Positions 1 through 64,000 of a stretch of DNA of 64,000 nt are shown one piece after another (the first letter of the stretch is position 1; each line of letters starts with the position of its first letter). The stretch lies in IMG/VR virus record IMGVR_UViG_3300022602_000029, positions 96,001 through 160,000 of that record; one strand, given 5' to 3'. The position numbers were made by a program, and so were the translations under genes. The notes below the pieces were generated by a model. That model ran no database searches, was not told the DNA's origin, and saw only the letters and a program-made list of their open reading frames with translations. The DNA is from a virus.

Positions 1-257
1 CTTAATATCATCCATGCCGCGTACCACATCTTCTTAGTATGTTCTTCAGATACAGTCATTTTAGGAAGTAGCAAGTGACATAGTCTGTGCTCTCTTGCTG
101 TTAACTTTACTAAATTAGTCAAATCGTTTGACCCACCCAAACTTTTAGGTATAATATGATGATTCTCTGAGTAAATTTCTTTTGATAAATCTCTTGACCT
201 TGCTCGGTTAATAATGCTATTATAAACATTAGTATACTTGTTCTGTAAATATATCAT
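1..257 (-). CDS. HNH homing endonuclease (partial, runs off left edge; absent from ORF track)
   Basis: Manual translation MIYLQNKYTNVYNSIINRARSRDLSKEIYSENHHIIPKSLGGSNDLTNLVKLTAREHRLCHLLL; HHIIP..GG...N...L..REH motif; GAGGA RBS and TATAAATA (278-285) upstream. Confidence 0.85.
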   Translation of the reverse strand, partial: MIYLQNKYTNVYNSIINRARSRDLSKEIYSENHHIIPKSLGGSNDLTNLVKLTAREHRLCHLLLPKMTVSEEHTKKMWYAAWMIL

Positions 258-296
258 TTAATAGTTCCTCGTATACTTATTTATAGGAGAATTAAA

Positions 297-800
297 GTTC
301 AAATACTAACACTAGAAAACAAAACATTTTATCTCAATGATCTACCTGAGGAGATAGAAGAAGACATGAGGTTTGCTGTCTTAGATAACAGTGACGCTTC
401 TAATCCAGACTACTTCTACATACCTCTAATTTTCCTGGAGAGTTTTACTGGTCCAGCAGTGGTATTAAGGATTGGTAATAGAGAAGTAACAATGCCATTA
501 GATTGGTGTACCATCGTCGGAGATCCCGAAGGTCCTGACATGGAAGTGTTACCGATCACTAGTCTCAATGACAGAGGATTCAAAACTTTTTGTTTTAATC
601 CATTAGGTAGTTTTAGACCAGAATTCCATGAGATTGATATCATAAATGTCTATCCAGATGTCAAATGGTATTTTCCTAAGATGAGGCAAGGGCAGTTACT
701 CTGCACTCCTTTAGAACCGGGCGAGAATCCACTCTGTGCCTATTTCGTGAAAGAAGTCAGCAGACAAAGTGAATTGGTGGACTACACCAAATGCTGGTAA
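297..800 (+). CDS. conserved phage hypothetical protein (frame open upstream of the ATG at 366)
   Basis: ORF track 366..800; frame extends to VQILTLENKTFYLNDLPEEIEEDM; AGGAG at 285-289; start uncertain. Confidence 0.7.
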   Translation, partial: VQILTLENKTFYLNDLPEEIEEDMRFAVLDNSDASNPDYFYIPLIFLESFTGPAVVLRIGNREVTMPLDWCTIVGDPEGPDMEVLPITSLNDRGFKTFCFNPLGSFRPEFHEIDIINVYPDVKWYFPKMRQGQLLCTPLEPGENPLCAYFVKEVSRQSELVDYTKCW

Positions 801-1045
801 AACACAGCATAGAAATGGTGGTATTCCACTATGATGGTGGCAAACATGGTGCTTGGGCAAAACAAACAGATGGCTCAGGAACGGCGTATGGACACTACAA
901 TCGCACCGAATGGTGGCCTTGCGAAAATATCTTAGAACCTTTACAATATACTGAAGCATTAGAATTATCAGAGACTGTTCCTGCGCTAAAGATAGCTCTA
1001 GAGCAGGTATCTCTATTGTATAAACTCAGCAAGGAAGAAAAATGA
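791..1045 (+). CDS. hypothetical protein with C-terminal PALKIALEQ helix motif
   Basis: ORF track; overlaps neighbours in operon fashion. Confidence 0.7.
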   Translation: MLVKHSIEMVVFHYDGGKHGAWAKQTDGSGTAYGHYNRTEWWPCENILEPLQYTEALELSETVPALKIALEQVSLLYKLSKEEK

Positions 1046-1263
1046 GCAATGTGATGTACGGTGCTGGTCCTAGTTATGCCAAGGCAGGGCAAGTATTGAC
1101 AGCAGGCGGATGGAAAGATCTATCAGGAATTCCATTGAATGATTATCAACTTTGGAGAGAGATACAAGAAAACGCAGAAAAGACTCCATCACTTAAAATC
1201 GCATTACAAAATCTAATCAATCTACACAACTTAACTAAAGACCATGGCGACAGCGAAACTTGA
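1042..1263 (+). CDS. hypothetical protein, shares C-terminal motif with 791..1045
   Basis: ATGA overlap; PSLKIALQN motif. Confidence 0.7.
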   Translation: MSNVMYGAGPSYAKAGQVLTAGGWKDLSGIPLNDYQLWREIQENAEKTPSLKIALQNLINLHNLTKDHGDSET

Positions 1264-1708
1264 TATCAAACGTGAACTATCAGCGGTAGATAAGAAAAAC
1301 TACGAGTTCTATGACAAGCTAGAGGACGACGAAAAAAAGGCGTTCAGTCCATATATCTTGATGCGATACACTTCAAATGTACAGGGCGATAAAGATACAC
1401 AAGAATGGTTTTTAGAAATGACTAACGAACTGGTCAATAAAAATCACTGGACGTTGAGCAAAGATCATAAGCCATTGTTATGGAAACTATTCGCAGGAGT
1501 AGGCACCGGCGTAACAGCATTCCACCCATATCTAGCAGGTGGCAAAAAAGAAAAAGCAGTCAAGATAGAAAAACTATTGGCAGAATTATATCCAGCTAAG
1601 AAGATGGAAGACATTAAACTATTAGCTAGTTTAATGTCTAAGGAGGACAAGGAAGAATTATTCGATAAGATGGGGTTTGACAAGAAACAACGGAAGGAAT
1701 ATGAGTGA
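1244..1708 (+). CDS. putative clamp loader small subunit (T4 gp62-like)
   Basis: FSPYILMRY...NELVNKNHW..L.K.H..LLW pattern, size and replication context. Confidence 0.6.
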   Translation: MATAKLDIKRELSAVDKKNYEFYDKLEDDEKKAFSPYILMRYTSNVQGDKDTQEWFLEMTNELVNKNHWTLSKDHKPLLWKLFAGVGTGVTAFHPYLAGGKKEKAVKIEKLLAELYPAKKMEDIKLLASLMSKEDKEELFDKMGFDKKQRKEYE

Positions 1709-2400
1709 TAGCATTGGTTAATCAACCACACAACTGTGTTCACTGCGGCAAGAGTTTTATGCAGGAAAAAACTCTCTATGCTCACATGTGCGAAAATAAA
1801 AGAAGGGCCATGCAGAAAGATGAAAAACGAGTCCAGGCCGGTTATATGGCGTTTAATAGATTTTTTAGGCTCACTCAAAACGCAAAGAAAGATAAGACCT
1901 ATGAAGATTTTTGCAAGAGTCCTTATTATAATGCTTTTGTTAAATTTGGTAGTTTTGTTACTAATGTAAATCCGTTATACGCAGACAAGTTTATAGACTA
2001 TGTGATCAAGAGCGGAGTCAAACTAGATCATTGGGCGAGAGATGATTTATATGATACATATCTCTATGAGACTATTAAAACTGAACCAGTCGAAAGTGCT
2101 ATACAACGCAGTCTACAACATATGATGGAATGGGGAGATACTAGCGGAGCACAATTCAATCATTATTTTAACTATGTCAATCTCAATCGCGCTGTACAGG
2201 ATATACGGGGTGGCAAGATCACTCCCTGGCTGATATTAAACTGTCGATCAGGCAAAGAACTTTTAAATAAGTTTAACGATGAGCAGTTAGATATCATAGC
2301 ACCTGCTTTGGATCTACCCTACTGGTTAAAGAAGTTCAAACAGGTGCCTGCTGATGTCATATTGGTCAAAGAGATTTGCCAAGGAGCGGGAATAGAATGA
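1705..2400 (+). CDS. conserved phage protein with N-terminal C2H2-like zinc finger
   Basis: CVHCGKSF...LYAHMC; GTGA overlap with upstream gene. Confidence 0.75.
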   Translation: MIALVNQPHNCVHCGKSFMQEKTLYAHMCENKRRAMQKDEKRVQAGYMAFNRFFRLTQNAKKDKTYEDFCKSPYYNAFVKFGSFVTNVNPLYADKFIDYVIKSGVKLDHWARDDLYDTYLYETIKTEPVESAIQRSLQHMMEWGDTSGAQFNHYFNYVNLNRAVQDIRGGKITPWLILNCRSGKELLNKFNDEQLDIIAPALDLPYWLKKFKQVPADVILVKEICQGAGIE

Positions 2401-2798
2401 CTGAACAAGAAAAAGAAATATTAGAGCAGTGGACTGCGAGGCACAATGTCGCGATTCTAGATACTAATAAACGTGTATCGAGATATATGAGGTTACAGCC
2501 TAGATACTTCACAGATGATATCGACTACAATTACATAGATCAAAATCATATCCAACATCAAACTGAAACCCTATATACAGTAACCATACCAGAGAGCAGT
2601 CTACATCGTATCGCTGAATTTGAACAGCGTGTGTTCAACCGCATGATAAAAGATGGCAGTTACAATCTGTTTGAAATCATGATGGGACAGAAGGAGCGTG
2701 AGAAATATCTCGCTGAAAAATATCCAGCGGTCAAGAAAGCACAAGAACAATATAGCATGATACTTAAACTAGCAGAAAGCGGAGAACTCAGTGCCTGA
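2397..2798 (+). CDS. hypothetical protein
   Basis: ATGA overlap at 2397-2400 favours this start over 2376; C-terminal PAVKKAQEQ motif. Confidence 0.7.
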   Translation: MTEQEKEILEQWTARHNVAILDTNKRVSRYMRLQPRYFTDDIDYNYIDQNHIQHQTETLYTVTIPESSLHRIAEFEQRVFNRMIKDGSYNLFEIMMGQKEREKYLAEKYPAVKKAQEQYSMILKLAESGELSA

Positions 2799-3369
2799 TA
2801 TCGATATAGATTTTGCGGATAGGAATAAAGTGCTCGACATCATCAAACATATTCCTGCTTCTCTCGACGGAGCCAAGAAACACAACACAGGCGTCTACTG
2901 CCAAAGTATTCCTATTAATCCGTTAACAGGACAGGCTAACATAAACTACAAAGAAGCAGAAGAAAGAGGTTATTTCAAGATCGATTTCTTAAATGTTAGT
3001 GCCTATGAAGGTATCAAAAATGAAGAACATATCAAAGAATTATTATCTATAGAACCTCTTTGGGATTTGATGTATGAGAAAGAAGTTTGTGATCAACTAT
3101 TCCACGTCAACGGCTATCATGTTCTATTAGCCAGGCTTAGACCCAAGACTATATTAGATCTAGCAACAGTGCTGGCACTCATAAGACCGGGCAAACGTCA
3201 CTTGATAGATCAGTGTGCCCAGGATGGATTCGATAGCATACAAGAGGAAGTGTGGTCCCAAACTGACGAAGGGTATAGTTTTAAAAAGAGTCATGCTGTA
3301 GGCTATGCCCACGTGATTGCTATGCAGTTAAATTTGATTTGCGAGCGTGTCAGTTACGGGTTTTCTTAG
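2791..3369 (+). CDS. miniature DNA polymerase III alpha (DnaE)-like catalytic-core protein
   Basis: PDIDIDF, KHNTGVY, KIDFL, LALIRPG, GYSFKKSHA match DnaE palm/fingers motifs in order; only 192 aa. Confidence 0.8.
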   Translation: MPDIDIDFADRNKVLDIIKHIPASLDGAKKHNTGVYCQSIPINPLTGQANINYKEAEERGYFKIDFLNVSAYEGIKNEEHIKELLSIEPLWDLMYEKEVCDQLFHVNGYHVLLARLRPKTILDLATVLALIRPGKRHLIDQCAQDGFDSIQEEVWSQTDEGYSFKKSHAVGYAHVIAMQLNLICERVSYGFS

Positions 3370-3733
3370 AAGACCTTACTAGTTGTATCGATCTTCGTTT
3401 TATGCGTTTTTCGGCTATATCGCCGAGATTTACAGTGGGTCCAAAAATTATTTCTATATCTTTGCTATTGAATGTTTTGATGTAGGGCCTATAAGAGATC
3501 AACATATCTTTTAAGAAAATATTGATAGGGATCTTGCGATTTGATTCCCACCACCAAGTTTCTCCAAGTTCTAGAAATACCTGCTTTTCTTCATCAGATT
3601 TCATGCACTCAAGGTCGTAGATGCTGGTCACGAATTCATCATAGTTGATGATTATACCGACATATTCTATTTCATTTGACTTAATGCACGTAATAAATGG
3701 GAGTTTGTCCTGTATGGTGTTCTTGATTGTCAT
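3350..3733 (-). CDS. conserved phage hypothetical protein
   Basis: ORF track; WWWESNRKIPINIFL motif. Confidence 0.7.
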   Translation of the reverse strand: MTIKNTIQDKLPFITCIKSNEIEYVGIIINYDEFVTSIYDLECMKSDEEKQVFLELGETWWWESNRKIPINIFLKDMLISYRPYIKTFNSKDIEIIFGPTVNLGDIAEKRIKRRSIQLVRSSKKTRN

Positions 3734-3752
3734 GAGTTAAAATAAATACTTA

Positions 3753-4610
3753 ATGCTAAAATGCCCAGTCTATTTATACCCCAATTCATTTACCATAATA
3801 TTGGATTTGGACCTGAACACGAGGATTTACAATAATATGTACCAACGAGAAATACAACTGCAAAAGGGTCTGAAAAACACCATTCAGTTCCAGTTTAAAA
3901 ACAGTGATCAAAAGTTTGTTAACATATCCACTGGTACATTCGTTTTTAATATGTTTGATGCTATAAATCAAAGGCAACTGGTTTCTAGGGTATTAGATGT
4001 AGTAGATGACGGCGTAACAACCTCTACTAGAGGACTAGCTACTCTAACAATATACGACGGAGATACTGTAGATCTAGACAATGGAAAATATCAGTTTTCA
4101 GTATCTGCTTACGATAGCGATGGTAGTTACGAGCCCACTTATGCCAATACCTATTATGCTATGGCAGGTACTCTCGAGCTACGTAGCGACGGATATCCTA
4201 CACTTCAACAGAGCTATGAAGTATTTGATTTCCAACCAGAGTTCGATTACACACAGAGCCTTTATCTCTACTACAGCGGCAATATTCCTAGCCATCCGGA
4301 ATTCGCAGGCAACACGGCCCTCCATACTGTCAGCTATCATATGACTGGGTATCGTGGACAGGTCTGGGTGGAAGGTACCCAAGATAATAGCCCTAACTAT
4401 TTTTCAGGATTTGTAGAGATAGATGGGACAAGAAAAACATACGGTCAAGGTCTAGTTGGTTTTACTGGAAACGACTATCAAAACTTTTATGGGGTATGGA
4501 GTTATATTAGGATAATCTATCAACCGACGCCAAACCCGATCAACATGAGCAACGATTACTTATCTATATCTTATCGCGGTACATTTGACAAAGCTATCTA
4601 TAGATATTAA
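3753..4610 (+). CDS. putative virion structural protein (beta-rich)
   Basis: Late-type AATAAATA at 3741-3748; beta-strand-rich, Tyr/Thr/Gly-rich sequence; function inferred. Confidence 0.55.
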   Translation: MLKCPVYLYPNSFTIILDLDLNTRIYNNMYQREIQLQKGLKNTIQFQFKNSDQKFVNISTGTFVFNMFDAINQRQLVSRVLDVVDDGVTTSTRGLATLTIYDGDTVDLDNGKYQFSVSAYDSDGSYEPTYANTYYAMAGTLELRSDGYPTLQQSYEVFDFQPEFDYTQSLYLYYSGNIPSHPEFAGNTALHTVSYHMTGYRGQVWVEGTQDNSPNYFSGFVEIDGTRKTYGQGLVGFTGNDYQNFYGVWSYIRIIYQPTPNPINMSNDYLSISYRGTFDKAIYRY

Positions 4611-4613
4611 ACT
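4585..4613 (+). promoter_or_regulatory. sigma70-type promoter of primase
   Basis: TTGACA-17-TAAACT; ATG 6 nt after the -10. Confidence 0.75.
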
Positions 4614-4619
4614 AGTAGC

Positions 4620-5618
4620 ATGAGTCTCATGCTACAGGCACTACAAGCCGTATTACCTCCAAATCGAAAACAAACGCCATCAGGGTGGATTAGTTTTGAT
4701 GCTCCCTGTTGCCATTATAGAGGAGAGACCAAAGACGACCGTAAGCGCGGTGGAGTCATGATTACCGGCGATGCGTTTACCTATCATTGTTTCAACTGTA
4801 ACTTCAAGGCAGGTTGGAGCCCTGGTAAAATACTAAGCAACAACACAAGGAAGTTATTCAGCTGGATGGGTGTTCCAGAAAGCGAGATAACACACTTGGC
4901 CATGGAAGCTGTCAAGGCACAAGACGCCATTCCTAGGTTGAAAAAAGAACTCAGTTTTGAACTCAAAGAAGTAGAGTTACCGGAAGCCGCTATGACCATA
5001 ACAGAGTGGCTCAATACGCCATACCTACCAGACATAGCAGAAGATCTAGGTAAGGTAGTAGACTATGTATTAAGCAGAGGAATGGCCTTAGAATGGTATG
5101 ATTGGATGTGGAGTCCTGCCCCGGGATACATCGATCGCGTGATCATACCGTTCTATCAAGACTATAAGCTAGTAGGATATACCGCACGTAAGATCACAGA
5201 TGGCAAGCCTAGATATCTGGCGCATAGCCAACCTGGATATGTGTTCAATCTCACAAGGCAACCGCTAGGAAGAAAGTATACTGTAGTAGTAGAAGGACAC
5301 TTTGATGCTATCGCTATAGACGGAGTATGTATAGGACACAATGATCCAAATGAAACACAGATAGCCCGCATCAATACATTGAATAAAGAAATCATCGTAG
5401 TGCCAGACAGAGATCGAGCTGGATCTAAGATGCTAAAATCGGCGGTAGATAACGGATGGAGCGCCAGCCTTCCACCTTGGGGAGATGACGTAAAGGATGT
5501 AGCTGACGCAGTGAAGAAATATGGTAGACTATATGTCTTAGCCACTATCCTACACTACAGGACAGACAACAAGCTAAAAATACAAGTAATGAAAAAGAAA
5601 CTAGAAGGAATGGGATGA
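4620..5618 (+). CDS. DNA primase (Zn finger + TOPRIM, gp61/DnaG-like)
   Basis: APCC...YHCFNC Zn motif; VVVEGHFDAIAIDG and PDRDRAG TOPRIM motifs. Confidence 0.92.
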   Translation: MSLMLQALQAVLPPNRKQTPSGWISFDAPCCHYRGETKDDRKRGGVMITGDAFTYHCFNCNFKAGWSPGKILSNNTRKLFSWMGVPESEITHLAMEAVKAQDAIPRLKKELSFELKEVELPEAAMTITEWLNTPYLPDIAEDLGKVVDYVLSRGMALEWYDWMWSPAPGYIDRVIIPFYQDYKLVGYTARKITDGKPRYLAHSQPGYVFNLTRQPLGRKYTVVVEGHFDAIAIDGVCIGHNDPNETQIARINTLNKEIIVVPDRDRAGSKMLKSAVDNGWSASLPPWGDDVKDVADAVKKYGRLYVLATILHYRTDNKLKIQVMKKKLEGMG

Positions 5619-7066
5619 TAAAACAAGACAAAGAAAAACCTAACTATGATTATGAGATACAGAAACTATACCTGGAAATGTTTCTCAGCGATGCTGAAAC
5701 TTTTAGCCGTTGCCAGAGCATATTCGACCCTGAAAATTTCGACCAAAAACTGAGAGAGACAGCGGAGTTTATCACACGGTATGTAGACGAATATAAAGTG
5801 ATTCCAGACGTTACTATCGTCAACGCCAGCTGTAAAAGAGAACTACAGACAGTGAGCTTACCACAACAAAACTATGAATGGCTCAAGGACGAATTTGAAC
5901 AATTTTCTCGACACAAGGCCCTAGAACGTGCTATCATGAAGAGTTTTGATCTGTTAGAAAACGGCGAGTACGGCCCGGTGGAAAAGCTGGTCAAAGACGC
6001 TATACAGGTCAGTTTGACCAAAGATATGGGTACAGATTACTTTGAAGATCCCAAGGCTAGGCTGACGGCACTGAAAGACGGAAATGGTCAAATTTCCACC
6101 GGTTGGCCCAGCATAGACAAGAAATTATACGGTGGCTTCAATCGCGGAGAATTGAATATTTTCTGCGCTGGATCAGGAGGCGGTAAGAGCTTGTTCCTAG
6201 CCAACATGGGCGTAAACTGGGCTCTACAGGGCTTGAATGTGCTTTACTTAACTTTTGAATTGAGCGAAAAATTAGTGGCCATGAGGCTGGATTCTATGGT
6301 CACCGGCATCACTACACGTGAGATTTTCAAAAGCATAGATGATGTAGAATTAAAGGTTAAAATGGTGGGAAAACAGGCGGGAAGCATACAGATCAAGTAT
6401 ATGCCCTCAGGAAAAAATTGTAACGATATTCGGTCGTATTTGAAGGAATATCAGGTCAAAAAAGGCCTAAAACCTGACGTAATTTTAATAGATTACCTGG
6501 ATTTAATGATGCCACTAAATGTGAAGGTATCGCCCAGTGATCTGTTTGTTAAAGACAAATATGTGTCAGAAGAGATAAGAAACTTGGCCATGGAAACCCA
6601 GTGCATCACGGTAACCGCTAGCCAGTTAAACAGGGCCGCAGTTGAAGAAATCGAGTTTGATCACAGCCATATTTCCGGTGGATTATCAAAGATCATGACA
6701 GCGGATAATGTCATCGGTATCTTTACCAGCCGTGCCATGCGTGAGCGGGGACGCTATCAGATACAGTTCATGAAGACCAGATCCAGCAGTGGTGTTGGAC
6801 AGAAGGTCGATCTAGAGTTCAATGTAGAAACCCTGCGCATATCAGACCTAGGAGAAGAAGGTGATGCTCCAAATCAATCACAGGGAGCCAGCCGTGCGCC
6901 ATCTAGCGTCTATGCGGGATTGAAGCGTACCAGTACCGTCGGCACAGATCCTGAAACTGGAGAAGTAGATCCCACGCAGGGTGCCAACGCACCCAAGATA
7001 CGTGCTGAAGCGGGCAGTGCCGCTATACGCAAGATGTTGGCATCGCTCAACAACGAGCGTGATTAG
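5615..7066 (+). CDS. replicative DNA helicase (DnaB/gp41-like)
   Basis: Walker A AGSGGGKS, LIDYLDL, ASQLNR, KTRSS motifs. Confidence 0.95.
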   Translation: MIKQDKEKPNYDYEIQKLYLEMFLSDAETFSRCQSIFDPENFDQKLRETAEFITRYVDEYKVIPDVTIVNASCKRELQTVSLPQQNYEWLKDEFEQFSRHKALERAIMKSFDLLENGEYGPVEKLVKDAIQVSLTKDMGTDYFEDPKARLTALKDGNGQISTGWPSIDKKLYGGFNRGELNIFCAGSGGGKSLFLANMGVNWALQGLNVLYLTFELSEKLVAMRLDSMVTGITTREIFKSIDDVELKVKMVGKQAGSIQIKYMPSGKNCNDIRSYLKEYQVKKGLKPDVILIDYLDLMMPLNVKVSPSDLFVKDKYVSEEIRNLAMETQCITVTASQLNRAAVEEIEFDHSHISGGLSKIMTADNVIGIFTSRAMRERGRYQIQFMKTRSSSGVGQKVDLEFNVETLRISDLGEEGDAPNQSQGASRAPSSVYAGLKRTSTVGTDPETGEVDPTQGANAPKIRAEAGSAAIRKMLASLNNERD

Positions 7067-7629
7067 AACCAGCTGGCTATTTCTTTGCGGCCCGCTAGCT
7101 CTATGCCATTGAGCCACTGCTGATCGCCCGAGCCACCGAATACCGTGTTGACTTCAGCGGGCACCGTGAGCCATCTATGCCCATCGCTCCAGGGATGCTC
7201 TCCGCTCATCTCACCTTCTAGCTCTCCAGGGCCTAGGATGCGCTGGCCCACTACGCAACGCCAGGCCCTAGGACCCTCGTTGGTGGCTATGGCGGCCAAT
7301 ATGCTGGTCTCGTTGGTGATACCGATCTCGTCCGTGATCTGGCGTGTGTTGGCCACGGCCCAATCCATCGTGTGCACGATCTGCACACGGTTCTGTTCCA
7401 TGGGCCCGCCGTAGTAGGCCAAGCCCTTCCATTCGCTGCACTGTATGCCCGCGTTTTCCAGCACAGCCGTGACCGGTACTTGGTTCTGGCTGGGCTTGTT
7501 GATGACCACCATGCTGGAGCCCGCATCCCAGTGGCTAGTTACCAGGATCAGGCTCCTGTGGTAGTCAGTGTGATAGGTATTGGGTATAGCTACTAGTAGC
7601 TGTCCCACTAGATTCTTGCCTGTCTTCAT
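7063..7629 (-). CDS. yqgE: YqgE/AlgH family protein
   Basis: GQLLVA.P...RSLIL..H...G....VINKP, YYGGPM, G.LEGEM...WL..PA motifs. Confidence 0.85.
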   Translation of the reverse strand: MKTGKNLVGQLLVAIPNTYHTDYHRSLILVTSHWDAGSSMVVINKPSQNQVPVTAVLENAGIQCSEWKGLAYYGGPMEQNRVQIVHTMDWAVANTRQITDEIGITNETSILAAIATNEGPRAWRCVVGQRILGPGELEGEMSGEHPWSDGHRWLTVPAEVNTVFGGSGDQQWLNGIELAGRKEIASWF

Positions 7630-7634
7630 AACAG

Positions 7635-7651
7635 TATTTATAGGTTAAATA
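7635..7651. promoter_or_regulatory. divergent T4-late-type promoters
   Basis: TATAAATA on minus (7635-7642) and TTAAATA on plus (7645-7651), each 5 nt from an ATG. Confidence 0.7.
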
Positions 7652-7656
7652 CTCTC

Positions 7657-8346
7657 ATGAACATAAGAGAATTCACACCGGGTGTAGAACTACATGACGA
7701 ACTCAACCCAAAGATCTGGGCGGGCGAAGAGCTCAAGCCCGAAGTAAGGTTGGCCCTGGAGCACATAGCACACAAGTTCATACTGTTCCTGGGCTTCCCG
7801 GTCAGGGTAGAAGATGTCATAATAACCGGTAGCCAGACCGCCTACACCTACACGGCAGCATCGGACATAGATCTACACGTGATAGTGGCCTTCAGCAATA
7901 TCCAGTGCGATCAACCCGTGCAGGAGCTGTTCGACACCAAACGCCAGCTGTGGAAAGCGGAACACGACATAGACATCTACGGTATACCAGTGGAATGCTA
8001 TGTAGAGGACACGGCCCGCCCGGTAGAAGGCCACAGCTACAGCATAGAACGCGATCAGTGGCTACATCGGCCTAGGCCTCTCAAGACACACGCCCTGCCC
8101 CCTGATGTTATAGCTAAAACCACAGCTTGGACACAGCAGATACGTGCGGCCATAGCCAGCAGGAACTTGGCTGTGATCGCCAAGACCAAGGCCATGCTGA
8201 AAGACTATAGGGCCCGGGGCCTGGGCAGGGAAGGTGAGATGGGCACGGCCAATCTGGTGTTCAAGACCTTAAGGAACAATGGCGTCATACACGACCTAAT
8301 GAAGAGCCTGAGACATTTGGAAGATCGCAAGCTGAGTCGCCGTTGA
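7657..8346 (+). CDS. Pol-beta superfamily nucleotidyltransferase
   Basis: ITGS...Y....SDIDLHV (GS..DxD) and downstream VECYVED. Confidence 0.85.
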   Translation: MNIREFTPGVELHDELNPKIWAGEELKPEVRLALEHIAHKFILFLGFPVRVEDVIITGSQTAYTYTAASDIDLHVIVAFSNIQCDQPVQELFDTKRQLWKAEHDIDIYGIPVECYVEDTARPVEGHSYSIERDQWLHRPRPLKTHALPPDVIAKTTAWTQQIRAAIASRNLAVIAKTKAMLKDYRARGLGREGEMGTANLVFKTLRNNGVIHDLMKSLRHLEDRKLSRR

Positions 8347-8371
8347 CCCTAGCCAAATATCCCAGTATACT
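8343..8371 (+). promoter_or_regulatory. sigma70-type promoter of NT5C gene
   Basis: TTGACC-17-TATACT; ATG 6 nt after the -10. Confidence 0.75.
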
Positions 8372-8377
8372 AGTAGT

Positions 8378-8881
8378 ATGAAAACACTATATCTAGACAT
8401 GGATGGCGTAGTAGCCGACTGGGAAACCGCCGCCCGCAGGTTCATGGACAACCGACAGGTGCCCGATATCAATGGCCGCTGGCCCGACGGTGAATGGCAC
8501 AAGATCCGCGACAACAGGCACTTCTATAGAGATCTGCCTACCATGCCCGGAGCTGAAGACTTGATCACACTGGCACGACAGTTCCGAGACCAAGGGGGCT
8601 GGAGGCTCTGTATGCTGACCGCCATACCACACAACAATGACATGCCCGATGTTTACCACGACAAGATCGATTGGATGCGGGATCGCTGGCCCGAGATACG
8701 TGTGCACTTTGGCCCCTACTCACATGACAAACAGGTGCACTGCCAACCAGGTGATATATTGGTGGACGATCGCCCCTCCAACATAGCAGAATGGCAGGCC
8801 AAAGGTGGCGTTGGAATCGAAGTTAAAAACAGGGATCTGGCTTCAGCCATAGAAATACTGAGGAGCCGCTTCAGGGCGTAG
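8378..8881 (+). CDS. 5'(3')-deoxyribonucleotidase, HAD/NT5C family
   Basis: LYLDMDGVVADW, LTA, K, LVDDRPSN HAD motifs. Confidence 0.9.
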   Translation: MKTLYLDMDGVVADWETAARRFMDNRQVPDINGRWPDGEWHKIRDNRHFYRDLPTMPGAEDLITLARQFRDQGGWRLCMLTAIPHNNDMPDVYHDKIDWMRDRWPEIRVHFGPYSHDKQVHCQPGDILVDDRPSNIAEWQAKGGVGIEVKNRDLASAIEILRSRFRA

Positions 8882-8963
8882 AGAGCCCAACAAGCGCGAA
8901 GCGCGAGCGGTAAAAAAGATTTTTTCACTATCTGATTAAATACTGTGTTAAAGGAGATGAGGA

Positions 8964-9056
8964 ATGTTAGAGTTCTTTGCCGTGAGCCTAGTGGGTTTGG
9001 CCCTGCTGATCTTATTCATCGCTATCTTTAGATACTTTAGTGGAGATGATCAATGA
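8964..9056 (+). CDS. 30-aa membrane peptide
   Basis: GAGGA RBS; MLEFFAVSLVGLALLILFIAIFRYFSGDDQ; coupled to next ORF by ATGA. Confidence 0.55.
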   Translation: MLEFFAVSLVGLALLILFIAIFRYFSGDDQ

Positions 9057-9187
9057 GATTCTGGAAAGTGACCTATCTGTTAGGCGACAGCGAAAATACC
9101 ACAGTGATAAGGGCCCTAAATCGTGCTATGATAGAACGTAGCATACCATCAGATTGGCGGATCGTAGGAGTAGAAGAAATAAGATGA
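9053..9187 (+). CDS. 44-aa hypothetical protein
   Basis: MRFWKVTYLLGDSENTTVIRALNRAMIERSIPSDWRIVGVEEIR; ATGA overlaps at both ends. Confidence 0.55.
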   Translation: MRFWKVTYLLGDSENTTVIRALNRAMIERSIPSDWRIVGVEEIR

Positions 9188-9450
9188 CACACAAGACTAT
9201 AACATGGCAGCTGGGACTGACTGGCACTGAAGTGAAAGAAGGCACCAAACGACTGAGCAAGTTGCACGTAGAGCTGGATAGATGGCACAAGGCCAATGGA
9301 TTCAAACAGCGTATATTCAATCTACAGATAACCCGTCCCTATACCTACGAAGCTGTGATAGACACGACAGATCCCAAGATCGAGCTGTTTTTAAATACTT
9401 TCCTACTGACCGCTGGCTCACAGTATACGCTGACAACTGTAGGCCAATAG
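9184..9450 (+). CDS. hypothetical protein
   Basis: ATGA overlap at 9184 (ORF track start 9154 is likely too long). Confidence 0.6.
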   Translation: MTHKTITWQLGLTGTEVKEGTKRLSKLHVELDRWHKANGFKQRIFNLQITRPYTYEAVIDTTDPKIELFLNTFLLTAGSQYTLTTVGQ

Positions 9451-9687
9451 AAACAGCGTACAAGACTTTTCCTGTCGGAAAGTGACTCCACAGAGATAAG
9501 CGTTGTGCAGAGTCCAAGTATCCCAGCACCATTCTCTATAGTGAGGACCCACGGAGCGTTCTAGCCAATCTTCTACGCTAGAGACAGCCTGCACCCAATC
9601 TGGTTGCCCATTGAACTCTATTATGGGCCAAGGTGCCACCGCCCGGTAGGGTAACCGTAGAGCAGGATGGTCATACAGTGCGGGCAT
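9418..9687 (-). CDS. hypothetical protein
   Basis: Late-type GTAAATA 5 nt upstream of ATG. Confidence 0.6.
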   Translation of the reverse strand: MPALYDHPALRLPYRAVAPWPIIEFNGQPDWVQAVSSVEDWLERSVGPHYREWCWDTWTLHNAYLCGVTFRQEKSCTLFLLAYSCQRIL

Positions 9688-9902
9688 GACTTTATTTACA
9701 CAGGGCCCGAAAAAGGTCAGGCTAGGGCAAAAAAATTGCTGTGCAAAATTTGCGGTGTAGGGCGATCTAGATCTAGGTGGTTTTAATCTAAGTCACTTTA
9801 GATTTAGGGGAAAAAATGGCAAGCTAGCTGTAGCTTTTACACAACAGCTTGTGCATGCACCTCCCCACCCCAGGGGCCCCTCGGGTGCCAGCAGGCAGGT
9901 CA

Positions 9903-10178
9903 TCAGGCCGTGCGCCTGCGGGCCTTGAACATATCCACCAGGGCAAGGTCTGCAGTAGCCAGGTGGGGCTCACGTCTCGTCACTGGCGCGGCAGCGCTGT
10001 CCTTAGGTGTGAACAGGTTGACCGTAGCTGAGGTAGCTGTAGTTATAGCACTAGCTGTGCCCACTACTAGCCTGTAAAGGGTCTGCGTGATCACTGTGGC
10101 CACGATCCCAATGCCCACTCCTGCTGCCATGCTGACGAACTCGTAGTAGTGTGCTGTGAGGAAGAGGTGTAACGTCAT
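9903..10178 (-). CDS. early hypothetical membrane protein
   Basis: AGGAG RBS; hydrophobic AAGVGIGIVATVI segment. Confidence 0.65.
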   Translation of the reverse strand: MTLHLFLTAHYYEFVSMAAGVGIGIVATVITQTLYRLVVGTASAITTATSATVNLFTPKDSAAAPVTRREPHLATADLALVDMFKARRRTA

Positions 10179-10212
10179 GTGGGACTCCTAGGGTTAATAG
10201 TTAAGGGCGATG

Positions 10213-10416
10213 TTAGATCGTATCGTCGATGACTTCTGCACTAAGGCAGTCGTTGATGTAAAGCACAGGGCCTTGGCTGTATTCACGCACGCCCACCATG
10301 CTGGCATCTACCGCACACTCGTATTCCATGTTCATGCTGATCTTCACGGGCAGAGTGGGATCGACCCTGCTTAAGATCTCTATCAGTTCTGCTACTGTTA
10401 ATGTATCGTTTGTCAT
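10213..10416 (-). CDS. early hypothetical protein
   Basis: AAGGAG RBS and own promoter 10445-10473. Confidence 0.75.
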   Translation of the reverse strand: MTNDTLTVAELIEILSRVDPTLPVKISMNMEYECAVDASMVGVREYSQGPVLYINDCLSAEVIDDTI

Positions 10417-10486
10417 AGTGTGCTCCTTTGTTTGCTATGTATGTATTATACAGTCTTTTGGATGACCCGTCAAAGTCTAGGGTCTT

Positions 10487-10735
10487 TCAGCAGTCTGGAT
10501 CGAAATCGCGCCATTCATCGGCTTCGGTGGGATCTTCTTCAGGCGCTTCTTCATCCCAGATGACTTCTTCGTCGATCACGCCTAGATCCTCGACAGTGAT
10601 CTCACCGTCGGTAACCCCTTGGAATGCTGTGCGGAAACTCTGATGCTCAGCTAGGAAATCCAGGATCTCCTCTTTAGAAGTGCCCTCAGGAACTGTCAAC
10701 TCTTGGCTTAGGGTGGTAGTAACGATAACTTTCAT
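10487..10735 (-). CDS. early acidic hypothetical protein
   Basis: Start MKVIVTTTL after AAGGAG and promoter 10763-10791. Confidence 0.75.
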   Translation of the reverse strand: MKVIVTTTLSQELTVPEGTSKEEILDFLAEHQSFRTAFQGVTDGEITVEDLGVIDEEVIWDEEAPEEDPTEADEWRDFDPDC

Positions 10736-10787
10736 GTCAGCTCCTTTGTTGTTCATGTATGTATTATAACCCCAAATCCTAGTCCTG

Positions 10788-10988
10788 TCAACCTCTAAGG
10801 ACATTGAAGATGGAGTTCTGTAAATCTGCCACCTCATCGCTGGCGACATAGAAGTCTGTGCGGGGATCCCAGTACTCGCCTGCCTTTGGATCGTAGTACA
10901 GGACACGACCGTTGGGATAGTGGAATGGACCCTCTAGGCCCTTACGGCTAGTGAACTCCTGATTGTGCTTGAAAACGGTGTATGCCAT
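10788..10988 (-). CDS. early hypothetical protein
   Basis: AAGGAG RBS; GRVLYYDPKAGEYWDPRTD. Confidence 0.75.
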   Translation of the reverse strand: MAYTVFKHNQEFTSRKGLEGPFHYPNGRVLYYDPKAGEYWDPRTDFYVASDEVADLQNSIFNVLRG

Positions 10989-11026
10989 TGTGGGCTCCTT
11001 GTTGTCTATGTATGTATTATACTGCC

Positions 11027-11059
11027 AAAAAAAAGACCCGAGTCAACCGTAGGGTCTTT
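11027..11059 (-). terminator. terminator-like hairpin enclosing the -35 of the next promoter
   Basis: AAAGACCC-tacggTTGACTc-GGGTCTTT followed by a U tract. Confidence 0.6.
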
Positions 11060-11061
11060 GA

Positions 11062-11271
11062 TCATTCTAGTGTTACCTGCACTGCTGCCGCTTCCCAGTC
11101 TCTGAGGGCGAATGTGGTGTTGCCCGCTCGTATCACCATAGCTGATCCCTTTGAGGCTGCGTGCAGCTTCCTCACGACTTCTCCTGGGATGAAACCCAGT
11201 TCCTTGAGCCGGTCATCACAGCAGTGTGTGATGCGTGCAGTGATTCCCAGCTCTAGTTCAGTGAGATTCAG
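11062..11271 (-). CDS. feoA: FeoA-like SH3 protein (CTG start; absent from ORF track)
   Basis: (L)NLTELELGITARITHCCDDRLKELGFIPGEVVRKLHAASKGSAMVIRAGNTTFALRDWEAAAVQV; RLxxLGxxPG and xxxxALR FeoA motifs; GAGGA 6 nt upstream. Confidence 0.75.
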   Translation of the reverse strand: MNLTELELGITARITHCCDDRLKELGFIPGEVVRKLHAASKGSAMVIRAGNTTFALRDWEAAAVQVTLE

Positions 11272-11522
11272 ATGTCATCCTCAAGGGCTAGCTCATCTAC
11301 GGCTGCGTTGAAATCATCGATGAGGTCCTGCAGGCTCAGTTGTGATCGCTCCTTCTTGCGGCGCGGCTTCACTGAGCTACCCTCTTGATACACTAGCCAT
11401 ACGTGATCACAGCAGTAGCTTTTGCCTGTGATGCTGGGCCGACCGCAGGCCTTGCTGAGATCCAGCACACCCTCGCCCAGGTAGGTACAGGTGGATTCGT
11501 GATAGTTGTCATGTGTGCTCAT
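11268..11522 (-). CDS. early hypothetical protein with Cys/His cluster
   Basis: C...C......SYCCDH; ATGA coupling. Confidence 0.65.
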   Translation of the reverse strand: MSTHDNYHESTCTYLGEGVLDLSKACGRPSITGKSYCCDHVWLVYQEGSSVKPRRKKERSQLSLQDLIDDFNAAVDELALEDDI

Positions 11523-11782
11523 CGTGAGACCTTTTGTTCTAGTTCGTTGATCTGTCGTTGATATCTGTTGATCAGCTCGCGTTGTTCTACCATGCCTTTG
11601 GCCGCGTGATCTAGGGCATCTTCGTATCGAGTTGCGGCGTCATGCTCACCTTCCTGCCGTGCTATCCAATCGGCCGCCCAGAACAGGGCCAAGAAGCACC
11701 AGAACTGCCAACCCCAGGAAGGCACTCCCAGGCTATCGATCAGGATGCCTAGGGTGCAGTAAATGGCTATGCGCTCGATCAT
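11519..11782 (-). CDS. early membrane protein with coiled-coil tail
   Basis: Hydrophobic N-half; ATGA overlaps. Confidence 0.65.
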   Translation of the reverse strand: MIERIAIYCTLGILIDSLGVPSWGWQFWCFLALFWAADWIARQEGEHDAATRYEDALDHAAKGMVEQRELINRYQRQINELEQKVSR

Positions 11783-12645
11783 GTGCGTCTCATGCAGGTA
11801 GTCTTGGCCATAGCTTGCCAGTTGGTAGGAAAGGCTGCTCTCAAGTCGGCCAGCTTCAAGACCATGCGCAGGCTCAGCTCGCGTAGCTTGTCCTTGTGAT
11901 CTGTTATGAAGGCCAACAGCTCATCCCTTACAACGGGGTCGAACTCATATTTGTCCAGCATACCATCGCCTACGATCTGATTGATCCTTAGCATCTTTTC
12001 GCGCTGTGTGTCCATCTGGAGATCGATGTAGTGGCAGCGACTCTCCAATGCGTCCAAGTGGCTACGTAGCTTCTTGCTCTTGACGTGCTCGAACTTGATG
12101 TTAGTGATGAATATGGCTGAGCCCTTGAACTCGAAACGATCTGGGATGCCTTCACTGCGCAACATACGGCTGTCTGTGTTCCAGGCTATCCATCTCTTGG
12201 CGCTGGAGTCTAGGGCACCTTTGAGTATGTTCAGACTCAGCTCATCCAACAAGATCTGATCGCAGTCATCGAAGACCACTACGTTCTTCTCAGCGGCAAA
12301 CTCATATAGCTTGCTGTAGAGACCTAGTGCGCTCATGGCACCCTTCACGATCTCGTATTTGGGTTTGCGTTCGGCCAAGGTGTCAAACAGGCCGTCCTTC
12401 TGGAGCACAGCTTCTACGCCAAAGCTCTTGCCTACGCCTGGAGGGCCACTCACGATCATTGCACGCACGGTGCCTGACTTGACTGCCTTGGTCATGTCGT
12501 CTAGGATCGTGAATCTCTCTCTCAATCTCTCGATGATCTCTTGATCGCTCTCCTTGGCTACCTCACGCTCGCGTTGTGCGATGGCTGCTGTGTCGAACTC
12601 CAAGATCGTGGTGCCCGCTGTGGGCTTGGTGCTGGCTTTGGCCAT
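11779..12645 (-). CDS. AAA+ family ATPase
   Basis: Walker A SGPPGVGKS, Walker B VVFDDCD, sensor FITN, arginine finger ALESR. Confidence 0.9.
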   Translation of the reverse strand: MAKASTKPTAGTTILEFDTAAIAQREREVAKESDQEIIERLRERFTILDDMTKAVKSGTVRAMIVSGPPGVGKSFGVEAVLQKDGLFDTLAERKPKYEIVKGAMSALGLYSKLYEFAAEKNVVVFDDCDQILLDELSLNILKGALDSSAKRWIAWNTDSRMLRSEGIPDRFEFKGSAIFITNIKFEHVKSKKLRSHLDALESRCHYIDLQMDTQREKMLRINQIVGDGMLDKYEFDPVVRDELLAFITDHKDKLRELSLRMVLKLADLRAAFPTNWQAMAKTTCMRRT

Positions 12646-12710
12646 GTATTGCTCCTGCGTTGTTTAAAATCGTATTATAACATTATTTACTAGCCGAGTC
12701 AACCGCTAGT

Positions 12711-12824
12711 TTATCCAAAAAGGTATCGGGCCAAGGCGTTGCCCAGCACTACCAACATGATCGTGCAGGTGGCCAGGGTGAGAGCAGCCAAGAGTAGCAG
12801 GAGAGGGATTGGATCGTCTTTCAT
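12711..12824 (-). CDS. 37-aa membrane peptide
   Basis: MKDDPIPLLLLLAALTLATCTIMLVVLGNALARYLFG; start overlaps upstream stop. Confidence 0.5.
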   Translation of the reverse strand: MKDDPIPLLLLLAALTLATCTIMLVVLGNALARYLFG

Positions 12825-12997
12825 CAGTAGGTTTCCTTGACTATGTAGTAGATATCGTCCGGGTAGAGTTCCTTGAATGCATCGGTCTTGATGTAGTCGT
12901 TCAGGGCCTGTGCATTCATGAACTTGCGATGGTACACTCCCACGTGCGTGTCTTTACGGCATACGGTTAGGTATACGCTTTTTGCGTGTCCGGCCAT
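12824..12997 (-). CDS. 57-aa hypothetical protein
   Basis: MAGHAKSVYLTVCRKD...; TAATG overlap with upstream gene. Confidence 0.6.
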   Translation of the reverse strand: MAGHAKSVYLTVCRKDTHVGVYHRKFMNAQALNDYIKTDAFKELYPDDIYYIVKETY

Positions 12998-13194
12998 TAC
13001 TTGTTGACCTTCACGTTAGTTTTGAATGCTGCCCCGAGGATGACCACTGCAGCCCAGGTCGAGAAATCGTATGGGATGTTGAGTGCGGGGAATAAGGTGT
13101 TCAGGGCCCACAGTGTGAGGAGCGGACCGATGGCCACCAGTACGGCTACCACGACGATGGCTCCCAGGAGCTCTGCTAGTTTGTTTGTTTCCAT
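12997..13194 (-). CDS. early membrane protein
   Basis: AAGGA RBS before METNKL; two hydrophobic segments. Confidence 0.7.
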   Translation of the reverse strand: METNKLAELLGAIVVVAVLVAIGPLLTLWALNTLFPALNIPYDFSTWAAVVILGAAFKTNVKVNK

Positions 13195-13230
13195 TTGTTT
13201 TCCTTTAGTGTTACAGCGGGGTCTTGGCAC

Positions 13231-13479
13231 TTAGTAGTGCATAGGATGACCTACGTAGTTGTAGTCGTCCATAGGGTCTAGTTCGTCTTCAACTTCGGGC
13301 TCATACTCGTCATCAGGGAGCATGTTATTGCTCTCCATCATGTCGCCTACGTCCGCATCGCTCATGTAGCAGAGGCAAGCTTCTAATACTGTGTCTGCGT
13401 CTAAGAGACCTTCAGCTAGTAAGTCCATTAGCTTGACTGTGTTCTTGCGTGCCACGCTGCCGTTGTAGTATTCTATCAT
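13231..13479 (-). CDS. early acidic hypothetical protein
   Basis: AAGGAG RBS and promoter 13509-13537. Confidence 0.75.
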   Translation of the reverse strand: MIEYYNGSVARKNTVKLMDLLAEGLLDADTVLEACLCYMSDADVGDMMESNNMLPDDEYEPEVEDELDPMDDYNYVGHPMHY

Positions 13480-13549
13480 CTAGTGCTCCTTTTACTGCTT
13501 AAAAACTTATTATAACGCATTCTGTCCAAAATGTCAAATGCGCTGTAAT

Positions 13550-13564
13550 AAGCCCTTATGGGCT
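13550..13564 (-). terminator. short GC hairpin
   Basis: AGCCC-ataa-GGGCTT; near-identical copy at 13800-13815. Confidence 0.45.
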
Positions 13565-13583
13565 GTAGGGTTATTATATAACA

Positions 13584-13739
13584 TTAATCCACGTAGTAGT
13601 CAACCGTTTGCAATAGTGTGCTCATTGCGTTCTCTAACTCGTTAAAGCACTCCAGTTCCGCTAGTTGTACCCCATCGCATGTTGCCTCCAACAGCATAGC
13701 TTCCACTTCCGCTAGTTTAACAAGTATTGCATCTTTCAT
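13584..13739 (-). CDS. 51-aa hypothetical protein
   Basis: AAGGAG RBS, promoter 13759-13787; MKDAILVKLAEVEAMLLEATCDG. Confidence 0.65.
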   Translation of the reverse strand: MKDAILVKLAEVEAMLLEATCDGVQLAELECFNELENAMSTLLQTVDYYVD

Positions 13740-13796
13740 TTGTGCTCCTTAAAAACTTATTATAACGCATTTTGGCAAAACTGTCAAATGCGTTAT

Positions 13797-13815
13797 AAAA
13801 AGCCCTTACGGGCTT
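13797..13815 (-). terminator. intrinsic terminator
   Basis: AAGCCC-gtaa-GGGCTT followed by a U tract. Confidence 0.6.
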
Positions 13816-13822
13816 AGTGTTA

Positions 13823-14008
13823 TTATGCGTCCAGTTCCATTTCCTCTATGTTAGTAACAACATCTTTCAGTCCGTCCTCTAACGCCTCTGCTATTAAATT
13901 ACGCTGTGCTGTCTCAGCGTTAACTCTGCTACTGTAAACGCCTGTATTATAAAAAGCGTTCTCATCGTCGCCCCATCCCAGCACTTGCACAATGTAAACT
14001 TTTTGCAT
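13823..14008 (-). CDS. early hypothetical protein
   Basis: AAGGAG RBS and promoter 14035-14063. Confidence 0.7.
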   Translation of the reverse strand: MQKVYIVQVLGWGDDENAFYNTGVYSSRVNAETAQRNLIAEALEDGLKDVVTNIEEMELDA

Positions 14009-14044
14009 GCCAGCTCCTTTGTTAGTGTAAGTGTATTATACAAT

Positions 14045-14071
14045 AAAAAAGAAACCCGCACAAATGGCGGG
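14045..14071 (-). terminator. intrinsic terminator overlapping the next -35
   Basis: CCCGC-catttgt-GCGGG-TTTCTTTTTT. Confidence 0.6.
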
Positions 14072-14108
14072 CCTTTGGGAGTGTGGCCCAAAAGCCACAC
14101 CACCATGA

Positions 14109-14714
14109 TTACTCGTTGACTGCGCTCACACCTCCGTCTAGATCGATCTCTTGATTCTCCTCGTCTTCATACTCGGCAATCGTTTCTGATATCGCAAACA
14201 TCTCATCGAGATCCTCGGGGATGGCATCCTTGACTTGATCGCTAGTCATGTCAGAGAGATTGTAGCCTTCATCCCCGTCTGCATCAAACACGCCACAGAA
14301 GGCCATTCCGGATTCATAGTAATAGGCCTTTACACCGAACCCTAGATCAAGTAACCTTTCGTAGGCAGCGATAGGAGGGGCCCAGGCACTGTCAAAGTAA
14401 AAACTGACGCTGTTAGAATCTAACCTAGTGATACTGCCATCATCACCCCCGACGTCCCACTTAGTGCCCCACTCGTTGACACAATAATCATACCAGTTTT
14501 TGTAACCGTGTTTGATCTTGTTGTCTAGCTCTTTCTGCTCTAGTGCCGCCTGCTCATCAGGATCTCCCACACGGCCTGCCACGATCTGTAGATCGGATGG
14601 GATAGGAATAAACTCATCGAGCAGTCTACTATCAGCAAATGCTCGTGCCGCACGCTCGATCATCTCTGGGTCTGTGTGGGTTAACTTGAGGTTGTTGTTA
14701 CACCAGTTTGGCAT
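14109..14714 (-). CDS. DUF1281/YubB-like protein (ferredoxin-like C-terminal fold)
   Basis: MPNWCNN, NWYDYCVNEWGTKWD, FDSAWAPP signature motifs. Confidence 0.75.
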   Translation of the reverse strand: MPNWCNNNLKLTHTDPEMIERAARAFADSRLLDEFIPIPSDLQIVAGRVGDPDEQAALEQKELDNKIKHGYKNWYDYCVNEWGTKWDVGGDDGSITRLDSNSVSFYFDSAWAPPIAAYERLLDLGFGVKAYYYESGMAFCGVFDADGDEGYNLSDMTSDQVKDAIPEDLDEMFAISETIAEYEDEENQEIDLDGGVSAVNE

Positions 14715-14723
14715 AGGATCTCC

Positions 14724-14885
14724 TTAAATGGTTGAAGTGTCTATTATACTGTCTGCTAGTAAGACTGTGATCTCATAGGCTTTTTTACAACGGAATCTCG
14801 CCTGCGCTTTTTGCTGTGCCTCATAGGAGCTCGAGGCCTGGACAGCGATCTCCTTGCCGCGATATAGGCAGATGTAATCTCTCAT
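14724..14885 (-). CDS. 53-aa hypothetical protein
   Basis: MRDYICLYRGKEIAVQASSSYEAQQKA; ATGA coupling. Confidence 0.55.
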   Translation of the reverse strand: MRDYICLYRGKEIAVQASSSYEAQQKAQARFRCKKAYEITVLLADSIIDTSTI

Positions 14886-15067
14886 GCAGTCTCCTTTGGG
14901 GTCATAAGTTTACGCATATCTCTCATAAACAAACGGATGGCTTCTGCATCCGGTGCGAACAGTTCATCCCTGAGATCCCACATCTCTGTGGCCGCCATAA
15001 GGATGTCACAGTTGGTGTTTTGCTCGGCATACGCTTGTACTCTCTCACACGCTTCTGCTATTAACAT
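14882..15067 (-). CDS. early hypothetical protein
   Basis: GGGAG RBS. Confidence 0.65.
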   Translation of the reverse strand: MLIAEACERVQAYAEQNTNCDILMAATEMWDLRDELFAPDAEAIRLFMRDMRKLMTPKETA

Positions 15068-15159
15068 AAGTGCTCCCTTTAAAAGTAATATTATAGCGTC
15101 AAATTAGATTGGACTTACATGGGCGTGGCTAAAAAGCCACTTGGTCCCAATGCCTGGTA

Positions 15160-15345
15160 TTAGATATCGTATTGGTCAGCGTACCATTCGTCGTCGATCA
15201 TGTTCTGGCGATTGCGGAACTCGTTGTAGTCACGCTCGTCTTCAGCCATGTTTTCCTCAACTTGTGCGCCTGCTTGGTCTAGTGTGAGACCTTGTGCTAA
15301 CAGCTCTGCGATCTGTGCGTTGTACTCTTCCTGGCTATAAAACAT
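15160..15345 (-). CDS. early acidic hypothetical protein
   Basis: AAGGAG RBS and promoter 15372-15400. Confidence 0.7.
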   Translation of the reverse strand: MFYSQEEYNAQIAELLAQGLTLDQAGAQVEENMAEDERDYNEFRNRQNMIDDEWYADQYDI

Positions 15346-15408
15346 AAGTGCTCCTTTGTTGCTATGTGACGATTATACTGCCAAATAATACCCGAGTCAA
15401 CCGTAGGG

Positions 15409-15663
15409 TTAATATTCGTAGAACTCAACCGTAGGATCCAAGGCCTTGAGCTCTGCGGCCACTTGTGTCAGTTGCTTGTAGCGGCGCTGGACTTCACTGC
15501 GAGGTAACTCACCATCACAGCTAAGGTTCTCAGGGCTTAGTGCCGCATCGATGTGTGCAGCGAGTTGGCGGCGGCCTACTGCTGTAGTGATCTCATACTG
15601 GCGGCCGTTGAACATGGCGTTCCACTTGTTTTGCTGGGCGATGTAGGCTTTGAGTGCTGTCAT
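15409..15663 (-). CDS. early conserved phage protein
   Basis: AAGGAG RBS, promoter 15684-15712; LSPENLSCDGE motif. Confidence 0.75.
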   Translation of the reverse strand: MTALKAYIAQQNKWNAMFNGRQYEITTAVGRRQLAAHIDAALSPENLSCDGELPRSEVQRRYKQLTQVAAELKALDPTVEFYEY

Positions 15664-15777
15664 ATGTGCTCCTTAAAAACATTATTATACTGCCAAATAA
15701 TACCCCAGTCAACCTTAGGGTCTTTCTCTCAGTCCTTCCCTGCACGCTGCGTCGTGAAACCTGATGACATGGTCGTG

Positions 15778-15813
15778 AAAAAGCCCCAGAGATCCAACGT
15801 TAGGATCCTGGGG
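15778..15813 (-). terminator. intrinsic terminator
   Basis: GCCCAGGATCC...GGATCTCTGGGGC followed by TTTTT. Confidence 0.55.
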
Positions 15814-15856
15814 CTAGTGCCTGGGGAGCGACTACCAGGACTTTGGGAGCAACCTA

Positions 15857-16132
15857 TTAAAGGGTGATGCCCAGGGCCATGGCCTTGTAACCTAGAGCTA
15901 CTAGCTCCTGGCTTGGGGTTCCCATTACATACTCTACCACGTGAGCGTTGTTACCTGCTACACGGTTCTTACGATATACAGCGAAACCATGCTGACGAAC
16001 ACGGCTGACCTCAGCGCTGATGTTTTTGATACCAAAACGCTTTTCAGCTTGGCTAGCAGTAATACGCTCGCCGGCCTGTAGTGCCTTGAATAACTTGTAT
16101 GCTTTGGTTTCTTGATTGAACTTCTTAATCAT
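15857..16132 (-). CDS. putative winged-helix DNA-binding protein
   Basis: LFKALQAGERITASQAEKRFGIKNISAEVSRVRQHGFAV fits a wHTH pattern. Confidence 0.6.
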   Translation of the reverse strand: MIKKFNQETKAYKLFKALQAGERITASQAEKRFGIKNISAEVSRVRQHGFAVYRKNRVAGNNAHVVEYVMGTPSQELVALGYKAMALGITL

Positions 16133-16179
16133 TTTTGTTGTTTCCTATATGTTGCTGTACTTAAACAGTTACATATATA

Positions 16180-16470
16180 TTACGCTTTCTTTACTGGCTT
16201 TGCAACTGGTTTTTTATCCAACTTCTTACTATTTCGTCCAACTGATCTAATGCTTGTTTCATTCTTCGCTCCAAATTCTTTTGTTACGTAATAGCGGATT
16301 AGGGATCTCTGGATCATCGTTACGAGATCCCCGTTGTCATCCGTGATGAACCGGACCGGACAGCGTCCCCAGGTGCCCAACCTTTGGAACTCTTCGAACC
16401 ACTTGCGATGGGCCTTGAGTTCCGGGTCAAAGACTACCCAGGGTCTACACATGTATGAGAGTCTACTCAT
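16180..16470 (-). CDS. early conserved phage protein
   Basis: RPWVVFDP..K.HRKWF...GTWGRCPVRF. Confidence 0.65.
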   Translation of the reverse strand: MSRLSYMCRPWVVFDPELKAHRKWFEEFQRLGTWGRCPVRFITDDNGDLVTMIQRSLIRYYVTKEFGAKNETSIRSVGRNSKKLDKKPVAKPVKKA

Positions 16471-16498
16471 TGGGTATTACAGCGGGGTCTCTGTATGT

Positions 16499-16906
16499 TT
16501 AGAAAGGTGCGTCTTCGAGATCGGCCTTAGTAGCGATACCTAATGGAGCCATGCCCTCTAGCGCTGGAACCTGTGGAGTTACCGCAGCCTTAGCTGGAGT
16601 TTCTTTCTTAGGCTTCTTAGCTTCTTTGTTAGGCTTTTGCTCTTTCTTGGCAGCCTGTGTAGAGACCCCACGCTTCTCAGCGGCAGCTTCGAGAGCGGCA
16701 CGCACGGCTTTGTTGCCGTTGTCAAAGTTGATGCTCAACAGGTATGCTACAGCATCTTCCTTGGTCATGGGGTTCTTGAGCTCGATGATATCGATATCTT
16801 TGTGCCCATTTTTACGTAGTACCTTGACACGCATAGCGTCATTGCAGAAGCGGACTTTGAACTCACCGTTTTGTTTTGAAACTCCGGCATGTGTGAACTT
16901 AGACAT
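16499..16906 (-). CDS. early basic hypothetical protein
   Basis: AAGGAG RBS before MSKFTHAG; Lys/Ala-rich tail. Confidence 0.7.
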   Translation of the reverse strand: MSKFTHAGVSKQNGEFKVRFCNDAMRVKVLRKNGHKDIDIIELKNPMTKEDAVAYLLSINFDNGNKAVRAALEAAAEKRGVSTQAAKKEQKPNKEAKKPKKETPAKAAVTPQVPALEGMAPLGIATKADLEDAPF

Positions 16907-16983
16907 GTTAATCTCCTTGTAAATGTCTGTGTGTGAAAAATAACTAACTGGAACTATTAATATAGCACAGCTAGTTCGAACTG

Positions 16984-17259
16984 TCAACTGTTAATAGTTT
17001 CGAAAGGGCTCAGATCTTCGGTCTGTGGCTGATCCGCCACACCCTCACCATCCAACCAAGCTAACACCATCTCGATTGGAATCTCGAGCACGTTGGCGAT
17101 GGTTTTGGCACTCATGCCGTCGATGTAGAGTTGCTCGATATCATATGCGATGTCTTTCATTGCGCTCATTTCGTTCTCCAGTTTAGTGATTTCAATCTCA
17201 TCCCTAACCCCTCGGCTAGGGCTTTCCCTTAGTGCTTGTAGTCGAGCATGGATACTCAT
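16984..17259 (-). CDS. early protein with C-terminal HTH-like segment
   Basis: IEQLYIDGMSAKTIANVLEIPIEMVLAWL. Confidence 0.6.
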   Translation of the reverse strand: MSIHARLQALRESPSRGVRDEIEITKLENEMSAMKDIAYDIEQLYIDGMSAKTIANVLEIPIEMVLAWLDGEGVADQPQTEDLSPFETINS

Positions 17260-17271
17260 AGTTGCTCCTTG

Positions 17272-17760
17272 TTAAGCGATTAGTTCCATAGTGTCAGAAA
17301 CAGAAGCCAATGCTTCAGCTAGTGGCACTAGCTTGTTGTAAAACTTCACGTCTGATTCGTAGGTGTTGCCCGCATACCACACACCATCCTGCATGATGTA
17401 GTACCATTCAGCGCCGCAGCCTTCAGCACGCTCAAAGAACTTGTCAAAGGTGTCGTCTACCTTCCACTCAGTACCAGTCTCGCCGCGATCGCGTCCGTAA
17501 AAGGTACAGCTATCACCGTGCTCGGCATCGTAGGCTGCCTGCTGATCTTCAGTGAGATCGTATGTGCTGAATGCATGCTTCTCTCCGATGTTCTTCTTGA
17601 GGCTGCTGAGATCGCCCAGTGATACTAGCTGGTTGGCCTTTGAGCTGTCGTAGTGTTGGGCTAAGAGTTGGCCATTGTGCTCTAGGTAGCCATCCCAGTG
17701 GCAGTATACGCTCTTGCAGTTGCTGCCGTGCATGACTCCGATGCGTGATCTTGTTCCCAT
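17272..17760 (-). CDS. conserved phage protein
   Basis: MGTRSRIG...VYCHWDGYL signature; own promoter 17794-17822. Confidence 0.8.
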   Translation of the reverse strand: MGTRSRIGVMHGSNCKSVYCHWDGYLEHNGQLLAQHYDSSKANQLVSLGDLSSLKKNIGEKHAFSTYDLTEDQQAAYDAEHGDSCTFYGRDRGETGTEWKVDDTFDKFFERAEGCGAEWYYIMQDGVWYAGNTYESDVKFYNKLVPLAEALASVSDTMELIA

Positions 17761-17818
17761 AAAGTTCGCTCCTTTTTGTTTAACAATAGATATATTATAC
17801 GATCAAAACTGCCGCCCG

Positions 17819-18043
17819 TCAACCAAAGGCACGCAATAACCCTACAACCATTATGGCTATTGATATCACGTTCACTGTCAGCTGTGGGCGATTCTTGACC
17901 CGATAGGCCCAGAAGGTAAAGGCCGCTGTGCCTACGGTGAAGCTCACGATGTTCCAGGGATAGGCCGCGGGCCCCACGCTGTTGAGTGCATGCCCTAGTA
18001 CTATGAGTACTGCGCCCGCCCACTGCACATGATCTAGCTTCAT
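17819..18043 (-). CDS. small multi-pass membrane protein
   Basis: Three hydrophobic segments; ATGA coupling. Confidence 0.7.
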   Translation of the reverse strand: MKLDHVQWAGAVLIVLGHALNSVGPAAYPWNIVSFTVGTAAFTFWAYRVKNRPQLTVNVISIAIMVVGLLRAFG

Positions 18044-18312
18044 ACCACTTCCAACATGTTAGCTGGCACCTTCCAGAGACCCTCTGTGGTGCTGACCGTG
18101 ACGTATTTCTGTGCGATCTTGGTCACACTGCCCTGCATGGTTCGGCCGCGCCGCACGCTGTTAAAGGTCACTGCCTGCCCTAGGCGTAGCCCGCGCTTGT
18201 TTTCAGAGATCAGCCTGTGACGGGCGAACTTGACAGCTTCAGTGATGGTGTTCAATTCATCATTAGTGAACGAACCATGGATGATGGCTTGGTTGACTTG
18301 ATCGATGTTCAT
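18040..18312 (-). CDS. early hypothetical protein with SH3-like C-terminus
   Basis: GQAVTF...GSVTKIAQKYVTV...WKVPANML. Confidence 0.7.
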   Translation of the reverse strand: MNIDQVNQAIIHGSFTNDELNTITEAVKFARHRLISENKRGLRLGQAVTFNSVRRGRTMQGSVTKIAQKYVTVSTTEGLWKVPANMLEVV

Positions 18313-18358
18313 GAGTGCTCCTTAAAAAAACTTAGTATACTATCGGTTTTACCATTTG

Positions 18359-18763
18359 TCAAGCTTCTTTATAGTGCTTCCACTTGTTGTGATCTCCTGC
18401 TCGCTTGCCTTTTTCCGAATGGCATAAACTACAGAGTTCCTGTAGATTTTGTGGACGATTGTCCGTGTTATCACCGTTCTTGTGATCTACTTCTGTGCTT
18501 AGTTTAAAGCCTGTAGATGCTACCAAGTCCCAATCTACTACACAGGGGAACCCTAGCCTGCTATTAATGTTAGAACAACGATTTTTCTTGAACCTTTTAA
18601 CCCCCGGAGCCAATGGATAATCCATATAGCTGTTCTTGTGACAAGTGCCGCAGAACACTCTATATCTCACATCTGATCCACCTACTCGTCCCCTCTGAGT
18701 GGCGCAGAGACTGCCACAGCCTGGGTTGATACAGATCGGTCTAAAATGTAATACTCGTCCCAT
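18359..18763 (-). CDS. Zn-binding HNH endonuclease-like protein
   Basis: EVDHKNGDNTDNRPQNLQELCSLCHSEK plus CxxC pairs. Confidence 0.8.
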   Translation of the reverse strand: MGRVLHFRPICINPGCGSLCATQRGRVGGSDVRYRVFCGTCHKNSYMDYPLAPGVKRFKKNRCSNINSRLGFPCVVDWDLVASTGFKLSTEVDHKNGDNTDNRPQNLQELCSLCHSEKGKRAGDHNKWKHYKEA

Positions 18764-18816
18764 AAGTCGCTCCTTGTTAGTCTATGTCGCTATTATACTG
18801 CCAAAATAAAGACCCT

Positions 18817-19137
18817 TCAATCTCCCCGGGTATCAGTGTTGAGCTCTGGGCGCAACTGCCTGCGTAGCTCCACTTCTCTGCGGTGCGCCTCGGCCTTGCC
18901 CCTGATGACTTCTAACACTGCTACAGTGATCTGGCTCTTGTCCTCTAGCAGCCTCAGCACTGAGCAGAGGCTCCAGTCCTTGGCCTCCGTGTGCGCACGA
19001 TAGAAGTGCTTGGCAGCACGGGTCCTGGCGCTTTTCAACGCTGTAGACTCTGTCTTAGCCGTGACACCCACGTAGCGCAGTGTGCCCACTGTCAGCTGAT
19101 AGATCACATGATTTCGATCGGTTCTTTTCTTTCTCAT
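18817..19137 (-). CDS. GIY-YIG-like nuclease
   Basis: HVIYQL......YVGVT, R...H and E motifs. Confidence 0.65.
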   Translation of the reverse strand: MRKKRTDRNHVIYQLTVGTLRYVGVTAKTESTALKSARTRAAKHFYRAHTEAKDWSLCSVLRLLEDKSQITVAVLEVIRGKAEAHRREVELRRQLRPELNTDTRGD

Positions 19138-19200
19138 ACACATATTATACAGTCGGTTTTACCATTTGTCAACCCTATGCTTGTAAAGATATGTAAAGCT

Positions 19201-19461
19201 TCAATCAGTAGGTCCCTTCTGCACCCTAGCCGCGGGATCTCCTCCGAGGATCCTCTTGATCTCAGTATCTGGATCACCCCGGGCCCTGGCCGATCTCCAT
19301 TCCGTTTCTCGCTGCTCGTCCTGAGCGCTGTCCTCTGTATACTGTCCGGGGCACACAGCATAGTCTGAATCACAGGCCGTGCCCCACAACAGCTCCGCTA
19401 AGACCCAGATCAAGAACACCACGAGGAACATGGTTTCTAGGGTCCAATCCGTCTTTTTCAT
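19201..19461 (-). CDS. early membrane-anchored hypothetical protein
   Basis: N-terminal TM segment; AAGGT upstream. Confidence 0.5.
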   Translation of the reverse strand: MKKTDWTLETMFLVVFLIWVLAELLWGTACDSDYAVCPGQYTEDSAQDEQRETEWRSARARGDPDTEIKRILGGDPAARVQKGPTD

Positions 19462-19475
19462 AGTTAGATACCTTC

Positions 19476-19745
19476 TTTGATCTTAGAGAAACCCCGGCAG
19501 GACCTTCACGATCCCTGCCGAGGCTCAATCTGGGCTACTGCTAGTTCAGTTCCCAGAGCCCTCCTCCCCGTTTATGACTACCTCATATACGGTATAGCAC
19601 GCGGCTGCCTCCGCGAGGATTCTAGCACAGCACGGCTCCATGATGATCGCTCATCTCAGCTAGGCTGCCTCCTTAGTTCCGGCGCTTATCTAGACCACGG
19701 CAGCGGCTAGATCAAACCCGGGATTCTCTGTGCTATAGGCTTATA
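19476..19745 (-). ncRNA. candidate structured non-coding RNA or long leader (family not recognised)
   Basis: Follows promoter 19752-19780; end-to-end helices 19720-29/19485-94 and 19709-16/19476-83; hairpins at 19495-19520, 19600-19615, 19660-19676. Confidence 0.5.
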
Positions 19746-19780
19746 GTCACTAGTATACAGCCAATACACTACTAGGTCAA

Positions 19781-20460
19781 CGTGTATATAGTACTAGACA
19801 CATATACACTCATGTAGCTATACACACATGTAGACATATACTCTAGCTCAAGATCCACACGCACATACCAGGACGGCTCTTAGCAGCGGGGTCATTTTAG
19901 ATCTAACTGTATATAGCTGGCTATATGGTCCTAGACCGTAGGGGCGCAGAATCAGGGGATTTCTGGTAAAATCGGTAGGAAAAACTGTGAAAACCATACC
20001 TAGATCTGTTGTTTCTACGCTGAAATCTAGCGTAATAAATCTTGACAGGCCGTTTGGCGAGACAGGCTATGCCAAAATACTTTTCAAGTTATCCACAGGC
20101 TATCCACAGCTTATACACATGTTATACACTCGTTATCCACTGGGTTGTCAACGTAGAAGTCACCCTGCTATCCCCTGCTAGAGCTTTACAGCGGGGTCAT
20201 CTTACAGTACAGCCAGAGTTAACTAGAGTTAGCATCTATCTTCTACTAGAAGATCTGGGCTATTCTAGCTTTTTTTACCGCTGAGCCTTACAGGCTAACT
20301 ACGGACTAACTAAGGGTTAACTAGCTACAGCGGGGTCTTTACAGCTATTAGACTATTCGTGTATACTGTGTGTACTGCGATTAGATATCTTATACGGGCA
20401 TTTGTATCTAGAATCACTATGAGTAGCCGGTGATGTGTGTCACTAGCACTTAGACATATT
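19781..20460. other. non-coding strand-switch region, possible replication origin
   Basis: No credible ORF; DnaA-box-like array, repeated TACAG and CAGCGGGGTC motifs. Confidence 0.4.
20089..20141 (+). repeat. five tandem DnaA-box-like 9-mers at 11-bp period
   Basis: TTATCCACA 20089, CTATCCACA 20100, TTATACACA 20111, TTATACACT 20122, TTATCCACT 20133. Confidence 0.85.
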
Positions 20461-20470
20461 GCTTCTTGGC

Positions 20471-20478
20471 TATAAATA
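20471..20478 (+). promoter_or_regulatory. T4-late-type promoter
   Basis: Exact TATAAATA, 7 nt before ATG at 20486. Confidence 0.75.
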
Positions 20479-20485
20479 TCTCTAT

Positions 20486-21640
20486 ATGAGATACAAAGAA
20501 TTCGCACCTACTGAGTCTGTTACAGCTGGTACATCTGATTGGCAACCGCTTTATCAGCTTTCACGACAGCTATATCAGCACGTCTATATCAAGGCTCTGG
20601 GACCGCGTGTTAGAGTACAGGTCAAGGACCTAGACAGCGTCTACACAGATCGCGATGGTAGTGATCTAGATGGTAAGATAGATCTAGAGTTTTGGCTAGA
20701 CGCTCCGCATGACTGGGACGTTATTAAGCAGAGCTACGAAGCTGGTGAGGATGATCACTGGCTAGTTGACTATCACATCACAGAAGCCGCTGATCAAGTA
20801 GCTGATGCTATACGTCGCTACTATGGCGATACTTGGGCTGAGATCAGCAATGAGCTAGAGGGCGGTTGGGGAGTGGATGGATCAGTCACAGAAGATGTGC
20901 AGTCGGCGGAACCGCTACCTCTGCGTGGCTATGAGAATCTCTACGTAGAAGATAGTTCACAAGGGCCCTTGCTCTATGGTGTAGACCTAGAATGGCACGG
21001 GGAATCGGGCATCATAGGTTGGTTTGACTTCACGGCTAATCTCTCGACTGGTGTATTCGAGATAACTGGTAATAGGGCCAACAGAACTAGTGGGGGCGAG
21101 TTCGACACTGACGGTGACCTAGAGCGGTGGATCGAAAGCTGTATCGAGGACGCACAGCGCGAGTATGGTACCGATTGGGATGATATCGATAGCGAGCTAC
21201 ACGGCAGCTGGGGAGTAGATGACACTGATGAATCCCTTGGTCAAGTGGCCAGCTTAGAAGCTACACCCATAAAAAACATCGATTCAGATCGTCTACAGCA
21301 GGCCATCACTACCATAGCCCAGTTGGTGCACGATCGACAGATGGCCTATGGTGTGGCCCAGCGTAGCACCCTAGAAAAGGAACAGGCCGCCAGATACCAA
21401 AAACGCTACGCCGCTGTAGCCGCAGATCGACTCAAGGCAGAACAGGGCGAACTGGCCGTGGCAGATCTGGCTACGGCCCTGTATCGATATGTCTATCAAC
21501 ATCAAGCAGGGCACCCCATGGGCGGTAGCAAGAGCCATAACCCCCTGCTACGTGACTTTTTAGAAAATGATGTTACTGTGTCAGTAGATGATCAAGGCGG
21601 ACTGCATCCCGAAGAAAGCAGTTGGGGTGTCGACAGCTGA
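20486..21640 (+). CDS. acidic late protein with internal repeats, possible internal head protein
   Basis: MRYKEFAPTE N-terminus; repeated YG.xW.xI..EL.G.WGVD motif. Confidence 0.7.
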   Translation: MRYKEFAPTESVTAGTSDWQPLYQLSRQLYQHVYIKALGPRVRVQVKDLDSVYTDRDGSDLDGKIDLEFWLDAPHDWDVIKQSYEAGEDDHWLVDYHITEAADQVADAIRRYYGDTWAEISNELEGGWGVDGSVTEDVQSAEPLPLRGYENLYVEDSSQGPLLYGVDLEWHGESGIIGWFDFTANLSTGVFEITGNRANRTSGGEFDTDGDLERWIESCIEDAQREYGTDWDDIDSELHGSWGVDDTDESLGQVASLEATPIKNIDSDRLQQAITTIAQLVHDRQMAYGVAQRSTLEKEQAARYQKRYAAVAADRLKAEQGELAVADLATALYRYVYQHQAGHPMGGSKSHNPLLRDFLENDVTVSVDDQGGLHPEESSWGVDS

Positions 21641-22809
21641 TGAGAGCACGGGATTTCCTGCTGTTGGAATACGACAGATCCAAGACCCTAAAGACCTTTG
21701 GCACCAAGCTACTGCAGGCCCTGGCTAGAGATCCCACAGCGGACCCCAAGCTCAAACATCAGCAGGATCCCAAGCAGGTATTAGATCAGATAGAAACTAA
21801 CGACCCCACTGAGCACAAGGAATACACACAATGGCTGGCCAAATGCTACAGCAATGAGGCGGTCAAGCTAGAGGACATCAACAGCAAGGCACAAGAAGCC
21901 CTGGCCCTTTATCATCAGATGAAACGCAAGCGCCTGTTCCGTGGTGAATACAGCGCCTGGGGTGACATCTACAAGCTGTCATTCCGTGATCTGCTGAAGG
22001 TGGTGAATACTGCCCAGCTGAGCCAACAGCTGAATCGAGAAAAGAAAGAACGACCCAAGGGTAGCGCCACAGAAATACTACGCAACGACCAAGTGCGTAT
22101 CTTGAAGATCAACGATGAGGCCGCGGCCAAATACTACGGGCAGGGCACCACATGGTGCACTTCAGGTGACAAGGACAATCGTTTCAACTACTACAACGAC
22201 AAAGGCCCCATATTCGTGCTACTGCCCCAACACCCCCAGTATCAGGGTGAAAAGTATCAGATACACATAGCCACAGATCAGTTCATGGACCCCCAGGATG
22301 AGCCAGCAGGCGGGGGTACTGACATGGGCAGTTGGTATCTGTTGAAACGACGCTTTGGCGACATCACCTCCGTGATAGCAGAAAACGACCCCAACATTTA
22401 CCTTAACCTATACTTGATAGATGAAGTCACGTTCAACAGAGTATTGGACAAGGTCAAGGCCCTGGCCTATAGACGGGTGGGTGAGTTCCGTGATCTCTAC
22501 GGTGAAGATGCTCTACCCGATGATTGGATAGAAGAATACAATGAGTTTCTGGAAGAACTGGATCGGAGGGCCCTGATAGATCTACAGCAGGAACTAGACT
22601 ACCAAGATGGCCATCACAGGGATCTATTGGCCATACCAGATATGATAGCCTTGCCTATACTCAGCGAGCACTATGGTGTGCTGGGCGATCTAGACAACGG
22701 TGATCTTGCCCATGATCTAGCGCAGGCCATAGGCTACGGTATCGTGATCCAACATGATGGCAAGGGCAAGTTTACCGTAACTCTAGACCACCAATACGAC
22801 CCACATTAG
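21640..22809 (+). CDS. conserved phage protein with G-T-x-W-C motif
   Basis: TGATG overlap; MRARDFLLLE N-terminus; YYGQGTTWCTSG...F.YY. Confidence 0.7.
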   Translation: MRARDFLLLEYDRSKTLKTFGTKLLQALARDPTADPKLKHQQDPKQVLDQIETNDPTEHKEYTQWLAKCYSNEAVKLEDINSKAQEALALYHQMKRKRLFRGEYSAWGDIYKLSFRDLLKVVNTAQLSQQLNREKKERPKGSATEILRNDQVRILKINDEAAAKYYGQGTTWCTSGDKDNRFNYYNDKGPIFVLLPQHPQYQGEKYQIHIATDQFMDPQDEPAGGGTDMGSWYLLKRRFGDITSVIAENDPNIYLNLYLIDEVTFNRVLDKVKALAYRRVGEFRDLYGEDALPDDWIEEYNEFLEELDRRALIDLQQELDYQDGHHRDLLAIPDMIALPILSEHYGVLGDLDNGDLAHDLAQAIGYGIVIQHDGKGKFTVTLDHQYDPH

Positions 22810-23567
22810 GGTCCAGGGCTGAATATGGGCTTGGCCGCTAGGCTATCCGATGGGGGCTGTAGTATGGTCCAATCCGTGCCCAAGACAGGAGTTAGGTGTA
22901 TGTGGCTACGGGGTATCCAATACTTGTCTCCATCTATCTTGAGCTGATCCACTAGGTTGCTGAATGCGCTGTCTATCAGGATCATGGCCTGGGCACCCTC
23001 TATGACCTTGAGCCAATCAAACACGCTGTCAGTCAAGGCCCTTATTTCTATGCGTTGCCAGTCCGAAGGTACGTTGCTGAGATCAGCCGCACACCTGTAG
23101 GTGCTACCCTCTGTGTGATAGACCATGTACTGCTCTTGGGTCACTACCTTATCATAGAGCCGTTGCTCTCGCTCTGGGTTCCTAGTGATGCACTCACCTA
23201 GGGTCCATTTCTTCAGGAAGGGTACCCCCGCTTTAGAATACTTGAACTCGTCAAAATGCTGTATCTGGAAGAAGGGCTGTTGGCTCAGTTCTGGGCGTAT
23301 GTTCAGGGCCTGGTATAGGCATATGATCTCATCGCACTTGAAGGCCTTGAGCCTCTTTTCGGGCTCGGTATAAAAGAAGTCGCCCTTGCTGTCTTCGGGT
23401 ATGGGTATCCAGTGTACCCAAGGCACTGTCTCTTTGACAGACCCCCAGAATGGCTCACAGATGGGCCAATAGATCTGGTAGCCCTCATCGGCCCAGTATC
23501 GGGCGATGGGCAGGGCTATGATGATATCACCTAGCCCCCTTGATTGTATGATTCCTAGTTTCTTCAT
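22806..23567 (-). CDS. glycosyltransferase-like protein (GT9-like N-terminus)
   Basis: IIQSRGLGDIIIALPIAR; LIDSAFSNL near C-terminus. Confidence 0.65.
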   Translation of the reverse strand: MKKLGIIQSRGLGDIIIALPIARYWADEGYQIYWPICEPFWGSVKETVPWVHWIPIPEDSKGDFFYTEPEKRLKAFKCDEIICLYQALNIRPELSQQPFFQIQHFDEFKYSKAGVPFLKKWTLGECITRNPEREQRLYDKVVTQEQYMVYHTEGSTYRCAADLSNVPSDWQRIEIRALTDSVFDWLKVIEGAQAMILIDSAFSNLVDQLKIDGDKYWIPRSHIHLTPVLGTDWTILQPPSDSLAAKPIFSPGP

Positions 23568-23571
23568 ATTT

Positions 23572-24513
23572 TTAGTTATCGAATTCAAAAAGTTGATCGA
23601 GCAATGTTGGCGCTTGGCTCGGGGGTGTTATAGAAGGACTGTGTAACAAGATCTCCTCAGCGGTCTTGGCCGTATGGGTAGTGTTGTTGTTTTCATCTAC
23701 GGTCTTGGCCCTGCGTCCTGCTGTATAGGTGATAGGGTATTTCTTTAGTATCAACTGACCCTGTTGCTGTGTGTAGAACGCATCTCCGCATTCTCTGTTA
23801 CAGTAGAACACTAGATCTCCTGCTAGGTCCTGTTGCCGACAGAACGTGATCAGATTGGTATGATCCTGATCAGTAAAGGTCTGGCTATAACTGGTAAAGC
23901 TATCTCTATAGGGTGGGTCAAAGAACCAAAAGGTCCTGCCCTGTTTCAGCGCAGTACAGTTCTGCCAGATACCGCAGGTGATGTCTACCCTTTGTAGGAA
24001 GTTATGCCATTCTATAACATTGTCTCTGTCATAGACCTTGACCGTTTGATTTAGCAATCCGCTGGGTGTGGCGAATCTGCCATTGCTGGTCTGGTTAGTC
24101 TGCCATATGCCGTTGAAACCGGTCTTCATCAAGAAGTAAAGGCTAGCACTTTCATCTGTGCTGTTCCATTGATGCCAGTTAGTGGTATACTCTCTGCGTA
24201 GGTCGTAGTAGAAAGCCTTGCGATCTATCTTAGATAAAGGTAGATACTGTAGCGTGAGGGCATCCATACGGGCCATGAAGTTCACGTGATCTGATTTGAT
24301 AGCCCTGTAGATACCTATGATCTCTGCGTTGATATCATTCAAGATAAACTTAGTGATGTTGGGACAGTTTTGGGCTACCCAACACATCATAGCGCCTCCT
24401 CCAAAGAAGGGTTCAGCGTAGGTATCATACCCAGATGTGGGTATGCCTGGATCCACTAGATATTTAGGGATCATCTTGTTCTTGCCACCTGCCCAGATAT
24501 ATAATGGTTTCAT
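23572..24513 (-). CDS. dam: DNA adenine methyltransferase (Dam/D12 class)
   Basis: WAGGK, EPFFGGGA, LNDIN, FNG, FFDPPY motifs. Confidence 0.92.
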   Translation of the reverse strand: MKPLYIWAGGKNKMIPKYLVDPGIPTSGYDTYAEPFFGGGAMMCWVAQNCPNITKFILNDINAEIIGIYRAIKSDHVNFMARMDALTLQYLPLSKIDRKAFYYDLRREYTTNWHQWNSTDESASLYFLMKTGFNGIWQTNQTSNGRFATPSGLLNQTVKVYDRDNVIEWHNFLQRVDITCGIWQNCTALKQGRTFWFFDPPYRDSFTSYSQTFTDQDHTNLITFCRQQDLAGDLVFYCNRECGDAFYTQQQGQLILKKYPITYTAGRRAKTVDENNNTTHTAKTAEEILLHSPSITPPSQAPTLLDQLFEFDN

Positions 24514-24519
24514 CCTATT

Positions 24520-24560
24520 ATTATACAGGGTTGACTCGGATCTGTCAATGATGTTATAAT
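24520..24560. promoter_or_regulatory. overlapping divergent sigma70 promoters
   Basis: Minus TTGACA(24548-24543)-17-TATAAT; plus TTGACT(24531-36)-18-TATAAT(24555-60). Confidence 0.7.
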
Positions 24561-24592
24561 GGTGTTGTAAATATCACAAAGGAACTACAGCA

Positions 24593-25372
24593 GTGGCAAA
24601 AAACTCATACAAACATTCCGGGACCCTAGGCGATCTAGTATATAGCCTACCTATAGTAAGTTACACAGGGGGTGGCAAATTCTATCTCCACCTCAATCAG
24701 ATCGATTGGATAGGCAAGCATTATTATGGAGCAGACCCTAGCCCATTCCATCAGGGACGCATGACCCTAAAAGATTACGAGTTCATGAAATCATTTATGT
24801 TGGCACAGCCCTACATAGAATCCTTCGAACCTCTAGATACTAAAAAACACGAGATCACCCATAACCTGGATCGATTCCGTGCTCCTTTCGTGGGACACCC
24901 TGGCAACTATGTGGACCTATATGCCAATGTGTTTAATATCACAGATGCGGCCATCCATGAGCAACTGCGTACCACACCCTGGTTGACAGCACCCGCTCCA
25001 GTAGCCCCAGAAGGCATCAGTGTCATAGTCAATAGGACCGGACGTTGGGTTCCTGGACAGCGCAATCCACGTTACGATGAATGGAAAGCTGATGGCCTGG
25101 ATCAAGAAGCATTATTTGTTGGACTGAAAAACGAGTACGAAGATTTCGTTAAGTTATCTGGATGGGAAAACTGTAAATATCAGCCTACTAATACCCTGCT
25201 AGAAGTAGCGAATCTGATCAAAGGAGTTAACGCATTTATTGGTAATCAATCAGTGGCATTATCATTGGCTATTGGATTGGGCGCAGAGTTTTATTGTGAA
25301 GGGCGCAGAGACTTACCTATAGAACGCAATGAGTGTTACTTTCCTAAACAGCCGAATGGCTACTACTTCTGA
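24593..25372 (+). CDS. glycosyltransferase-like protein (GT9-like)
   Basis: HSGTLGDLVYSLP; LIKGVNAFIGNQS...LAIGLG. Confidence 0.65.
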   Translation: MAKNSYKHSGTLGDLVYSLPIVSYTGGGKFYLHLNQIDWIGKHYYGADPSPFHQGRMTLKDYEFMKSFMLAQPYIESFEPLDTKKHEITHNLDRFRAPFVGHPGNYVDLYANVFNITDAAIHEQLRTTPWLTAPAPVAPEGISVIVNRTGRWVPGQRNPRYDEWKADGLDQEALFVGLKNEYEDFVKLSGWENCKYQPTNTLLEVANLIKGVNAFIGNQSVALSLAIGLGAEFYCEGRRDLPIERNECYFPKQPNGYYF

Positions 25373-25426
25373 TTTGACGTAGCTTCCTTTATGTGTTACA
25401 GTAACGTGTACTAATAAATACACGTT

Positions 25427-26872
25427 ATGAATATGTTTGAAATAGCCACCCCTAAACTTAAAAAGCGAGTACTAAAAGCACTCGACAATATCGAAGACGA
25501 CGCTGTACTGAAAAAGATACTGCATCAAATGAAAGGTGATATCTTTGGCGGTAATCTAAAGAAAGCCTTAGAAAATAGCGGCATCAAAGATAAGTTTACT
25601 TCTGGACATCAAAAGGCCTATCAGTGGTTATGTAGAGAAATCGAGCATACAGAAGCTCCTTTGGAAGATAAAGTACATTTAGTAAAACTACTAACAGATC
25701 AATCTAATCTGATCAAACCTGAAGTGTTTACCAGTCCTACTACAGGACGTAGCATCCTAGACAGTCTAAGTCCTAAGATTAAAAATAACAAAGTTTTTAA
25801 AGATATTATTGAACCTTTGATGATGTTTGGTATGGCAGGACCTACAGGAATGGGCCCAGGCGAAGCCGCTATGATCGTACTAACTGCTGGTGCTAAAGAA
25901 AATACTGATAAAAAAGGTGGAGACTTTTCTATAGGAGATTGGAAAGTTGAGATCAAGATGGGTGGGGCGGTACCCCCGGGAGATAGCGGACAAAAGGTCG
26001 GCGATCAAGAGATAAAGAAACTATTAGATATTGCTAAGAAGCATGGCATCTCAGAAGAAGAGATTGGATACAGGAGAGGCGCATTGAATCCCAGTTTCGA
26101 AAGAGGATGGCTACCTGCTCTGTTTCAAGCCTATGCAGGTAAAGAAGGAGAAGACAAATCTAGAGAACTACTGGGAAAATATCTCAAAGTTATCTATCCT
26201 CCAATAGATGATGGATTGGTATCTACAGTCTATGCTGGACTAGGCCAACCGGGCAATAATAAAGTATTGATGCCGTTGATCTATAACATGTATAAGAAAA
26301 GTCACATGTGGGACAGCATGTGTTTTATTGATAAAGACACACTAGAGTATGCTAATACTTTAGAAGCGAGCGACATACCAGAAACGGCAGGAGTTAGCTA
26401 TAAACTAAGACAAGGTGGCGATACCTACGCTGTGGCTTCGGGGGCATTCATGCTATATCTAAAGCCTGACCCTAACGCTGAAGAGGGCGGAGATGTTCCT
26501 AACATAGAATTGAACCCACCAAAGAAGAAAAATAAAAAAACCAAAGTTGATCCTAGACAGCAAGACCTTTTTGATCCTGTTGAACTACAGAAAAAGGCTG
26601 ACAAAGTAAAACAAGATCTATCAATAGAACAACAAAGGGCAGAGATATTAAAAGATCCTAGCAATCCCATCACCCAGGCTTATAGTAATATAATCAATGG
26701 TCTACCAAAAGATTTAGATCCTGCTGAACGAACAGCTGAACTAGATCTATTTTTGAGCACTATCAGCGATGGCTTAATAAATGGATTGGATCCAAAAGCT
26801 ATCGCAAAGAACTTAATGGATCAGAACATCTATGAAAGCCAGTTAAGGCGATTAAAACAGTTGATCGTTTGA
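25427..26872 (+). CDS. late protein with possible PD-(D/E)xK nuclease-like core
   Basis: AATAAATA upstream; GPGE...GGD......VEIK pattern; fold call tentative. Confidence 0.6.
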   Translation: MNMFEIATPKLKKRVLKALDNIEDDAVLKKILHQMKGDIFGGNLKKALENSGIKDKFTSGHQKAYQWLCREIEHTEAPLEDKVHLVKLLTDQSNLIKPEVFTSPTTGRSILDSLSPKIKNNKVFKDIIEPLMMFGMAGPTGMGPGEAAMIVLTAGAKENTDKKGGDFSIGDWKVEIKMGGAVPPGDSGQKVGDQEIKKLLDIAKKHGISEEEIGYRRGALNPSFERGWLPALFQAYAGKEGEDKSRELLGKYLKVIYPPIDDGLVSTVYAGLGQPGNNKVLMPLIYNMYKKSHMWDSMCFIDKDTLEYANTLEASDIPETAGVSYKLRQGGDTYAVASGAFMLYLKPDPNAEEGGDVPNIELNPPKKKNKKTKVDPRQQDLFDPVELQKKADKVKQDLSIEQQRAEILKDPSNPITQAYSNIINGLPKDLDPAERTAELDLFLSTISDGLINGLDPKAIAKNLMDQNIYESQLRRLKQLIV

Positions 26873-26897
26873 CATCTTCCAAAAAATAGCGCATAAT
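26869..26897 (+). promoter_or_regulatory. sigma70-type promoter
   Basis: TTGACA-17-CATAAT. Confidence 0.65.
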
Positions 26898-26982
26898 AGC
26901 TTATTAAGAGCCTATTTCTCCACCATATCGAGTGGATGAGATAACTATATTACCAAAACTAAACTAGGAAAAGGAGGTCGTA

Positions 26983-27561
26983 ATGACGGAATTAACACTA
27001 GATAGAGTAGAAGCGAATACAGCTAAAGCAGAACGATTAGGAATAATATTCAAAGCCTGCATCATGCTGATAGGATTCTTAGTATGTGTAAACATGCTGA
27101 CCTATGCCGTTCATCGCAAGTTGGCACAATCAGAAGTCGTAGAAGATAATAATATCACAGCGGCTGTGAGAGAAAGACAAATCGGATGTCTAGCCAAAAA
27201 CATCTATCACGAAGCAGGAGCAGAGCCATTTGAAGGTAAAGTAGCCGTAGCACAGGTGACATTAAACAGGGCTAACAATAGCCAATTCCCTGGAGATATC
27301 TGCGGAGTCATTTATCAAAAAAACTTTGTCTATGATAAACTCATATGCCAGTTCAGCTGGTATTGTGACAGAGAAACAGGAGTGCGTCCTATCAACAAGG
27401 CCATGTTCAACGAAAGCGAAGAAGTGGCAAAGAAAGTACTGCTAGAAGGCTTTAGGCTTCCAGGCCTAAAAGATGCCTTATACTATCACGGGGATTATAT
27501 CAATCCACATTGGAACAAGCAACCAATCGCCCATATCGGTCATCACATCTTTTACAAGTAA
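26983..27561 (+). CDS. cell wall hydrolase (SleB/Hydrolase_2) with N-terminal TM anchor
   Basis: CLAKNIYHEAGAE..EGKVAVAQVTLNR, QFSW, LYYH, IGHHIFY. Confidence 0.92.
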   Translation: MTELTLDRVEANTAKAERLGIIFKACIMLIGFLVCVNMLTYAVHRKLAQSEVVEDNNITAAVRERQIGCLAKNIYHEAGAEPFEGKVAVAQVTLNRANNSQFPGDICGVIYQKNFVYDKLICQFSWYCDRETGVRPINKAMFNESEEVAKKVLLEGFRLPGLKDALYYHGDYINPHWNKQPIAHIGHHIFYK

Positions 27562-27570
27562 GGAAGTAAC

Positions 27571-27897
27571 ATGAATAGAACTATGATGGAGTTTATCTCT
27601 AAGTGGCCACGCTGGATCTGGTATTTCGTTAGGGATCATCTAGCTAAGATGTCAGCACATACCCTAGGTTGGTTCAGTATTATCTTGTGCCATTTTGCGG
27701 CTATTCCTACCCTGCTAGCTGTTCTTTTTGGACAAAGCGACAAGTTACCTCCCGTGGACCTTATGCTGTTCATCTGGAGCGCACTGATCACTATGTTCTT
27801 TAAGGCCATGATCGAGAAGAATTTCTTATATATTTCTACGATCTGTATGGGATTTGTAGCACAGACTGTGATCATGAGCTTGATCTTGTTCAAGTAG
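27571..27897 (+). CDS. small multi-pass membrane protein (holin candidate)
   Basis: Three hydrophobic segments, adjacent to hydrolase; holin role is inference. Confidence 0.6.
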   Translation: MNRTMMEFISKWPRWIWYFVRDHLAKMSAHTLGWFSIILCHFAAIPTLLAVLFGQSDKLPPVDLMLFIWSALITMFFKAMIEKNFLYISTICMGFVAQTVIMSLILFK

Positions 27898-27910
27898 AAA
27901 TAAATATCTC

Positions 27911-28612
27911 ATGCGCATACATGAGATAAACGAATCTGAAGCCTGGCAGAAATCTTCGGGCAAAAACAAGAATGGTGGCCTTAACGCCAAAGGCGTTAAG
28001 AGCTATCGAGCTAGTCATCCCGGCAGTCATCTACAAACTGCTGTAACTACTAAACCTAGCAAACTGAAAAAAGGGTCCAAAGCCAGCAAGAGACGCAAGA
28101 GTTTCTGTGCCCGCATGAAGGGGATGAAGAAACATCGTACTGGTGCCAAGACCAAACACGATCCAAATTCACGCATTAACAAAAGTCTACGCAAATGGCA
28201 TTGTGAAAGCATTGAAGAGATGCAGGATTTAATCTTAGCAGGAGATCTTTACATTGGCCTGTTAAAGGAAAATGCCGTATCAGATTTAGAAAAAGATCTC
28301 AAGGACCCTAAGAGCTACGATGCTATAGATCATATGATGACGGCTATAGCTAAGAAGCATAATATATCTCCCAAAAAACTACACGATGAATTCGTAGAGA
28401 AACACGGAGAACTGCCAGACGACTGGATCAGTGAAAACTTCGCAGATGGTAAAAAGCCCGGACGTAAAGGGTTGAGCAAACGCCTACATGTTAATACCAA
28501 AGGCACTGCGGCAGAACTAGAAAAACGTGCCCATAATGCCACAGGTGAGAAACAACGTATGTTACACTTTGTGGCCAACATGAAAGCTGGCAAAAAGAAG
28601 GCACATAAATAA
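27911..28612 (+). CDS. basic mosaic late protein, possible internal head protein
   Basis: MRIHEINESE; GGLNAKGVKSYR, RRKSFCARM, ENFADGK modules; late promoter 27899-27906. Confidence 0.7.
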   Translation: MRIHEINESEAWQKSSGKNKNGGLNAKGVKSYRASHPGSHLQTAVTTKPSKLKKGSKASKRRKSFCARMKGMKKHRTGAKTKHDPNSRINKSLRKWHCESIEEMQDLILAGDLYIGLLKENAVSDLEKDLKDPKSYDAIDHMMTAIAKKHNISPKKLHDEFVEKHGELPDDWISENFADGKKPGRKGLSKRLHVNTKGTAAELEKRAHNATGEKQRMLHFVANMKAGKKKAHK

Positions 28613-28616
28613 AAGT

Positions 28617-29195
28617 ATGAGAATGAGCGAACTCCTGCCTGAAGTGAGAGATCACGGATCCGGCCACAACAATATGATGGATACCAATCCTACCGAGAGT
28701 GGATTCTCTTACGATTCAGAACATGGCGGGATGATGCCTAATCGCGAAGATCCAGATGATGCTGAACACTGCATATGGGTAGATGGCAAGTTATTTCGCA
28801 CCTACTGGGGTAAAGATGTCGCTATGCGAATGGCTCACGAACTACATCGTAAATATCCCCATAGACACATTGAAGTAAAGCCTAAGTTCCAAGCAGAACA
28901 ACATGATAGTATGCGCATGACTAATAATACCATAGATGACTCAGAGGCTAGAGAAAATGACGAAGGTGGTAGTGTATCAGGTAAAGTGGTATCTAACTTT
29001 ATGGAGAAGACATCTCCTAAACTATGCAGAAGTCCCAAACGTCTAGGACGTAGTGATCATAGTAGCTGTGTAGCACAGGGTCTAAGACCACATCAATCAA
29101 AAGGTAAAGGCCATACTGATGGCAACGGGCATTACCTCAAAGGCCATAAGGCTAAATCCGTCAAATATGGCGGTAATGTTAAAGACTATAGTTAA
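28617..29195 (+). CDS. late protein, possible internal head protein
   Basis: MRMSELLPE; CATAAATA at 28604-28611. Confidence 0.65.
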   Translation: MRMSELLPEVRDHGSGHNNMMDTNPTESGFSYDSEHGGMMPNREDPDDAEHCIWVDGKLFRTYWGKDVAMRMAHELHRKYPHRHIEVKPKFQAEQHDSMRMTNNTIDDSEARENDEGGSVSGKVVSNFMEKTSPKLCRSPKRLGRSDHSSCVAQGLRPHQSKGKGHTDGNGHYLKGHKAKSVKYGGNVKDYS

Positions 29196-29200
29196 AAAAT

Positions 29201-29228
29201 TTGACAGCCGCGTCTTAGGTAGTATAAT
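29201..29228 (+). promoter_or_regulatory. sigma70-type promoter
   Basis: TTGACA-16-TATAAT. Confidence 0.65.
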
Positions 29229-29249
29229 TACTACTAACACAGGACCACT

Positions 29250-29990
29250 ATGATCGGAATAATCGGATACGGAATGGTCGGCAAGGCAGTTGAATACGGA
29301 TTCCCAAACTGTAAATCACTGATCGTCGATCCACAATACTCAACATTGACAATAGAACAGCTCTGCGAATCAGAAGTTGAAGCTATATTTGTCTGCGTGC
29401 CAACACCTACAGATGACACAGATTATGCCGTCCTCAAGGATGTTCTAAACAGGATCAAACAATCCGCATACCGAGGATTGACTATAGTCAAAAGCACCAT
29501 ACTACCACATCATCTAGAAGGGTACGATGTAGTTTACAATCCAGAGTTCTTAAGTCGTGCTACAGCCAATAGCGATTTTGTTAATCCACCTTTAGTGTTA
29601 ATAGGAGGCGACAGGAGCGCGGCATTATTAGATATCTATAAGAAATATTCTATCGTCAATCTTAAAGTAGTGATATGCACAGATATCAAGACTGCGTCGC
29701 TGGCCAAATATACCATGAACAGTTTTTATGCTCTTAAGATAACCTATATGAATGCGATCTATGACATCGCTGAAAAGATGGGAGTTGACTATCAATCGAT
29801 CACTGAGATATTAAGATATCAATATTGGATGGGCACACATCATTTTGATGTGCCGGGTCCTGATGGAGATAGGGGGTTTGGTGGTCCTTGCCTTCCTAAA
29901 GACACCGAAGCACTAGCTAAAGAATTTGATGTTGAATTATTAAAAGTTGTATTATCAATTAACAGGAACTATCGAGATGGAACCATTTGA
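29250..29990 (+). CDS. UDP-glucose/GDP-mannose 6-dehydrogenase family protein
   Basis: GIIGYGMVG, FVCVPTP, KSTI, YNPEFL, GFGGPCLPKD. Confidence 0.92.
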   Translation: MIGIIGYGMVGKAVEYGFPNCKSLIVDPQYSTLTIEQLCESEVEAIFVCVPTPTDDTDYAVLKDVLNRIKQSAYRGLTIVKSTILPHHLEGYDVVYNPEFLSRATANSDFVNPPLVLIGGDRSAALLDIYKKYSIVNLKVVICTDIKTASLAKYTMNSFYALKITYMNAIYDIAEKMGVDYQSITEILRYQYWMGTHHFDVPGPDGDRGFGGPCLPKDTEALAKEFDVELLKVVLSINRNYRDGTI

Positions 29991-30609
29991 TTATAAAGTT
30001 GTTGAGATATTACAAGAAAAATATAAAAGCGAAAAACCAATAGTTAAAAAAATTCCAAAAGACTGCGATGTCTTGTATAATGGAGAACATGGTCTTTTAG
30101 TCGTACCTAGAACCGTTAAAGCTATAGCATCGCTTACTAAAAAGACTATATGGTGCATAAGTTATCCTATCGATAATCCAGATCATTCTTTCTACACCTA
30201 TTCATCAAATGCCTACGTATTCATTAGCGCATCTAAAGACATATATGGGTGGCATGTAGACTTAAAAACAGGATATGGTAAATTTATTACACAGTATTCT
30301 AATAAGTTACATGGAATTGGAAAGCAACAAATCATAGATTTACCTCCTATTAGAGAACTGTTTGATCTTATAGAAAATGAAATTCTTAAGAGTGCTAAAC
30401 TATCTTATTATTATTCTTTAACTATGATACAAGGAAGATGGCAGAAGTGTGAAGGGGTTATATTTGAGGACGACATATTTTCTAAAAAATATCTACATCT
30501 TCTTAGGAAGCATGGAGAAGAATTGCCAGAATATAAAGTTCATACAGATGATAAGTTTTTTTGGGGTTTTATAAGAAAGCAGTGGAACGTTATCAAATCT
30601 TGGTTTTAG
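29977..30609 (+). CDS. hypothetical protein with T-x-W-C motif
   Basis: LVVPRTVKAIASLTKKTIWCISY; resembles part of 21640..22809. Confidence 0.65.
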   Translation: MEPFDYKVVEILQEKYKSEKPIVKKIPKDCDVLYNGEHGLLVVPRTVKAIASLTKKTIWCISYPIDNPDHSFYTYSSNAYVFISASKDIYGWHVDLKTGYGKFITQYSNKLHGIGKQQIIDLPPIRELFDLIENEILKSAKLSYYYSLTMIQGRWQKCEGVIFEDDIFSKKYLHLLRKHGEELPEYKVHTDDKFFWGFIRKQWNVIKSWF

Positions 30610-31141
30610 AAAAGTTTTTTTCAAAATTTCTTTGTTGCCTTACTGCTTCTTTATTGATTTTAGTAACATTGCCGACTGATATGGCAATACGTTTAGATTT
30701 AATATTTCTAACACCGTGCGGTTCTGAAGTGTTAAGTCTATGCCAAGTGGCTTTTGGAATAACAGCATCGTAGGTTATAGGAGATTCGTCGTCTGCTTGC
30801 TCTGTCCATATAGTATGAACATCTTCACCACCACACTCTAATAAGAAATTATAGGCATAAGTTCTTGTCGTATCTACATGTACAGCTAGGCTGTCATTGA
30901 TTGTTTGAACAATAGCATAATAAGATTCTTGTTCAAACAATGGACCTATATGTCGATCGATCCAATCTTTGATAATTCCGTCTACATTGTAGGTATTAAA
31001 GTTTCTATAGCTAGATTTTGAATTTTTAGAAAATCTATAAGTTGTATTTGATGTGTTTATTAAATCAAAAACCGATTGTATAACTTCATCTGAAGGTAAT
31101 GGTATTTCCGGATGATAGGTAAGAAATTTATCGTGCTCCAT
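30593..31141 (-). CDS. 2OG-Fe(II) oxygenase-like protein
   Basis: HVD...YNF...PHGV...R facial-triad pattern. Confidence 0.7.
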   Translation of the reverse strand: MEHDKFLTYHPEIPLPSDEVIQSVFDLINTSNTTYRFSKNSKSSYRNFNTYNVDGIIKDWIDRHIGPLFEQESYYAIVQTINDSLAVHVDTTRTYAYNFLLECGGEDVHTIWTEQADDESPITYDAVIPKATWHRLNTSEPHGVRNIKSKRIAISVGNVTKINKEAVRQQRNFEKNFSKTKI

Positions 31142-31179
31142 TGATCTTGTCTTTAGTTTATGCTATATTTACATGTAAC

Positions 31180-31788
31180 ATGTCGCCTATTATAAAAACT
31201 AAATTTCCAACAGATAATGTTCCCTGGGAAAAGATATATCAAGATTTTGTCGATTCTAACTTTTTAGATAAACCAGGTTCTGCTGGAACCGGGAATACTG
31301 ATACAACATATTTTAGTCATCTGCGTAGAGATTTAGAACCTTGGGCAGAGGGTTTTCGCAATCACTTATTGGAAATAGTATGTCCGTTGTTACATTGGGC
31401 ACAATCTCCGACTTGGAATGATCTTGTTCTTAGAACATGGATGAATAGATATCGGAAAACTGGTGGTACTGTAAAACACACACATAGATGGACTGAACTA
31501 GCAGTAGTTTGGTATCTAAAGGCTGAAGATGGTGCTGCCAACTTTGTATATGAACACAATGATCGACAATCAGAAATACCAGTTACGACCGGAGATATAT
31601 TGATATTTCCTGGTGATCTACCTCATCTAGCAAAAGAACAACTATCTGATGATTCAAGGATCATCATGGCAACAAATTTATCTTGGACGTATAGATGTAT
31701 AGATAAAGTAAGCATAGAAACATTTGACAAGATATTAAGCAGTAGACTAGCCTACCTACATTCAGTACTATCTAGCGGAAATGATTAA
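31180..31788 (+). CDS. 2OG-Fe(II) oxygenase (TIGR02466-like)
   Basis: WMN......KHTH...AVVWYL...GDILIFPG.LPH...R. Confidence 0.85.
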   Translation: MSPIIKTKFPTDNVPWEKIYQDFVDSNFLDKPGSAGTGNTDTTYFSHLRRDLEPWAEGFRNHLLEIVCPLLHWAQSPTWNDLVLRTWMNRYRKTGGTVKHTHRWTELAVVWYLKAEDGAANFVYEHNDRQSEIPVTTGDILIFPGDLPHLAKEQLSDDSRIIMATNLSWTYRCIDKVSIETFDKILSSRLAYLHSVLSSGND

Positions 31789-31790
31789 TC

Positions 31791-31798
31791 TATAAATA
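31791..31798 (+). promoter_or_regulatory. T4-late-type promoter heading the radical SAM operon
   Basis: Exact TATAAATA, then AAGGA RBS before 31827. Confidence 0.75.
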
Positions 31799-31826
31799 TT
31801 GCAAAGCATATTAAAAAGGAACTTTT

Positions 31827-32933
31827 ATGGTAATTGACTTAAACGTAACAAGTACATGCAATCTAGCGTGTACTTATTGCTCTGAGGGATACGAGTGCGG
31901 CCTATCAACTGCCTATGAAGAAAACACAGAAGTAACGCTGGATGATATAGAGCAATTTATGGCTAAGATAGATGATCCTAAACGAGACATATATTTCTGG
32001 GGAGGTGAACCTTTTGTAAACTGGGAATTCTGCCGAGGAGTGATGGAGAAATACAAGGATGATCCTAACTATAACTTTTTCTTTTATACCAACGGAGTCT
32101 ATCTAAAGAAATATCTAAAAGAGCTGGTACGTTTCCATGAAGCTATGCCAAATAGGTTAAAGATACAGGTTAGCTATGACGGTAAACCTGTTAATGATAT
32201 CACACGTATAGATAAAAAAGGAGATCCCAGCAGTAGATTGGTTAAGAGTAACTATCTAGCGGCTAAGAACGCAGGGTTGAATGTCAAAATGAAATCTGTA
32301 TTAACCGCAGAACATTTCCATCTTATATATGAGGCTTTTCTTGATGTAATCGAGCTGGACGATAACTACTTCCCTACGCCTGATATGTATAGCCAGCTTA
32401 CATGGGAAGAGTTTCAACCCAAATTAGAAATACTCAAGGAAGGACTGGCTAAGATAGCCAAATACATCTATGTGAACAAATTGCCTCCAGAGAAGTTTGG
32501 TTGGTTCACACAGTCACGTGCTCTATGCGCAAGCGGCATTAACTATGTGTCAGTTGATTTGAATGGCGATATCAGTCCATGTCATGGTTGTATGTATAAA
32601 GAATCACATGCGCATGTCATGGGCAATATATTACAAGCACCAGACATAGACGCTTTGATTAAAGAAAAGACTCAGATGTACAAAGATGCTCTGCAGAATC
32701 AACCTCTGGACTGCCAGTCATGCGACAGTCAGTTCTGCATGAAGTGTAATGCCGCTACGTTTGAAAAAAGTGCAGGCGAAACATATCTAGACAAATGGAG
32801 TGATCATACCAGTAACTGGCAGGTATGTAGAGTGTTCAAGGCTAACGAAGTTGTACATCATGCCCTACGCACAGCTTTAAAAAGTTATAAGAAACCAAGA
32901 TTTGAAATAAAGGCAGAACAATGTTCACTCTAG
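31827..32933 (+). CDS. radical SAM/SPASM domain protein 1
   Basis: CNLACTYC, WGGEP; SPASM CASG...GDISPCHGC...CQSCDSQFCMKC...C. Confidence 0.93.
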   Translation: MVIDLNVTSTCNLACTYCSEGYECGLSTAYEENTEVTLDDIEQFMAKIDDPKRDIYFWGGEPFVNWEFCRGVMEKYKDDPNYNFFFYTNGVYLKKYLKELVRFHEAMPNRLKIQVSYDGKPVNDITRIDKKGDPSSRLVKSNYLAAKNAGLNVKMKSVLTAEHFHLIYEAFLDVIELDDNYFPTPDMYSQLTWEEFQPKLEILKEGLAKIAKYIYVNKLPPEKFGWFTQSRALCASGINYVSVDLNGDISPCHGCMYKESHAHVMGNILQAPDIDALIKEKTQMYKDALQNQPLDCQSCDSQFCMKCNAATFEKSAGETYLDKWSDHTSNWQVCRVFKANEVVHHALRTALKSYKKPRFEIKAEQCSL

Positions 32934-34045
32934 AAATATCAGTAACAGAAAAATGTAACTTAGGATGTCCCTACTGTTACGTTGCTAATCGTCCTACATG
33001 GATGGAACCGGAAACATTTGACAGAGCTTTACCAGAGTTATACAAACTAATGAATCGCAGTGGGGATGTTGACTATCATGTCAGTTTCTTCGGCGGTGAA
33101 CCCTTGCTTAACTTTGATCTGATTAAACATGCTGTTCCTAAGCTAGCCGCTGATCCTAAATGTAAAGGGATCAACATCATAACCAACCTCACTATGATAG
33201 ATGAGGAAAAAGCCAAATACCTAAAAGAAAACAATGTCGGGGTCAGTTGGAGCTTTGATGGGATGAGCAGTAATGAAACACGACCATTATTGCCTTTGCT
33301 AGAAAATACAAATCCAGAAACAGGAGAACTGTTTAATGGTATCTTGGATATGTACAACTATAAAAAAGATCTAATCACTGATCTTACTAACGGCTGCAAG
33401 GTCATGATATGGCCGGGTAATACCAAAGACATGACTGAGAACTTTGAGTTCTTACTAGGCTGGGGAATCGAACATCCGGATTTTAGTATTGTTCGTGATG
33501 ATGTTTGGACTAGAGATGATATAGTTGAGTTCAGATATGAATGCGAGAGATTAGCCGACGCATGGATCATCAAGATCAAAGAAGGCATTCCTTGTAGTGT
33601 AGGATTCCTAAGACTAGCGATCCTAGATATATTATTTGGGTTAGTTAAAGGTAAGAGACAGTTTGGTTGTTTCGCAGGAACTAACGGCGGTGTGCTAATG
33701 AGCAGTGGAGAGTTTTATCCATGTGCTCGCTTCGCTAGTAAAAAGATAATGAAGATGGATGAGCAGTATGATTTCAAGTATTATCAAAACATATTTAATC
33801 CTGGAAGCTATGACAAATGTCAGCCTTGTGATCTTAAGCAGGTATGTAACGCAGGATGTACCTACAGCCAAGTTATGAATGATAATAAACCTTTAGATTC
33901 AGTTTGTGAACTATTTCACATCTATTATGAACAGGCTATGAGAGTAGTAGCCGCATGTAGGAATGAACCTATCTTCCAAGACCTAATATTACATTACATT
34001 GAAAACGTAGGTGTAGAATCAGAAGGTGTAGAATGCAGGAACTAA
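32921..34045 (+). CDS. radical SAM/SPASM domain protein 2
   Basis: CNLGCPYC, FFGGEPLL, SFDG; CFAG...GEFYPC...CQPCDLKQVCNAGC...C. Confidence 0.95.
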   Translation: MFTLEISVTEKCNLGCPYCYVANRPTWMEPETFDRALPELYKLMNRSGDVDYHVSFFGGEPLLNFDLIKHAVPKLAADPKCKGINIITNLTMIDEEKAKYLKENNVGVSWSFDGMSSNETRPLLPLLENTNPETGELFNGILDMYNYKKDLITDLTNGCKVMIWPGNTKDMTENFEFLLGWGIEHPDFSIVRDDVWTRDDIVEFRYECERLADAWIIKIKEGIPCSVGFLRLAILDILFGLVKGKRQFGCFAGTNGGVLMSSGEFYPCARFASKKIMKMDEQYDFKYYQNIFNPGSYDKCQPCDLKQVCNAGCTYSQVMNDNKPLDSVCELFHIYYEQAMRVVAACRNEPIFQDLILHYIENVGVESEGVECRN

Positions 34046-34350
34046 AAAAGAAAACCTATCGCAGTTTGGCAAGTATTCCTGTCAAGGTAGAGATGCAGCC
34101 CGTTGAACATGCTACTGATCGTGTATTGACTACAGAAGAACTACAAGAGCAGATAGAAGAAGCACGTAAAGGCAAGGCCAAGGTAGATAGTAAGTATGTA
34201 GGTTTCGAGTTAGATGAACGCGGACATCTATTTGAATATAAACTAGACTATGTTTCTTTTTTATCCGATATGAGTTATATCATCAAAGAAGCTAAAAAGA
34301 GACCAAAAGAAAACAGATACAAAAATACTCACGAGATGATTATACAATGA
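34033..34350 (+). CDS. small accessory protein in radical SAM operon
   Basis: Overlaps both neighbours; no recognised motif. Confidence 0.65.
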   Translation: MQELKKKTYRSLASIPVKVEMQPVEHATDRVLTTEELQEQIEEARKGKAKVDSKYVGFELDERGHLFEYKLDYVSFLSDMSYIIKEAKKRPKENRYKNTHEMIIQ

Positions 34351-35240
34351 TACCCATCATACAGGAAAATCCAGGATTAGGTTTCTATGTAGGAGATTCT
34401 ACAGATAAACCCACACCTGTAGGGTCTGGTGTGAATGTAATCTATTTTACGAATAAATGTAATCTGGCCTGTACCTACTGCTATGAAGATCTTCCAGGTC
34501 GTCCTCCGCAGATAATGACGCGAGAAGATATACGTAAATCAATAGATATGATATTATCCAGAGAGAATCCTGATAACCAGACCTTGATAGTATTATTTGG
34601 AGGAGAAGCTACTCTAGAATGGGAAAATGTCTGCTACTGCATGGAGTATGCCTACAGTAAAAAGACTAACATACACTTTAATCTCACTACTAATGGTATA
34701 AAATATCTCAGTCAAAAGTTTATCGACGAAACTAAAACTAACTTTTTCTACAGTATGGGCCTATTAAGCATAGATATCAGCTTTGATGGTGTTGGTAATG
34801 GGGACAGAGTATTCCACAACGGATCGGATTCTACCCTTTCTATGATCAGAGTTTTTGGAAATCTCTTGAAGAATAACGTGAAGTTTAGGATAAGATACAC
34901 TATGCATCATAGAAATATCAATAATATCTATGAAGATATATCTATGATCATCAATAAGTTCCGTCCTACGAGATTAATCACCAGTGTAGCCTGGGATACA
35001 TTACAAGACGGTGATAGATCTAAACTAGAGTCAGCAAAAGAACTGTTCAGAAAAGACTGGATAAATAAAAAAATAACTATTCCTGTCTGCGAATTCTTTT
35101 GTGATATGTGTAGCGGATGCGGAGAGAGGAAAGAATTGAAAACATACTACACAGATGAAGGTAACGTAACTACTTATGGTAACTATGAAAACGCTCCAAA
35201 GTTCCATGATTTTAAAGAAAAGGTAACAATATGTCAGTAA
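34347..35240 (+). CDS. radical SAM protein 3 (short Cys tail, no full SPASM)
   Basis: CNLACTYC, FGGEATL, TTNG, SFDG; CEFFCDMCSGC. Confidence 0.92.
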   Translation: MIPIIQENPGLGFYVGDSTDKPTPVGSGVNVIYFTNKCNLACTYCYEDLPGRPPQIMTREDIRKSIDMILSRENPDNQTLIVLFGGEATLEWENVCYCMEYAYSKKTNIHFNLTTNGIKYLSQKFIDETKTNFFYSMGLLSIDISFDGVGNGDRVFHNGSDSTLSMIRVFGNLLKNNVKFRIRYTMHHRNINNIYEDISMIINKFRPTRLITSVAWDTLQDGDRSKLESAKELFRKDWINKKITIPVCEFFCDMCSGCGERKELKTYYTDEGNVTTYGNYENAPKFHDFKEKVTICQ

Positions 35241-35605
35241 TCGAAAAAATGAACCAAATAGCGTCTCTGATAGGTGAGATCAAACAGGAAGATGAAAATG
35301 CTGGAAATCTTCTGGCAGAAGGGTTTCTTCTATCAGCTAAACTAATGCAGGAGATAACAGAAGCTGGAAATAGAGACAAGATTGATATTTCAGAACATTT
35401 AGCGATGATCGGAAGAGTTTTTGGTTTCACCGTGGAAGACCTAGTAAAATTTGTATTACAGAATAACTTCCAAAGCGTCGAATCAGACAAAGAACCTGAT
35501 CCGGCCACATTAGAATTTATAACCAGCGATCTAGACGACTATGAAAAATTCTTAGCACAGAATAAAGCAAAGGAAGACCTAGATTTCCTATCTAAGGAGA
35601 TTTAA
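35231..35605 (+). CDS. small acidic accessory protein
   Basis: In operon immediately before the Cys-rich gene. Confidence 0.65.
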   Translation: MSVIEKMNQIASLIGEIKQEDENAGNLLAEGFLLSAKLMQEITEAGNRDKIDISEHLAMIGRVFGFTVEDLVKFVLQNNFQSVESDKEPDPATLEFITSDLDDYEKFLAQNKAKEDLDFLSKEI

Positions 35606-35607
35606 AA

Positions 35608-36396
35608 ATGACCTATTGTTCTTGCCTAGCCTGCGGTTCAGTTTGCTGTAACGCCACTGGCGGGGGTACTTGTGGACCTCAAGGATGTTGTGCTTCCTAC
35701 GCTACAGCCTCATTAAGTTATAGTACAGGTATATGTGGCGCCGGAAGTTGTTCCTACACACCTACTTCTCTATCAGGAGTGATCTGTGGAGCTTGTTTTT
35801 GCCAACTATTGACTAATGTCTGCTGTGAAATGTGTAGAAGGAATCGTAGTGCTCCTAGCGGATGGGGACAGAGTAATCCTATTAATCACTCTGATTTTAA
35901 CAGTTTGGTAAACTATATCAACCAATCTAGTTGTTGGCCTGCCGCTTGCTATCAAAGCTATTGTAATGGTAGTACGACTCCATGTAGTCAATCTAGTGCT
36001 GGAGCTCCATCGGGGGTTCCCGCAAACGCTAACGCAGGAGATGTAATTTATAGTAGCTGTATAAATGCCTTAGTCAGCGCCATAGTTACTGCTGGTAATG
36101 CCTGTACCTGTAACTGCAACTACTGTACATGTAACTGCAACTACTGTACCTGTAACTGTAACTATACATGTACCTGTAACTGTAACTACAGTGATATCAG
36201 ATTGAAAAAGAATATCAAACTATTGAAAACTATTAAGGGTATAAACATCTACAGTTTTAACTATGAATGGGATGACACAGAACAGATAGGAGTGATGGCA
36301 CAAGAATTATTAGAATCAGGACATGACTATGCTGTCACTACAGATTCGAATGGGTTTTATATGGTTGATTACAGCAAACTACCAGTGAAGATGTAA
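35608..36396 (+). CDS. Cys-rich (CTCNCNY)x4 protein fused to Peptidase S74 intramolecular chaperone; candidate radical SAM substrate
   Basis: 33 Cys in first 194 aa; SDIRLKKNI...GVMAQEL S74 signature begins at residue 195. Confidence 0.85.
   Translation: MTYCSCLACGSVCCNATGGGTCGPQGCCASYATASLSYSTGICGAGSCSYTPTSLSGVICGACFCQLLTNVCCEMCRRNRSAPSGWGQSNPINHSDFNSLVNYINQSSCWPAACYQSYCNGSTTPCSQSSAGAPSGVPANANAGDVIYSSCINALVSAIVTAGNACTCNCNYCTCNCNYCTCNCNYTCTCNCNYSDIRLKKNIKLLKTIKGINIYSFNYEWDDTEQIGVMAQELLESGHDYAVTTDSNGFYMVDYSKLPVKM
36103..36189 (+). repeat. four in-frame 21-bp repeats (TGTAC[C/A]TGTAACTG[C/T]AACTA[C/T])
   Basis: Copies at 36103, 36124, 36145, 36169; differences are synonymous. Confidence 0.95.
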
Positions 36397-36405
36397 GGAA
36401 GTAAA

Positions 36406-36804
36406 ATGGATTATAAAGAAGTAGAAGGAATAGATGCTAACACATACGCAGGTAAAGCCGCTCAGGCCTGTAAGGTAAAAGCGAGAGGTATATTGGGAGA
36501 TGATCTTTTAACTTTTAAACTTATTGATTTTGTATCATTTATTATGATAAACAATCGGTTTTTAAATAAAGGGATTATCATAACTGATGAAAACAAAGAA
36601 GAAGGATATATCAAGATTATAGAAACAGGAGATGAATCTCTAATATCCGATCTAGAAAAGTACCTAGATCTTAGGGATAGTATTAAGAGTATAGAAAATT
36701 CTAAGAATGAATACTCTGATATCATCAATAAACTTAAATCATTGCAGGATCATAATGATAGAGATTCAGTCAATGCTATAGTCGAAGAATATCTAAGACG
36801 ATAA
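36406..36804 (+). CDS. small helical accessory protein
   Basis: AAGGAAG RBS; directly follows the Cys-rich gene. Confidence 0.65.
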   Translation: MDYKEVEGIDANTYAGKAAQACKVKARGILGDDLLTFKLIDFVSFIMINNRFLNKGIIITDENKEEGYIKIIETGDESLISDLEKYLDLRDSIKSIENSKNEYSDIINKLKSLQDHNDRDSVNAIVEEYLRR

Positions 36805-36820
36805 GTTATAGGAAAAATCA

Positions 36821-37828
36821 ATGTTAATAATAGTAAATACGATCGATTCAATCAATAGAAATCTTATAGGATTACGACTATTAGAAACATTCAACGACTT
36901 TAAGATAGACAACTTGACTGTGAAGATTGAAGGAATGGCCAGCAGTTTAACTAACTATGTTCTATATAACGAACAAGGATCAATAGTATATCCTACAGAA
37001 CCAGTTGATACAGATGCTTTGGAAAAACTTATATCTTTCCAAAACGATAGACTGTCAATAACTAGATCAGACCTACTAATCAAATTAGATTTTGCTTCTG
37101 TTGAGCATGATTATGGAATATTAAATAATCCTATCATGGAAAATCTAGATCAACCGTTAAACACTTACGAAGCTCAGTTAGATGCTTATCGTAATGATAG
37201 CAATAGTTGCAGAGTGATCGTTGGTATTTTTGGAAAATGGTTCATAGACAAGATGAGACAAGATATAGGAGCCGATAAGGTCAAGGTCCTAAATATTGTC
37301 AGGAATCCATCTGTTTGTTTTGTCTTAAATCAGACTCAAAATAAACAAAACGATCTATTTAAAGAATATAAACATTTAAGAAAATCAATATTAAATGCCG
37401 TAAGTTTATCTAGATTTGATGATATCACCACAGTCAAGTTTGAAGATATGTTATCATCAGGATCGATAATCTTTGATGGTGTTACTATCACATTACCTGA
37501 ATCGTATCAAAACCATAATAATCTGTTGACAGCATACGAATATCATAATCTGATATCTAAAGCTACTGATCAAAATCTAGATCAGTTTAACCAAGAGTAT
37601 TCAAACTACGAATTAGATCATTTTGTAGATATTACCGCAGAAGAAAAAACACAACAGACTCCGCCTCCAATCGGACTTTACGGATTTGTAAAAATTAAAG
37701 ATCATATCACTTTTACAAATCAAAAACTTGGATTAAATATTGCCGAGGAGACATTGACTCCTTTAAGCATGAACATTTTTACATCTCTCGGATATAATCC
37801 GTTATCACTTTCTCAAATATCTAGTTGA
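36821..37828 (+). CDS. possible sulfotransferase-fold protein
   Basis: KVLNIVRNP and VKFEDM resemble sulfotransferase motifs; P-loop not clear. Confidence 0.4.
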   Translation: MLIIVNTIDSINRNLIGLRLLETFNDFKIDNLTVKIEGMASSLTNYVLYNEQGSIVYPTEPVDTDALEKLISFQNDRLSITRSDLLIKLDFASVEHDYGILNNPIMENLDQPLNTYEAQLDAYRNDSNSCRVIVGIFGKWFIDKMRQDIGADKVKVLNIVRNPSVCFVLNQTQNKQNDLFKEYKHLRKSILNAVSLSRFDDITTVKFEDMLSSGSIIFDGVTITLPESYQNHNNLLTAYEYHNLISKATDQNLDQFNQEYSNYELDHFVDITAEEKTQQTPPPIGLYGFVKIKDHITFTNQKLGLNIAEETLTPLSMNIFTSLGYNPLSLSQISS

Positions 37829-38769
37829 GATTTAAAAATATCGAGCAGTACAAAATGTCTAAGATATTTAATCTCAAGCAATATGATCTAGTCTTCACTA
37901 CTTCGTTTTATATCAAACACGGAGTGTCTGGACACATGTATGAGTTGATTGATTATTATTATATTTGTAAAAAGTCTGGAATCAACTGTGCTATCCTTTT
38001 AGCAGACGGCGTTGACAAACAAACATTTTTCAATGCGATCAAATACAAATACAACTTTGACATAGATATCCTAAAGGATACACACCAATGTCATAACCCT
38101 AGAATTATTAGAACTAAGAATATCTGCATCGTAGATGGTTCCTGGAGAGTTAATGACTGTACAATATATGCAGACAACGCATTCTTATTAAGATGCTCAG
38201 AAGACGACTATACTTGGTTTGATACCAGTAAGTCAATTAAGCAAACACATCTTATGCAGGACTTTAAACTGTATCCAGAACGATACCGAGACTTAAACAT
38301 TAAGGTTGTTGATTATGTTAAGAAAATACTTTGGAGCAAATATGTACAGCCCAAACCGACTAATAACGATACCGGTTTGTTTTATCTAACAACTAACTGT
38401 AGAGCAATCCCTGCAGAAGAAGTTAAAGCTATTATGGATAAGGGTATATGTACAAATTATATTATAGTCACTGACCGTCCTAATCTTTACCAACCTCTGT
38501 TGGCTGATAATGTATCTATAGCACAGGCTCCATTACAGAATATATTTGAACATTTTGACACCTACATATATACTAAGACAGAATTACAGTCTGATTGCAG
38601 TCCTAGGTTTATTGTTGAGTGTGCTATGTTTGGTAAAAACGTTGTTTACGAAATTGATTATCTATGCGCAGGTGTAGAACGTAGAAAACAGGACATAGAT
38701 GCAGACTTATCAAGTTTAGAATTAACTACAGATGATTACTTTGTAGAATACGTAAAACAGTTTATATGA
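37825..38769 (+). CDS. GT-B (GT4-like) glycosyltransferase-like protein
   Basis: C-terminal DCSPRFIVECAMFGKNVV; start may be ATG 37855. Confidence 0.5.
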   Translation: MRFKNIEQYKMSKIFNLKQYDLVFTTSFYIKHGVSGHMYELIDYYYICKKSGINCAILLADGVDKQTFFNAIKYKYNFDIDILKDTHQCHNPRIIRTKNICIVDGSWRVNDCTIYADNAFLLRCSEDDYTWFDTSKSIKQTHLMQDFKLYPERYRDLNIKVVDYVKKILWSKYVQPKPTNNDTGLFYLTTNCRAIPAEEVKAIMDKGICTNYIIVTDRPNLYQPLLADNVSIAQAPLQNIFEHFDTYIYTKTELQSDCSPRFIVECAMFGKNVVYEIDYLCAGVERRKQDIDADLSSLELTTDDYFVEYVKQFI

Positions 38770-39818
38770 TACCTATTAGAACAGAGTCCAATCATCTCGC
38801 TGAATTAAGTTCCGCAGGGCTAGAGCTTGATCTTATAACACAACCCTGTGTTCGTGCTAGATTAGATACAGGTACATTTTGTAATTACGACTGTGAGTTT
38901 TGTTACTACAGAGATAAACTAGATGTTAAGACAGAGTTTGATATTGTAAAAGAACGTGCAGACTATTTGCTTGCCTACGGTATCAAACAAGTAGACCTAA
39001 GTGGAGGAGAAAGCTCTGTAAGCCCTGATTGGTTTAAGATACTAGACTATTGTAATGAACGCTTTGAACACGTTAGTTGCCTAAGTCACGGAGGTAGATT
39101 TGCCAATATTGAATTCCTACAGGAGTCAATGGAGCATGGACTAAAAGAAATCTTGTTTAGCCTACACGGAGCAACAGCAGAAACACATGATGCTATTACC
39201 AATCGTAAAGGATCCTTCAAACGTATCCTTCAAGCAATCAAGAATGCACAAGAGCTAGGATGTGTAGTACGAATTAACTGTACTGTCTATCACAAGAACT
39301 ATCATCAACTGGTAAACATCTATGCTGACCTAATTAATGGAATCAAACCTTTAGAAGTTAATTTTATTACATTAAACTATTGGGATGATGTTTACATTGA
39401 TAATGTTACCTACAAAGATATGACTGACAACATTAAAAGTTGTATTGATATCTTAGACAAGGGTATGATCATCAATGTCCGTTATGTGCCTTATTGTTAC
39501 ATGAAAGGCTATGAGAAATATGTGTGTGATCAATATCAACACATATACGATATCTATGATTGGAATAAGGAAATGTATTCTAATGTGATTGATGTTAGTA
39601 AAACCTATACACAGGAACAAAAGATACAGTTTGCCTATGATGCTTGTAAGAAGTTTCGTGCTAGGTTTTATCGTAAACAAGTTGATTGCCTGAAGTGCAA
39701 ACACTTCTATATTTGTGATGGTATTGAAAGAGAAATAGCTGACAAGAATCCTGTGTTTCCAGAAGCAGGAGATAAGATCAAACAGGTTAATTTTTATAGA
39801 GCAGTACATTTCAAATGA
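38766..39818 (+). CDS. radical SAM protein 4
   Basis: CNYDCEFC, LSGGE, FSLHG; C-terminal CLKCKHFYICDG. Confidence 0.93.
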   Translation: MIPIRTESNHLAELSSAGLELDLITQPCVRARLDTGTFCNYDCEFCYYRDKLDVKTEFDIVKERADYLLAYGIKQVDLSGGESSVSPDWFKILDYCNERFEHVSCLSHGGRFANIEFLQESMEHGLKEILFSLHGATAETHDAITNRKGSFKRILQAIKNAQELGCVVRINCTVYHKNYHQLVNIYADLINGIKPLEVNFITLNYWDDVYIDNVTYKDMTDNIKSCIDILDKGMIINVRYVPYCYMKGYEKYVCDQYQHIYDIYDWNKEMYSNVIDVSKTYTQEQKIQFAYDACKKFRARFYRKQVDCLKCKHFYICDGIEREIADKNPVFPEAGDKIKQVNFYRAVHFK

Positions 39819-40426
39819 AACTGTCTATATTAATTCTTACACACAATCGTCCTAAATTATTCAAACGTTGTTTGGAAAGTGTTCTCACACAGATAACTCC
39901 AGAAGTTGAAGTGTTGGTTAATAATGACAGTTGCGATATTGAAGAGATTGTTCATTCGCAGGTACAATATTTTTATAACAAGTTTGATAGCCTATGTGAG
40001 ATATATCAATTCCTACTATCAAAGGCGCAGGGAACCTATGTGTACTATTTAGAAGATGATGATTATCTTGTTACTGATTTTCTAGAACAAACATTAGATG
40101 CAGATTTGATTGTTGGTAATTACTGTCCTAAATATGCAACAGAAGACATGCTGACTTTTATGACTATGTATAACAACAACAGAGTAACATCGGCTGAGTT
40201 TTTATCTAATCTTAATACAGAACATCTGCAACTATCGCAACACATATACAAGCGTGAACATATAGTAGATTTTAATTTTCCAAATGACAGTAACGTACAC
40301 AACGATATTAAACTAACAATACACGCGGCTAACAAAGCAAGGGCTATTAGAACAGTAAACAAAGTGTTTTACTTTCAAACAATAGATGGTGGAGATAATA
40401 TCTCTTTTCCTAAACATGAACTATAG
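39815..40426 (+). CDS. GT2-family glycosyltransferase
   Basis: SILILTHNRP..F.RCLESV, VNND, YYLEDDD. Confidence 0.88.
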   Translation: MKLSILILTHNRPKLFKRCLESVLTQITPEVEVLVNNDSCDIEEIVHSQVQYFYNKFDSLCEIYQFLLSKAQGTYVYYLEDDDYLVTDFLEQTLDADLIVGNYCPKYATEDMLTFMTMYNNNRVTSAEFLSNLNTEHLQLSQHIYKREHIVDFNFPNDSNVHNDIKLTIHAANKARAIRTVNKVFYFQTIDGGDNISFPKHEL

Positions 40427-41318
40427 CAAGCAACATCACATCGACCAAGACCCTGATCATATCAACGTGCATTGGGATGTTCTTACGATCTGTCAGTTAA
40501 AGTGTAGCTATTGTTATGCTCGTAATGAGTATGGAAAGAAGTGGGGTAAGCTGGGCAGTCGTGAAATCGCCGACGGAGTATTAGAAGCACTGAACAGAAG
40601 TAGCTTACCATTTAACCTAGGATTGTTGGGCGGAGAGCCTACACTAAGCCCGCACTATTATTACATCTTAAATCGTATTAGTGAGATGGAAAAGTTTAAT
40701 AAAGTTTATGTTGTAACTAATGGAGAAAAGGACTTTGCTACGCACCCAGACTATGAAAAGATTGCTTTCTTGTTTAGTTATCATCCTGCTGATTGTACAA
40801 ATAGGGATCGGTTTGTTTCTAATGTAAAACTAATGAAGGATCGTGGCTATAAAGTTAAAGTTAACGTAATGTTACATCACGGCAAGCAGTATTGGCCATT
40901 GATCAAAGAAATGTTTGAAATATGCGATGCTATAGGTGTCAAAGCACATCCACACTTTATATATGGTAAAAGTGTACACCAACTGTTTAACTATCGTAAA
41001 GCCTTTTGGGATTACTTTAGTTTCTTAAAAGAAAGAGACAGAGAACTAGTCTATGGCGATGAACTTAAGAACGATTACGAAATCTTTAGCGAACGTCTAA
41101 CAAACTTCGAAGGCTGGAGTTGTTACAACAACAACTATGAGCTAGATGTCTACGGTCAAGTGATTAAGTTCTGCTTAGACAATGAGCGTAAGAGCCTTCT
41201 TGAGAATCCAGACTTCTTTAAAAACATAACCAAGACCGTACCTATGACATGCCCTCACAAGGCCTGCAACTGTGATGGCTTACTCAAACAACTTAAGGTG
41301 AATCCAAATGCAAGTTGA
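40416..41318 (+). CDS. radical SAM protein 5
   Basis: CQLKCSYC, LLGGEPT, VTNG; C-terminal CPHKACNC. Confidence 0.92.
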   Translation: MNYSKQHHIDQDPDHINVHWDVLTICQLKCSYCYARNEYGKKWGKLGSREIADGVLEALNRSSLPFNLGLLGGEPTLSPHYYYILNRISEMEKFNKVYVVTNGEKDFATHPDYEKIAFLFSYHPADCTNRDRFVSNVKLMKDRGYKVKVNVMLHHGKQYWPLIKEMFEICDAIGVKAHPHFIYGKSVHQLFNYRKAFWDYFSFLKERDRELVYGDELKNDYEIFSERLTNFEGWSCYNNNYELDVYGQVIKFCLDNERKSLLENPDFFKNITKTVPMTCPHKACNCDGLLKQLKVNPNAS

Positions 41319-42054
41319 ATGGGAAGTCACAATGAAGTGTAACTACAACTGTTACTATTGCTCTAACCTAGACAAGAGCATACACCATATCACTGATCAC
41401 GAAGTCCTGCGCAACTTTATCAAAATTTTGGGAGAAACTTATCCAGGTGTGGAGATATTCCTGTTTGGAGGAGAGCCATTTGTGCATCCTGAAATAGGTT
41501 TCATCATTAAATGCTTTAACGAATTTAATATTCCATTTGTAATACAAACTAATCTAAGCAAATACAGTATTGAAGTTATGAAAACTATCGATTCTCCTTA
41601 TATACTACAGGCTAGCATACATCCTACAGAAATATCACACCAAGACCTCGAAGACATCCTTAAAGAAAATATCGTATGTAGAGTTGTTGATGTAATGTTC
41701 AGTGGCAAGGAAGCCTTGTGGTACTATTTTAAAGTAAAAGAAAGCACAACTGGTAAAGTATATCTTACTCCAGTTACAGATTTTGGAGATGGCCGCAGTG
41801 ATACCGCTTTACAGGAATACTTGAGTTTAAAAAATGATCCTAACTATAATAAGATAATAAAATTTGAGGAAATAGAAAGGCTAGGCAAGCCTAGATCAGA
41901 ACTGTGGGCTACAATATCCTTTAGTCCTAAAGGAAAGCCCTGTCTATACAAAGACAAATACTTTCTGTACAGTCCACAACTAGAGATGTACAACTGTTGC
42001 TATAGAATTAAAACGGACGGCATCTGCCCAAAAAGCAAATGCTTCTTAATGTAA
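41308..42054 (+). CDS. radical SAM protein 6
   Basis: CNYNCYYC, LFGGEP, QTN; C-terminal CC......CP...C. Confidence 0.92.
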   Translation: MQVEWEVTMKCNYNCYYCSNLDKSIHHITDHEVLRNFIKILGETYPGVEIFLFGGEPFVHPEIGFIIKCFNEFNIPFVIQTNLSKYSIEVMKTIDSPYILQASIHPTEISHQDLEDILKENIVCRVVDVMFSGKEALWYYFKVKESTTGKVYLTPVTDFGDGRSDTALQEYLSLKNDPNYNKIIKFEEIERLGKPRSELWATISFSPKGKPCLYKDKYFLYSPQLEMYNCCYRIKTDGICPKSKCFLM

Positions 42055-42494
42055 TGTTTAAGAATATATTTGACGGATACTCGGAAGCAATATCAAATGG
42101 CGCAGAAACTACGCTAGCATTCATATTGGATAACAAAAGAGCTATTGTTAATGAAGTAGGGTTTTTTGGATTTAAACAGTTTACCTTAAACTATCGTATA
42201 TATTTTGATAACAAACGCAAAGACAGAATAATAAAAGACCTACACAAATATGTGTTAAGTAAAGAAGAGGAACATAAGAGCGACCTAGCAATAGGACATA
42301 ATGCTATTACCAAACTACACTTGCCAAGAGAGTTAGAAATACAGATTGTTGAATTTATGTTTGATCGTATGAAAGACACATATCTGGTAAAGTATAAACA
42401 TCTTGAAAATTTACCTAACTCATTTGTTGTTAAAAAGCATTTAGTAATAGATTATGTCTACACAAAGATTCTAAGAAAGAAGGAGATAAGATGA
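42039..42494 (+). CDS. hypothetical protein
   Basis: ORF track; overlaps both neighbours. Confidence 0.6.
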   Translation: MLLNVMFKNIFDGYSEAISNGAETTLAFILDNKRAIVNEVGFFGFKQFTLNYRIYFDNKRKDRIIKDLHKYVLSKEEEHKSDLAIGHNAITKLHLPRELEIQIVEFMFDRMKDTYLVKYKHLENLPNSFVVKKHLVIDYVYTKILRKKEIR

Positions 42495-43303
42495 GATACT
42501 TAATTGCCGGAGCATTTAGCAAGTCAATTCCTATAATCAAGTTCCTTGGACAGCGTATTGTAGACAGCACACAGTTAGTTGTCTATGACGGAATCAATAA
42601 ATGTCGTTGGAATGGAGGACGCATTAATAGAGATGTTTATTACAAAGACTCTCTTATCGACTATTATTACAGTAAAGGTATTAGTATCGCATTAACATTT
42701 AGTAATCATAAGATTAACATTGATGATCCTTTAGGTAATGAGTTATTGAAAAAGTTTCATAGGAAAGGCAATGCGCTTATTATCATCAATGATGATCTGC
42801 GTAGACATGTGCGTGAGAACTTTCCTAAGTACGATTTAATCTACAGCATTACAGGTATGGGCTTACTCAATATTCCATTGCAGGATGAAGATATTGCTTT
42901 TTATAAACAACTTGAACAAGATTATGACTGGATAGTTCCTCGATTTGAGCATATATTTGATCCTCGATCCTCTGAGCTTGACAAAACCAAATGGGAAGTT
43001 ATGTTAAACGATACATGTGTTTATGGGTGTAAACATTGGGACGAACATTTTAAGGCTATCGCAGATGAAAACACTGCTGGCCGTCCTTACAGCAAAGAAG
43101 TAGAAGAGTGTTGGTTACCAAAGTTTGATTTTAACAAAGACAGCAAATATGAATGCATGGATATCAAACCAGAGGCCATGCGCAAGTTACTAGAATCTGG
43201 AGTCAAAAGTTTCAAGATTACAGGTAGGGAAATGACTGATGAGGAATACTATGGTGAGTTGACTAGATTTGTAGATCGAAGCTTGACGGCACTAAAGGAA
43301 TAA
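42491..43303 (+). CDS. U32 peptidase-like [4Fe-4S] protein (UbiU/UbiV/RlhA superfamily) 1
   Basis: LNDTCVYGC...H, later C, and SFKITGRE. Confidence 0.65.
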   Translation: MRYLIAGAFSKSIPIIKFLGQRIVDSTQLVVYDGINKCRWNGGRINRDVYYKDSLIDYYYSKGISIALTFSNHKINIDDPLGNELLKKFHRKGNALIIINDDLRRHVRENFPKYDLIYSITGMGLLNIPLQDEDIAFYKQLEQDYDWIVPRFEHIFDPRSSELDKTKWEVMLNDTCVYGCKHWDEHFKAIADENTAGRPYSKEVEECWLPKFDFNKDSKYECMDIKPEAMRKLLESGVKSFKITGREMTDEEYYGELTRFVDRSLTALKE

Positions 43304-43316
43304 GATATAATAACAT

Positions 43317-44390
43317 ATGGCAGACTGGAAAAAACTAAAGATAGTTAGAGATAAAGAGGACATGCAGGTCGGGCAGATTAGACCGATGCGTTCTTATAAC
43401 GTGCTCAGCGAAATAGAACAGGGCGGTATTGACTATGACTATATGGTTACTTTCCGTATCACAGAAGCTTGCGATCTAAAGTGTAACTACTGCCATTGGC
43501 ATAGCGGAGCACATTACAAATATGAAGACATCATAACCACTATTGATAGATTATTTGATTTTTTTATCAAACAAGATTTTAAATCTGTACTATTTTATTA
43601 TCATGGCGGAGAACCTACTCGACATCCTAGATGCCTAGATATCCTAAAATATATACACCAAAAAGGTATAGACAAAGGAATAGATGCCTATAACGAGATG
43701 CAGACCAATCTTACCATTAAAGAAGATAAACTTCGTGCTATGCTCCCTTATTGCGATCAGTTTAATGCCAGTTTTCATTATTTAGAATTAAAAAGATTAA
43801 ACAAACTTAAAGACTTTGACCACAACTGGGAAGTTATTAAGCAGTTAGAAATACCTATCCATAATATGGATATAATGATGGAGAATGTTGAACGAGGGGA
43901 TAGATGGTATCAAGGTAAGACTGTAGAGGTCATACCTGAAGAGTTTTATAATAAAGTAGTCGATTATCTTAAGTATGACAAGATCCAAAACTGCGAGATG
44001 ATCTATGGATTTTGCCATTATGTTTATCCGGAAGATGTAGCCGAAAAGCATATGGCATTTTATAAACAGCATAACAAAACAGAACAACGATACGAGATAG
44101 ATGATATTATATATACCACCAACGACCTATTCAAACTAGGTATAGATGCACGCGGATGGAAATGTGCGGCAGGTCAGGAATCTATCACTATCAATGGAGA
44201 TGGTAATGTTTTCCATTGCGGAATACATATGACAAATTTTATACGTGATAGCCAGCCCGAGACTCCTTATACCAATCTAGTTAATGACAAACTCGCGATC
44301 ACCAAACTATCAGTGCTGTATAAAACAGGTACTATCTGTCGCTGGGATTATTGTGGCGGAGATTTCTATCTCAGTAGGGGCCCAAAATGA
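43317..44390 (+). CDS. radical SAM protein 7 (twitch-like tail)
   Basis: CDLKCNYC, HGGEPT, QTN; CAAG...GNVFHC...CRWDYC. Confidence 0.92.
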   Translation: MADWKKLKIVRDKEDMQVGQIRPMRSYNVLSEIEQGGIDYDYMVTFRITEACDLKCNYCHWHSGAHYKYEDIITTIDRLFDFFIKQDFKSVLFYYHGGEPTRHPRCLDILKYIHQKGIDKGIDAYNEMQTNLTIKEDKLRAMLPYCDQFNASFHYLELKRLNKLKDFDHNWEVIKQLEIPIHNMDIMMENVERGDRWYQGKTVEVIPEEFYNKVVDYLKYDKIQNCEMIYGFCHYVYPEDVAEKHMAFYKQHNKTEQRYEIDDIIYTTNDLFKLGIDARGWKCAAGQESITINGDGNVFHCGIHMTNFIRDSQPETPYTNLVNDKLAITKLSVLYKTGTICRWDYCGGDFYLSRGPK

Positions 44391-44980
44391 AAACCATATC
44401 ATTATTTCCTATAGATGTTTATACTAAGAAAATAGATGTCGACTGGAACCAATCTCAGATATTAGAAAGACTAGACAGGTATTTTCTAGATCAAAAACAT
44501 AACGGAGTAGTGGATAATGATCTACATAAGGAAGTTTTGTTCAAACCCCTAGTAGAATTTATGGATGTGGCTGTTGCTGAATATTGGAAAATATTAGACT
44601 ACGATACTGGATATCCAGTATCGATAAGTCAGCTTTGGGCGAATAGATATGACCAGGGCGATCTCTATCCTCATAATCTGGACAATGATAGTCCTGCTAT
44701 CGTAACCTGCGTATTCTATGTTAGCAAGGATTCTGCAGAACAAGGCAATCTGTTTTTCGGAGACCCTAACCATTTATTGATTAAGACACAACCGCTCAGT
44801 ACTAATCGTAGGTACCAGAGCCAACCGGAGTTCGATGGAAGGACTGGGGACCTAATCTGTTTCCCGAGCTGGCTACAGCATGGCATAAAACCTAATCACA
44901 CTGATATCCCTAGACTGTCTATAGCGGCTAACTATGAGCTTAAAGGTTTGAATACGATTAAAAAGGCTATGACCAAATGA
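44387..44980 (+). CDS. 2OG-Fe(II) oxygenase (TIGR02466-like)
   Basis: WAN.Y...PH, VFYV, GDLICFPSWLQHG, RLSIAAN. Confidence 0.85.
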   Translation: MKTISLFPIDVYTKKIDVDWNQSQILERLDRYFLDQKHNGVVDNDLHKEVLFKPLVEFMDVAVAEYWKILDYDTGYPVSISQLWANRYDQGDLYPHNLDNDSPAIVTCVFYVSKDSAEQGNLFFGDPNHLLIKTQPLSTNRRYQSQPEFDGRTGDLICFPSWLQHGIKPNHTDIPRLSIAANYELKGLNTIKKAMTK

Positions 44981-45555
44981 AAGTAAAACTAACAGGATGG
45001 AATGGATTCCTTTCGACCAAACTGAGAGAAAACAATAGCATAGAATGGGTAGACGATGGTCTATGTGATATACTCTTTCTCATGGGAGGACCTACATTCA
45101 CAGAGAGCGAGTTAGGACAACATGATGCACAGGTAATGCATCAATACGTACGAGAGACGATAAAGATCATAGATAGATTTCCAGGGCATATTATTTTTGC
45201 TAGTTCAACAGGAGTAGATGATATTAGATTGGATCACAAAGGATCTACCTGTTATAATCTAGCTAAACTGTATTTAGAAAACTATCTTATTAATAACACC
45301 GATCGATATACTATCTTGAGGATAGGAACTATTATATCAAACTCTCTCGATGATATAGCTAAGATGAAATCTGACCGGATCCAACCGCAGATACAGAATG
45401 GTATATTTCCGTCTGAATGGGAAGATTACTATTTGGACATCGATCAGTTTGTAAATACAACTATAGATGTTATCCTTGGCGAGACTTATGGTATTGTAGA
45501 ATATCCCTTGATTAAACTAACGACAGCACAACTAACTAAAATGAGCAAAAAATGA
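44977..45555 (+). CDS. NAD-dependent epimerase-like (short extended SDR)
   Basis: LTGWNGFL, FASS, YNLAK, LRIG. Confidence 0.75.
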   Translation: MKVKLTGWNGFLSTKLRENNSIEWVDDGLCDILFLMGGPTFTESELGQHDAQVMHQYVRETIKIIDRFPGHIIFASSTGVDDIRLDHKGSTCYNLAKLYLENYLINNTDRYTILRIGTIISNSLDDIAKMKSDRIQPQIQNGIFPSEWEDYYLDIDQFVNTTIDVILGETYGIVEYPLIKLTTAQLTKMSKK

Positions 45556-46433
45556 TAAACGTCAAAATCGGAGGAGCAGTACAAAAATATGAATTGATAT
45601 TGTTGTGGAATATCAAAAATAAAACTCTGATTAAAGATCTCCAGGTTACTTATTATGACATGCCTAATAACTGTGCATGGAATGGTGGACGTGTGAATCG
45701 CACTATCGACTTGACTGAAAAAATCGTTTCTACCTATAATAAGTTTAAGTATGGAATATGTTTAGGATTCACAAATAATGTTATATTAGATGTCGGTGAT
45801 GAAATAGGAAATATGTTATTAAAAATGGTAACAGGTGAAAACAATCCTAACAAACTACACGGAGTCGTTTTATGTAGCGAGACATTGCGTAGGTACCTTC
45901 GTAAGAATTATCCGGAGTTAATATTAACCTATAGCATAACAGGACACCCTACGACTGATCAGTTGAACTTCGAGGGATATTACAAAGAGCTCGAAGCCAA
46001 ATATGATGTCATTGTTCCTAAATATAGTCATTTGAATAATGTCCTTGACCTATTAGAAGCAGGCAAGCTAACCGGTAGCAAATATGAAATATTAATCAAT
46101 GATAACTGTAACGTTACTTGCCAGTTCTATTCCGAGCATTTCGCACAGATATCACACTTGAATAGTTCTATAAAACATCCTTGGGAAGAAGATCATGAAA
46201 GGTCATACCATATAGAGATCAAACCAAAGATCAAGGCAGGTCCTATCACTAAAGAAGCTAACTGCGTACAAGATGATGTGAGAGTATCTCTACTACAGAG
46301 ATTTTATGATACAGGAGTTAGGCATTTTAAGATAAGTGGAAGAGATCTAGAAGATATAGAATTTGAACACAGGTTGCCTGAACATCTTAGAGAGATACAA
46401 AAAATTGAAGTACGCAATAATCTTCTCAGTTGA
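45552..46433 (+). CDS. U32 peptidase-like [4Fe-4S] protein 2
   Basis: CAWNGGR, INDNCNVTC...H, C, HFKISGRD; paralog of 42491..43303. Confidence 0.65.
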   Translation: MINVKIGGAVQKYELILLWNIKNKTLIKDLQVTYYDMPNNCAWNGGRVNRTIDLTEKIVSTYNKFKYGICLGFTNNVILDVGDEIGNMLLKMVTGENNPNKLHGVVLCSETLRRYLRKNYPELILTYSITGHPTTDQLNFEGYYKELEAKYDVIVPKYSHLNNVLDLLEAGKLTGSKYEILINDNCNVTCQFYSEHFAQISHLNSSIKHPWEEDHERSYHIEIKPKIKAGPITKEANCVQDDVRVSLLQRFYDTGVRHFKISGRDLEDIEFEHRLPEHLREIQKIEVRNNLLS

Positions 46434-47202
46434 GAATAATAATGATGTAACCTATGAGAAGATGTCCATAGCGTTAGCCTGTAGTATAAGAGATTATCTA
46501 CCCGACATCGATATCTACTGCGGAACCTTCACTAATCCGGTAACGTCATATACACGTCTGTGGTTCCATAGATTAAAAGTAAAATATATAGAAGATTTAA
46601 TCTTTAAGGATTTGCCTCCCGCTAATCCTAAGATGTTCCTACGGACATTTACCAAAGACTATTTTGCCAAAAAACTTTTAGATCATTATGACTATCTAAT
46701 ATATCTGGACGTAGATGTATTGATGTTAGGTATTCCAAACTTTGATTTTGATCCTACTGGTCCTATGGTACTAGTGGATACTATGCCTAACTGGATAGTA
46801 AACTTCCATAGACGATACCTAGATGATTTAGAGGAAAGTCTCTACTATAACTGGATAGAAATCATCAACCAACACAACAAAAAAATATTTGATCTAGATT
46901 ATAAAGATCCCTATGTGTTAGATATACATAATGCTGATGTTCTAATATCTAATAGGATCAATAGTTCTAACTTAATCTTGATAGAACAAAATATAGGAGG
47001 ATATCATTGCGCAAAAATATCCAAACCTACACATGTTTTTTATCACTATGACTCACTAGGCGATGCGGGTAGTTTACATAACATAGAAAGCACACATCCT
47101 GTCCAATATCAAAAATATTTAAAACTATTTGAAGAGACCTTAAATATCAGGGTAATATCTATAGTTGGTTATTGGGAAAAAGTAGCAAAGGAATATTCAT
47201 GA
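46363..47202 (+). CDS. GT-A glycosyltransferase-like protein
   Basis: YDYLIYLDVDVL DxD motif; true start probably somewhat downstream. Confidence 0.65.
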   Translation: MNTGCLNILERYKKLKYAIIFSVENNNDVTYEKMSIALACSIRDYLPDIDIYCGTFTNPVTSYTRLWFHRLKVKYIEDLIFKDLPPANPKMFLRTFTKDYFAKKLLDHYDYLIYLDVDVLMLGIPNFDFDPTGPMVLVDTMPNWIVNFHRRYLDDLEESLYYNWIEIINQHNKKIFDLDYKDPYVLDIHNADVLISNRINSSNLILIEQNIGGYHCAKISKPTHVFYHYDSLGDAGSLHNIESTHPVQYQKYLKLFEETLNIRVISIVGYWEKVAKEYS

Positions 47203-47897
47203 ATCTAAGAGAAGAACTGCTCAGGCACAGTTATAAGTACCGATTGACACATATAGCTTCTGCTCTATCCCAGTTAGATTATCTAGAAGAACTGTTTACG
47301 AAACAACTAGTTGTTCCTTATAGAGATAAAATTGTTATAGGAAAAGTTTTTGGAGGGCAATCTTATTTCCTGGTTTGGAAAAAACTAGGTTACCTAGATA
47401 ACTTACCTAATCTTGAATGCTTACCTGTAGTTAAACATGATGAAATACCTTTCATTGATTTCGCTGAGTTTTCTATAGGAAATGCTTTGGGTGTAGCAGC
47501 CGGTATAGCAATGACAACAGATAAAATGATTTGGACTAATATATCAGATAGTGCCCTACAGATGGGCAATACACTAGAAGCCATACAGTTTTGTGGTCAC
47601 AATAGATTAAAAAACATGTTAGTCACAGTTGATATGAATAATGGACAGGTAACAGGAAAGACCGAAGATATATTACCTGTAGAACCTGTAGTTGATTTTT
47701 TTAGAAACTATGGATGGGATGTGAATTTTGATCTAGAAAACTTCAAAGTAGGAGATCGCCCTAAAGTATTCATTTTAAGGAATAAAAAAGGCAAGGGTAT
47801 TAAATCGATAGAAAAGGATATAAGGAAATGGCATTACAAGAAAATAGAAACATACGCAGAATTACAATCGTTGGTGGAGGAACTTCGGGATACCTAG
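47199..47897 (+). CDS. transketolase N-terminal (TPP-binding) subunit
   Basis: HIASALS, SIGNALGVAAGIA, ISDSALQMG..LEA, VDMN. Confidence 0.85.
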   Translation: MNLREELLRHSYKYRLTHIASALSQLDYLEELFTKQLVVPYRDKIVIGKVFGGQSYFLVWKKLGYLDNLPNLECLPVVKHDEIPFIDFAEFSIGNALGVAAGIAMTTDKMIWTNISDSALQMGNTLEAIQFCGHNRLKNMLVTVDMNNGQVTGKTEDILPVEPVVDFFRNYGWDVNFDLENFKVGDRPKVFILRNKKGKGIKSIEKDIRKWHYKKIETYAELQSLVEELRDT

Positions 47898-49099
47898 CCG
47901 CATTTTATCTATCTAAAAACTATCCTGAAAAAGAAATCACTTGGATATTTCCAGAAGAAAATAATCCCATTGGAGTCGGAGAAGCGTTGGTTCCTAAAAG
48001 TAGCGATTTTCTATTGTCTATAGGAATTAGTCATAAAGATATTTTAAAATACTGTAATGGAACTTTAAAGCTAGGAATACTTTTTGATGGATTCAATAAA
48101 AAAGGAGAGGATTTCTTTTTTCCTTTTGGTATTGGAGTAGATGATAAACACAACGGGTCTAGCATCAACTATATCATGCAGAAAGATCTAATACCTGATA
48201 CTATATTAGAATATAGAGATATGGCCACACATTTTAATACTGTAGAGTTCGCAAAATATCTAGATACAAAGACACATGAGCTCGATAATCTTAAAATACT
48301 AAGAAATGAAGTAACCCTAACTGACTTAGAAGGTACATATGATCTATTGATAGATAGCACAGGATTTAAAAGACATATGAGTAAACAACCGGATAACTTT
48401 GAGGATATAAGTCATATCATTCCAAATAATCGGGCGTTGACCTGTAGAATCAAATACACTGATAAAAGTAAACAATGTAAACCATACAGTCTATTCAAAG
48501 CTATGGATTATGGATGGTGTTGGCATATTCCTTTAGGAGATAAGTTATCTTTTGGATATGTCCACGATAATAAGTTCGATGTAAGAGAAGAGTTTATTTC
48601 TCATGTTAAAGACTATATGGGTATCGATCCTTTAGAAATAAATGTGATTGACTTTATCACAGGAAGAAATAAAGTGCACCTCAAGGATAATATCGTGAGC
48701 ATCGGTCTCGCTAGTACTTTTGTAGAACCGATAGAATCTACAGGTATATATCTGATAATATCAGCTATAGAAAGATTAAAACTCTATATCGATGGAGGAA
48801 TAACAGAACATGAATATAATCTACAAACCAACGAAACATTTGATGGCATAGTTAACTTTATTGCGGCACATTACAAATATTCTAAGAGAGATAACGAATA
48901 TTGGAATCATTATAAAAATCTAAAGGTTGAAAATTATAAAGAGACTAGGTTATTTCCTGTAGAAGCATGGAGATATGTCCTTAGTGGATTTGGATTGAAT
49001 GAATATCCTAAAGAAAGCATGGATCCTAGAGAGTTCATTAACATACAGAAAGGAACTCCTTATGTGAAATGGTTAGAAAGTATAAGGAGTGAACCATGA
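47828..49099 (+). CDS. flavin-dependent tryptophan halogenase family protein
   Basis: IVGGGTSG, IGVGE, LKLGILF, GWCWHIPL, FVEPIESTG. Confidence 0.92.
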   Translation: MALQENRNIRRITIVGGGTSGYLAAFYLSKNYPEKEITWIFPEENNPIGVGEALVPKSSDFLLSIGISHKDILKYCNGTLKLGILFDGFNKKGEDFFFPFGIGVDDKHNGSSINYIMQKDLIPDTILEYRDMATHFNTVEFAKYLDTKTHELDNLKILRNEVTLTDLEGTYDLLIDSTGFKRHMSKQPDNFEDISHIIPNNRALTCRIKYTDKSKQCKPYSLFKAMDYGWCWHIPLGDKLSFGYVHDNKFDVREEFISHVKDYMGIDPLEINVIDFITGRNKVHLKDNIVSIGLASTFVEPIESTGIYLIISAIERLKLYIDGGITEHEYNLQTNETFDGIVNFIAAHYKYSKRDNEYWNHYKNLKVENYKETRLFPVEAWRYVLSGFGLNEYPKESMDPREFINIQKGTPYVKWLESIRSEP

Positions 49100-49578
49100 G
49101 AAAAACCCTTCACAAGTTGTTATCGAGATTAAATCATCCTGATGTTTATCTCCTGCATTCCGATATGTGGAAATGGGATAATACAAAATATAATTGTATT
49201 AACTGCGGGGTACAAGAACCCAATATGGTTAATATGGCCGCGGGTCTAGCTAGCCAGGGTAAGACTGTGTTCGTCTATGGAGTCTGCGGTTATGTTCTCT
49301 ATAAATGCTATGAGCAGATGAAATATAATGTACGAGGTTGGGCTGACACCAAAGGATCTGTGATATTTGTTAACGCAGGACATAACGGGGCGTATGCCCA
49401 TCAAGGAAAGGGCGGATTCATTCCAGAAGATGCTGATTTATGCACTCTATTACAAATACCTGTTTATACTCCTGAAGATCGAAGTACCTTTGTAAAATAT
49501 GTAAAAGATTCTATTAGACAACCTCACGGATCTCGCCTCATAAGATTAGGATGGGATGATGAAGTATGGAAGAAGTAA
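49096..49578 (+). CDS. transketolase pyrimidine-binding subunit
   Basis: GVQEPNMVNMAAGLA..G..VFVY, YEQ, H. Confidence 0.85.
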   Translation: MRKTLHKLLSRLNHPDVYLLHSDMWKWDNTKYNCINCGVQEPNMVNMAAGLASQGKTVFVYGVCGYVLYKCYEQMKYNVRGWADTKGSVIFVNAGHNGAYAHQGKGGFIPEDADLCTLLQIPVYTPEDRSTFVKYVKDSIRQPHGSRLIRLGWDDEVWKK

Positions 49579-50195
49579 AACTACCTCTCTATAGAAGTTT
49601 CATACCTACTGACAGTATCCCTTGGAAGCAAATAAATGCCGATCTTGATAGAGGAGATACTGATTATAGAGATGTAGAGAAAGGAGTCACTACCGCTGGA
49701 TTAGGCCTCAGAGTTGACTTAGAACCTTGGGCATCGGGCTATAAGTCTGCAGTAATAGATGTCGTAAATAGATTTATTCCCTCGTCTATAAAACAAGAAT
49801 ATAATAGTTGGACTGATATGCATTGGATCAATAGAACATGTAGAGACGGACATGTTAGGAAACATATACATTACCCTTGTGATCTAGCTGTGGTTTGGTA
49901 TTTGGATATTCCCGAAAGAAGCGGGCATTTCGTTATGCATTTTGACAACAAAGATCATGTAATCCCTGTATCGACTGGAGATTTCATAGCCTTTCCTGGA
50001 AGTATACTACATTATTCTCAACCTAGTCAAACTGATTCTCCGAGATATGTTATGGCATCTAATGTGCTTTGGACTGAATCGACTTTATATTCCCTCAGAG
50101 ATAAATTATCAAATCATGAAATAAATTCCTATATTGAAAAAGTATTTTATGAAAGACAAGAACACCTAATAAGAGATATGATGGAAAAGTTATGA
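49566..50195 (+). CDS. 2OG-Fe(II) oxygenase, paralog of 31180..31788
   Basis: DLEPWA, WINR, KHIH, LAVVWYL, IPVSTGD...FPG...H shared. Confidence 0.85.
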   Translation: MEEVKLPLYRSFIPTDSIPWKQINADLDRGDTDYRDVEKGVTTAGLGLRVDLEPWASGYKSAVIDVVNRFIPSSIKQEYNSWTDMHWINRTCRDGHVRKHIHYPCDLAVVWYLDIPERSGHFVMHFDNKDHVIPVSTGDFIAFPGSILHYSQPSQTDSPRYVMASNVLWTESTLYSLRDKLSNHEINSYIEKVFYERQEHLIRDMMEKL

Positions 50196-50800
50196 ATGTT
50201 GCTGTAACAGGACTAAACGGATTTATTGGCAGATATCTAGTCAAAGCCCTGACTGAAAAAGGATTTATCGTAGACAACAACGCTAAACATATTAGTCGTG
50301 TTTACCACCTGGCTTGTCCTGCTACAACTGAACGAATCAACTCAGATCCTCTAGCAGTAATGGATACTATACTGGATATGACGAGGAGGACCATTAAGAT
50401 GTGGCCAAATGCAAGATTCATAAATGCCAGTTCTATAGGAGCTTCTCAGATTGATGATGTTGACACCAGTCCACAAACAGCGTACAATATAGCTAAGAGG
50501 TGTATGGAAATTTATCTCATACATAGTAACATCATGTTTACCAACTATAGATTACCTGCGGTATACGGAGAAGGTATGCATGATGATCATTTTATTAAGA
50601 GGTGTGTGGATCATACAGCTTATAAGCCAGAGGATCCTGATAAGCCCTATTGGATCGCCCACGTAGAAGATGTGGTAGAATCTATGGTAGCTTTAGAACC
50701 CATTAAGATGGAAAAAATAACAGTAGGTGAAATATATGAATTATTTAATTCTGGGAGGCGCGGGCTTCATAGGCCAACACCTAACCCGAGCATTGTTTGA
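50192..50800 (+). CDS. NAD-dependent epimerase/dehydratase
   Basis: VTGLNGFIG, HLACPA, YNIAKR, YRLPAVYG. Confidence 0.85.
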   Translation: MNVAVTGLNGFIGRYLVKALTEKGFIVDNNAKHISRVYHLACPATTERINSDPLAVMDTILDMTRRTIKMWPNARFINASSIGASQIDDVDTSPQTAYNIAKRCMEIYLIHSNIMFTNYRLPAVYGEGMHDDHFIKRCVDHTAYKPEDPDKPYWIAHVEDVVESMVALEPIKMEKITVGEIYELFNSGRRGLHRPTPNPSIV

Positions 50801-51671
50801 GCAGAAGGAAAGGCATGTTGGAGTTACAGTAATAGACAACTTAAAGACTTCTAATAGAGAATGTCTAGAACAGTTCAGAGAATATAAAAATCTATTTAGA
50901 TTCATAGAAGCTGACCTTACGACCATAGACGACGAAGAATTTTTAAAGATAGCTCGCAAGCACGATAAGATATTTCATCTAGCAGGAAGTGTAGGAGTCG
51001 AGAATGTAGATAAAAATCCTAGCGAAACTCTGTTCAATAACCTAGCTCTAGCTAACAAGCTCATTCCTTTATTTCAAAAATTAAGGAATAGACACATTAC
51101 ATTCGCTAGTACTAGCGAGATATACGGTGAAGGTCCATTCTATGAAGAAGCAAATGCCAGTATTGGTCCAAGCAGTAAACTACGATGGGGATATGCCAGT
51201 GCTAAACTCACTACAGAGTTTATGATACGGGCCAGCGAGTTTCCTTATACTATCGTAAGGTTCTTCAATATAGTAGGTCCAGGACAGTTAGGAGATTATG
51301 GCATGGTATTGCCCCGTATGATATATGCGGCCAAAAATAACAAAGACATAATAGTTTACGGAGACGGTAATCAAGTACGTAGTTTTTGTCATGTATATGA
51401 CGCCGTCGATGGATTGATCAAACTGTCTGATACTAATGGAGAATTGTTCAACATAGGTAACGACCTTCCTATCAGTATCAAAGATTTGGCACAACGGGTT
51501 ATCGACTTATCAGGATCTCAATCTAAAATACAACTAGTTCCTTATGAACAGGTGTTCAGCAAACATCATGGGGATATCTACAAACGTATTCCTGATTTAA
51601 CAAAGATAAAAAATGCCATAGGATATCAACCCAAATACGGATTAGATGATATTATTAAAGATATGTTATGA
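50736..51671 (+). CDS. NAD-dependent epimerase/dehydratase (UDP-sugar)
   Basis: LILGGAGFIG, FHLAG, STSEIYG, YASAK, RFFNIVGP. Confidence 0.93.
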   Translation: MNYLILGGAGFIGQHLTRALFEQKERHVGVTVIDNLKTSNRECLEQFREYKNLFRFIEADLTTIDDEEFLKIARKHDKIFHLAGSVGVENVDKNPSETLFNNLALANKLIPLFQKLRNRHITFASTSEIYGEGPFYEEANASIGPSSKLRWGYASAKLTTEFMIRASEFPYTIVRFFNIVGPGQLGDYGMVLPRMIYAAKNNKDIIVYGDGNQVRSFCHVYDAVDGLIKLSDTNGELFNIGNDLPISIKDLAQRVIDLSGSQSKIQLVPYEQVFSKHHGDIYKRIPDLTKIKNAIGYQPKYGLDDIIKDML

Positions 51672-52351
51672 TTTATACATACAAAGCCAAGGTCAAGGCC
51701 ACTACGAGGTCTAGATGTCTAGATCCCTACACAGAAGAATTCTTGCGAGGAGCAGGTAACTTCTTCTTGGCTAGATGGTTTTATTATTTTAATCATGATT
51801 TATATGATCCTGTATTGATATGGAATATGACGGATTTATCAAAGATAGTTTTAGAGTTTGGGAATAATCGATATATAGGTAAGATGATACGTGCCGAAAG
51901 AGGAGAAGAAATTTGGTTAGATGCTAATTTTATATCTCCCTACCCTTGGAATAAAACAATAGATGATCTAGAAGTAGGTGATCTTATTAGGACCACCGAT
52001 CGTGTAGATTTCCCTACTAATATGGAGGACCTTATGACTGTAGGACGATTTCAAGGTAAACTCTATGAAGAAGTAGTAAGACCTACATTAAGGAATGCTA
52101 ATCTAAGTTCGAGATTTTTTAACATATCTGCTCCTGGTAAACCGTTGTTACCTGAAGGATACACAGTAGCGAAGGCTTTTGCTAAACGTGTACTACCTCA
52201 TCATTATATTATAAGGATGGATGGTAAGGATTGTGATATGCTAGGAGAAGGATCTCGTCCTTTGAAAAAAATATACACAGTAGAAGAATATGGCGGAATT
52301 ATTCCTGCTGTTACAGAAATGTTTTTTGATGCTAAGGAAACGATGAAATGA
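51668..52351 (+). CDS. hypothetical protein
   Basis: ORF track; coupled in operon. Confidence 0.6.
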   Translation: MIYTYKAKVKATTRSRCLDPYTEEFLRGAGNFFLARWFYYFNHDLYDPVLIWNMTDLSKIVLEFGNNRYIGKMIRAERGEEIWLDANFISPYPWNKTIDDLEVGDLIRTTDRVDFPTNMEDLMTVGRFQGKLYEEVVRPTLRNANLSSRFFNISAPGKPLLPEGYTVAKAFAKRVLPHHYIIRMDGKDCDMLGEGSRPLKKIYTVEEYGGIIPAVTEMFFDAKETMK

Positions 52352-53010
52352 AAATAACAGCTATGGTTCCAGTAAGAAAAGGATCGCAGAGGGTCAAATC
52401 TAAAAATTCTAAATCTTTCTCAGATACAAGTTTATTAGATATAAGACTAAATCTATTAAAAAACGTCAATGGGCTAGATCAGATTATAGTTAGCACGGAT
52501 TGCGAAGAATGTACCAGCATAGCAAAATCACATAACGTAGAAGTGATAGCGAGAGATCCTTACTATGCTGGAGACATTCCTAATAATGAATTCCTTAAGA
52601 ATCTAGCAGAATGCTGTCCAGGAGATGCTATGATGTATTCAGTAGTAACAAATCCATTCCTAAGAAAATCAACGATAGAAAAGAATTTAAACTTGTTTAG
52701 GCAAGGTGGAATGGATAGCATAATGTCAGTCTCTCTAGAAAAGAAGTTCCTATGGTTAGATGGAAAACCGATCAACTATGAAGCTACCAGGGCTCCCAGG
52801 AGTCAGTTACTTCCAGAGATAGTATCTCTTAACTTTGCTATGTCGATCATAGAAACAAAAAAGATGATAGAGAAAGAAAATCTAATAGGAGATAATCCAC
52901 TGCTCATCACTTTAGATAAAATACAAAGCATAGATATAGATGACGAGGAAGATTTTATGATAGCAGAGACACTTTATGAAAAACTAGGATTTGATTGGAT
53001 ATTACAATGA
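52348..53010 (+). CDS. CMP-nonulosonate/KDO synthetase family cytidylyltransferase
   Basis: PVRKGSQRVKSKN, VSTD, DIDDEEDF. Confidence 0.9.
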   Translation: MKITAMVPVRKGSQRVKSKNSKSFSDTSLLDIRLNLLKNVNGLDQIIVSTDCEECTSIAKSHNVEVIARDPYYAGDIPNNEFLKNLAECCPGDAMMYSVVTNPFLRKSTIEKNLNLFRQGGMDSIMSVSLEKKFLWLDGKPINYEATRAPRSQLLPEIVSLNFAMSIIETKKMIEKENLIGDNPLLITLDKIQSIDIDDEEDFMIAETLYEKLGFDWILQ

Positions 53011-53663
53011 AAATACTTTTCATATTTGCTCATCCTGATGATGAGGTTTTTGGTCCTGCCGGGACTATTACAGATCTAGCTACTAACAATAATGTCCTAG
53101 TAGTTTCTTTATGTAACGGAGCTCGTCCGGGTAATCCAGAAGTCGCTGAAGGTAGGATAGAGGCCTTTAAAAAATCTTGTGAAACTATGGGAGCGGAGTG
53201 GAGAATATATTCTACTCCAGATTGCGCACTAAGTTATGACGATACTTTAAAGACTATTGAAAATATTGTCAGCCAAGAAATACCCGATATAGTATATACG
53301 CACAACATATCCGATATACACAGAGATCACAGATTAGTAGCAGAGTGTTGCATGGTTGCCTGTAGACCTAAACCATCTAGCACAGTTAAAGAGTTGTATA
53401 TGTGCGAACTACCTGCTAGTACAGACTGGAGCTTTGGACAGATAGAACCTATCTTTAATCCTAATGTCTATAAAGATGTTTCAGATCTTATAGGAATAAA
53501 AGAACAAGTCATGATGTTATATGGAACAGAAGTATATGAACATCCGGACGCTAGATCTATAGAAAGTATGAAAACGATGGCCAAAAATCGAGGAAGACAA
53601 TCAGGAGTCAGTTACGCAGAAGCGTTTCAACTGGTATTCTCTCTTGACCGTAAAAATCGCTGA
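53007..53663 (+). CDS. PIG-L family deacetylase
   Basis: FAHPDDE, D.H.DH, YAEAF. Confidence 0.92.
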   Translation: MKILFIFAHPDDEVFGPAGTITDLATNNNVLVVSLCNGARPGNPEVAEGRIEAFKKSCETMGAEWRIYSTPDCALSYDDTLKTIENIVSQEIPDIVYTHNISDIHRDHRLVAECCMVACRPKPSSTVKELYMCELPASTDWSFGQIEPIFNPNVYKDVSDLIGIKEQVMMLYGTEVYEHPDARSIESMKTMAKNRGRQSGVSYAEAFQLVFSLDRKNR

Positions 53664-54156
53664 TTCCGAAAGTTTTAAGGAGAGAGGTATACATACCATT
53701 CTGGTCATCGTTATAAGGATAACAAAACTTGTGAGGTTTGAATCCTAGATTCTTATCAAACTCTAGAAGCATCTTTTTAGTATCTTCAATAATATAGGAC
53801 ATTTTATCAATGATCTTATTAAAATCTTTCAGCTTTTTATGCTCGTGACCATGTCCGCCTATAGTAACTTGTGGATCATTCATAAGTTCTTTTATCTGTT
53901 TCCAAGTCATATAATCTTCTTTATTTCCTTTGAATGCTTTCTCATGGGCCTCGTGGCAGGTGGGAAAATCTAGAGATTGTGTATTCTCGCAGATTATGTT
54001 GGTTGAGATAAAGAATATCTTTTCAGTATCGATCTTACTTAATCGATCAAAATAATAGTATTGGCTATACAATCCATCATCGAAGGTCAGTATATAATCC
54101 TTTAATGGCAGTTTAAATATCTCTTCTGAGATATGATGTATCATGAGTACTTCCAT
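53608..54156 (-). CDS. polysaccharide deacetylase (NodB-like)
   Basis: LTFDDG, IGGHGHEH, FCYPY. Confidence 0.88.
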   Translation of the reverse strand: MEVLMIHHISEEIFKLPLKDYILTFDDGLYSQYYYFDRLSKIDTEKIFFISTNIICENTQSLDFPTCHEAHEKAFKGNKEDYMTWKQIKELMNDPQVTIGGHGHEHKKLKDFNKIIDKMSYIIEDTKKMLLEFDKNLGFKPHKFCYPYNDDQNGMYTSLLKTFGISDFYGQERIPVETLLRN

Positions 54157-54896
54157 CAAAATGTATATCCAAATATATCTAGGTCTTCTTCTAGCCACCT
54201 GTAGGCGATCGCCTGTGTTTCGCTATCATAATATTCTCTATAGTTATTATGCAGACTAGTATTAGTATGTTGCATGGGCGCATAACATTTTAGCAGGTCC
54301 TGTATCTTGACAAAATCTCTTTCTATATATTCTAGTTTAACTACGATATCAGGAATAATATTATTAAAGAAAAAGCATTGGGTTTCTTTGTCTTTCTTGT
54401 TAAACATAGACAATCTCAGGAGATCGGAATCTCTAGAAACAGCATTCTTGATCCAATACCGGAAACCCTTATTATAGTTTATTAACAGTTTAAGATCTTC
54501 TTCTACATCGTAGCTAACGACCTCTTCAGATCCTTGATTATTCTTCCTACGATGAATCCTTTTTTTTGAATCCTGTCCTAGGAAATGGAATATACTTACC
54601 AGCCTATCATAGGGATTACGGACAAACCCAAAAGTAGTTCCATAATCCGGCCACATTTTTTTTATTTCGTCTAGAGATTCGTGAGTAAGCATATTAGGAT
54701 ATCTAGGATCTGTAGGTAAATCTCTATCGGTGATATTGGCCAAGGCCCAAAACTTGAAGCTAGTTGAGCCTACTCTAGGCACATTCCTAAACGTAGCAGG
54801 AACTGCTGGAAAATGTATGGGCATTTTAGACCCTAAAACTTTCTCCACATCCGCAACGATCTCTCTCATTTGGATTTTGGAATTCAAATCCTTCAT
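54156..54896 (-). CDS. sulfotransferase family protein
   Basis: NVPRVGSTS PAPS loop, FGFVRNPYDRLVS, WLEEDLDIFGY. Confidence 0.85.
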   Translation of the reverse strand: MKDLNSKIQMREIVADVEKVLGSKMPIHFPAVPATFRNVPRVGSTSFKFWALANITDRDLPTDPRYPNMLTHESLDEIKKMWPDYGTTFGFVRNPYDRLVSIFHFLGQDSKKRIHRRKNNQGSEEVVSYDVEEDLKLLINYNKGFRYWIKNAVSRDSDLLRLSMFNKKDKETQCFFFNNIIPDIVVKLEYIERDFVKIQDLLKCYAPMQHTNTSLHNNYREYYDSETQAIAYRWLEEDLDIFGYTF

Positions 54897-55152
54897 TAAG
54901 TCCGTTGCGCACGAAATCTACAGTCATATTCAAAAGATATGGTTCGTGCTTTTTATCTACCAGAACTACGAAATCATCTTGGGCATAGTTTATGGTACTA
55001 TCATCGTCTTTATACTCGTCTACGTATTCTAATACATAAGCCAGTCCGCTACATCCGGTAGTCTTGACTCCGATCCTTATTCCTGCGCCTTTACCTCTCT
55101 TAAGGAGGTAGTTTTTGATTTTCTTTTTTGCTTGCTCTGTTATGGTAATCAT
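54826..55152 (-). CDS. iscA: iron-sulfur cluster assembly protein IscA
   Basis: GVKTTGCSGLAY, F.NPN...CGCGESF. Confidence 0.92.
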   Translation of the reverse strand: MITITEQAKKKIKNYLLKRGKGAGIRIGVKTTGCSGLAYVLEYVDEYKDDDSTINYAQDDFVVLVDKKHEPYLLNMTVDFVRNGLNEGFEFQNPNERDRCGCGESFRV

Positions 55153-55157
55153 GCTAT

Positions 55158-55172
55158 TATTTAAGATAAATA
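55158..55172. promoter_or_regulatory. divergent late-type promoters for iscA and the iscU-erpA operon
   Basis: TAAATA on minus (55158-55163) and GATAAATA on plus (55165-55172). Confidence 0.6.
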
Positions 55173-55191
55173 TAACTCTAGGAGAACTTAT

Positions 55192-55503
55192 ATGAAGAAA
55201 CTACTCTTTACACTTATACTAGCATCTTTAGCCACAGCTTCGCAAGCCTGTTGTTATCGTGGTTATTATCATCACGGCGGATATTATGGTCCAGGAGTGG
55301 GGTGGGTCGCTCCTGCACTAGTGGGCGGAGTTATCGGATATGAAATAGCTCGCCCAAATACAATAGTTGTAGAACAACAGCAACCCCCTGTAGTTTATGT
55401 ACAGCCACAGCCTGTAGTACAACAGCCTCCTGTGGGATATCACTGGCAACAGATGATTGATCCGCAAACTAACACAACAAAAATAGTATTGGTGCCAAAT
55501 TGA
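55192..55503 (+). CDS. secreted or membrane Gly/Tyr/Pro-rich protein
   Basis: Signal peptide MKKLLFTLILASLATASQA; second hydrophobic segment; PPV repeats. Confidence 0.75.
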   Translation: MKKLLFTLILASLATASQACCYRGYYHHGGYYGPGVGWVAPALVGGVIGYEIARPNTIVVEQQQPPVVYVQPQPVVQQPPVGYHWQQMIDPQTNTTKIVLVPN

Positions 55504-55634
55504 TGAAACTACGCAAACTAAGAAAAAAACTATATAAGGCTATCTTTAAACATGATCTAGCCAAAGAGAAAAAAGTTTGGTTTAAGATCCTTAAGAAGTC
55601 CGTTCGACATAAACATACAGAGGATATTAGATAA
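55503..55634 (+). CDS. 43-aa basic peptide
   Basis: MKLRKLRKKLYKAIFKHDLAKEKKVWFKILKK; coupled at both ends. Confidence 0.55.
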   Translation: MKLRKLRKKLYKAIFKHDLAKEKKVWFKILKKSVRHKHTEDIR

Positions 55635-56020
55635 TGGCATATTCTGAGAAAGTTATTGATCACTATGAGAATCCCCGCAATGTAGGTAGCTTCGGAAAAG
55701 ACGATGCTGATGTTGGAACCGGCATGGTTGGTGCTCCTGCTTGTGGTGATGTAATGAAACTACAGATAAAGGTTGAAGATGGAATCATCACAGACGCCCG
55801 ATTCAAGACATACGGTTGTGGTTCAGCGATTGCGTCAAGCTCTCTTGTTACAGAATGGGTTAAAGGCAAGACACTGGACGAAGCCAGAGCTCTTAAGAAT
55901 AGCACGATTGCTGAAGAGCTTGCTCTCCCCCCAGTTAAAATCCACTGTTCAATCCTTGCCGAAGACGCAATCAAAGCGGCAGTAGATGACTATCGAAACA
56001 AACATAAGGAGACGGTATAA
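55634..56020 (+). CDS. iscU: Fe-S cluster scaffold IscU
   Basis: [48 protein letters not shown]. Confidence 0.97.
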
Positions 56021-56355
56021 TGGAAATAATGACTATAACTGAATCAGCCGCAGGTAAGATAGCTGAGTTATTAGCAGAAGAAAACGAACCTAATCTAAAG
56101 ATACGTTGTTTCGTACAAGGTGGTGGATGTAGTGGTATGCAGTATGGATTTGATTTCGATGAAGATCAAAACGAAGACGATTTCGTTATTGAATCAAACG
56201 GTGCTACATTATTAGTAGACAGCATGAGCTATCAATACCTAACTGGCGCTACGATTGACTATAAAGAAGACCTACAAGGTAGCCAATTCGTTATTAAAAA
56301 TCCAAATGCCCAAACAACTTGCGGATGCGGTAGCTCATTTAGTGTGGCGGAATAA
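56020..56355 (+). CDS. erpA: Fe-S carrier ErpA
   Basis: [27 protein letters not shown]. Confidence 0.9.
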
Positions 56356-56361
56356 CAACAG

Positions 56362-56390
56362 TTGACAAAGTTGGTAAAATCCTGTACAAT
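56362..56390 (+). promoter_or_regulatory. sigma70-type promoter of ligase operon
   Basis: TTGACA-17-TACAAT. Confidence 0.75.
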
Positions 56391-56419
56391 AGTAGCATGA
56401 CAACACACAGGAGTACCAG

Positions 56420-57742
56420 ATGAGCGACAACTGCGACAGAGTTATTAGGTCATTAGAAGAACATGCCAGCCGCCTTAATAAAGAACAGATCTTAGAAGCA
56501 GAGGCATCGTCTAGTAACACCGAACTATTTGACGGTATGAGATTAGCATTAGATAATCTTATCACTTTCGGTGTAAAGAAAGTACCTACACACGGAGGCC
56601 CTGACGGACAGGGATTACCGTGGGTCGCTTTCGTAGAACTAGCAGAACTATTGGCCAAACGACAACTAACAGGTGATGATGCTAAGACTGCTATCGAACT
56701 AGCGTTGTCAGCCAGTACTAAATCACAATGGAATGATTGGTATAGGCGCATCCTTATCAAAGACCTGCGTTGTGGTGTATCAGAAAAAACAGTTAATAAA
56801 GTTCTAAAAGCATTTCCAGATATCAAACCAGTACCTGTATTTGAATGCATGTTGGCACATGATGGTGCCAATCACGAGAAAAAGATAGCAGGTAAGAAGA
56901 TACTAGAACCTAAACTAGATGGTGTCCGTGTGATCACTGTGGTTAACTATGAACTACGCACAGTACAACAGTTCAGTCGTAATGGTAAAGAACTGGTAAA
57001 CTTTTCTCATATCACTGAAGCCCTAACTAAACATATCGATGATTTTGGTCGCAGTTATATTTTAGACGGAGAAATCATCAGTAGCAGTTTCCAAGACCTC
57101 ATGAAACAGGTACATAGGAAAGATGATGTTAAGGCAGATGATGCCAAGTTAATGTTATTTGATATCTTACCACTTAGCGAGTTCCGTAACGGTAAGAGCG
57201 TGATGACACAAAAGGTCCGCAGTAATCTCTTAAAGACATTCAGCAAAGTATGGGAACAGGTTCCTAGCATTGGTATAGTTCCACAGACAGAGGTAGATCT
57301 TGATGGAGCCGTTGGGGAAATACAGTTCAAACAGTTTAATAAAGATGCTATTGATGCCGGCTACGAAGGTATAATGATCAAAGATCCAAAAGCCCTTTAT
57401 GAATGTAAGCGTAGCACAGCCTGGTTAAAACAGAAACCATTTATCGAAGTATCATTGACCGTAACAGCGATTGAAGAAGGAACGGGAAGAAATGAAGGAA
57501 AACTTGGTGCTCTTATCTGTGATGGTACCGATGATGGTCGGCGCATCATCGTTAATGTTGGCAGTGGATTTAGTGATGAACAACGGGAGACTTTCTGGGC
57601 TGATCAAGAAGCTATGGTCGGACAGGTGGTCGAAGTCCGAGCAGATGCGGCGACTAGGAGCCAGGACAGCGAAGATATCTACTCGCTCAGGTTTCCTAGG
57701 TTTCTTCGATTCCGTGGTTTTGCGAAAGGTGAAAAGATCTAA
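56420..57742 (+). CDS. ATP-dependent DNA ligase
   Basis: EPKLDGVR, LDGEI, FDIL, EGIMIK, WLKQK, RFPRF. Confidence 0.96.
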   Translation: MSDNCDRVIRSLEEHASRLNKEQILEAEASSSNTELFDGMRLALDNLITFGVKKVPTHGGPDGQGLPWVAFVELAELLAKRQLTGDDAKTAIELALSASTKSQWNDWYRRILIKDLRCGVSEKTVNKVLKAFPDIKPVPVFECMLAHDGANHEKKIAGKKILEPKLDGVRVITVVNYELRTVQQFSRNGKELVNFSHITEALTKHIDDFGRSYILDGEIISSSFQDLMKQVHRKDDVKADDAKLMLFDILPLSEFRNGKSVMTQKVRSNLLKTFSKVWEQVPSIGIVPQTEVDLDGAVGEIQFKQFNKDAIDAGYEGIMIKDPKALYECKRSTAWLKQKPFIEVSLTVTAIEEGTGRNEGKLGALICDGTDDGRRIIVNVGSGFSDEQRETFWADQEAMVGQVVEVRADAATRSQDSEDIYSLRFPRFLRFRGFAKGEKI

Positions 57743-57743
57743 T

Positions 57744-57986
57744 ATGGATAAAGGCGCAATCAAAGAATTCATGTATGGTGGGCTCAAAGAGATCCTGTCT
57801 AATAGGCATTATTACTATTCTAGCGGAGCAGGAACAGACTACAGCCATCTAACAGAAGTGGGAGAAATAGTGGTGGTAGATTTTGTAAATCTAGTGGCTA
57901 GAACCATGTTAGAGTCCGAAGAGAAAGAGTTAAATACCCGTGCTAAAGAACTAGTAGTTAAAGGATTAAAAGGAGAATCAATCTAA
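57744..57986 (+). CDS. hypothetical protein
   Basis: Start MDKGAIKEF just after ligase stop (ORF track start 57471 overlaps ligase). Confidence 0.7.
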
Positions 57987-57987
57987 A

Positions 57988-58206
57988 GTGGCAAAAGAAG
58001 ATGTTATAGAGATGACCGGAGTAGTCGAAGAAGTATTACCCAACGCTATGTTTCGCGTTAAGATAAATGAAACACACAAGATCACAGCAGTGATCAGTGG
58101 CAAGATGCGCCAACACCGTATACAGATCCTGCAAGGGGATCGAGTAAAGATCGAAATGAGTCCATACGATCTTACTCGCGGGCGTGTAGTTTATAGAGAA
58201 AAATAA
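57988..58206 (+). CDS. infA: translation initiation factor IF-1
   Basis: [19 protein letters not shown]...ISGKMR..RI.IL.GD.V..EMSPYDL.RGR. Confidence 0.97.
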
Positions 58207-58208
58207 TC

Positions 58209-58724
58209 TTATTGCCCTAGATAGGGAGCCCAGCTGGGGTGATGGATATCAAAAGGCAGTTTCTTGCGGCGATCTACCAGCTGATAATAGCTGGGTTTAA
58301 ATGGCTTGAACTTAGGAACGATCTTGCGATTATTTCCTTTTTTGCTATTACAATCAGCGCAGGCAGTTACAGTATTCTCAAAAGTAGTCTTTCCACCATG
58401 TGATACAGGTAGCACATGATCTAACGTAGCTGTCTTGCGGTCTACTTGATCTTCGCAATAGACGCATTTCCATCCGTCCCTTAAGAAAACATTCTGTTTT
58501 GAGAAACGAACAGTGGTTTTGGTCTTTTGATATTCAGTCAACATGATAACAGCAGGAACACGGGTTTCCCATCGGGCGCTGTGGACTACCCAATCTTCGT
58601 ACCATTCTAGTACGTGGGCCTTTTCTAATACCATATATTTGATACTTTCTTCCCAGCTGATTATACTTAGAGGAAGCAGACTAACTGGGTTAGCGTCTGA
58701 ATTTAAAACTAAAACACCGTTCAT
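58209..58724 (-). CDS. HNH endonuclease (McrA-like)
   Basis: RDGWKCVYC...TLDHVLPVSHGG...FENTVTACADCNSKKG. Confidence 0.92.
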   Translation of the reverse strand: MNGVLVLNSDANPVSLLPLSIISWEESIKYMVLEKAHVLEWYEDWVVHSARWETRVPAVIMLTEYQKTKTTVRFSKQNVFLRDGWKCVYCEDQVDRKTATLDHVLPVSHGGKTTFENTVTACADCNSKKGNNRKIVPKFKPFKPSYYQLVDRRKKLPFDIHHPSWAPYLGQ

Positions 58725-58811
58725 GATAATATTTATGGTTGAGTTGATTACCGTTTTATTATAGCAGTTTCCAGGAAAATGAGCAATACTAGTTCTGGAA
58801 TAAATACCTGT

Positions 58812-60389
58812 ATGACCACTGCAACCATACTCGTTATCAATACAGGCACATCTCCAAACGCTGGGGATGGAGATACGCTAAGAACAGCCTTTAATAAAGT
58901 AAACTACAACTTCTCCCTAGTGGAAGAACAGATCAACTCCATAGTGGCCTTTACGGGCACAGTGACGGTAGTAGCCAATCTAGGTGATATCACCATAACC
59001 GGTCCTGTGATCAGCACCACAGGAACTAATGAATCTATTGTGCTAGCGCCTAACGGAACTGGAACAGTTATAGTTAACGGAACGCTAGAACCTTTATCGG
59101 GAATCCAGTTTCCTAACGGAACCATATTAACTACAGCTATTAATACCAGTAGCATAACGGTCAGCGAAATGTATACCAGCACTGGGGTGACCTATATACA
59201 GAATCAAGTCAACAATGTGACTACATTGAGATTCGACACAGACGCTGGCTTTACTGTGAGCGATATAGGATCTGGACAGGCCTTTGTCAGCATGAACAGT
59301 ACTTTCAAGTATTGGGTCATAGACGGAGAACCTACCTTAATAGCCAACGGATTAGATACCATGCACTTCAAAAAGGGCACAGGTATCAACATAATCAGTA
59401 GCGCCACAGATGTACCACAGAGCATACAGTTTAATCTAGCACCTGCTACGACCAGCACCTTAGGTGGTATAATAGTGGGACAGGGATTGGCAATAAATGC
59501 TCAAGGTATATTAACAGCCACTAACCTTGCCAGCACGGGAGAAGTAGTGTTTAGCCAAACTACTATGTATCCTCAGGCCAATAATCTAGACCTAGTAATA
59601 TCTAATCAATATGCCACGGTAGGAAACTACATCTTAGTACCAGCAGTGAATGACAATGTTACAGCATTGACCTTGCTAGGACAAAATGGATTGTTGATCA
59701 CTACCACGACATCTAGCAATGCTCCTATAGTGATAAGTCCAAACGATGACCTAAACGGTCCCGGGGATGTTCAGATATATGCCCAGGGTGCCTATGATTA
59801 TACTGCTGGAGTTTATATGGCCAGCACAGTATCTCAAGTGTTCCTATATCCTAGCGATGTGCTGCCGTCATTGGTATCTGCTTCTACAAATGAAACCGTG
59901 GGCACTTTAGATCTGGCCACTAGGCGTAATCACAGTATCAGTATCAGGCCGGGCGGTATAGACAGCAGTACAGGCACAGTCTATATGAATGGTACTCTTG
60001 TGGTCAACAGCGTCAATATATTAAATGGCAGCAAGATAGGAAATGCCACTACAGGAACATCCGCCGGTGGAAGCGGTGTTACCAGCAGTACCTATCTCAC
60101 CCAAGCTGTACAGTTAAATCTATCTGCTTTCGTGCAGAAGCTGACTAGCGGTGCCTACTACTTACCTCCTGGTATTGAAGGACAACAGGTATATTTTGCA
60201 CCAGTGACTGGCGCCACTAGCGGAACTAATATCGCTGTATGGATGCAGGTCATACGCAGTTTTTCAAACAACACAGCTTCAACATCAACTAATAGAGAAT
60301 GGTTCCCGTTCTATAGTTCAAGCGTAGGGTTACCGTATGCTATCTATACAGACGGTGCGTGGAATCTCAGTACCAATAACATAGTATAA
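58812..60389 (+). CDS. tail fibre / virion structural protein
   Basis: INTGTSPNAGDGDTLRTAFNKVN N-terminus, Thr/Gly/Asn-rich; AATAAATA 5 nt upstream. Confidence 0.8.
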   Translation: MTTATILVINTGTSPNAGDGDTLRTAFNKVNYNFSLVEEQINSIVAFTGTVTVVANLGDITITGPVISTTGTNESIVLAPNGTGTVIVNGTLEPLSGIQFPNGTILTTAINTSSITVSEMYTSTGVTYIQNQVNNVTTLRFDTDAGFTVSDIGSGQAFVSMNSTFKYWVIDGEPTLIANGLDTMHFKKGTGINIISSATDVPQSIQFNLAPATTSTLGGIIVGQGLAINAQGILTATNLASTGEVVFSQTTMYPQANNLDLVISNQYATVGNYILVPAVNDNVTALTLLGQNGLLITTTTSSNAPIVISPNDDLNGPGDVQIYAQGAYDYTAGVYMASTVSQVFLYPSDVLPSLVSASTNETVGTLDLATRRNHSISIRPGGIDSSTGTVYMNGTLVVNSVNILNGSKIGNATTGTSAGGSGVTSSTYLTQAVQLNLSAFVQKLTSGAYYLPPGIEGQQVYFAPVTGATSGTNIAVWMQVIRSFSNNTASTSTNREWFPFYSSSVGLPYAIYTDGAWNLSTNNIV

Positions 60390-60393
60390 TATT

Positions 60394-63300
60394 ATGACCA
60401 TAAGAAAAATAGCATCGGGGCAGGTAAACACAACACTAGCAAACTATGTGGGAGAAAACGGACATCTTTTCTATGATCCTACTTCCAGGATAATACGAAT
60501 AAGTGATGGACATACTCCCGGCGGAGTACAGTTTAATTTTCAGTTCGCAACTACTACAACCACTGGAGCTGTTAAAATAGGATCTGGAATAGCAGTAGAC
60601 TCTAGCGGTACTATCAGCGTAGATATAGCACAGCTTGATATAGACATACAGGCACTGACTACTGATGTATTACCTGCTACTAACTTGGCATATAATCTAG
60701 GTAGTCCAACAAAGCAATGGAAAAGTCTCTATGTAGGCACCAGCACAATATATCTCGGTGGTATTTCATTGAGTGTCAATACTAGCACAGGTCAGTTGAT
60801 TATCAATAATACCAGCACAGCTATCTATTCAGCAGAAGATGGAACTGTGGTTTTTCCTACAGGAATTGTTTTTAATACCGCGAGCTCTATCGTACTACCT
60901 ATTGGCGGTTATATTACATCCGTAGATGGTGGCAGTCCTTCTTTAGTGGCATCACAAGGTAATGCCGCAGTGATCAGCAACGCTAGCTCTTTTAATCAAC
61001 TATATGCTTGGGATAACGGGGTTTCTATCCAAACTAGCGCTAATAACAGCGGAACTACCTTTACCACATGGGCTTTTAATAATAATGGTAGTTTAACAGC
61101 ACCGGGCAATATCAATTGGTCTACAAACTATACCATAGATGGAAGTAGCGCCACTAATGGTATTGCCATGACCACCGATCGTGGAACTATATTGTTTGGT
61201 AATCATCCTGAAGTTGGGGGTGTCACCCACTTCCACATCATGAAGCAAAATCCCGAAGCTGTTGATCTTATATTTGGAGATGATTCTAATAATGTTACAA
61301 TGCTATCAGGGTCTGGTCCTGGCAGTGGCGGGGTTAAGGTTACTACGCAAGATTATTATGGAACAGGTAATCTATATAATTGGAATTTTGATAGTTCTGG
61401 TAGTTTGACCGTTCCTGGTAATATTTCAATGCCCTATCAATCTTGGATAGACCTTAACGGCGATGACACTAACTGGCGTATAGGAATGAATTTGAATGCT
61501 TATTCCAAATCATTCGCAACAAGTACTATCGATATTGTAGTTGGCCAAGGTTCGGTAGGACCAGATGGATTTTCAGTTGGACAAACAGGAGGCCAAAGCA
61601 TATTTGAACTCAACGGATATGATAGATCAGCCTACTTCTTGGGGTCAGTAAATATCAGTGACACATTAAATTTACAAGGTAATACTTCAAACATTAATTT
61701 TGCCAATAATGTTTCTATATATAGTAGTAGTAATGGACTCATTGATATCAGTTCAGGTGCCGCAGATATAACGGTTCAAAACGGTGTAGTATCTATAGTA
61801 GTAAACAATCAAAATGCTCAAAGCAAAACTTGGATTTTTGATTACTCTAGTGCCACTGGTGCCACTATAACATTTCCTGACACTTCAGTACAATCTACAG
61901 CCTGGACTGGATCCACAAGTACCTTAGTAAACGGCACATGGACCGCAGTATTGAGTAACACCGGAACTTTGCGTGTACAAAATCTCCAGGTACTAGGTAC
62001 ATTAACTACCATCAATAAAGAAAGCGTTACCGTTGAAACCGTAGGAACCCTAAACTTTACCGATACTACTGTACAAACCACAGCGTGGAATACAGCAACA
62101 ACTGTTTATTATAACCAGATCAGGAATACTCCTAATTTTATATCTAGTTCCAGTATTAGTGTCAACACCGGCAGTGCTATCACAACAGGTAGCCTAGCTT
62201 ACAATCCATTAACCAGCGTATTCACGTTCAATCCAACTGCGCCTTTCAACACCGCTACCTTAGTAGCCACTGCCGTAACTGCCAACAGCTTAGGCAATGG
62301 TGTTATCTCCATTGCTAACACCAGTGCGTCTACTAGCACCAATACTGGTGCTCTGGTAGTAGCAGGTGGTGCGGGTATAAACGGCAACGTAAACATAGGG
62401 GGTGCGGTACTAATAGGTACCAATACCAATCTTTATGTTAACGCCCAGGGACTTTCTCCATTAGGTGGCGGGTATTTCAATGTATCACCAGTACAATCAA
62501 AATATCCATTTAATAATATATTTGGAGGAGTGAATACTGCCAATACTTCTGTGATACAGGCGCTATCTCTAGGTGGAACACTTATAGGTACTACTATCAC
62601 ACAATACTCATATCTGATGCAGAATGGGGGTAGCTGGAATCCGCCTGCTAATGGTATAATGAATGGTGGAAATAGCACATATCTATTTGGTCTAGATCAG
62701 CAACCTACATGGGGTAATACAGCTACATCGGCAGTGGGAACACCATTTGGTATCTATCTCAATCGTATTTTCTTAAACGCAGGCCCGTCTTCCACCGGCA
62801 CGGTAACCAATGTCTATCACATTGGAATTAATAATATAAATGCTGATGCCGCATCTAGTGCTACTATAACTAATGTCTATGGTATCTATCAAGCAAACTT
62901 TGCCCAATCAAATAATGTAAGTATAACCAATGCTTATGGATTCTATGGTAGACAGACTACAACTGGTGCCACAGCTACCAACTGGAACTTGTACATGCAG
63001 GGCAATGCTCCTAACTATATGGCGGGGAACCTATATATAGGAACTACAGCGCAAAGCGGCGGAGCGATATTAACAGTCAACGGTGGAGTATATGTCAACG
63101 GCATACTGACTGCTACTACTATAGCTGCCACATCTAGTATCACTATCAATGGATATGCTGTATCTACCGCAACATCATTTAATACAGCTACCTTGGTAGC
63201 TAACGCAGTAAATGCACAGATAGCCACTACAACTACTAACTTTAACACAGCTACTTTGGTAGCCAACGCGGTAAATGCGCAGATAGCCACTACAACTACT

Positions 63301-64000
63301 AACTTTAACACAGCTACTTTGGTAAACATAGCACAAAACGTAGTAGGTGGTATTGGTGTTAGTTCGCTAGTAGCAGGCACTGGAACAAATATCAGCGCAT
63401 CGAGCGGTACTGTTACTATTTGGACGACTGCTACAGGCGGAACATTTAATACATCAACATTAGTAGCCAACGCAGTAAATGCACAGATAGCGACTACAGC
63501 TACTAACTTCAATACCGCTACCTTGGTAGCTAATTCCGTTAATGCACAGATAGCGACTACAGCTACTAACTTCAACACAGCAACGCTGGTCAATATAGCA
63601 CAAAACGTAGTAGGTGGTATTGGTGTTAGTTCGTTAACTGCTGGTACAGGAACCGTAGTATCGGCTAGTTCAGGAAGTGTAACTATATGGATCAACACCG
63701 CTACATTGATGGCGACAGCCGTCACAGCTCTTAACGCTAGCGGAGTCAGCGCTACTACTACCAGCACACTAACCGCTGGTACATATACAGCCGTGTTAAG
63801 TTCAGCTACAGGAGTATTGAGTGTTCCGGGCACCATAGCAGGTACGGCTAACACCAGCACGGTACAGATACAGTCTACCTATAACAACAGCACAGGTACT
63901 TGGTCGTTTAACTACAATGGTACTACAGGTACAGTCACATTCCCAGATGGTACTGTTCAAACCACGGCCTACAGCACCGGTTCTTTGACCGTTAATACAG
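60394..64000 (+). CDS. long tail fibre protein (partial, runs off right edge; absent from ORF track)
   Basis: MTIRKIASGQVNTTLANYVGENGHLFYDP...RISDGHTPGG (Mtd_N-like); frame spot-checked at 60961, 61561, 61981, 62245, 63178, 63841. Confidence 0.85.
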   Translation, partial: MTIRKIASGQVNTTLANYVGENGHLFYDPTSRIIRISDGHTPGGVQFNFQFATTTTTGAVKIGSGIAVDSSGTISVDIAQLDIDIQALTTDVLPATNLAYNLGSPTKQWKSLYVGTSTIYLGGISLSVNTSTGQLIINNTSTAIYSAEDGTVVFPTGIVFNTASSIVLPIGGYITSVDGGSPSLVASQGNAAVISNASSFNQLYAWDNGVSIQTSANNSGTTFTTWAFNNNGSLTAPGNINWSTNYTIDGSSATNGIAMTTDRGTILFGNHPEVGGVTHFHIMKQNPEAVDLIFGDDSNNVTMLSGSGPGSGGVKVTTQDYYGTGNLYNWNFDSSGSLTVPGNISMPYQSWIDLNGDDTNWRIGMNLNAYSKSFATSTIDIVVGQGSVGPDGFSVGQTGGQSIFELNGYDRSAYFLGSVNISDTLNLQGNTSNINFANNVSIYSSSNGLIDISSGAADITVQNGVVSIVVNNQNAQSKTWIFDYSSATGATITFPDTSVQSTAWTGSTSTLVNGTWTAVLSNTGTLRVQNLQVLGTLTTINKESVTVETVGTLNFTDTTVQTTAWNTATTVYYNQIRNTPNFISSSSISVNTGSAITTGSLAYNPLTSVFTFNPTAPFNTATLVATAVTANSLGNGVISIANTSASTSTNTGALVVAGGAGINGNVNIGGAVLIGTNTNLYVNAQGLSPLGGGYFNVSPVQSKYPFNNIFGGVNTANTSVIQALSLGGTLIGTTITQYSYLMQNGGSWNPPANGIMNGGNSTYLFGLDQQPTWGNTATSAVGTPFGIYLNRIFLNAGPSSTGTVTNVYHIGINNINADAASSATITNVYGIYQANFAQSNNVSITNAYGFYGRQTTTGATATNWNLYMQGNAPNYMAGNLYIGTTAQSGGAILTVNGGVYVNGILTATTIAATSSITINGYAVSTATSFNTATLVANAVNAQIATTTTNFNTATLVANAVNAQIATTTTNFNTATLVNIAQNVVGGIGVSSLVAGTGTNISASSGTVTIWTTATGGTFNTSTLVANAVNAQIATTATNFNTATLVANSVNAQIATTATNFNTATLVNIAQNVVGGIGVSSLTAGTGTVVSASSGSVTIWINTATLMATAVTALNASGVSATTTSTLTAGTYTAVLSSATGVLSVPGTIAGTANTSTVQIQSTYNNSTGTWSFNYNGTTGTVTFPDGTVQTTAYSTGSLTVNT
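63178..63650 (+). repeat. nested coding repeats: 63-bp unit within a 267-bp duplication
   Basis: FNT(A/S)TLV... units start at 63178, 63241, 63304 and 63445, 63508, 63571. Confidence 0.9.

Follow-up and report, generated by a model that had tools for sequence, protein, structure and literature searches.

A large T4-like aquatic phage carries three radical SAM (rSAM) enzymes in one operon with a Cys-rich protein that ends in a self-cleaving S74 domain, and the question is whether that protein is what the enzymes act upon. Since rSAMs of the Cys-stapling kind share an operon with a protein combining Cys heptads and S74, we consider it probable that the phage cross-links one of its own proteins, probably one of the virion. 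Seven coupled + strand genes in the 64,000-nucleotide stretch of DNA analysed here (the window) encode, in order, two rSAM/SPASM enzymes, a 105-aa ORF, a third rSAM, a 124-aa ORF, the 262-aa Cys/S74 protein and a 132-aa ORF, with a late-promoter-like motif at their head. Every element was found where the first-pass annotation had placed it:

31791-31798, + strand: TATAAATA, a motif like a T4-type late promoter (predicted role), 29 nt 5' of the first ATG
31827-32933, + strand: R1, 368 aa, radical SAM with full SPASM and without RRE (Pfam Radical_SAM and SPASM)
32921-34045, + strand: R2, 374 aa, radical SAM with a seven-Cys SPASM motif and without RRE (Pfam Radical_SAM)
34033-34350, + strand: basic 105-aa ORF, present in the close clade only (12 of 31 representative loci)
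34347-35240, + strand: R3, 297 aa, radical SAM with a Cx3Cx2Cx2C tail that is not SPASM (Pfam Radical_SAM)
35231-35605, + strand: acidic, helical 124-aa ORF, present in the close clade only (12 of 31 loci)
35608-36396, + strand: Cys-heptad protein with S74, 262 aa (Peptidase_S74 34.4 bits, cut-off 22)
36102-36189, + strand: four 21-bp repeats encoding four CTCNCNY heptads (aa 166-194)
aa 195-262 of the 262-aa protein: S74 self-cleaving domain with Ser195 and Lys200
36406-36804, + strand: helical 132-aa ORF, in 22 of 31 loci, directly 3' of the Cys gene or of the split S74 piece

At the junctions between cassette genes there are overlaps of 4-13 nt or gaps of 2-16 nt. The late-promoter-like motif stands at the operon head as claimed, but its number in the window, 5 copies observed against 6.7 expected, is no excess over chance. 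What is non-random is its position: across the whole 193.7-kb record, an ORF on the same strand starts within 60 nt downstream of 7 of the 10 copies of TATAAATA (background 3.6%). The block had also been taken to end at 36804. That boundary was not upheld, since the coupled transcription block runs past it into more genes and no terminator-like site was found on the + strand from the block until ~39.7 kb. These genes include:

36821-37828, + strand: co-transcribed 335-aa ORF, present in the close clade only (12 of 31 loci)
37825-38769, + strand: 314-aa protein of GT-B fold, found with the cassette in 20 of 31 loci

The candidate substrate has all of its 33 Cys N-terminal of Ser195, 21 of them in aa 1-165, beyond the repeat, and its heptad block directly abuts the S74 cleavage serine. 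We found 680 relatives of this protein, and 160 distinct relatives provided 815 units of a near-invariant (C-T-C-N/D-C-N-Y)n block, with T at position 2 in 79%, N or D at position 4 in 74% and 22%, and N at position 6 in 96%. Position 7 is Y in 96%, within a search pattern that itself demanded three Cys and an aromatic residue there. In an alignment of 30 sequences the 12 repeat Cys are conserved (Cys170 in at least 90% of rows), as are Ser195, Asp196, Arg198 and Lys200, the Ser195/Lys200 dyad being invariant. Most relatives have exactly 12 Cys, every one in the repeat. Thus the Cys-rich S74 protein described in the first-pass annotation is indeed present, but its 33 Cys are atypical, and what is conserved in the candidate substrate is the heptad block with its 12 Cys.

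A similar correction applies to the S74 domain. In relatives it can be fused, split into two genes, swapped for a Hint-like domain or absent, which means that it is dispensable across the heptad family and that the S74 architecture, correct for the window, is not a family hallmark. We know of no description of an S74 domain split between two genes. The N-terminal part of the protein is helical and conserved in the manner of a folded domain. In the AF2 model the S74 domain reaches pLDDT >90 and the repeat is without a fold (pLDDT 35), and structural matches are restricted to the S74/ICA domain, a fold common to many phage fibre proteins (endosialidase K1F type; MyRF ICA). In the S74 proteins known, the domain comes after a triple beta-helix or another fibre stalk and the protein is large, whereas this one follows Cys heptads in a protein of 262 aa. 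Asn, Asp and Thr are acceptor residues of the maturases PapB, QhpD, NxxcB and CteB. For QhpD and PapB, the acceptors are cited in PMC13692751.

The three enzymes are of the Cys-thioether peptide-maturase type, as had been proposed, with CteB and PapB as the nearest members. CteB (5WGG) is the best solved structure for each, the R1 alignment beginning at CteB residue 100 and the R2 match having an E value of 3.5e-16. PapB, a ranthipeptide maturase, is the best NCBIfam model for all three (R2 127, R3 80 and R1 70-72 bits, cut-off 340), with a match to R2 that spans nearly its full length; the five other rSAMs of the downstream island score at most 33 bits. Weaker matches were to the YhhB (cyclophane), anaerobic sulfatase maturase and sactipeptide maturase models of NCBIfam, and to anSME structures. 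Since R1-R3 score far under the curated cut-off of every characterised maturase family, their chemistry is not transferable with confidence. R1 matches Radical_SAM at 51.6 bits and SPASM at 24.3 bits (cut-off 21.5), and its Cys 11/15/18 and seven SPASM Cys are kept in 23-24 of 24 orthologues. The Pfam SPASM model does not match R2 although all seven SPASM Cys are present, and R2 Cys 12/16/19 together with 250, 268, 300, 303, 309, 313 and 329 are found in 24 of 24 orthologues. R3 keeps Cys 38/42/45 in 24 of 24 and the tail Cys 248/252/255/258 in 23 of 24, and this short four-Cys tail could be the site for one auxiliary cluster. No RRE domain was found in R1-R3, nor do the small ORFs match any RRE family known. 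Each of R1, R2 and R3 forms an orthogroup of its own, and all three are retained, at 26-41% identity, even where the order is R2-x-R3-R1-Cys; in one locus (L015) R3 is the sole rSAM adjoining the Cys gene.

Homologues of rSAM1/2/3 lie within 10 kb of the heptad gene in 34 of 38 non-redundant loci (28 of 31 from IMG/VR and 6 of 7 from MAGs), as against none of four controls in which an rSAM was sought within 10 kb of Cys-free fibre proteins of similar phages with a similar S74 (p ~6e-4, hypergeometric, own calculation). Among the exceptions, two contigs break off on the side on which L058, a relative, has its rSAMs. Heptad homologues lacking rSAMs are therefore not common, and gene neighbourhood supports the proposal that the rSAM enzymes are functionally linked to the Cys-rich S74 protein. 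The alternative that survives best takes the heptads to be a module that is structural or binds metal in its own right within a trimeric fibre, through thiolates or disulfides, much as the T4 gp37 tip has its His-x-His iron ladder; the rSAMs would then serve other targets, such as island sugars or cofactors, and the linkage would reflect no more than a shared hypervariable host-recognition region. CxCxC arrays are classic metal ligands, and S74 points to three-fold symmetry, with three thiolates available in every Cys layer. It also fits that the island 3' of the block holds five further rSAMs, glycosyltransferase-like genes and sugar enzymes, and that in at least two loci with readable flanks, L028 and L060 (both fragment records), no rSAM lies near the gene of the heptad protein. 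However, R1-R3 adjoin the Cys gene even in loci without this island (L015, L016, L020, L033 and L044), they are of the peptide-maturase class by PapB scores that the island rSAMs do not approach, and the Cys-free S74 proteins have no rSAM neighbours. We consider this alternative unlikely, while giving it real weight.

It is also conceivable that the rSAMs modify the heptad protein by chemistry other than Cys-to-Asn/Asp thioethers, the candidates being a sactionine (S-C-alpha), a YhhB-type Tyr cyclophane, anSME-like conversion of Cys to formylglycine, and epimerisation, and each of the three enzymes might have a different job. The conservation of three non-redundant orthogroups, the differing auxiliary-cluster region of R3, the prevalence of Tyr at position 7 and the weaker maturase and anSME matches are all compatible with this. 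We nevertheless judge it decidedly unlikely, as the longest and strongest matches are to PapB and CteB and the sulfatase motif (C/S-x-P-x-R) does not occur in the heptads.

As to where the product ends up, relatives of the heptad protein are found within tail/fibre modules, adjoining large fibre-like genes, some of which match the Peptidase_G2 IMC domain weakly. In pelagimyophages, rSAM cassettes are located in the tail-fibre hypervariable region (PMC7029224). A distant relative from Campylobacter phage IBB_35 (AEF56812.1) has a computed mass of 60,317 Da and matches gene 3-9 (60,318 Da) of the published virion proteome, which was detected in virions at 2.6% sequence coverage, or roughly one peptide; it has in common with the window protein only the repeat and the preceding helix, and has no S74. 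That the product is instead a RiPP-like factor which is released or stays inside the cell (a metallophore, a toxin, an anti-defence or a signalling molecule), with the ~165-aa N-terminal part serving as an oversized leader and S74 as a follower that removes itself, seems to us very unlikely: a recognition part, a Cys core and a removable tail (fused S74, split S74, Hint-like domain or nothing) do mimic leader, core and follower, the gene stands apart from the main S74 fibre genes of the window genome and a fibre protein of this size would be a small one, but in the loci compared the cassette is not accompanied by a protease or transporter gene, and the location of the relatives, the virion detection and the fold-like conservation of the N-terminal part all speak against it.

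Our preferred reading, that the trio staples the Cys heptads of a trimeric virion-type protein, has in our estimate about even chances. From the anatomy, conservation, gene linkage and enzyme class observed, we infer the following reaction, products, order of events and virion location. The helical N-terminal part would be a very large leader or the body of the protein. Late in infection, the heptad block, still unfolded, would be the target of the three paralogous rSAMs, R1 and R2 each with two SPASM auxiliary clusters and R3 with its one four-Cys cluster site, and the Cys thiols would be converted to ranthionine-type S-to-C thioethers to the side chains of neighbouring Asn/Asp, possibly Thr/Tyr. 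Since the enzymes are without an RRE, recognition may occur via the N-terminal domain of the substrate, the small accessory proteins, or both. The S74 intramolecular chaperone would then trimerise the chain and remove itself, cutting precisely behind the last Tyr; what remains would be a fibre or decoration, associated with the virion, whose C-terminal tip is stapled and redox-inert. The cassette would thus be a conserved phage maturation set for a small, probably trimeric, fibre-type protein.

No description of an rSAM/Cys-heptad cassette was found in the literature on viruses, in line with the first-pass view that the architecture is undescribed; that view is too broad beyond viruses, since the closest experimental precedent is archaeal. 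CrpC, a SPASM rSAM of Methanococcus voltae, forms ranthionine crosslinks on the Cys-repeat protein CrpA, as found by mass spectrometry (PMC13692751, September 2026). As in the window, a SPASM rSAM gene lies beside that of a large protein with C-terminal Cys repeats, the N-terminal part of CrpA aids recognition and its Cys region is of low confidence in AlphaFold (PMC13692751). With no more than 22-29 bits on TIGR04463, against a cut-off of 525, the window rSAMs are not CrpC-family members. Furthermore, CrpC has an RRE and acts as one enzyme in place of three conserved orthogroups, the Crp repeat is of 17 residues (C-x-x-Q/D) and not seven (CTCNCNY), and the Crp system is from a cellular methanogen and without a self-cleaving domain, whereas the window cassette is viral.

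The nearest sequence relatives of R1-R3 are the ranthipeptide/SCIFF systems PapB-PapA (freyrasin) and CteB-CteA (5WGG), which share the rSAM core, the seven-Cys SPASM (not in R3), repeated Cys cores and Asp/Asn/Thr-type acceptors. Their substrates are peptides of ~45 aa or fewer whose leader is bound by a fused RRE, in contrast to 262 aa here, and R1-R3 begin where the CteB core begins (residue ~100). The ranthipeptide/SCIFF family scores are far from membership (127 against a cut-off of 340, 70 against 425), and the window cassette is viral and has a structural setting. According to PMC13692751, several Cys-Asp/Glu thioethers are introduced by the SPASM rSAM QhpD within QhpC, a protein subunit and not a peptide natural product. 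The QhpD model TIGR03906 is among the top matches of R1-R3 (52-74 bits, cut-off 453), but QhpD has an RRE, and QhpC is a non-viral enzyme subunit without a repeat. A viral likeness is the Campylobacter Firehammervirus protein (CPt10_1891 / CPT_0180 / IBB_35 gene 3-9), with six to seven CTC(D/N)CNY heptads and a similar helix before them. It differs in its length of 534 aa, its internal repeat and its lack of S74, identity to the window protein is confined to residues 144-196 (43%), and the only rSAM nearby is an rSAM1-like gene 2.3 kb downstream. The 21-bp repeat of the Campylobacter protein was remarked upon in 2010, uninterpreted (PMC2853527).

Of the remaining genes, the 314-aa protein gives an AF2 model of pLDDT 93 whose top PDB matches are all GT-B glycosyltransferases (among them WaaG, MurG, WbnH, OGT and HMW1C/NGT), and an Atlas search returned a glycosyltransferase lead (0.91). 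Since the cassette includes this glycosyltransferase-like gene, other modifications may be involved. Neither the 105-aa nor the 335-aa ORF matches a Pfam, PHROG or NCBIfam family, and a family search with the 124-aa ORF gave no match. Distant loci have a small acidic ORF in its position, with homology to it undetectable by hhalign (probability 5%). The 132-aa ORF is the widest-conserved accessory gene after the rSAMs; its sole family match is PHROG 25260, and its conserved core reads LNN..KG..ITD.NREE.Y..II..GD.

The radical SAM (rSAM) genes and the Cys-rich gene of the window lie on one strand in a tightly coupled block. As the first-pass annotation had described, this operon is headed by an exact copy of a T4-type late-promoter-like motif.

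Features of the operon in the window
31791-31798: exact TATAAATA, inside a 38-nt gap, 29 nt 5' of the first ATG
31827-32933, +: R1, rSAM enzyme of 368 aa, first gene of the block
32921-34045, +: R2, rSAM enzyme of 374 aa, second gene
between R2 and R3, +: 105-aa ORF
34347-35240, +: R3, rSAM enzyme of 297 aa, fourth gene
between R3 and the Cys-rich protein, +: 124-aa ORF
35608-36396, +: Cys-rich S74 protein of 262 aa, sixth gene
directly 3' of the Cys-rich protein, +: 132-aa ORF

Genes at the junctions in the block overlap by 4-13 nt or are spaced by 2-16 nt. Since the coupling continues past the 132-aa ORF to take in ORFs of 335 and 314 aa as well as five further rSAM genes, and no terminator-like site was found on the + strand up to ~39.7 kb of the window, the right-hand border of the finding is arbitrary. 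Enrichment of TATAAATA in the window was ruled out (5 copies observed, 6.7 expected). In the whole record, 7 of its 10 copies lie within 60 nt 5' of a same-strand ORF start (background 3.6%), a placement that fits a role as a putative T4-type late promoter. The virus record is 193.7 kb long with a completeness estimate of 54%, and since its major capsid gene is of T4 type (Gp23, 266 bits) and relatives are found on contigs of 332-364 kb, it represents a large T4-like aquatic phage. The INPHARED phage collection returned zero matches to the operon DNA, the flanking DNA or the Cys protein, a search in which low-complexity filtering may mask the repeat and records close to the window may be missing. 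Elsewhere in the window, positions 6000-24000 are foreign in composition relative to the remainder (G+C about 0.49-0.51 vs 0.33-0.43) and hold many - strand genes.

All 33 Cys of the 262-aa protein are N-terminal to Ser195, where its S74 domain begins (Peptidase_S74, 34.4 bits against a cut-off of 22), and the Ser195/Lys200 dyad, five residues apart, is invariant across 30 sequences. A 33-Cys protein with an S74 domain had been claimed; both elements are present, but the number 33 is not typical, most relatives having exactly 12. A search found 680 relatives, nearly all of which carry CTCNCNY-CTCNCNY-CTCNCNY-x-CTCNCNY directly abutting S-D-x-R-L-K. The 21 additional N-terminal Cys (window 35608-36102) are a peculiarity of the window's phage; close relatives have none in that part, and several of the extra Cys take helix positions where relatives have Asn, Glu or Ile (e.g. 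ICGACFCQLLTNVCCEMCRR vs I.A..FN.L...IN.ER.RRG).

The repeat was tabulated from 160 distinct proteins with 815 units, using a search pattern that itself required three Cys and an aromatic residue at position 7. Position 2 is T in 79% of the units, position 4 is N in 74% and D in 22%, position 6 is N in 96%, and position 7 is Y in 96%, the aromatic residue there being preset by the pattern. Proteins contain 2-28 units (mode 4), separated by 0 or 1 residue. In the AF2 monomer of the Cys protein the S74 part is confident (pLDDT >90) and three N-terminal helices are modelled moderately well; the repeat is unmodelled (pLDDT 35), and fold searches with the model matched S74/ICA domains only. An N-terminal part followed by a C-terminal Cys core, with adjoining rSAM genes, would fit the arrangement of a RiPP-type precursor, in which a recognition part precedes the modified core; against this, the candidate substrates are proteins of 140-530 aa and searches of the operon revealed no RRE. 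At five distant loci (L016, L022, L025, L033 and L037) a C-x-G-H-(S/T) motif is found at the extreme N-terminus of the heptad proteins (MACNGHTNSC...) and again inside the small acidic ORFs that these loci have between the rSAMs; it may mark a metal site or a further site of modification.

R1, R2 and R3 all score above the gathering cut-off of 29.5 bits for Pfam PF04055 (51.6, 51.4 and 42.5 bits, respectively), and the Cx3Cx2C cysteines of the SAM-binding [4Fe-4S] cluster are kept in 23-24 of 24 orthologues. The SPASM domain (PF13186) was defined by Cx9-15Gx4C ... Cx2Cx5Cx3C ... C, seven Cys holding two auxiliary clusters. These seven Cys are present in 24/24 orthologues of both R1 and R2; Pfam also detects the domain in R1 (24.3 bits, cut-off 21.5) and gives no SPASM match for R2. 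R3 lacks the pattern and has only a conserved Cx3Cx2Cx2C tail. The proposed set of two rSAM/SPASM enzymes and one further rSAM enzyme is thereby borne out. The top curated model for all three is that of PapB, a ranthipeptide maturase (NF047865; R2 127, R3 80 and R1 70 bits), on which the other five rSAMs of the downstream rSAM/sugar island reach at most 33 bits. R1-R3 are assigned to none of the neighbouring families, since their scores are far below the cut-offs: 340 bits for the PapB equivalog, 425 for the SCIFF maturase TIGR03974 (52-71 bits), 525 for the CrpC family TIGR04463, rSAM_vs_C_rich (29, 23 and 22 bits), and 453 for QhpD. The closest solved structure for each is CteB, a thioether maturase. 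CteB has an N-terminal RRE, the recognition domain of maturases, whereas R1-R3 align only from about CteB residue 100 onward, past that domain; Pfam, the CteB alignments and the family models likewise revealed no RRE in R1-R3 or in the small ORFs of the operon. The likeness to PapB and CteB, together with where the alignments start, indicates that R1-R3 are peptide-maturase-like yet RRE-less.

For linkage, 48 IMG/VR and 7 MAG loci encoding a heptad protein were fetched, of which 31 viral loci were non-redundant. Homologues of R1-R3 occur within 10 kb of the heptad gene at 28 of these 31 and at 6 of the 7 MAG loci. The first-pass annotation had named a common lack of adjoining rSAMs among homologues as the outcome that would tell against its proposal; instead, 34 of 38 loci have them within this distance. 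At two exceptions (L018 and L023) the sequence ends just 3' of the heptad gene, and L058, a relative, has rSAMs 4-9 kb downstream; L028, from a record with a completeness estimate of 23%, and L060 are real exceptions in the available sequence. R1, R2 and R3 form separate orthogroups, retained at 26-41% identity where the order is R2-x-R3-R1-Cys, and the linkage also holds at loci without the downstream island. As controls, four Cys-free proteins with a window-like S74 on comparable phage contigs had an rSAM within 10 kb in 0/4 cases. The difference between 34/38 and 0/4 (p ~6e-4 by our own hypergeometric calculation) means that the rSAMs accompany the cysteine heptads and not S74 per se.

Two further gene families accompany the cassette. 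The 132-aa helical ORF occurs at 22/31 loci; an Atlas search gave no usable match, and its predicted complex with the Cys protein scored 0.01 (mark 0.32), which we read neither for nor against an interaction. The 314-aa ORF (window 37825-38769; 20/31 loci) belongs to no sequence family, and its model (pLDDT 93) has a GT-B glycosyltransferase fold; the predicted enzyme may glycosylate the heptad protein or may be part of the downstream sugar island. The 105-, 124- and 335-aa ORFs are restricted to the close clade, and Pfam, PHROG and NCBIfam returned nothing useful for the small ORFs. Because hhalign gave a probability of 5% between the 124-aa family and the small acidic ORFs at the same position of distant loci, we claim neither homology nor an RRE role for them.

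As to a possible place in the virion, relatives adjoin large fibre-like genes, some matching the Peptidase_G2 intramolecular-chaperone domain, mostly under the cut-off, and others collagen-like. Cassettes of rSAM genes have been reported within the tail-fibre hypervariable region of pelagimyophages (PMC7029224). In tail-gene surroundings, each of the 15 records of Firehammervirus (Campylobacter group II) encodes a protein of 534 aa that contains six to seven CTC(D/N)CNY units, and an R1-like rSAM lies 2.3 kb 3' of its gene.

Examples of the 534-aa heptad protein
Campylobacter phage CPt10 (L054), record positions 160086-161690
IBB_35, L062:4501-6105

Its annotation in some records as a 'putative N-acetylneuraminate pyruvate lyase' is unsupported by the sequence, and a 21-bp repeat in the gene has been on record, uninterpreted, since 2010 (PMC2853527). 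By mass, the IBB_35 protein (60,317 Da as computed) matches gene 3-9 in the published virion proteome, listed there at 60,318 Da with 2.6% coverage, a positive but thin result for a relative that is distant and lacks S74. Two large proteins with S74 domains, in open frames of 792 and 1132 aa, are encoded together outside the window in the same virus record (G000:C1:61450-65020); presumably they form the main fibres, with the heptad protein a third, much smaller S74 protein.

We tentatively propose, as a reading that is possible but falls short of probable, that several unrelated phage lineages, among them T4-like aquatic jumbo phages and Campylobacter Firehammerviruses, have a pathway dedicated to the post-translational maturation of a structural protein, in which three RRE-less rSAMs staple a universal CTC(N/D)CNY array to form a ladder of thioethers, a GT-B glycosyltransferase possibly decorates it, and interchangeable self-removing modules (fused S74, split S74 or Hint-like) free the stapled C-terminus. 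The anatomy, conservation and linkage of the cassette and the class of its enzymes are observed; in the chemistry that we infer, our main reading and one about as likely as not, the trio would work on the unfolded heptad block, forming sulfur-to-carbon thioethers to Asn/Asp, and perhaps Thr/Tyr, side chains, after which S74 would trimerise the chain and then remove itself by cutting. Other rSAM chemistry on the heptad protein is a less likely rival, and the likeness to PapB and CteB tells against it. A RiPP-like product that is not part of the virion is another rival, to be weighed against the fibre-like neighbours and the IBB_35 detection. A metal or disulfide ladder in the heptads, with rSAMs unrelated to the heptad protein, is also less likely, given the linkage at loci without the downstream island, the peptide-maturase-like class of R1-R3 and the Cys-free controls.

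The nearest experimental precedent for the proposed stapling by R1-R3 is CrpC, a SPASM rSAM of Methanococcus voltae that installs ranthionine links on the large Cys-repeat protein CrpA, in a paper that makes no mention of viruses (PMC13692751); QhpD/QhpC is an older case of such modification at the protein level. Since SPASM enzymes that staple proteins through thioethers are already known, the novelty is limited to variant features, namely the viral setting, three RRE-less orthogroups, the heptad substrate and the coupling to self-cleaving modules. In full-text searches of the open-access literature, no paper contained the heptad motif or described phage rSAM enzymes that mature a structural protein. 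If the proposed pathway is real, the heptad protein would be the first virion component known to be cross-linked by enzymes in a RiPP-like way, and rSAM enzymes would have a new and very large substrate family. Stapling by the trio would mean that viruses apply RiPP chemistry to their own structural proteins, a new route to a redox-proof fibre tip, and would give a function to the many "orphan" radical SAM genes long known from Campylobacter phages and pelagimyophages. Enzymologists would gain three new families of RRE-less maturases whose substrate is simple and highly repetitive, and Firehammervirus would be a cultured model in which a tie between rSAM genes and host recognition is testable.

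The 160 proteins differ in what comes after the last heptad, which rules out S74 as an obligatory component.

What follows the last heptad
Full S74 domain: 126 of 160 proteins
Stop codon after the initial ~12 S74 residues, Ser and Lys among them: 10 of 160
Chain end within 8 residues: 8 of 160
Other, longer tail: 16 of 160

Where S74 is split, the Cys protein ends SDxxLKxxIxYx-stop, keeping the catalytic Ser and Lys, and the remainder (profile positions 16-57) is a gene of its own, encoding 88-103 aa.

Split-S74 gene pairs
L017:9815-10696 (pieces 9815-10372 and 10385-10696)
L025:9875-10779
L027:9632-10607
L043:9336-10210
L014:10914-11824

Same-frame read-through as the source of the split is ruled out, since the frame differs in 4/5 pairs. 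In such a pair an intramolecular chaperone may naturally act in trans, and the split variants would offer a natural test of whether it can. In two of the proteins with other tails (P0151 and P0177; L064:10001-11392) a Hint/intein-like start replaces S74 after the heptads, a weak match (27.2 bits, cut-off 28.4); radical SAM genes lie on either side of the P0151 gene. The trait that these variants share is a predicted mature chain ending at or very close to the heptad array. Some phages have two or three tandem heptad-gene paralogues (L014:9501-11558; also L016, L022 and L032), and of those in L014 (190, 277 and 214 aa) one carries the full S74, the other two a truncated start of it.

Follow-up and report, generated by a model that had tools for sequence, protein, structure and literature searches.

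A phage Cys-heptad protein with a minimal S74 domain, encoded beside three radical-SAM genes: a candidate stapled virion protein

Introduction

Why does a phage gene place four copies of a Cys-rich heptapeptide, CTCNCNY, immediately before a putatively self-cleaving C-terminal domain, and why do three radical-SAM (rSAM) genes lie directly upstream of it? The locus is found in the window, by which we mean the whole 64,000-nucleotide stretch analysed here, which belongs to a 193.7-kb phage genome. The three rSAM genes are the strongest clue to the purpose of the cysteines. The reading that we regard as moderately probable is that of a small virion-type protein whose cysteines are stapled by the three enzymes and whose S74 domain then removes itself, leaving a stapled tip of 29 residues.

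Results

Anatomy of the heptad protein

The gene and its parts are the following.

35608–36396, plus strand: coding sequence of the Cys-heptad/S74 protein (262 aa, 12.6% Cys)
35608–35754, plus strand: Gly/Ser/Cys-rich N-terminal segment (aa 1–49, 10 Cys)
35770–36102, plus strand: helical body (aa 55–165), conserved, with 11 Cys that are absent from homologues
36103–36189, plus strand: heptad array (aa 166–194), three CTCNCNY units, Thr187 and a further CTCNCNY, 12 Cys
36103–36123, 36124–36144, 36145–36165 and 36169–36189, plus strand: the four units (aa 166–172, 173–179, 180–186 and 188–194)
36187–36192, plus strand: codons of Tyr194 and Ser195, the predicted scissile bond, from S74 homology and the natural stops in loci L036 and L039-46
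36190–36393, plus strand: minimal Peptidase_S74 / intramolecular chaperone auto-processing (ICA) domain (aa 195–262; PF13884), without Cys and without a C-terminal coiled coil

This is the most Cys-rich open reading frame of the genome. Its ATG lies 2 nt past the stop codon of the upstream frame, and the motif AAGGAG is found 5' of it, at 35594–35599. An earlier note, made from the sequence of the window, had described four 21-bp units that differ only synonymously and abut Ser195. The coding sequence bears this out: the units vary at third codon positions alone (ACC/ACA, TGC/TGT, TAC/TAT), and the SDIRLK motif begins at Ser195, right after the fourth heptad. The description needs one correction, the 3-bp ACA (Thr187) that precedes the fourth unit, so that the units are not strictly tandem. 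Recounting the cysteines returned the numbers previously given, 33 in aa 1–194 and none in aa 195–262; of the 33, the repeats hold 12 and the body 21. Chance can be ruled out as the origin of the array: it recurs in 680 metagenomic homologues, and the rest of the genome contains no C.C.C.[YF] heptad in any frame. We propose it as a crosslink or metal site and as the C-terminus of the mature protein.

The AlphaFold2 model is confident for the body and the S74 domain, whereas the array (pLDDT about 40) and aa 1–49, a segment not kept in homologues, have no confident fold. The helices of the body span residues 61–77, 94–104 and 149–164 (pLDDT 80–93), and its sequence combines an E-x-x-R-R motif with three internal repeats that follow the pattern x-I-x-A-x-x-x-N-x-L. 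The three motifs taken earlier as a hint of a repeated structural scaffold (aa 56–71, 89–104 and 144–159) turn out to be a family-wide internal triplication: sub-alignments of the three body segments compared with each other by hhalign gave probabilities of 95–97%, and each motif opens a confident helix. A wide fold search (VIA) matched the body only to generic helical structures (Z about 5 or less), and Foldseek found no match for the whole model in the PDB at E≤0.001. A three-copy prediction of aa 135–262, run without controls, scored 0.01, a value that speaks neither for nor against a trimer.

Conservation of the array and the junction

The heptad array module carried by the 680 homologues has 3 to 28 copies per protein and a unit fixed at seven residues. 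Across 505 units, position 2 is T in 81%, position 4 is N in 91% or D in 7%, position 6 is N in 97% and position 7 is Y in 99%. Among the best 120 of the 680 homologues, every repeat Cys and Tyr is invariant, as are S195, D196, R198 and K200; Y215 and Y219 of the S74 domain are invariant too. The junction Y-SDxRLK is exact in 113 of the best 120, and in 118 of 119 homologues the last unit is set off by a single-residue spacer, usually S or A. A comparison across homologues, proposed in the earlier note as a check, thus finds both repeat and junction conserved. The total of 33 Cys is true of this protein and misleading for the family, since 85 of the 120 have Cys solely in the array, and the 21 body Cys are private to this phage's protein among these best 120. 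These residues may provide extra crosslink sites, or may be part of a genome-wide Cys enrichment in fibre proteins: the median Cys content of the proteome is 0.86%, and the four large fibre-type frames of this phage reach 4–5%.

The family hardly occurs in cellular genomes. In 185,579 species genomes we found six heptad loci, all on contigs of metagenome-assembled genomes (MAGs). Searches of 50,697 phage records with the locus (megablast) and the protein (tblastn) gave no match, a result to be read with the low-complexity filter in mind, which may have masked the repeat; the relatives in Campylobacter phages were found solely through a search with rSAM2 and a pattern scan. A literature search for the heptad motif returned nothing relevant.

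Linkage to the radical-SAM cassette

The neighbouring genes are these.

31827–32933, plus strand: rSAM1, with CX3CX2C at aa 11 and a variant SPASM-like Cys set
32921–34045, plus strand: rSAM2, with the canonical seven-Cys SPASM motif, CX2CX5CX3C at aa 300
34033–34350, plus strand: orfA (105 aa), translationally coupled between rSAM2 and rSAM3
34347–35240, plus strand: rSAM3, with CX3CX2C at aa 38 and a short C-terminal four-Cys cluster motif, no full SPASM
35231–35605, plus strand: orfB (124 aa, pI 4.3), acidic, syntenic in loci of the window type
36406–36804, plus strand: orfC (132 aa, phrog_25260), directly 3' of the heptad gene in the majority of loci, also among the divergent ones
36821–39818, plus strand: orf335, orf314 (phrog_24441) and rSAM4 (phrog_27238), syntenic in loci of the window type

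The order rSAM1-rSAM2-orfA-rSAM3-orfB-heptad-orfC recurs where the heptad protein is only about 40–60% identical. In divergent loci the three rSAM types are all present and arranged as rSAM2-rSAM3-rSAM1-heptad; orfA is kept solely in the window-type order, and orf335, orf314 and rSAM4, whose link to the heptad protein is uncertain, are missing from several divergent loci. Overall, the three rSAM genes adjoin the heptad gene in about 26 of 29 distinct IMG/VR viral loci and in five of six MAG loci. The earlier note had left these genes out of account.

In NCBIfam, rSAM1-3 score best against maturases of Cys-thioether peptides (PapB, SCIFF, CcpM). The PapB model, a ranthipeptide maturase and the best match of rSAM1, leads for all three with scores of 127, 81 and 72 bits where the cut-off is 340, the highest being that of rSAM2 (E 9e-37). 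All three proteins fall far below every cut-off of the characterised maturase equivalogs (PapB, SCIFF, CcpM, CXXX-repeat and others). A search for an RRE found no N-terminal extension on rSAM1 or rSAM2, where the rSAM motif starts at residue 11–12, and Atlas look-ups of orfA and orfB as RRE candidates gave no usable lead. The orfC protein was modelled with confidence (pLDDT 91) as purely helical rather than as a winged-helix RRE, and the model had no match in the PDB.

We also considered TATAAATA, at 31791–31798 upstream of rSAM1, as a T4-type late promoter and dropped it. The window holds 5 copies against 6.7 expected, and the motif is absent 5' of rSAM1 in 23 related loci; being at chance frequency and not conserved, it does not establish late expression.

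The cysteines might need no enzyme at all. The S74 domain would then drive a trimer whose 36 array Cys form a ladder of inter-chain disulfides or of Zn/Fe/Cu thiolate clusters, while the rSAM enzymes act elsewhere, on the sugars of the island or on another protein. Several observations lend themselves to this reading, which we nevertheless think unlikely. With 41% Cys and CxC spacing, the array resembles metallothionein and other metal-thiolate sites; the Cys-rich fibre-type frames suggest a general Cys-based stabilisation; and the iron sites on the trimer axis of T4 gp37 offer a precedent. Three distinct heptad loci (L013/14, L018/19 and L023) have no rSAM gene within their 10-kb flanks. In addition, the island of the cassette holds four more rSAM genes, downstream, together with sugar-modifying genes, so that the adjacency of heptad and rSAM genes could partly mirror the structure of the island. 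However, the non-Cys positions of the array (T, N/D, N, Y) are nearly invariant, unlike those of metallothioneins. The rSAM trio stays beside the heptad gene through rearrangements and in very distant phages, whereas orf335, orf314 and rSAM4 do not, and its best matches are maturases of Cys peptides rather than sugar enzymes.

The S74 domain and its natural variants

Several searches support the assignment of the C-terminal 68 residues to the S74/ICA domain. The Pfam check suggested in the earlier note gave a match to PF13884 over aa 195–236 (E 2.8e-8; 34.4 bits, cut-off 22), and the search of the phage's own genome gave 37.8 bits. In BFVD there are 12 matches at E≤1e-3, including proteins named for the intramolecular chaperone auto-processing domain, with an rmsd of about 2–2.2 Å over about 65 residues and 38–46% identity, between models that are predicted on both sides. 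Known S74 domains cut just before the Ser of an S-x-x-R-x-K centre (S587/R590/K592 in MyRF, S911/K916 in endoNF; PMC8326128), and the Ser-Lys pair expected here in the earlier note is indeed in place, S195/R198/K200 reproducing both centres. In MyRF, a C-terminal coiled coil drives trimerisation and cleavage (PMC8326128). The heptad protein has no such trimeric coiled coil; the C-terminal helix is present, though, in the genome's two large S74 proteins. The S74 tail measures 65–79 aa in all 120 homologues, and 68 aa from Ser195 onwards here. The same short subtype also ends proteins of 650–960 aa, one of them named a tail fibre protein, which fits a virion location.

The C-terminal module is interchangeable. 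Some natural variants have a stop codon exactly at ...CNCNY or ...CNCNYS (L036, L039-46). Others carry a 12-aa S74 stub on the heptad protein and the remainder of the domain as a separate frame, so that the Ser/Lys stub stays on the substrate. Still others have a Hint-like domain in the place of S74. All of them fit a predicted mature protein that ends in the repeat, as had been surmised earlier. The accompanying idea that S74 acts as a follower in the RiPP sense did not survive: rSAM-linked homologues occur that lack S74 altogether, have it split or carry a Hint-like domain in its stead, so that S74 is not required for the linkage to rSAM genes and is dispensable for recognition by the enzymes.

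Could the minimal domain instead stay uncleaved, as a permanent C-terminal oligomerisation domain, with the heptads as an internal linker rather than a mature tip? With 68 residues, it lacks the coiled coil on which MyRF chiefly relies for trimerisation and without which MyRF is not cleaved (PMC8326128). Solved S74 structures were not retrieved by sequence with the protein, the family profile or an S74-only profile, and their fold matches are weak (7dc3, Z 3.3; 3gud, Z 3.1). Yet the invariance of S195, D196, R198 and K200 in 120 homologues is hard to explain without catalysis. The variants that end exactly at the predicted cut, the split versions that leave the Ser/Lys stub on the substrate and the long fibre-type proteins that end in the same subtype all make permanent retention improbable.

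Relatives in Campylobacter phages and virion location

Campylobacter phages encode a heptad protein (CP220 CPT_0180, CPt10_1891, CP21_105, IBB_35 gene 3-9) that shares the pre-repeat helix and a CTC[N/D]CNY array with ours, and whose 21-bp repeat was already noted in 2010 (PMC2853527). The IBB_35 protein is on a list of virion proteins identified by mass spectrometry, at 2.6% coverage, roughly one peptide (PMC3322345 Table S2). It aligns with the helix-plus-heptad module with an hhalign probability of 99.3% (E 2e-20), and a homologue of rSAM1 lies 3 kb from the heptad gene in these phages, in a different context. The Campylobacter protein differs in having 534 aa, a different body, no S74 domain and a Cys-rich C-terminal extension after the array. 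Its annotation in CP21 as an N-acetylneuraminate pyruvate lyase finds no support in Pfam.

A product that works outside the virion, either a RiPP-like factor released against host or competitors or an Fe-S/electron carrier serving the phage's rSAM enzymes, is very improbable: the gene does lie in an accessory island far from this genome's structural genes, the body has no known fibre fold and rSAM enzymes do require an Fe-S supply and a reductant, but S74 domains are typical of phage fibres, spikes and neck appendages, such proteins are among the BFVD matches, the Campylobacter-phage relative was detected in virions, if at weak coverage, the family is nearly missing from cellular genomes, and we rate the ferredoxin-like variant low because the protein has an S74 domain and no ferredoxin-type Cys motif.

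Discussion

The analysis establishes how the heptad protein is built and conserved, that its gene is linked to the rSAM genes and that its C-terminal self-removing module is interchangeable; its chemistry, cleavage and virion location are inferred. On the unfolded chain, rSAM1-3 would link the heptad Cys through thioether staples to side chains nearby, for which the near-invariant Thr, Asn/Asp and Tyr are the candidates. The minimal S74 domain would gather the chains and, judging from its homologues, cut itself off between Tyr194 and Ser195 by means of the Ser195/Lys200 pair. The product would be a mature protein of 194 aa with the stapled heptad array as its exposed C-terminal end. The rSAM scores far under the equivalog cut-offs, the lack of an RRE in the sequences searched, the three heptad loci without rSAM genes and an S74 domain without the coiled coil that MyRF needs all argue against this scheme.

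A broader version is plausible, though we hold it with some doubt. The Firehammerviruses of Campylobacter and many T4-like and jumbo phages of aquatic habitats may enzymatically staple a particle protein of their own: an rSAM trio would form thioether rings in CxCxCxY units, an interchangeable module (minimal S74, split S74 acting in trans, Hint-like domain or stop codon) would bare the tip, and the substrate of the present phage would have grown from 12 to 33 Cys. If true, viruses too would harden or functionalise particle proteins by the thioether chemistry of rSAM enzymes, whose known substrates have been small antimicrobial peptides and, as of 2026, a single archaeal protein, and RiPP chemistry would be used in building virus particles. 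It would also give a function to the surplus rSAM genes of many aquatic phages and of Campylobacter phages (11–12 per genome, read as metabolic in 2010). Because the family is large, its rules can be read from natural variation: the unit always has seven residues, it is repeated 3 to 28 times, and its three Cys are matched in number by the three enzymes. The interchangeable modules amount to a natural experiment on the purpose of S74, clearest in the split versions with their catalytic stub on the substrate, and cultured Campylobacter phages allow the stapling idea to be tested directly.

Comparison with known systems

New here are the variants at the end of the repeat, the stub and split forms of S74, the Hint-like replacement, the rSAM linkage, the presence of the Campylobacter-phage relative, at weak coverage, on a list of virion proteins, and the private body Cys. 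A literature search on phage SPASM or thioether proteins and virions found no paper on crosslinked virion proteins; in a cyanophage study, an rSAM maturase is listed as an "antibiotic synthesis gene" and its substrate is not named (PMC12801897). Like endoNF of phage K1F, the GA-1 neck appendage (3GUD) and MyRF (7DC3), the heptad protein ends in an S74 domain with S-x-x-R-x-K, Ser and Lys being five residues apart. In contrast to theirs, the domain has 65–79 aa family-wide and no C-terminal coiled coil, it follows a Cys heptad array rather than a documented triple beta-helix, its carrier is a 194-aa helical protein rather than a long fibre or spike, and relatives may lack it, divide it between two genes or have a Hint-like domain in its place.

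Short regular ligand or crosslink motifs at the end of a trimeric fibre have parallels in T4 gp37, which binds Fe through repeated HxH along the trimer axis, and in collagen III, whose trimers are locked by a cystine knot. Both use other residues and spacing, and neither has dedicated enzymes. The systems of PapB/PapA (freyrasin), CteB/CteA and NxxcB resemble the present one in that they provide the best NCBIfam matches of rSAM1-3 and have SPASM Cys motifs. The heptad Cys also stand beside Asp, Asn or Thr, the types of acceptor used there: ranthipeptide- and SCIFF-type enzymes make Cys/Asn and Cys/Thr links. For PapB, Asp is reported as the acceptor, in Cys/Asp links (PMC9413430). Our locus differs in its scores far below the cut-offs, in a 262-aa substrate with no leader peptide, in showing no RRE among the sequences searched, and in its three Cys per seven residues and three paralogous enzymes.

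One further parallel is a whole protein. CrpC of Methanococcus voltae, a SPASM rSAM enzyme, makes ranthionine thioethers on the large Cys-repeat protein CrpA (PMC13692751, 2026). The repeat of CrpA is 17 residues long, with C-x-x-Q/D, and its single enzyme bears a fused RRE, whereas the viral system has the seven-residue CxCxCxY, three enzymes for which the search found no RRE, and a putative self-cleaving C-terminal domain. What the two have in common is that the substrate is a whole protein with a C-terminal Cys-repeat array, that SPASM rSAM genes adjoin its gene, and that a region without the Cys repeats, N-terminal to the array, probably has a role in recognition.

The heptad gene and its family

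The virus record is 193,746 bp long (IMG/VR class linear, CheckV completeness 54%), and the window spans its bases 96001–160000. The record encodes a DNA ligase and a DnaB-type helicase whose closest phage relatives are only ~51% identical. The heptad protein is 12.6% Cys, the top value in a proteome with a median of 0.86%. Its ATG lies 2 nt past the stop of the preceding ORF, and a strong AAGGAG is found 8 nt upstream of the start.

Heptad gene and parts of its product
35608-36396, + strand: coding sequence of the heptad protein, 262 aa
aa 1-49: Gly/Ser/Cys-rich start
aa 55-165: body
aa 166-172, 173-179, 180-186, then Thr187, then 188-194: CTCNCNY heptads
Ser195-Asp-Ile-Arg-Leu-Lys200: segment following the array
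62 residues after Lys200: end of the protein

The earlier note had described a fourfold array at the cleavage site of a Peptidase_S74 domain. Four units are present and end right before Ser195, but they are not strictly tandem, since a one-codon spacer (Thr187) precedes the last. The 21-bp units do differ only at synonymous third positions, and the Cys count is also correct, with 33 ahead of Ser195 and zero beyond it.

A search of 5.8 billion proteins identified 680 homologues of similar length, and the detailed counts were made on the best 120. The repeat number is conserved: 106 of the 120 have four heptads and the remainder 3–12. The Tyr-SDxRLK junction is exact in 113, with one additional residue in 7, and every array Cys and Tyr is unchanged. 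The non-Cys heptad positions are almost fixed (n = 505 heptads): T at position 2 in 81%, else L, V, S or I; N (91%) or D (7%) at position 4; N at position 6 (97%); and Y at position 7 (99%). One S or A directly precedes the last heptad in 118/119 homologues.

The body is homologous to those of the family (common motifs E-x-x-R-R and P-I-N-H-x-D-F-N). Its three motifs, previously proposed to form a repeated scaffold, are a true internal triplication (hhalign 95–97%), and each begins a confident helix in an AlphaFold2 model of the heptad protein built from a 120-sequence alignment. Structure searches found no convincing counterpart of the body among solved structures. Cys are confined to the array in 85/120 homologues; 95 of the best 120 have no body Cys, and only the heptad protein has 21. 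Judged by these comparisons, a total of 33 Cys is peculiar to this phage. Two independent assemblies, one of a JGI metagenome and one of a Logan run, contain the identical 262-aa sequence; the Cys-rich body is therefore real. The family belongs to viruses: among 185,579 prokaryote species, scanned at one genome each, six heptad loci turned up, all on MAG contigs.

A short S74 domain follows the array

Residues 195-236 match Peptidase_S74 (PF13884) with 34.4 bits, against a curated cut-off of 22, as the earlier note had expected. The domain is modelled with pLDDT ~95 and superposes on predicted viral intramolecular chaperone auto-processing (ICA) domains at ~2.2 Å over ~65 residues; a BFVD structure search with it gave 12 matches at E<=1e-3. 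Solved ICA domains match weakly (7dc3, Z 3.3; 3gud, Z 3.1), and sequence searches with the heptad protein or its S74 gave no PDB match. S195, D196, R198 and K200 are unchanged across the 120 homologues. In MyRF, the cut falls at P586|S587 and is abolished by S587A or K592A, and S587 and K592 are the counterparts of endoNF S911 and K916 (PMC8326128); the S-x-x-R-x-K centre of MyRF is reproduced by S195/R198/K200. We consider cleavage at Tyr194|Ser195 quite likely.

The domain lacks one defining trait. It stops after 68 aa (65–79 aa family-wide) and thus has no C-terminal coiled coil; in MyRF, this coil provides the main drive for trimerisation and is required for cleavage. The helix is present in both large S74 proteins (791 and 1130 aa) encoded elsewhere in the same genome. 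The short subtype also terminates 650–960-aa proteins (P0124, P0126, P0128, P0130), one of which bears the name tail fibre protein, suggesting that it is likely functional despite the missing coiled coil.

Alternatives to a fused S74 in relatives

In one locus (L036:9827-10453), the ORF terminates directly after the array, and in others (L039:9884-10516 and L040-L046) it ends one Ser past it; all lack S74, and its place is taken by a 141-aa DUF6356-like membrane ORF (PF19883, E 4e-6). Two loci (L009:9489-11821 and L032:9131-11994) have three or four tandem heptad paralogues, each with a 12-aa terminal stub (S-D-E-Q-[LV]-K ... *), and a separate downstream 88-aa ORF that matches PF13884 positions 16-54 below the cut-off (E 0.009–0.016). 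The arrangement resembles a divided S74, with the Ser/Lys stub borne by the substrate and a trans-acting body that would serve several paralogues. Similar S-D-x-x-[LV]-K stubs occur in L051 and L055. Among metagenomic proteins with family bodies and heptad arrays, P0125 (463 aa) has a Hint_2 match ten residues past the array (27.2 bits; cut-off 28.4) and P0129 (851 aa) a Hint-like C-F-L-A-G-T start, spotted by eye only. A Hint-type domain would be a second kind of self-cleaving module in the S74 position.

The array thus appears to be regularly the last element ahead of either a stop codon or a module that removes itself, and these four natural alternatives fit the earlier proposal of a mature protein with the repeat as its C-terminus. 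The companion idea, that S74 is a follower, does not hold up in the RiPP sense: the variants without a fused S74 (stop codon, stub, Hint-like) all retain radical-SAM (rSAM) neighbours, so the rSAM enzymes do not need it. We infer that S74 acts as a folding and cleavage device.

Radical-SAM genes accompany the heptad gene

Neighbours of the heptad gene
31827-32933: rSAM1, upstream; CX3CX2C, variant SPASM set
32921-34045: rSAM2, upstream; CX3CX2C, canonical SPASM CX2CX5CX3C
34347-35240: rSAM3, upstream; CX3CX2C, short four-Cys tail
36406-36804, + strand: orfC, 132 aa, phrog_25260

The upstream order is rSAM1, rSAM2, orfA, rSAM3, orfB (orfA and orfB being small ORFs), with stops and starts that overlap or abut; downstream lie orfC, orf335, orf314 and rSAM4. 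The top NCBIfam matches of rSAM1-3 are Cys-thioether peptide maturases (PapB ranthipeptide, SCIFF, CcpM, CXXX-repeat), all scoring far under the equivalog cut-offs. A heptad pattern scan gave 46 IMG/VR loci, about 29 of them distinct. The window's gene order is also seen in loci with a heptad protein only ~40–60% identical. More distant loci have 6–28 heptads, often CTCDCNY, and the order rSAM2-rSAM3-rSAM1-heptad, with all three types kept; L038 has rSAM1-rSAM3-rSAM2-heptad. The rSAM genes adjoin the heptad gene in 5/6 MAG loci, and no rSAM was found in the available flanks of three distinct heptad loci. The case for rSAM action on the heptad protein rests mainly on this linkage, which has survived rearrangement.

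In most of the related loci examined, orfC lies directly 3' of the heptad gene; it is longer in divergent loci, and no other small ORF follows the heptad gene both in loci with the window's order and in the more distant ones. The core of the protein is invariant (G...Y...L...D). Its confident all-helical model (pLDDT 91) gave no PDB match in a structure search and is not RRE-like. An 8-mer, TATAAATA, lies at 31791-31798 (+), 29 nt ahead of the rSAM1 start; with 5 copies in the window for 6.7 expected, it is no more frequent than chance predicts, and the regions ahead of rSAM1 in related loci do not conserve it. It is therefore weak evidence for a T4-type late promoter.

Downstream of the cassette, from 38766-44390 onward, more radical-SAM genes (38766-39818 and 43317-44390) are scattered among ORFs lacking annotation; these radical-SAM genes are missing from several divergent heptad loci. 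The phage accessory island also holds a flavin-dependent halogenase-like gene (47828-49099, +; 423 aa; Pfam Trp_halogenase, E 1e-66).

A heptad protein in Campylobacter phages

Two of the heptad loci belong to Campylobacter phages CP21 and CPt10. CP21_105 (534 aa; L047:3992-5596) has the pre-repeat helix motif of the family and likewise a CTC[D/N]CNY array; hhalign aligned the two over 51 columns (99.3%, E 2e-20). Unlike the heptad protein of the window, it has no S74, and a Pfam search at E<=0.1 gave no match. An rSAM1 homologue is encoded 3 kb further downstream. Fifteen Firehammervirus records encode this protein. A 2010 study noted the 21-bp repeat and took the rSAM genes as metabolic, drawing no connection between them (PMC2853527). 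CP21_105 is annotated as a putative N-acetylneuraminate pyruvate lyase; as it is a heptad protein, this is probably a misannotation that was passed on to phage WX1.

In phage IBB_35, this Campylobacter-phage heptad gene (contig 3, 8498-10102) is gene 3-9 (17884-19488; 60,318 Da), whose product is among 38 proteins detected in particles by ESI-MS/MS, with 2.6% coverage, roughly one peptide (PMC3322345 Table S2). This is weak experimental evidence of a heptad protein in a virion, where we think the protein of the window is probably located.

Enzymatic crosslinks or an enzyme-free ladder

The main rival explanation is that the array forms a disulfide or metal ladder without enzymes. It gains some weight from the giant fibre-type ORFs of this phage, which are also Cys-rich.

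Large ORFs outside the window (own genome, G000:C1)
26551-35172: 2873 aa, 121 Cys
44996-52585: 2529 aa, 103 Cys
59407-61782: 791 aa, 34 Cys; full-length S74 and coiled coil at the end
61784-65176: 1130 aa, 58 Cys; full-length S74 and coiled coil at the end

These consist of ~14-residue N-T-x-x-G-x-x-N-x-A-x-G repeats, with 4–5% Cys scattered at variable positions. Cys enrichment seems to extend to all fibre-type proteins of this phage, and the 21 additional Cys of the body may be part of this trend and not of the rSAM system. The array is modelled with pLDDT ~40, which fits a structure dependent on crosslinks, metal or partners alike.

On balance, we lean towards the array being a substrate of rSAM1-3. 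Each heptad has three Cys, and the conserved enzyme types also number three, so each enzyme might serve one Cys position. The whole chain of cleavage, rSAM1-3 action on the array and virion location, taken jointly, stands a little better than an even chance. The nearest experimental precedent for such action is CrpC, a SPASM enzyme that installs ranthionine links on CrpA, a large Cys-repeat protein, as evidenced by 2-Da losses inversely matched by alkylation (PMC13692751).
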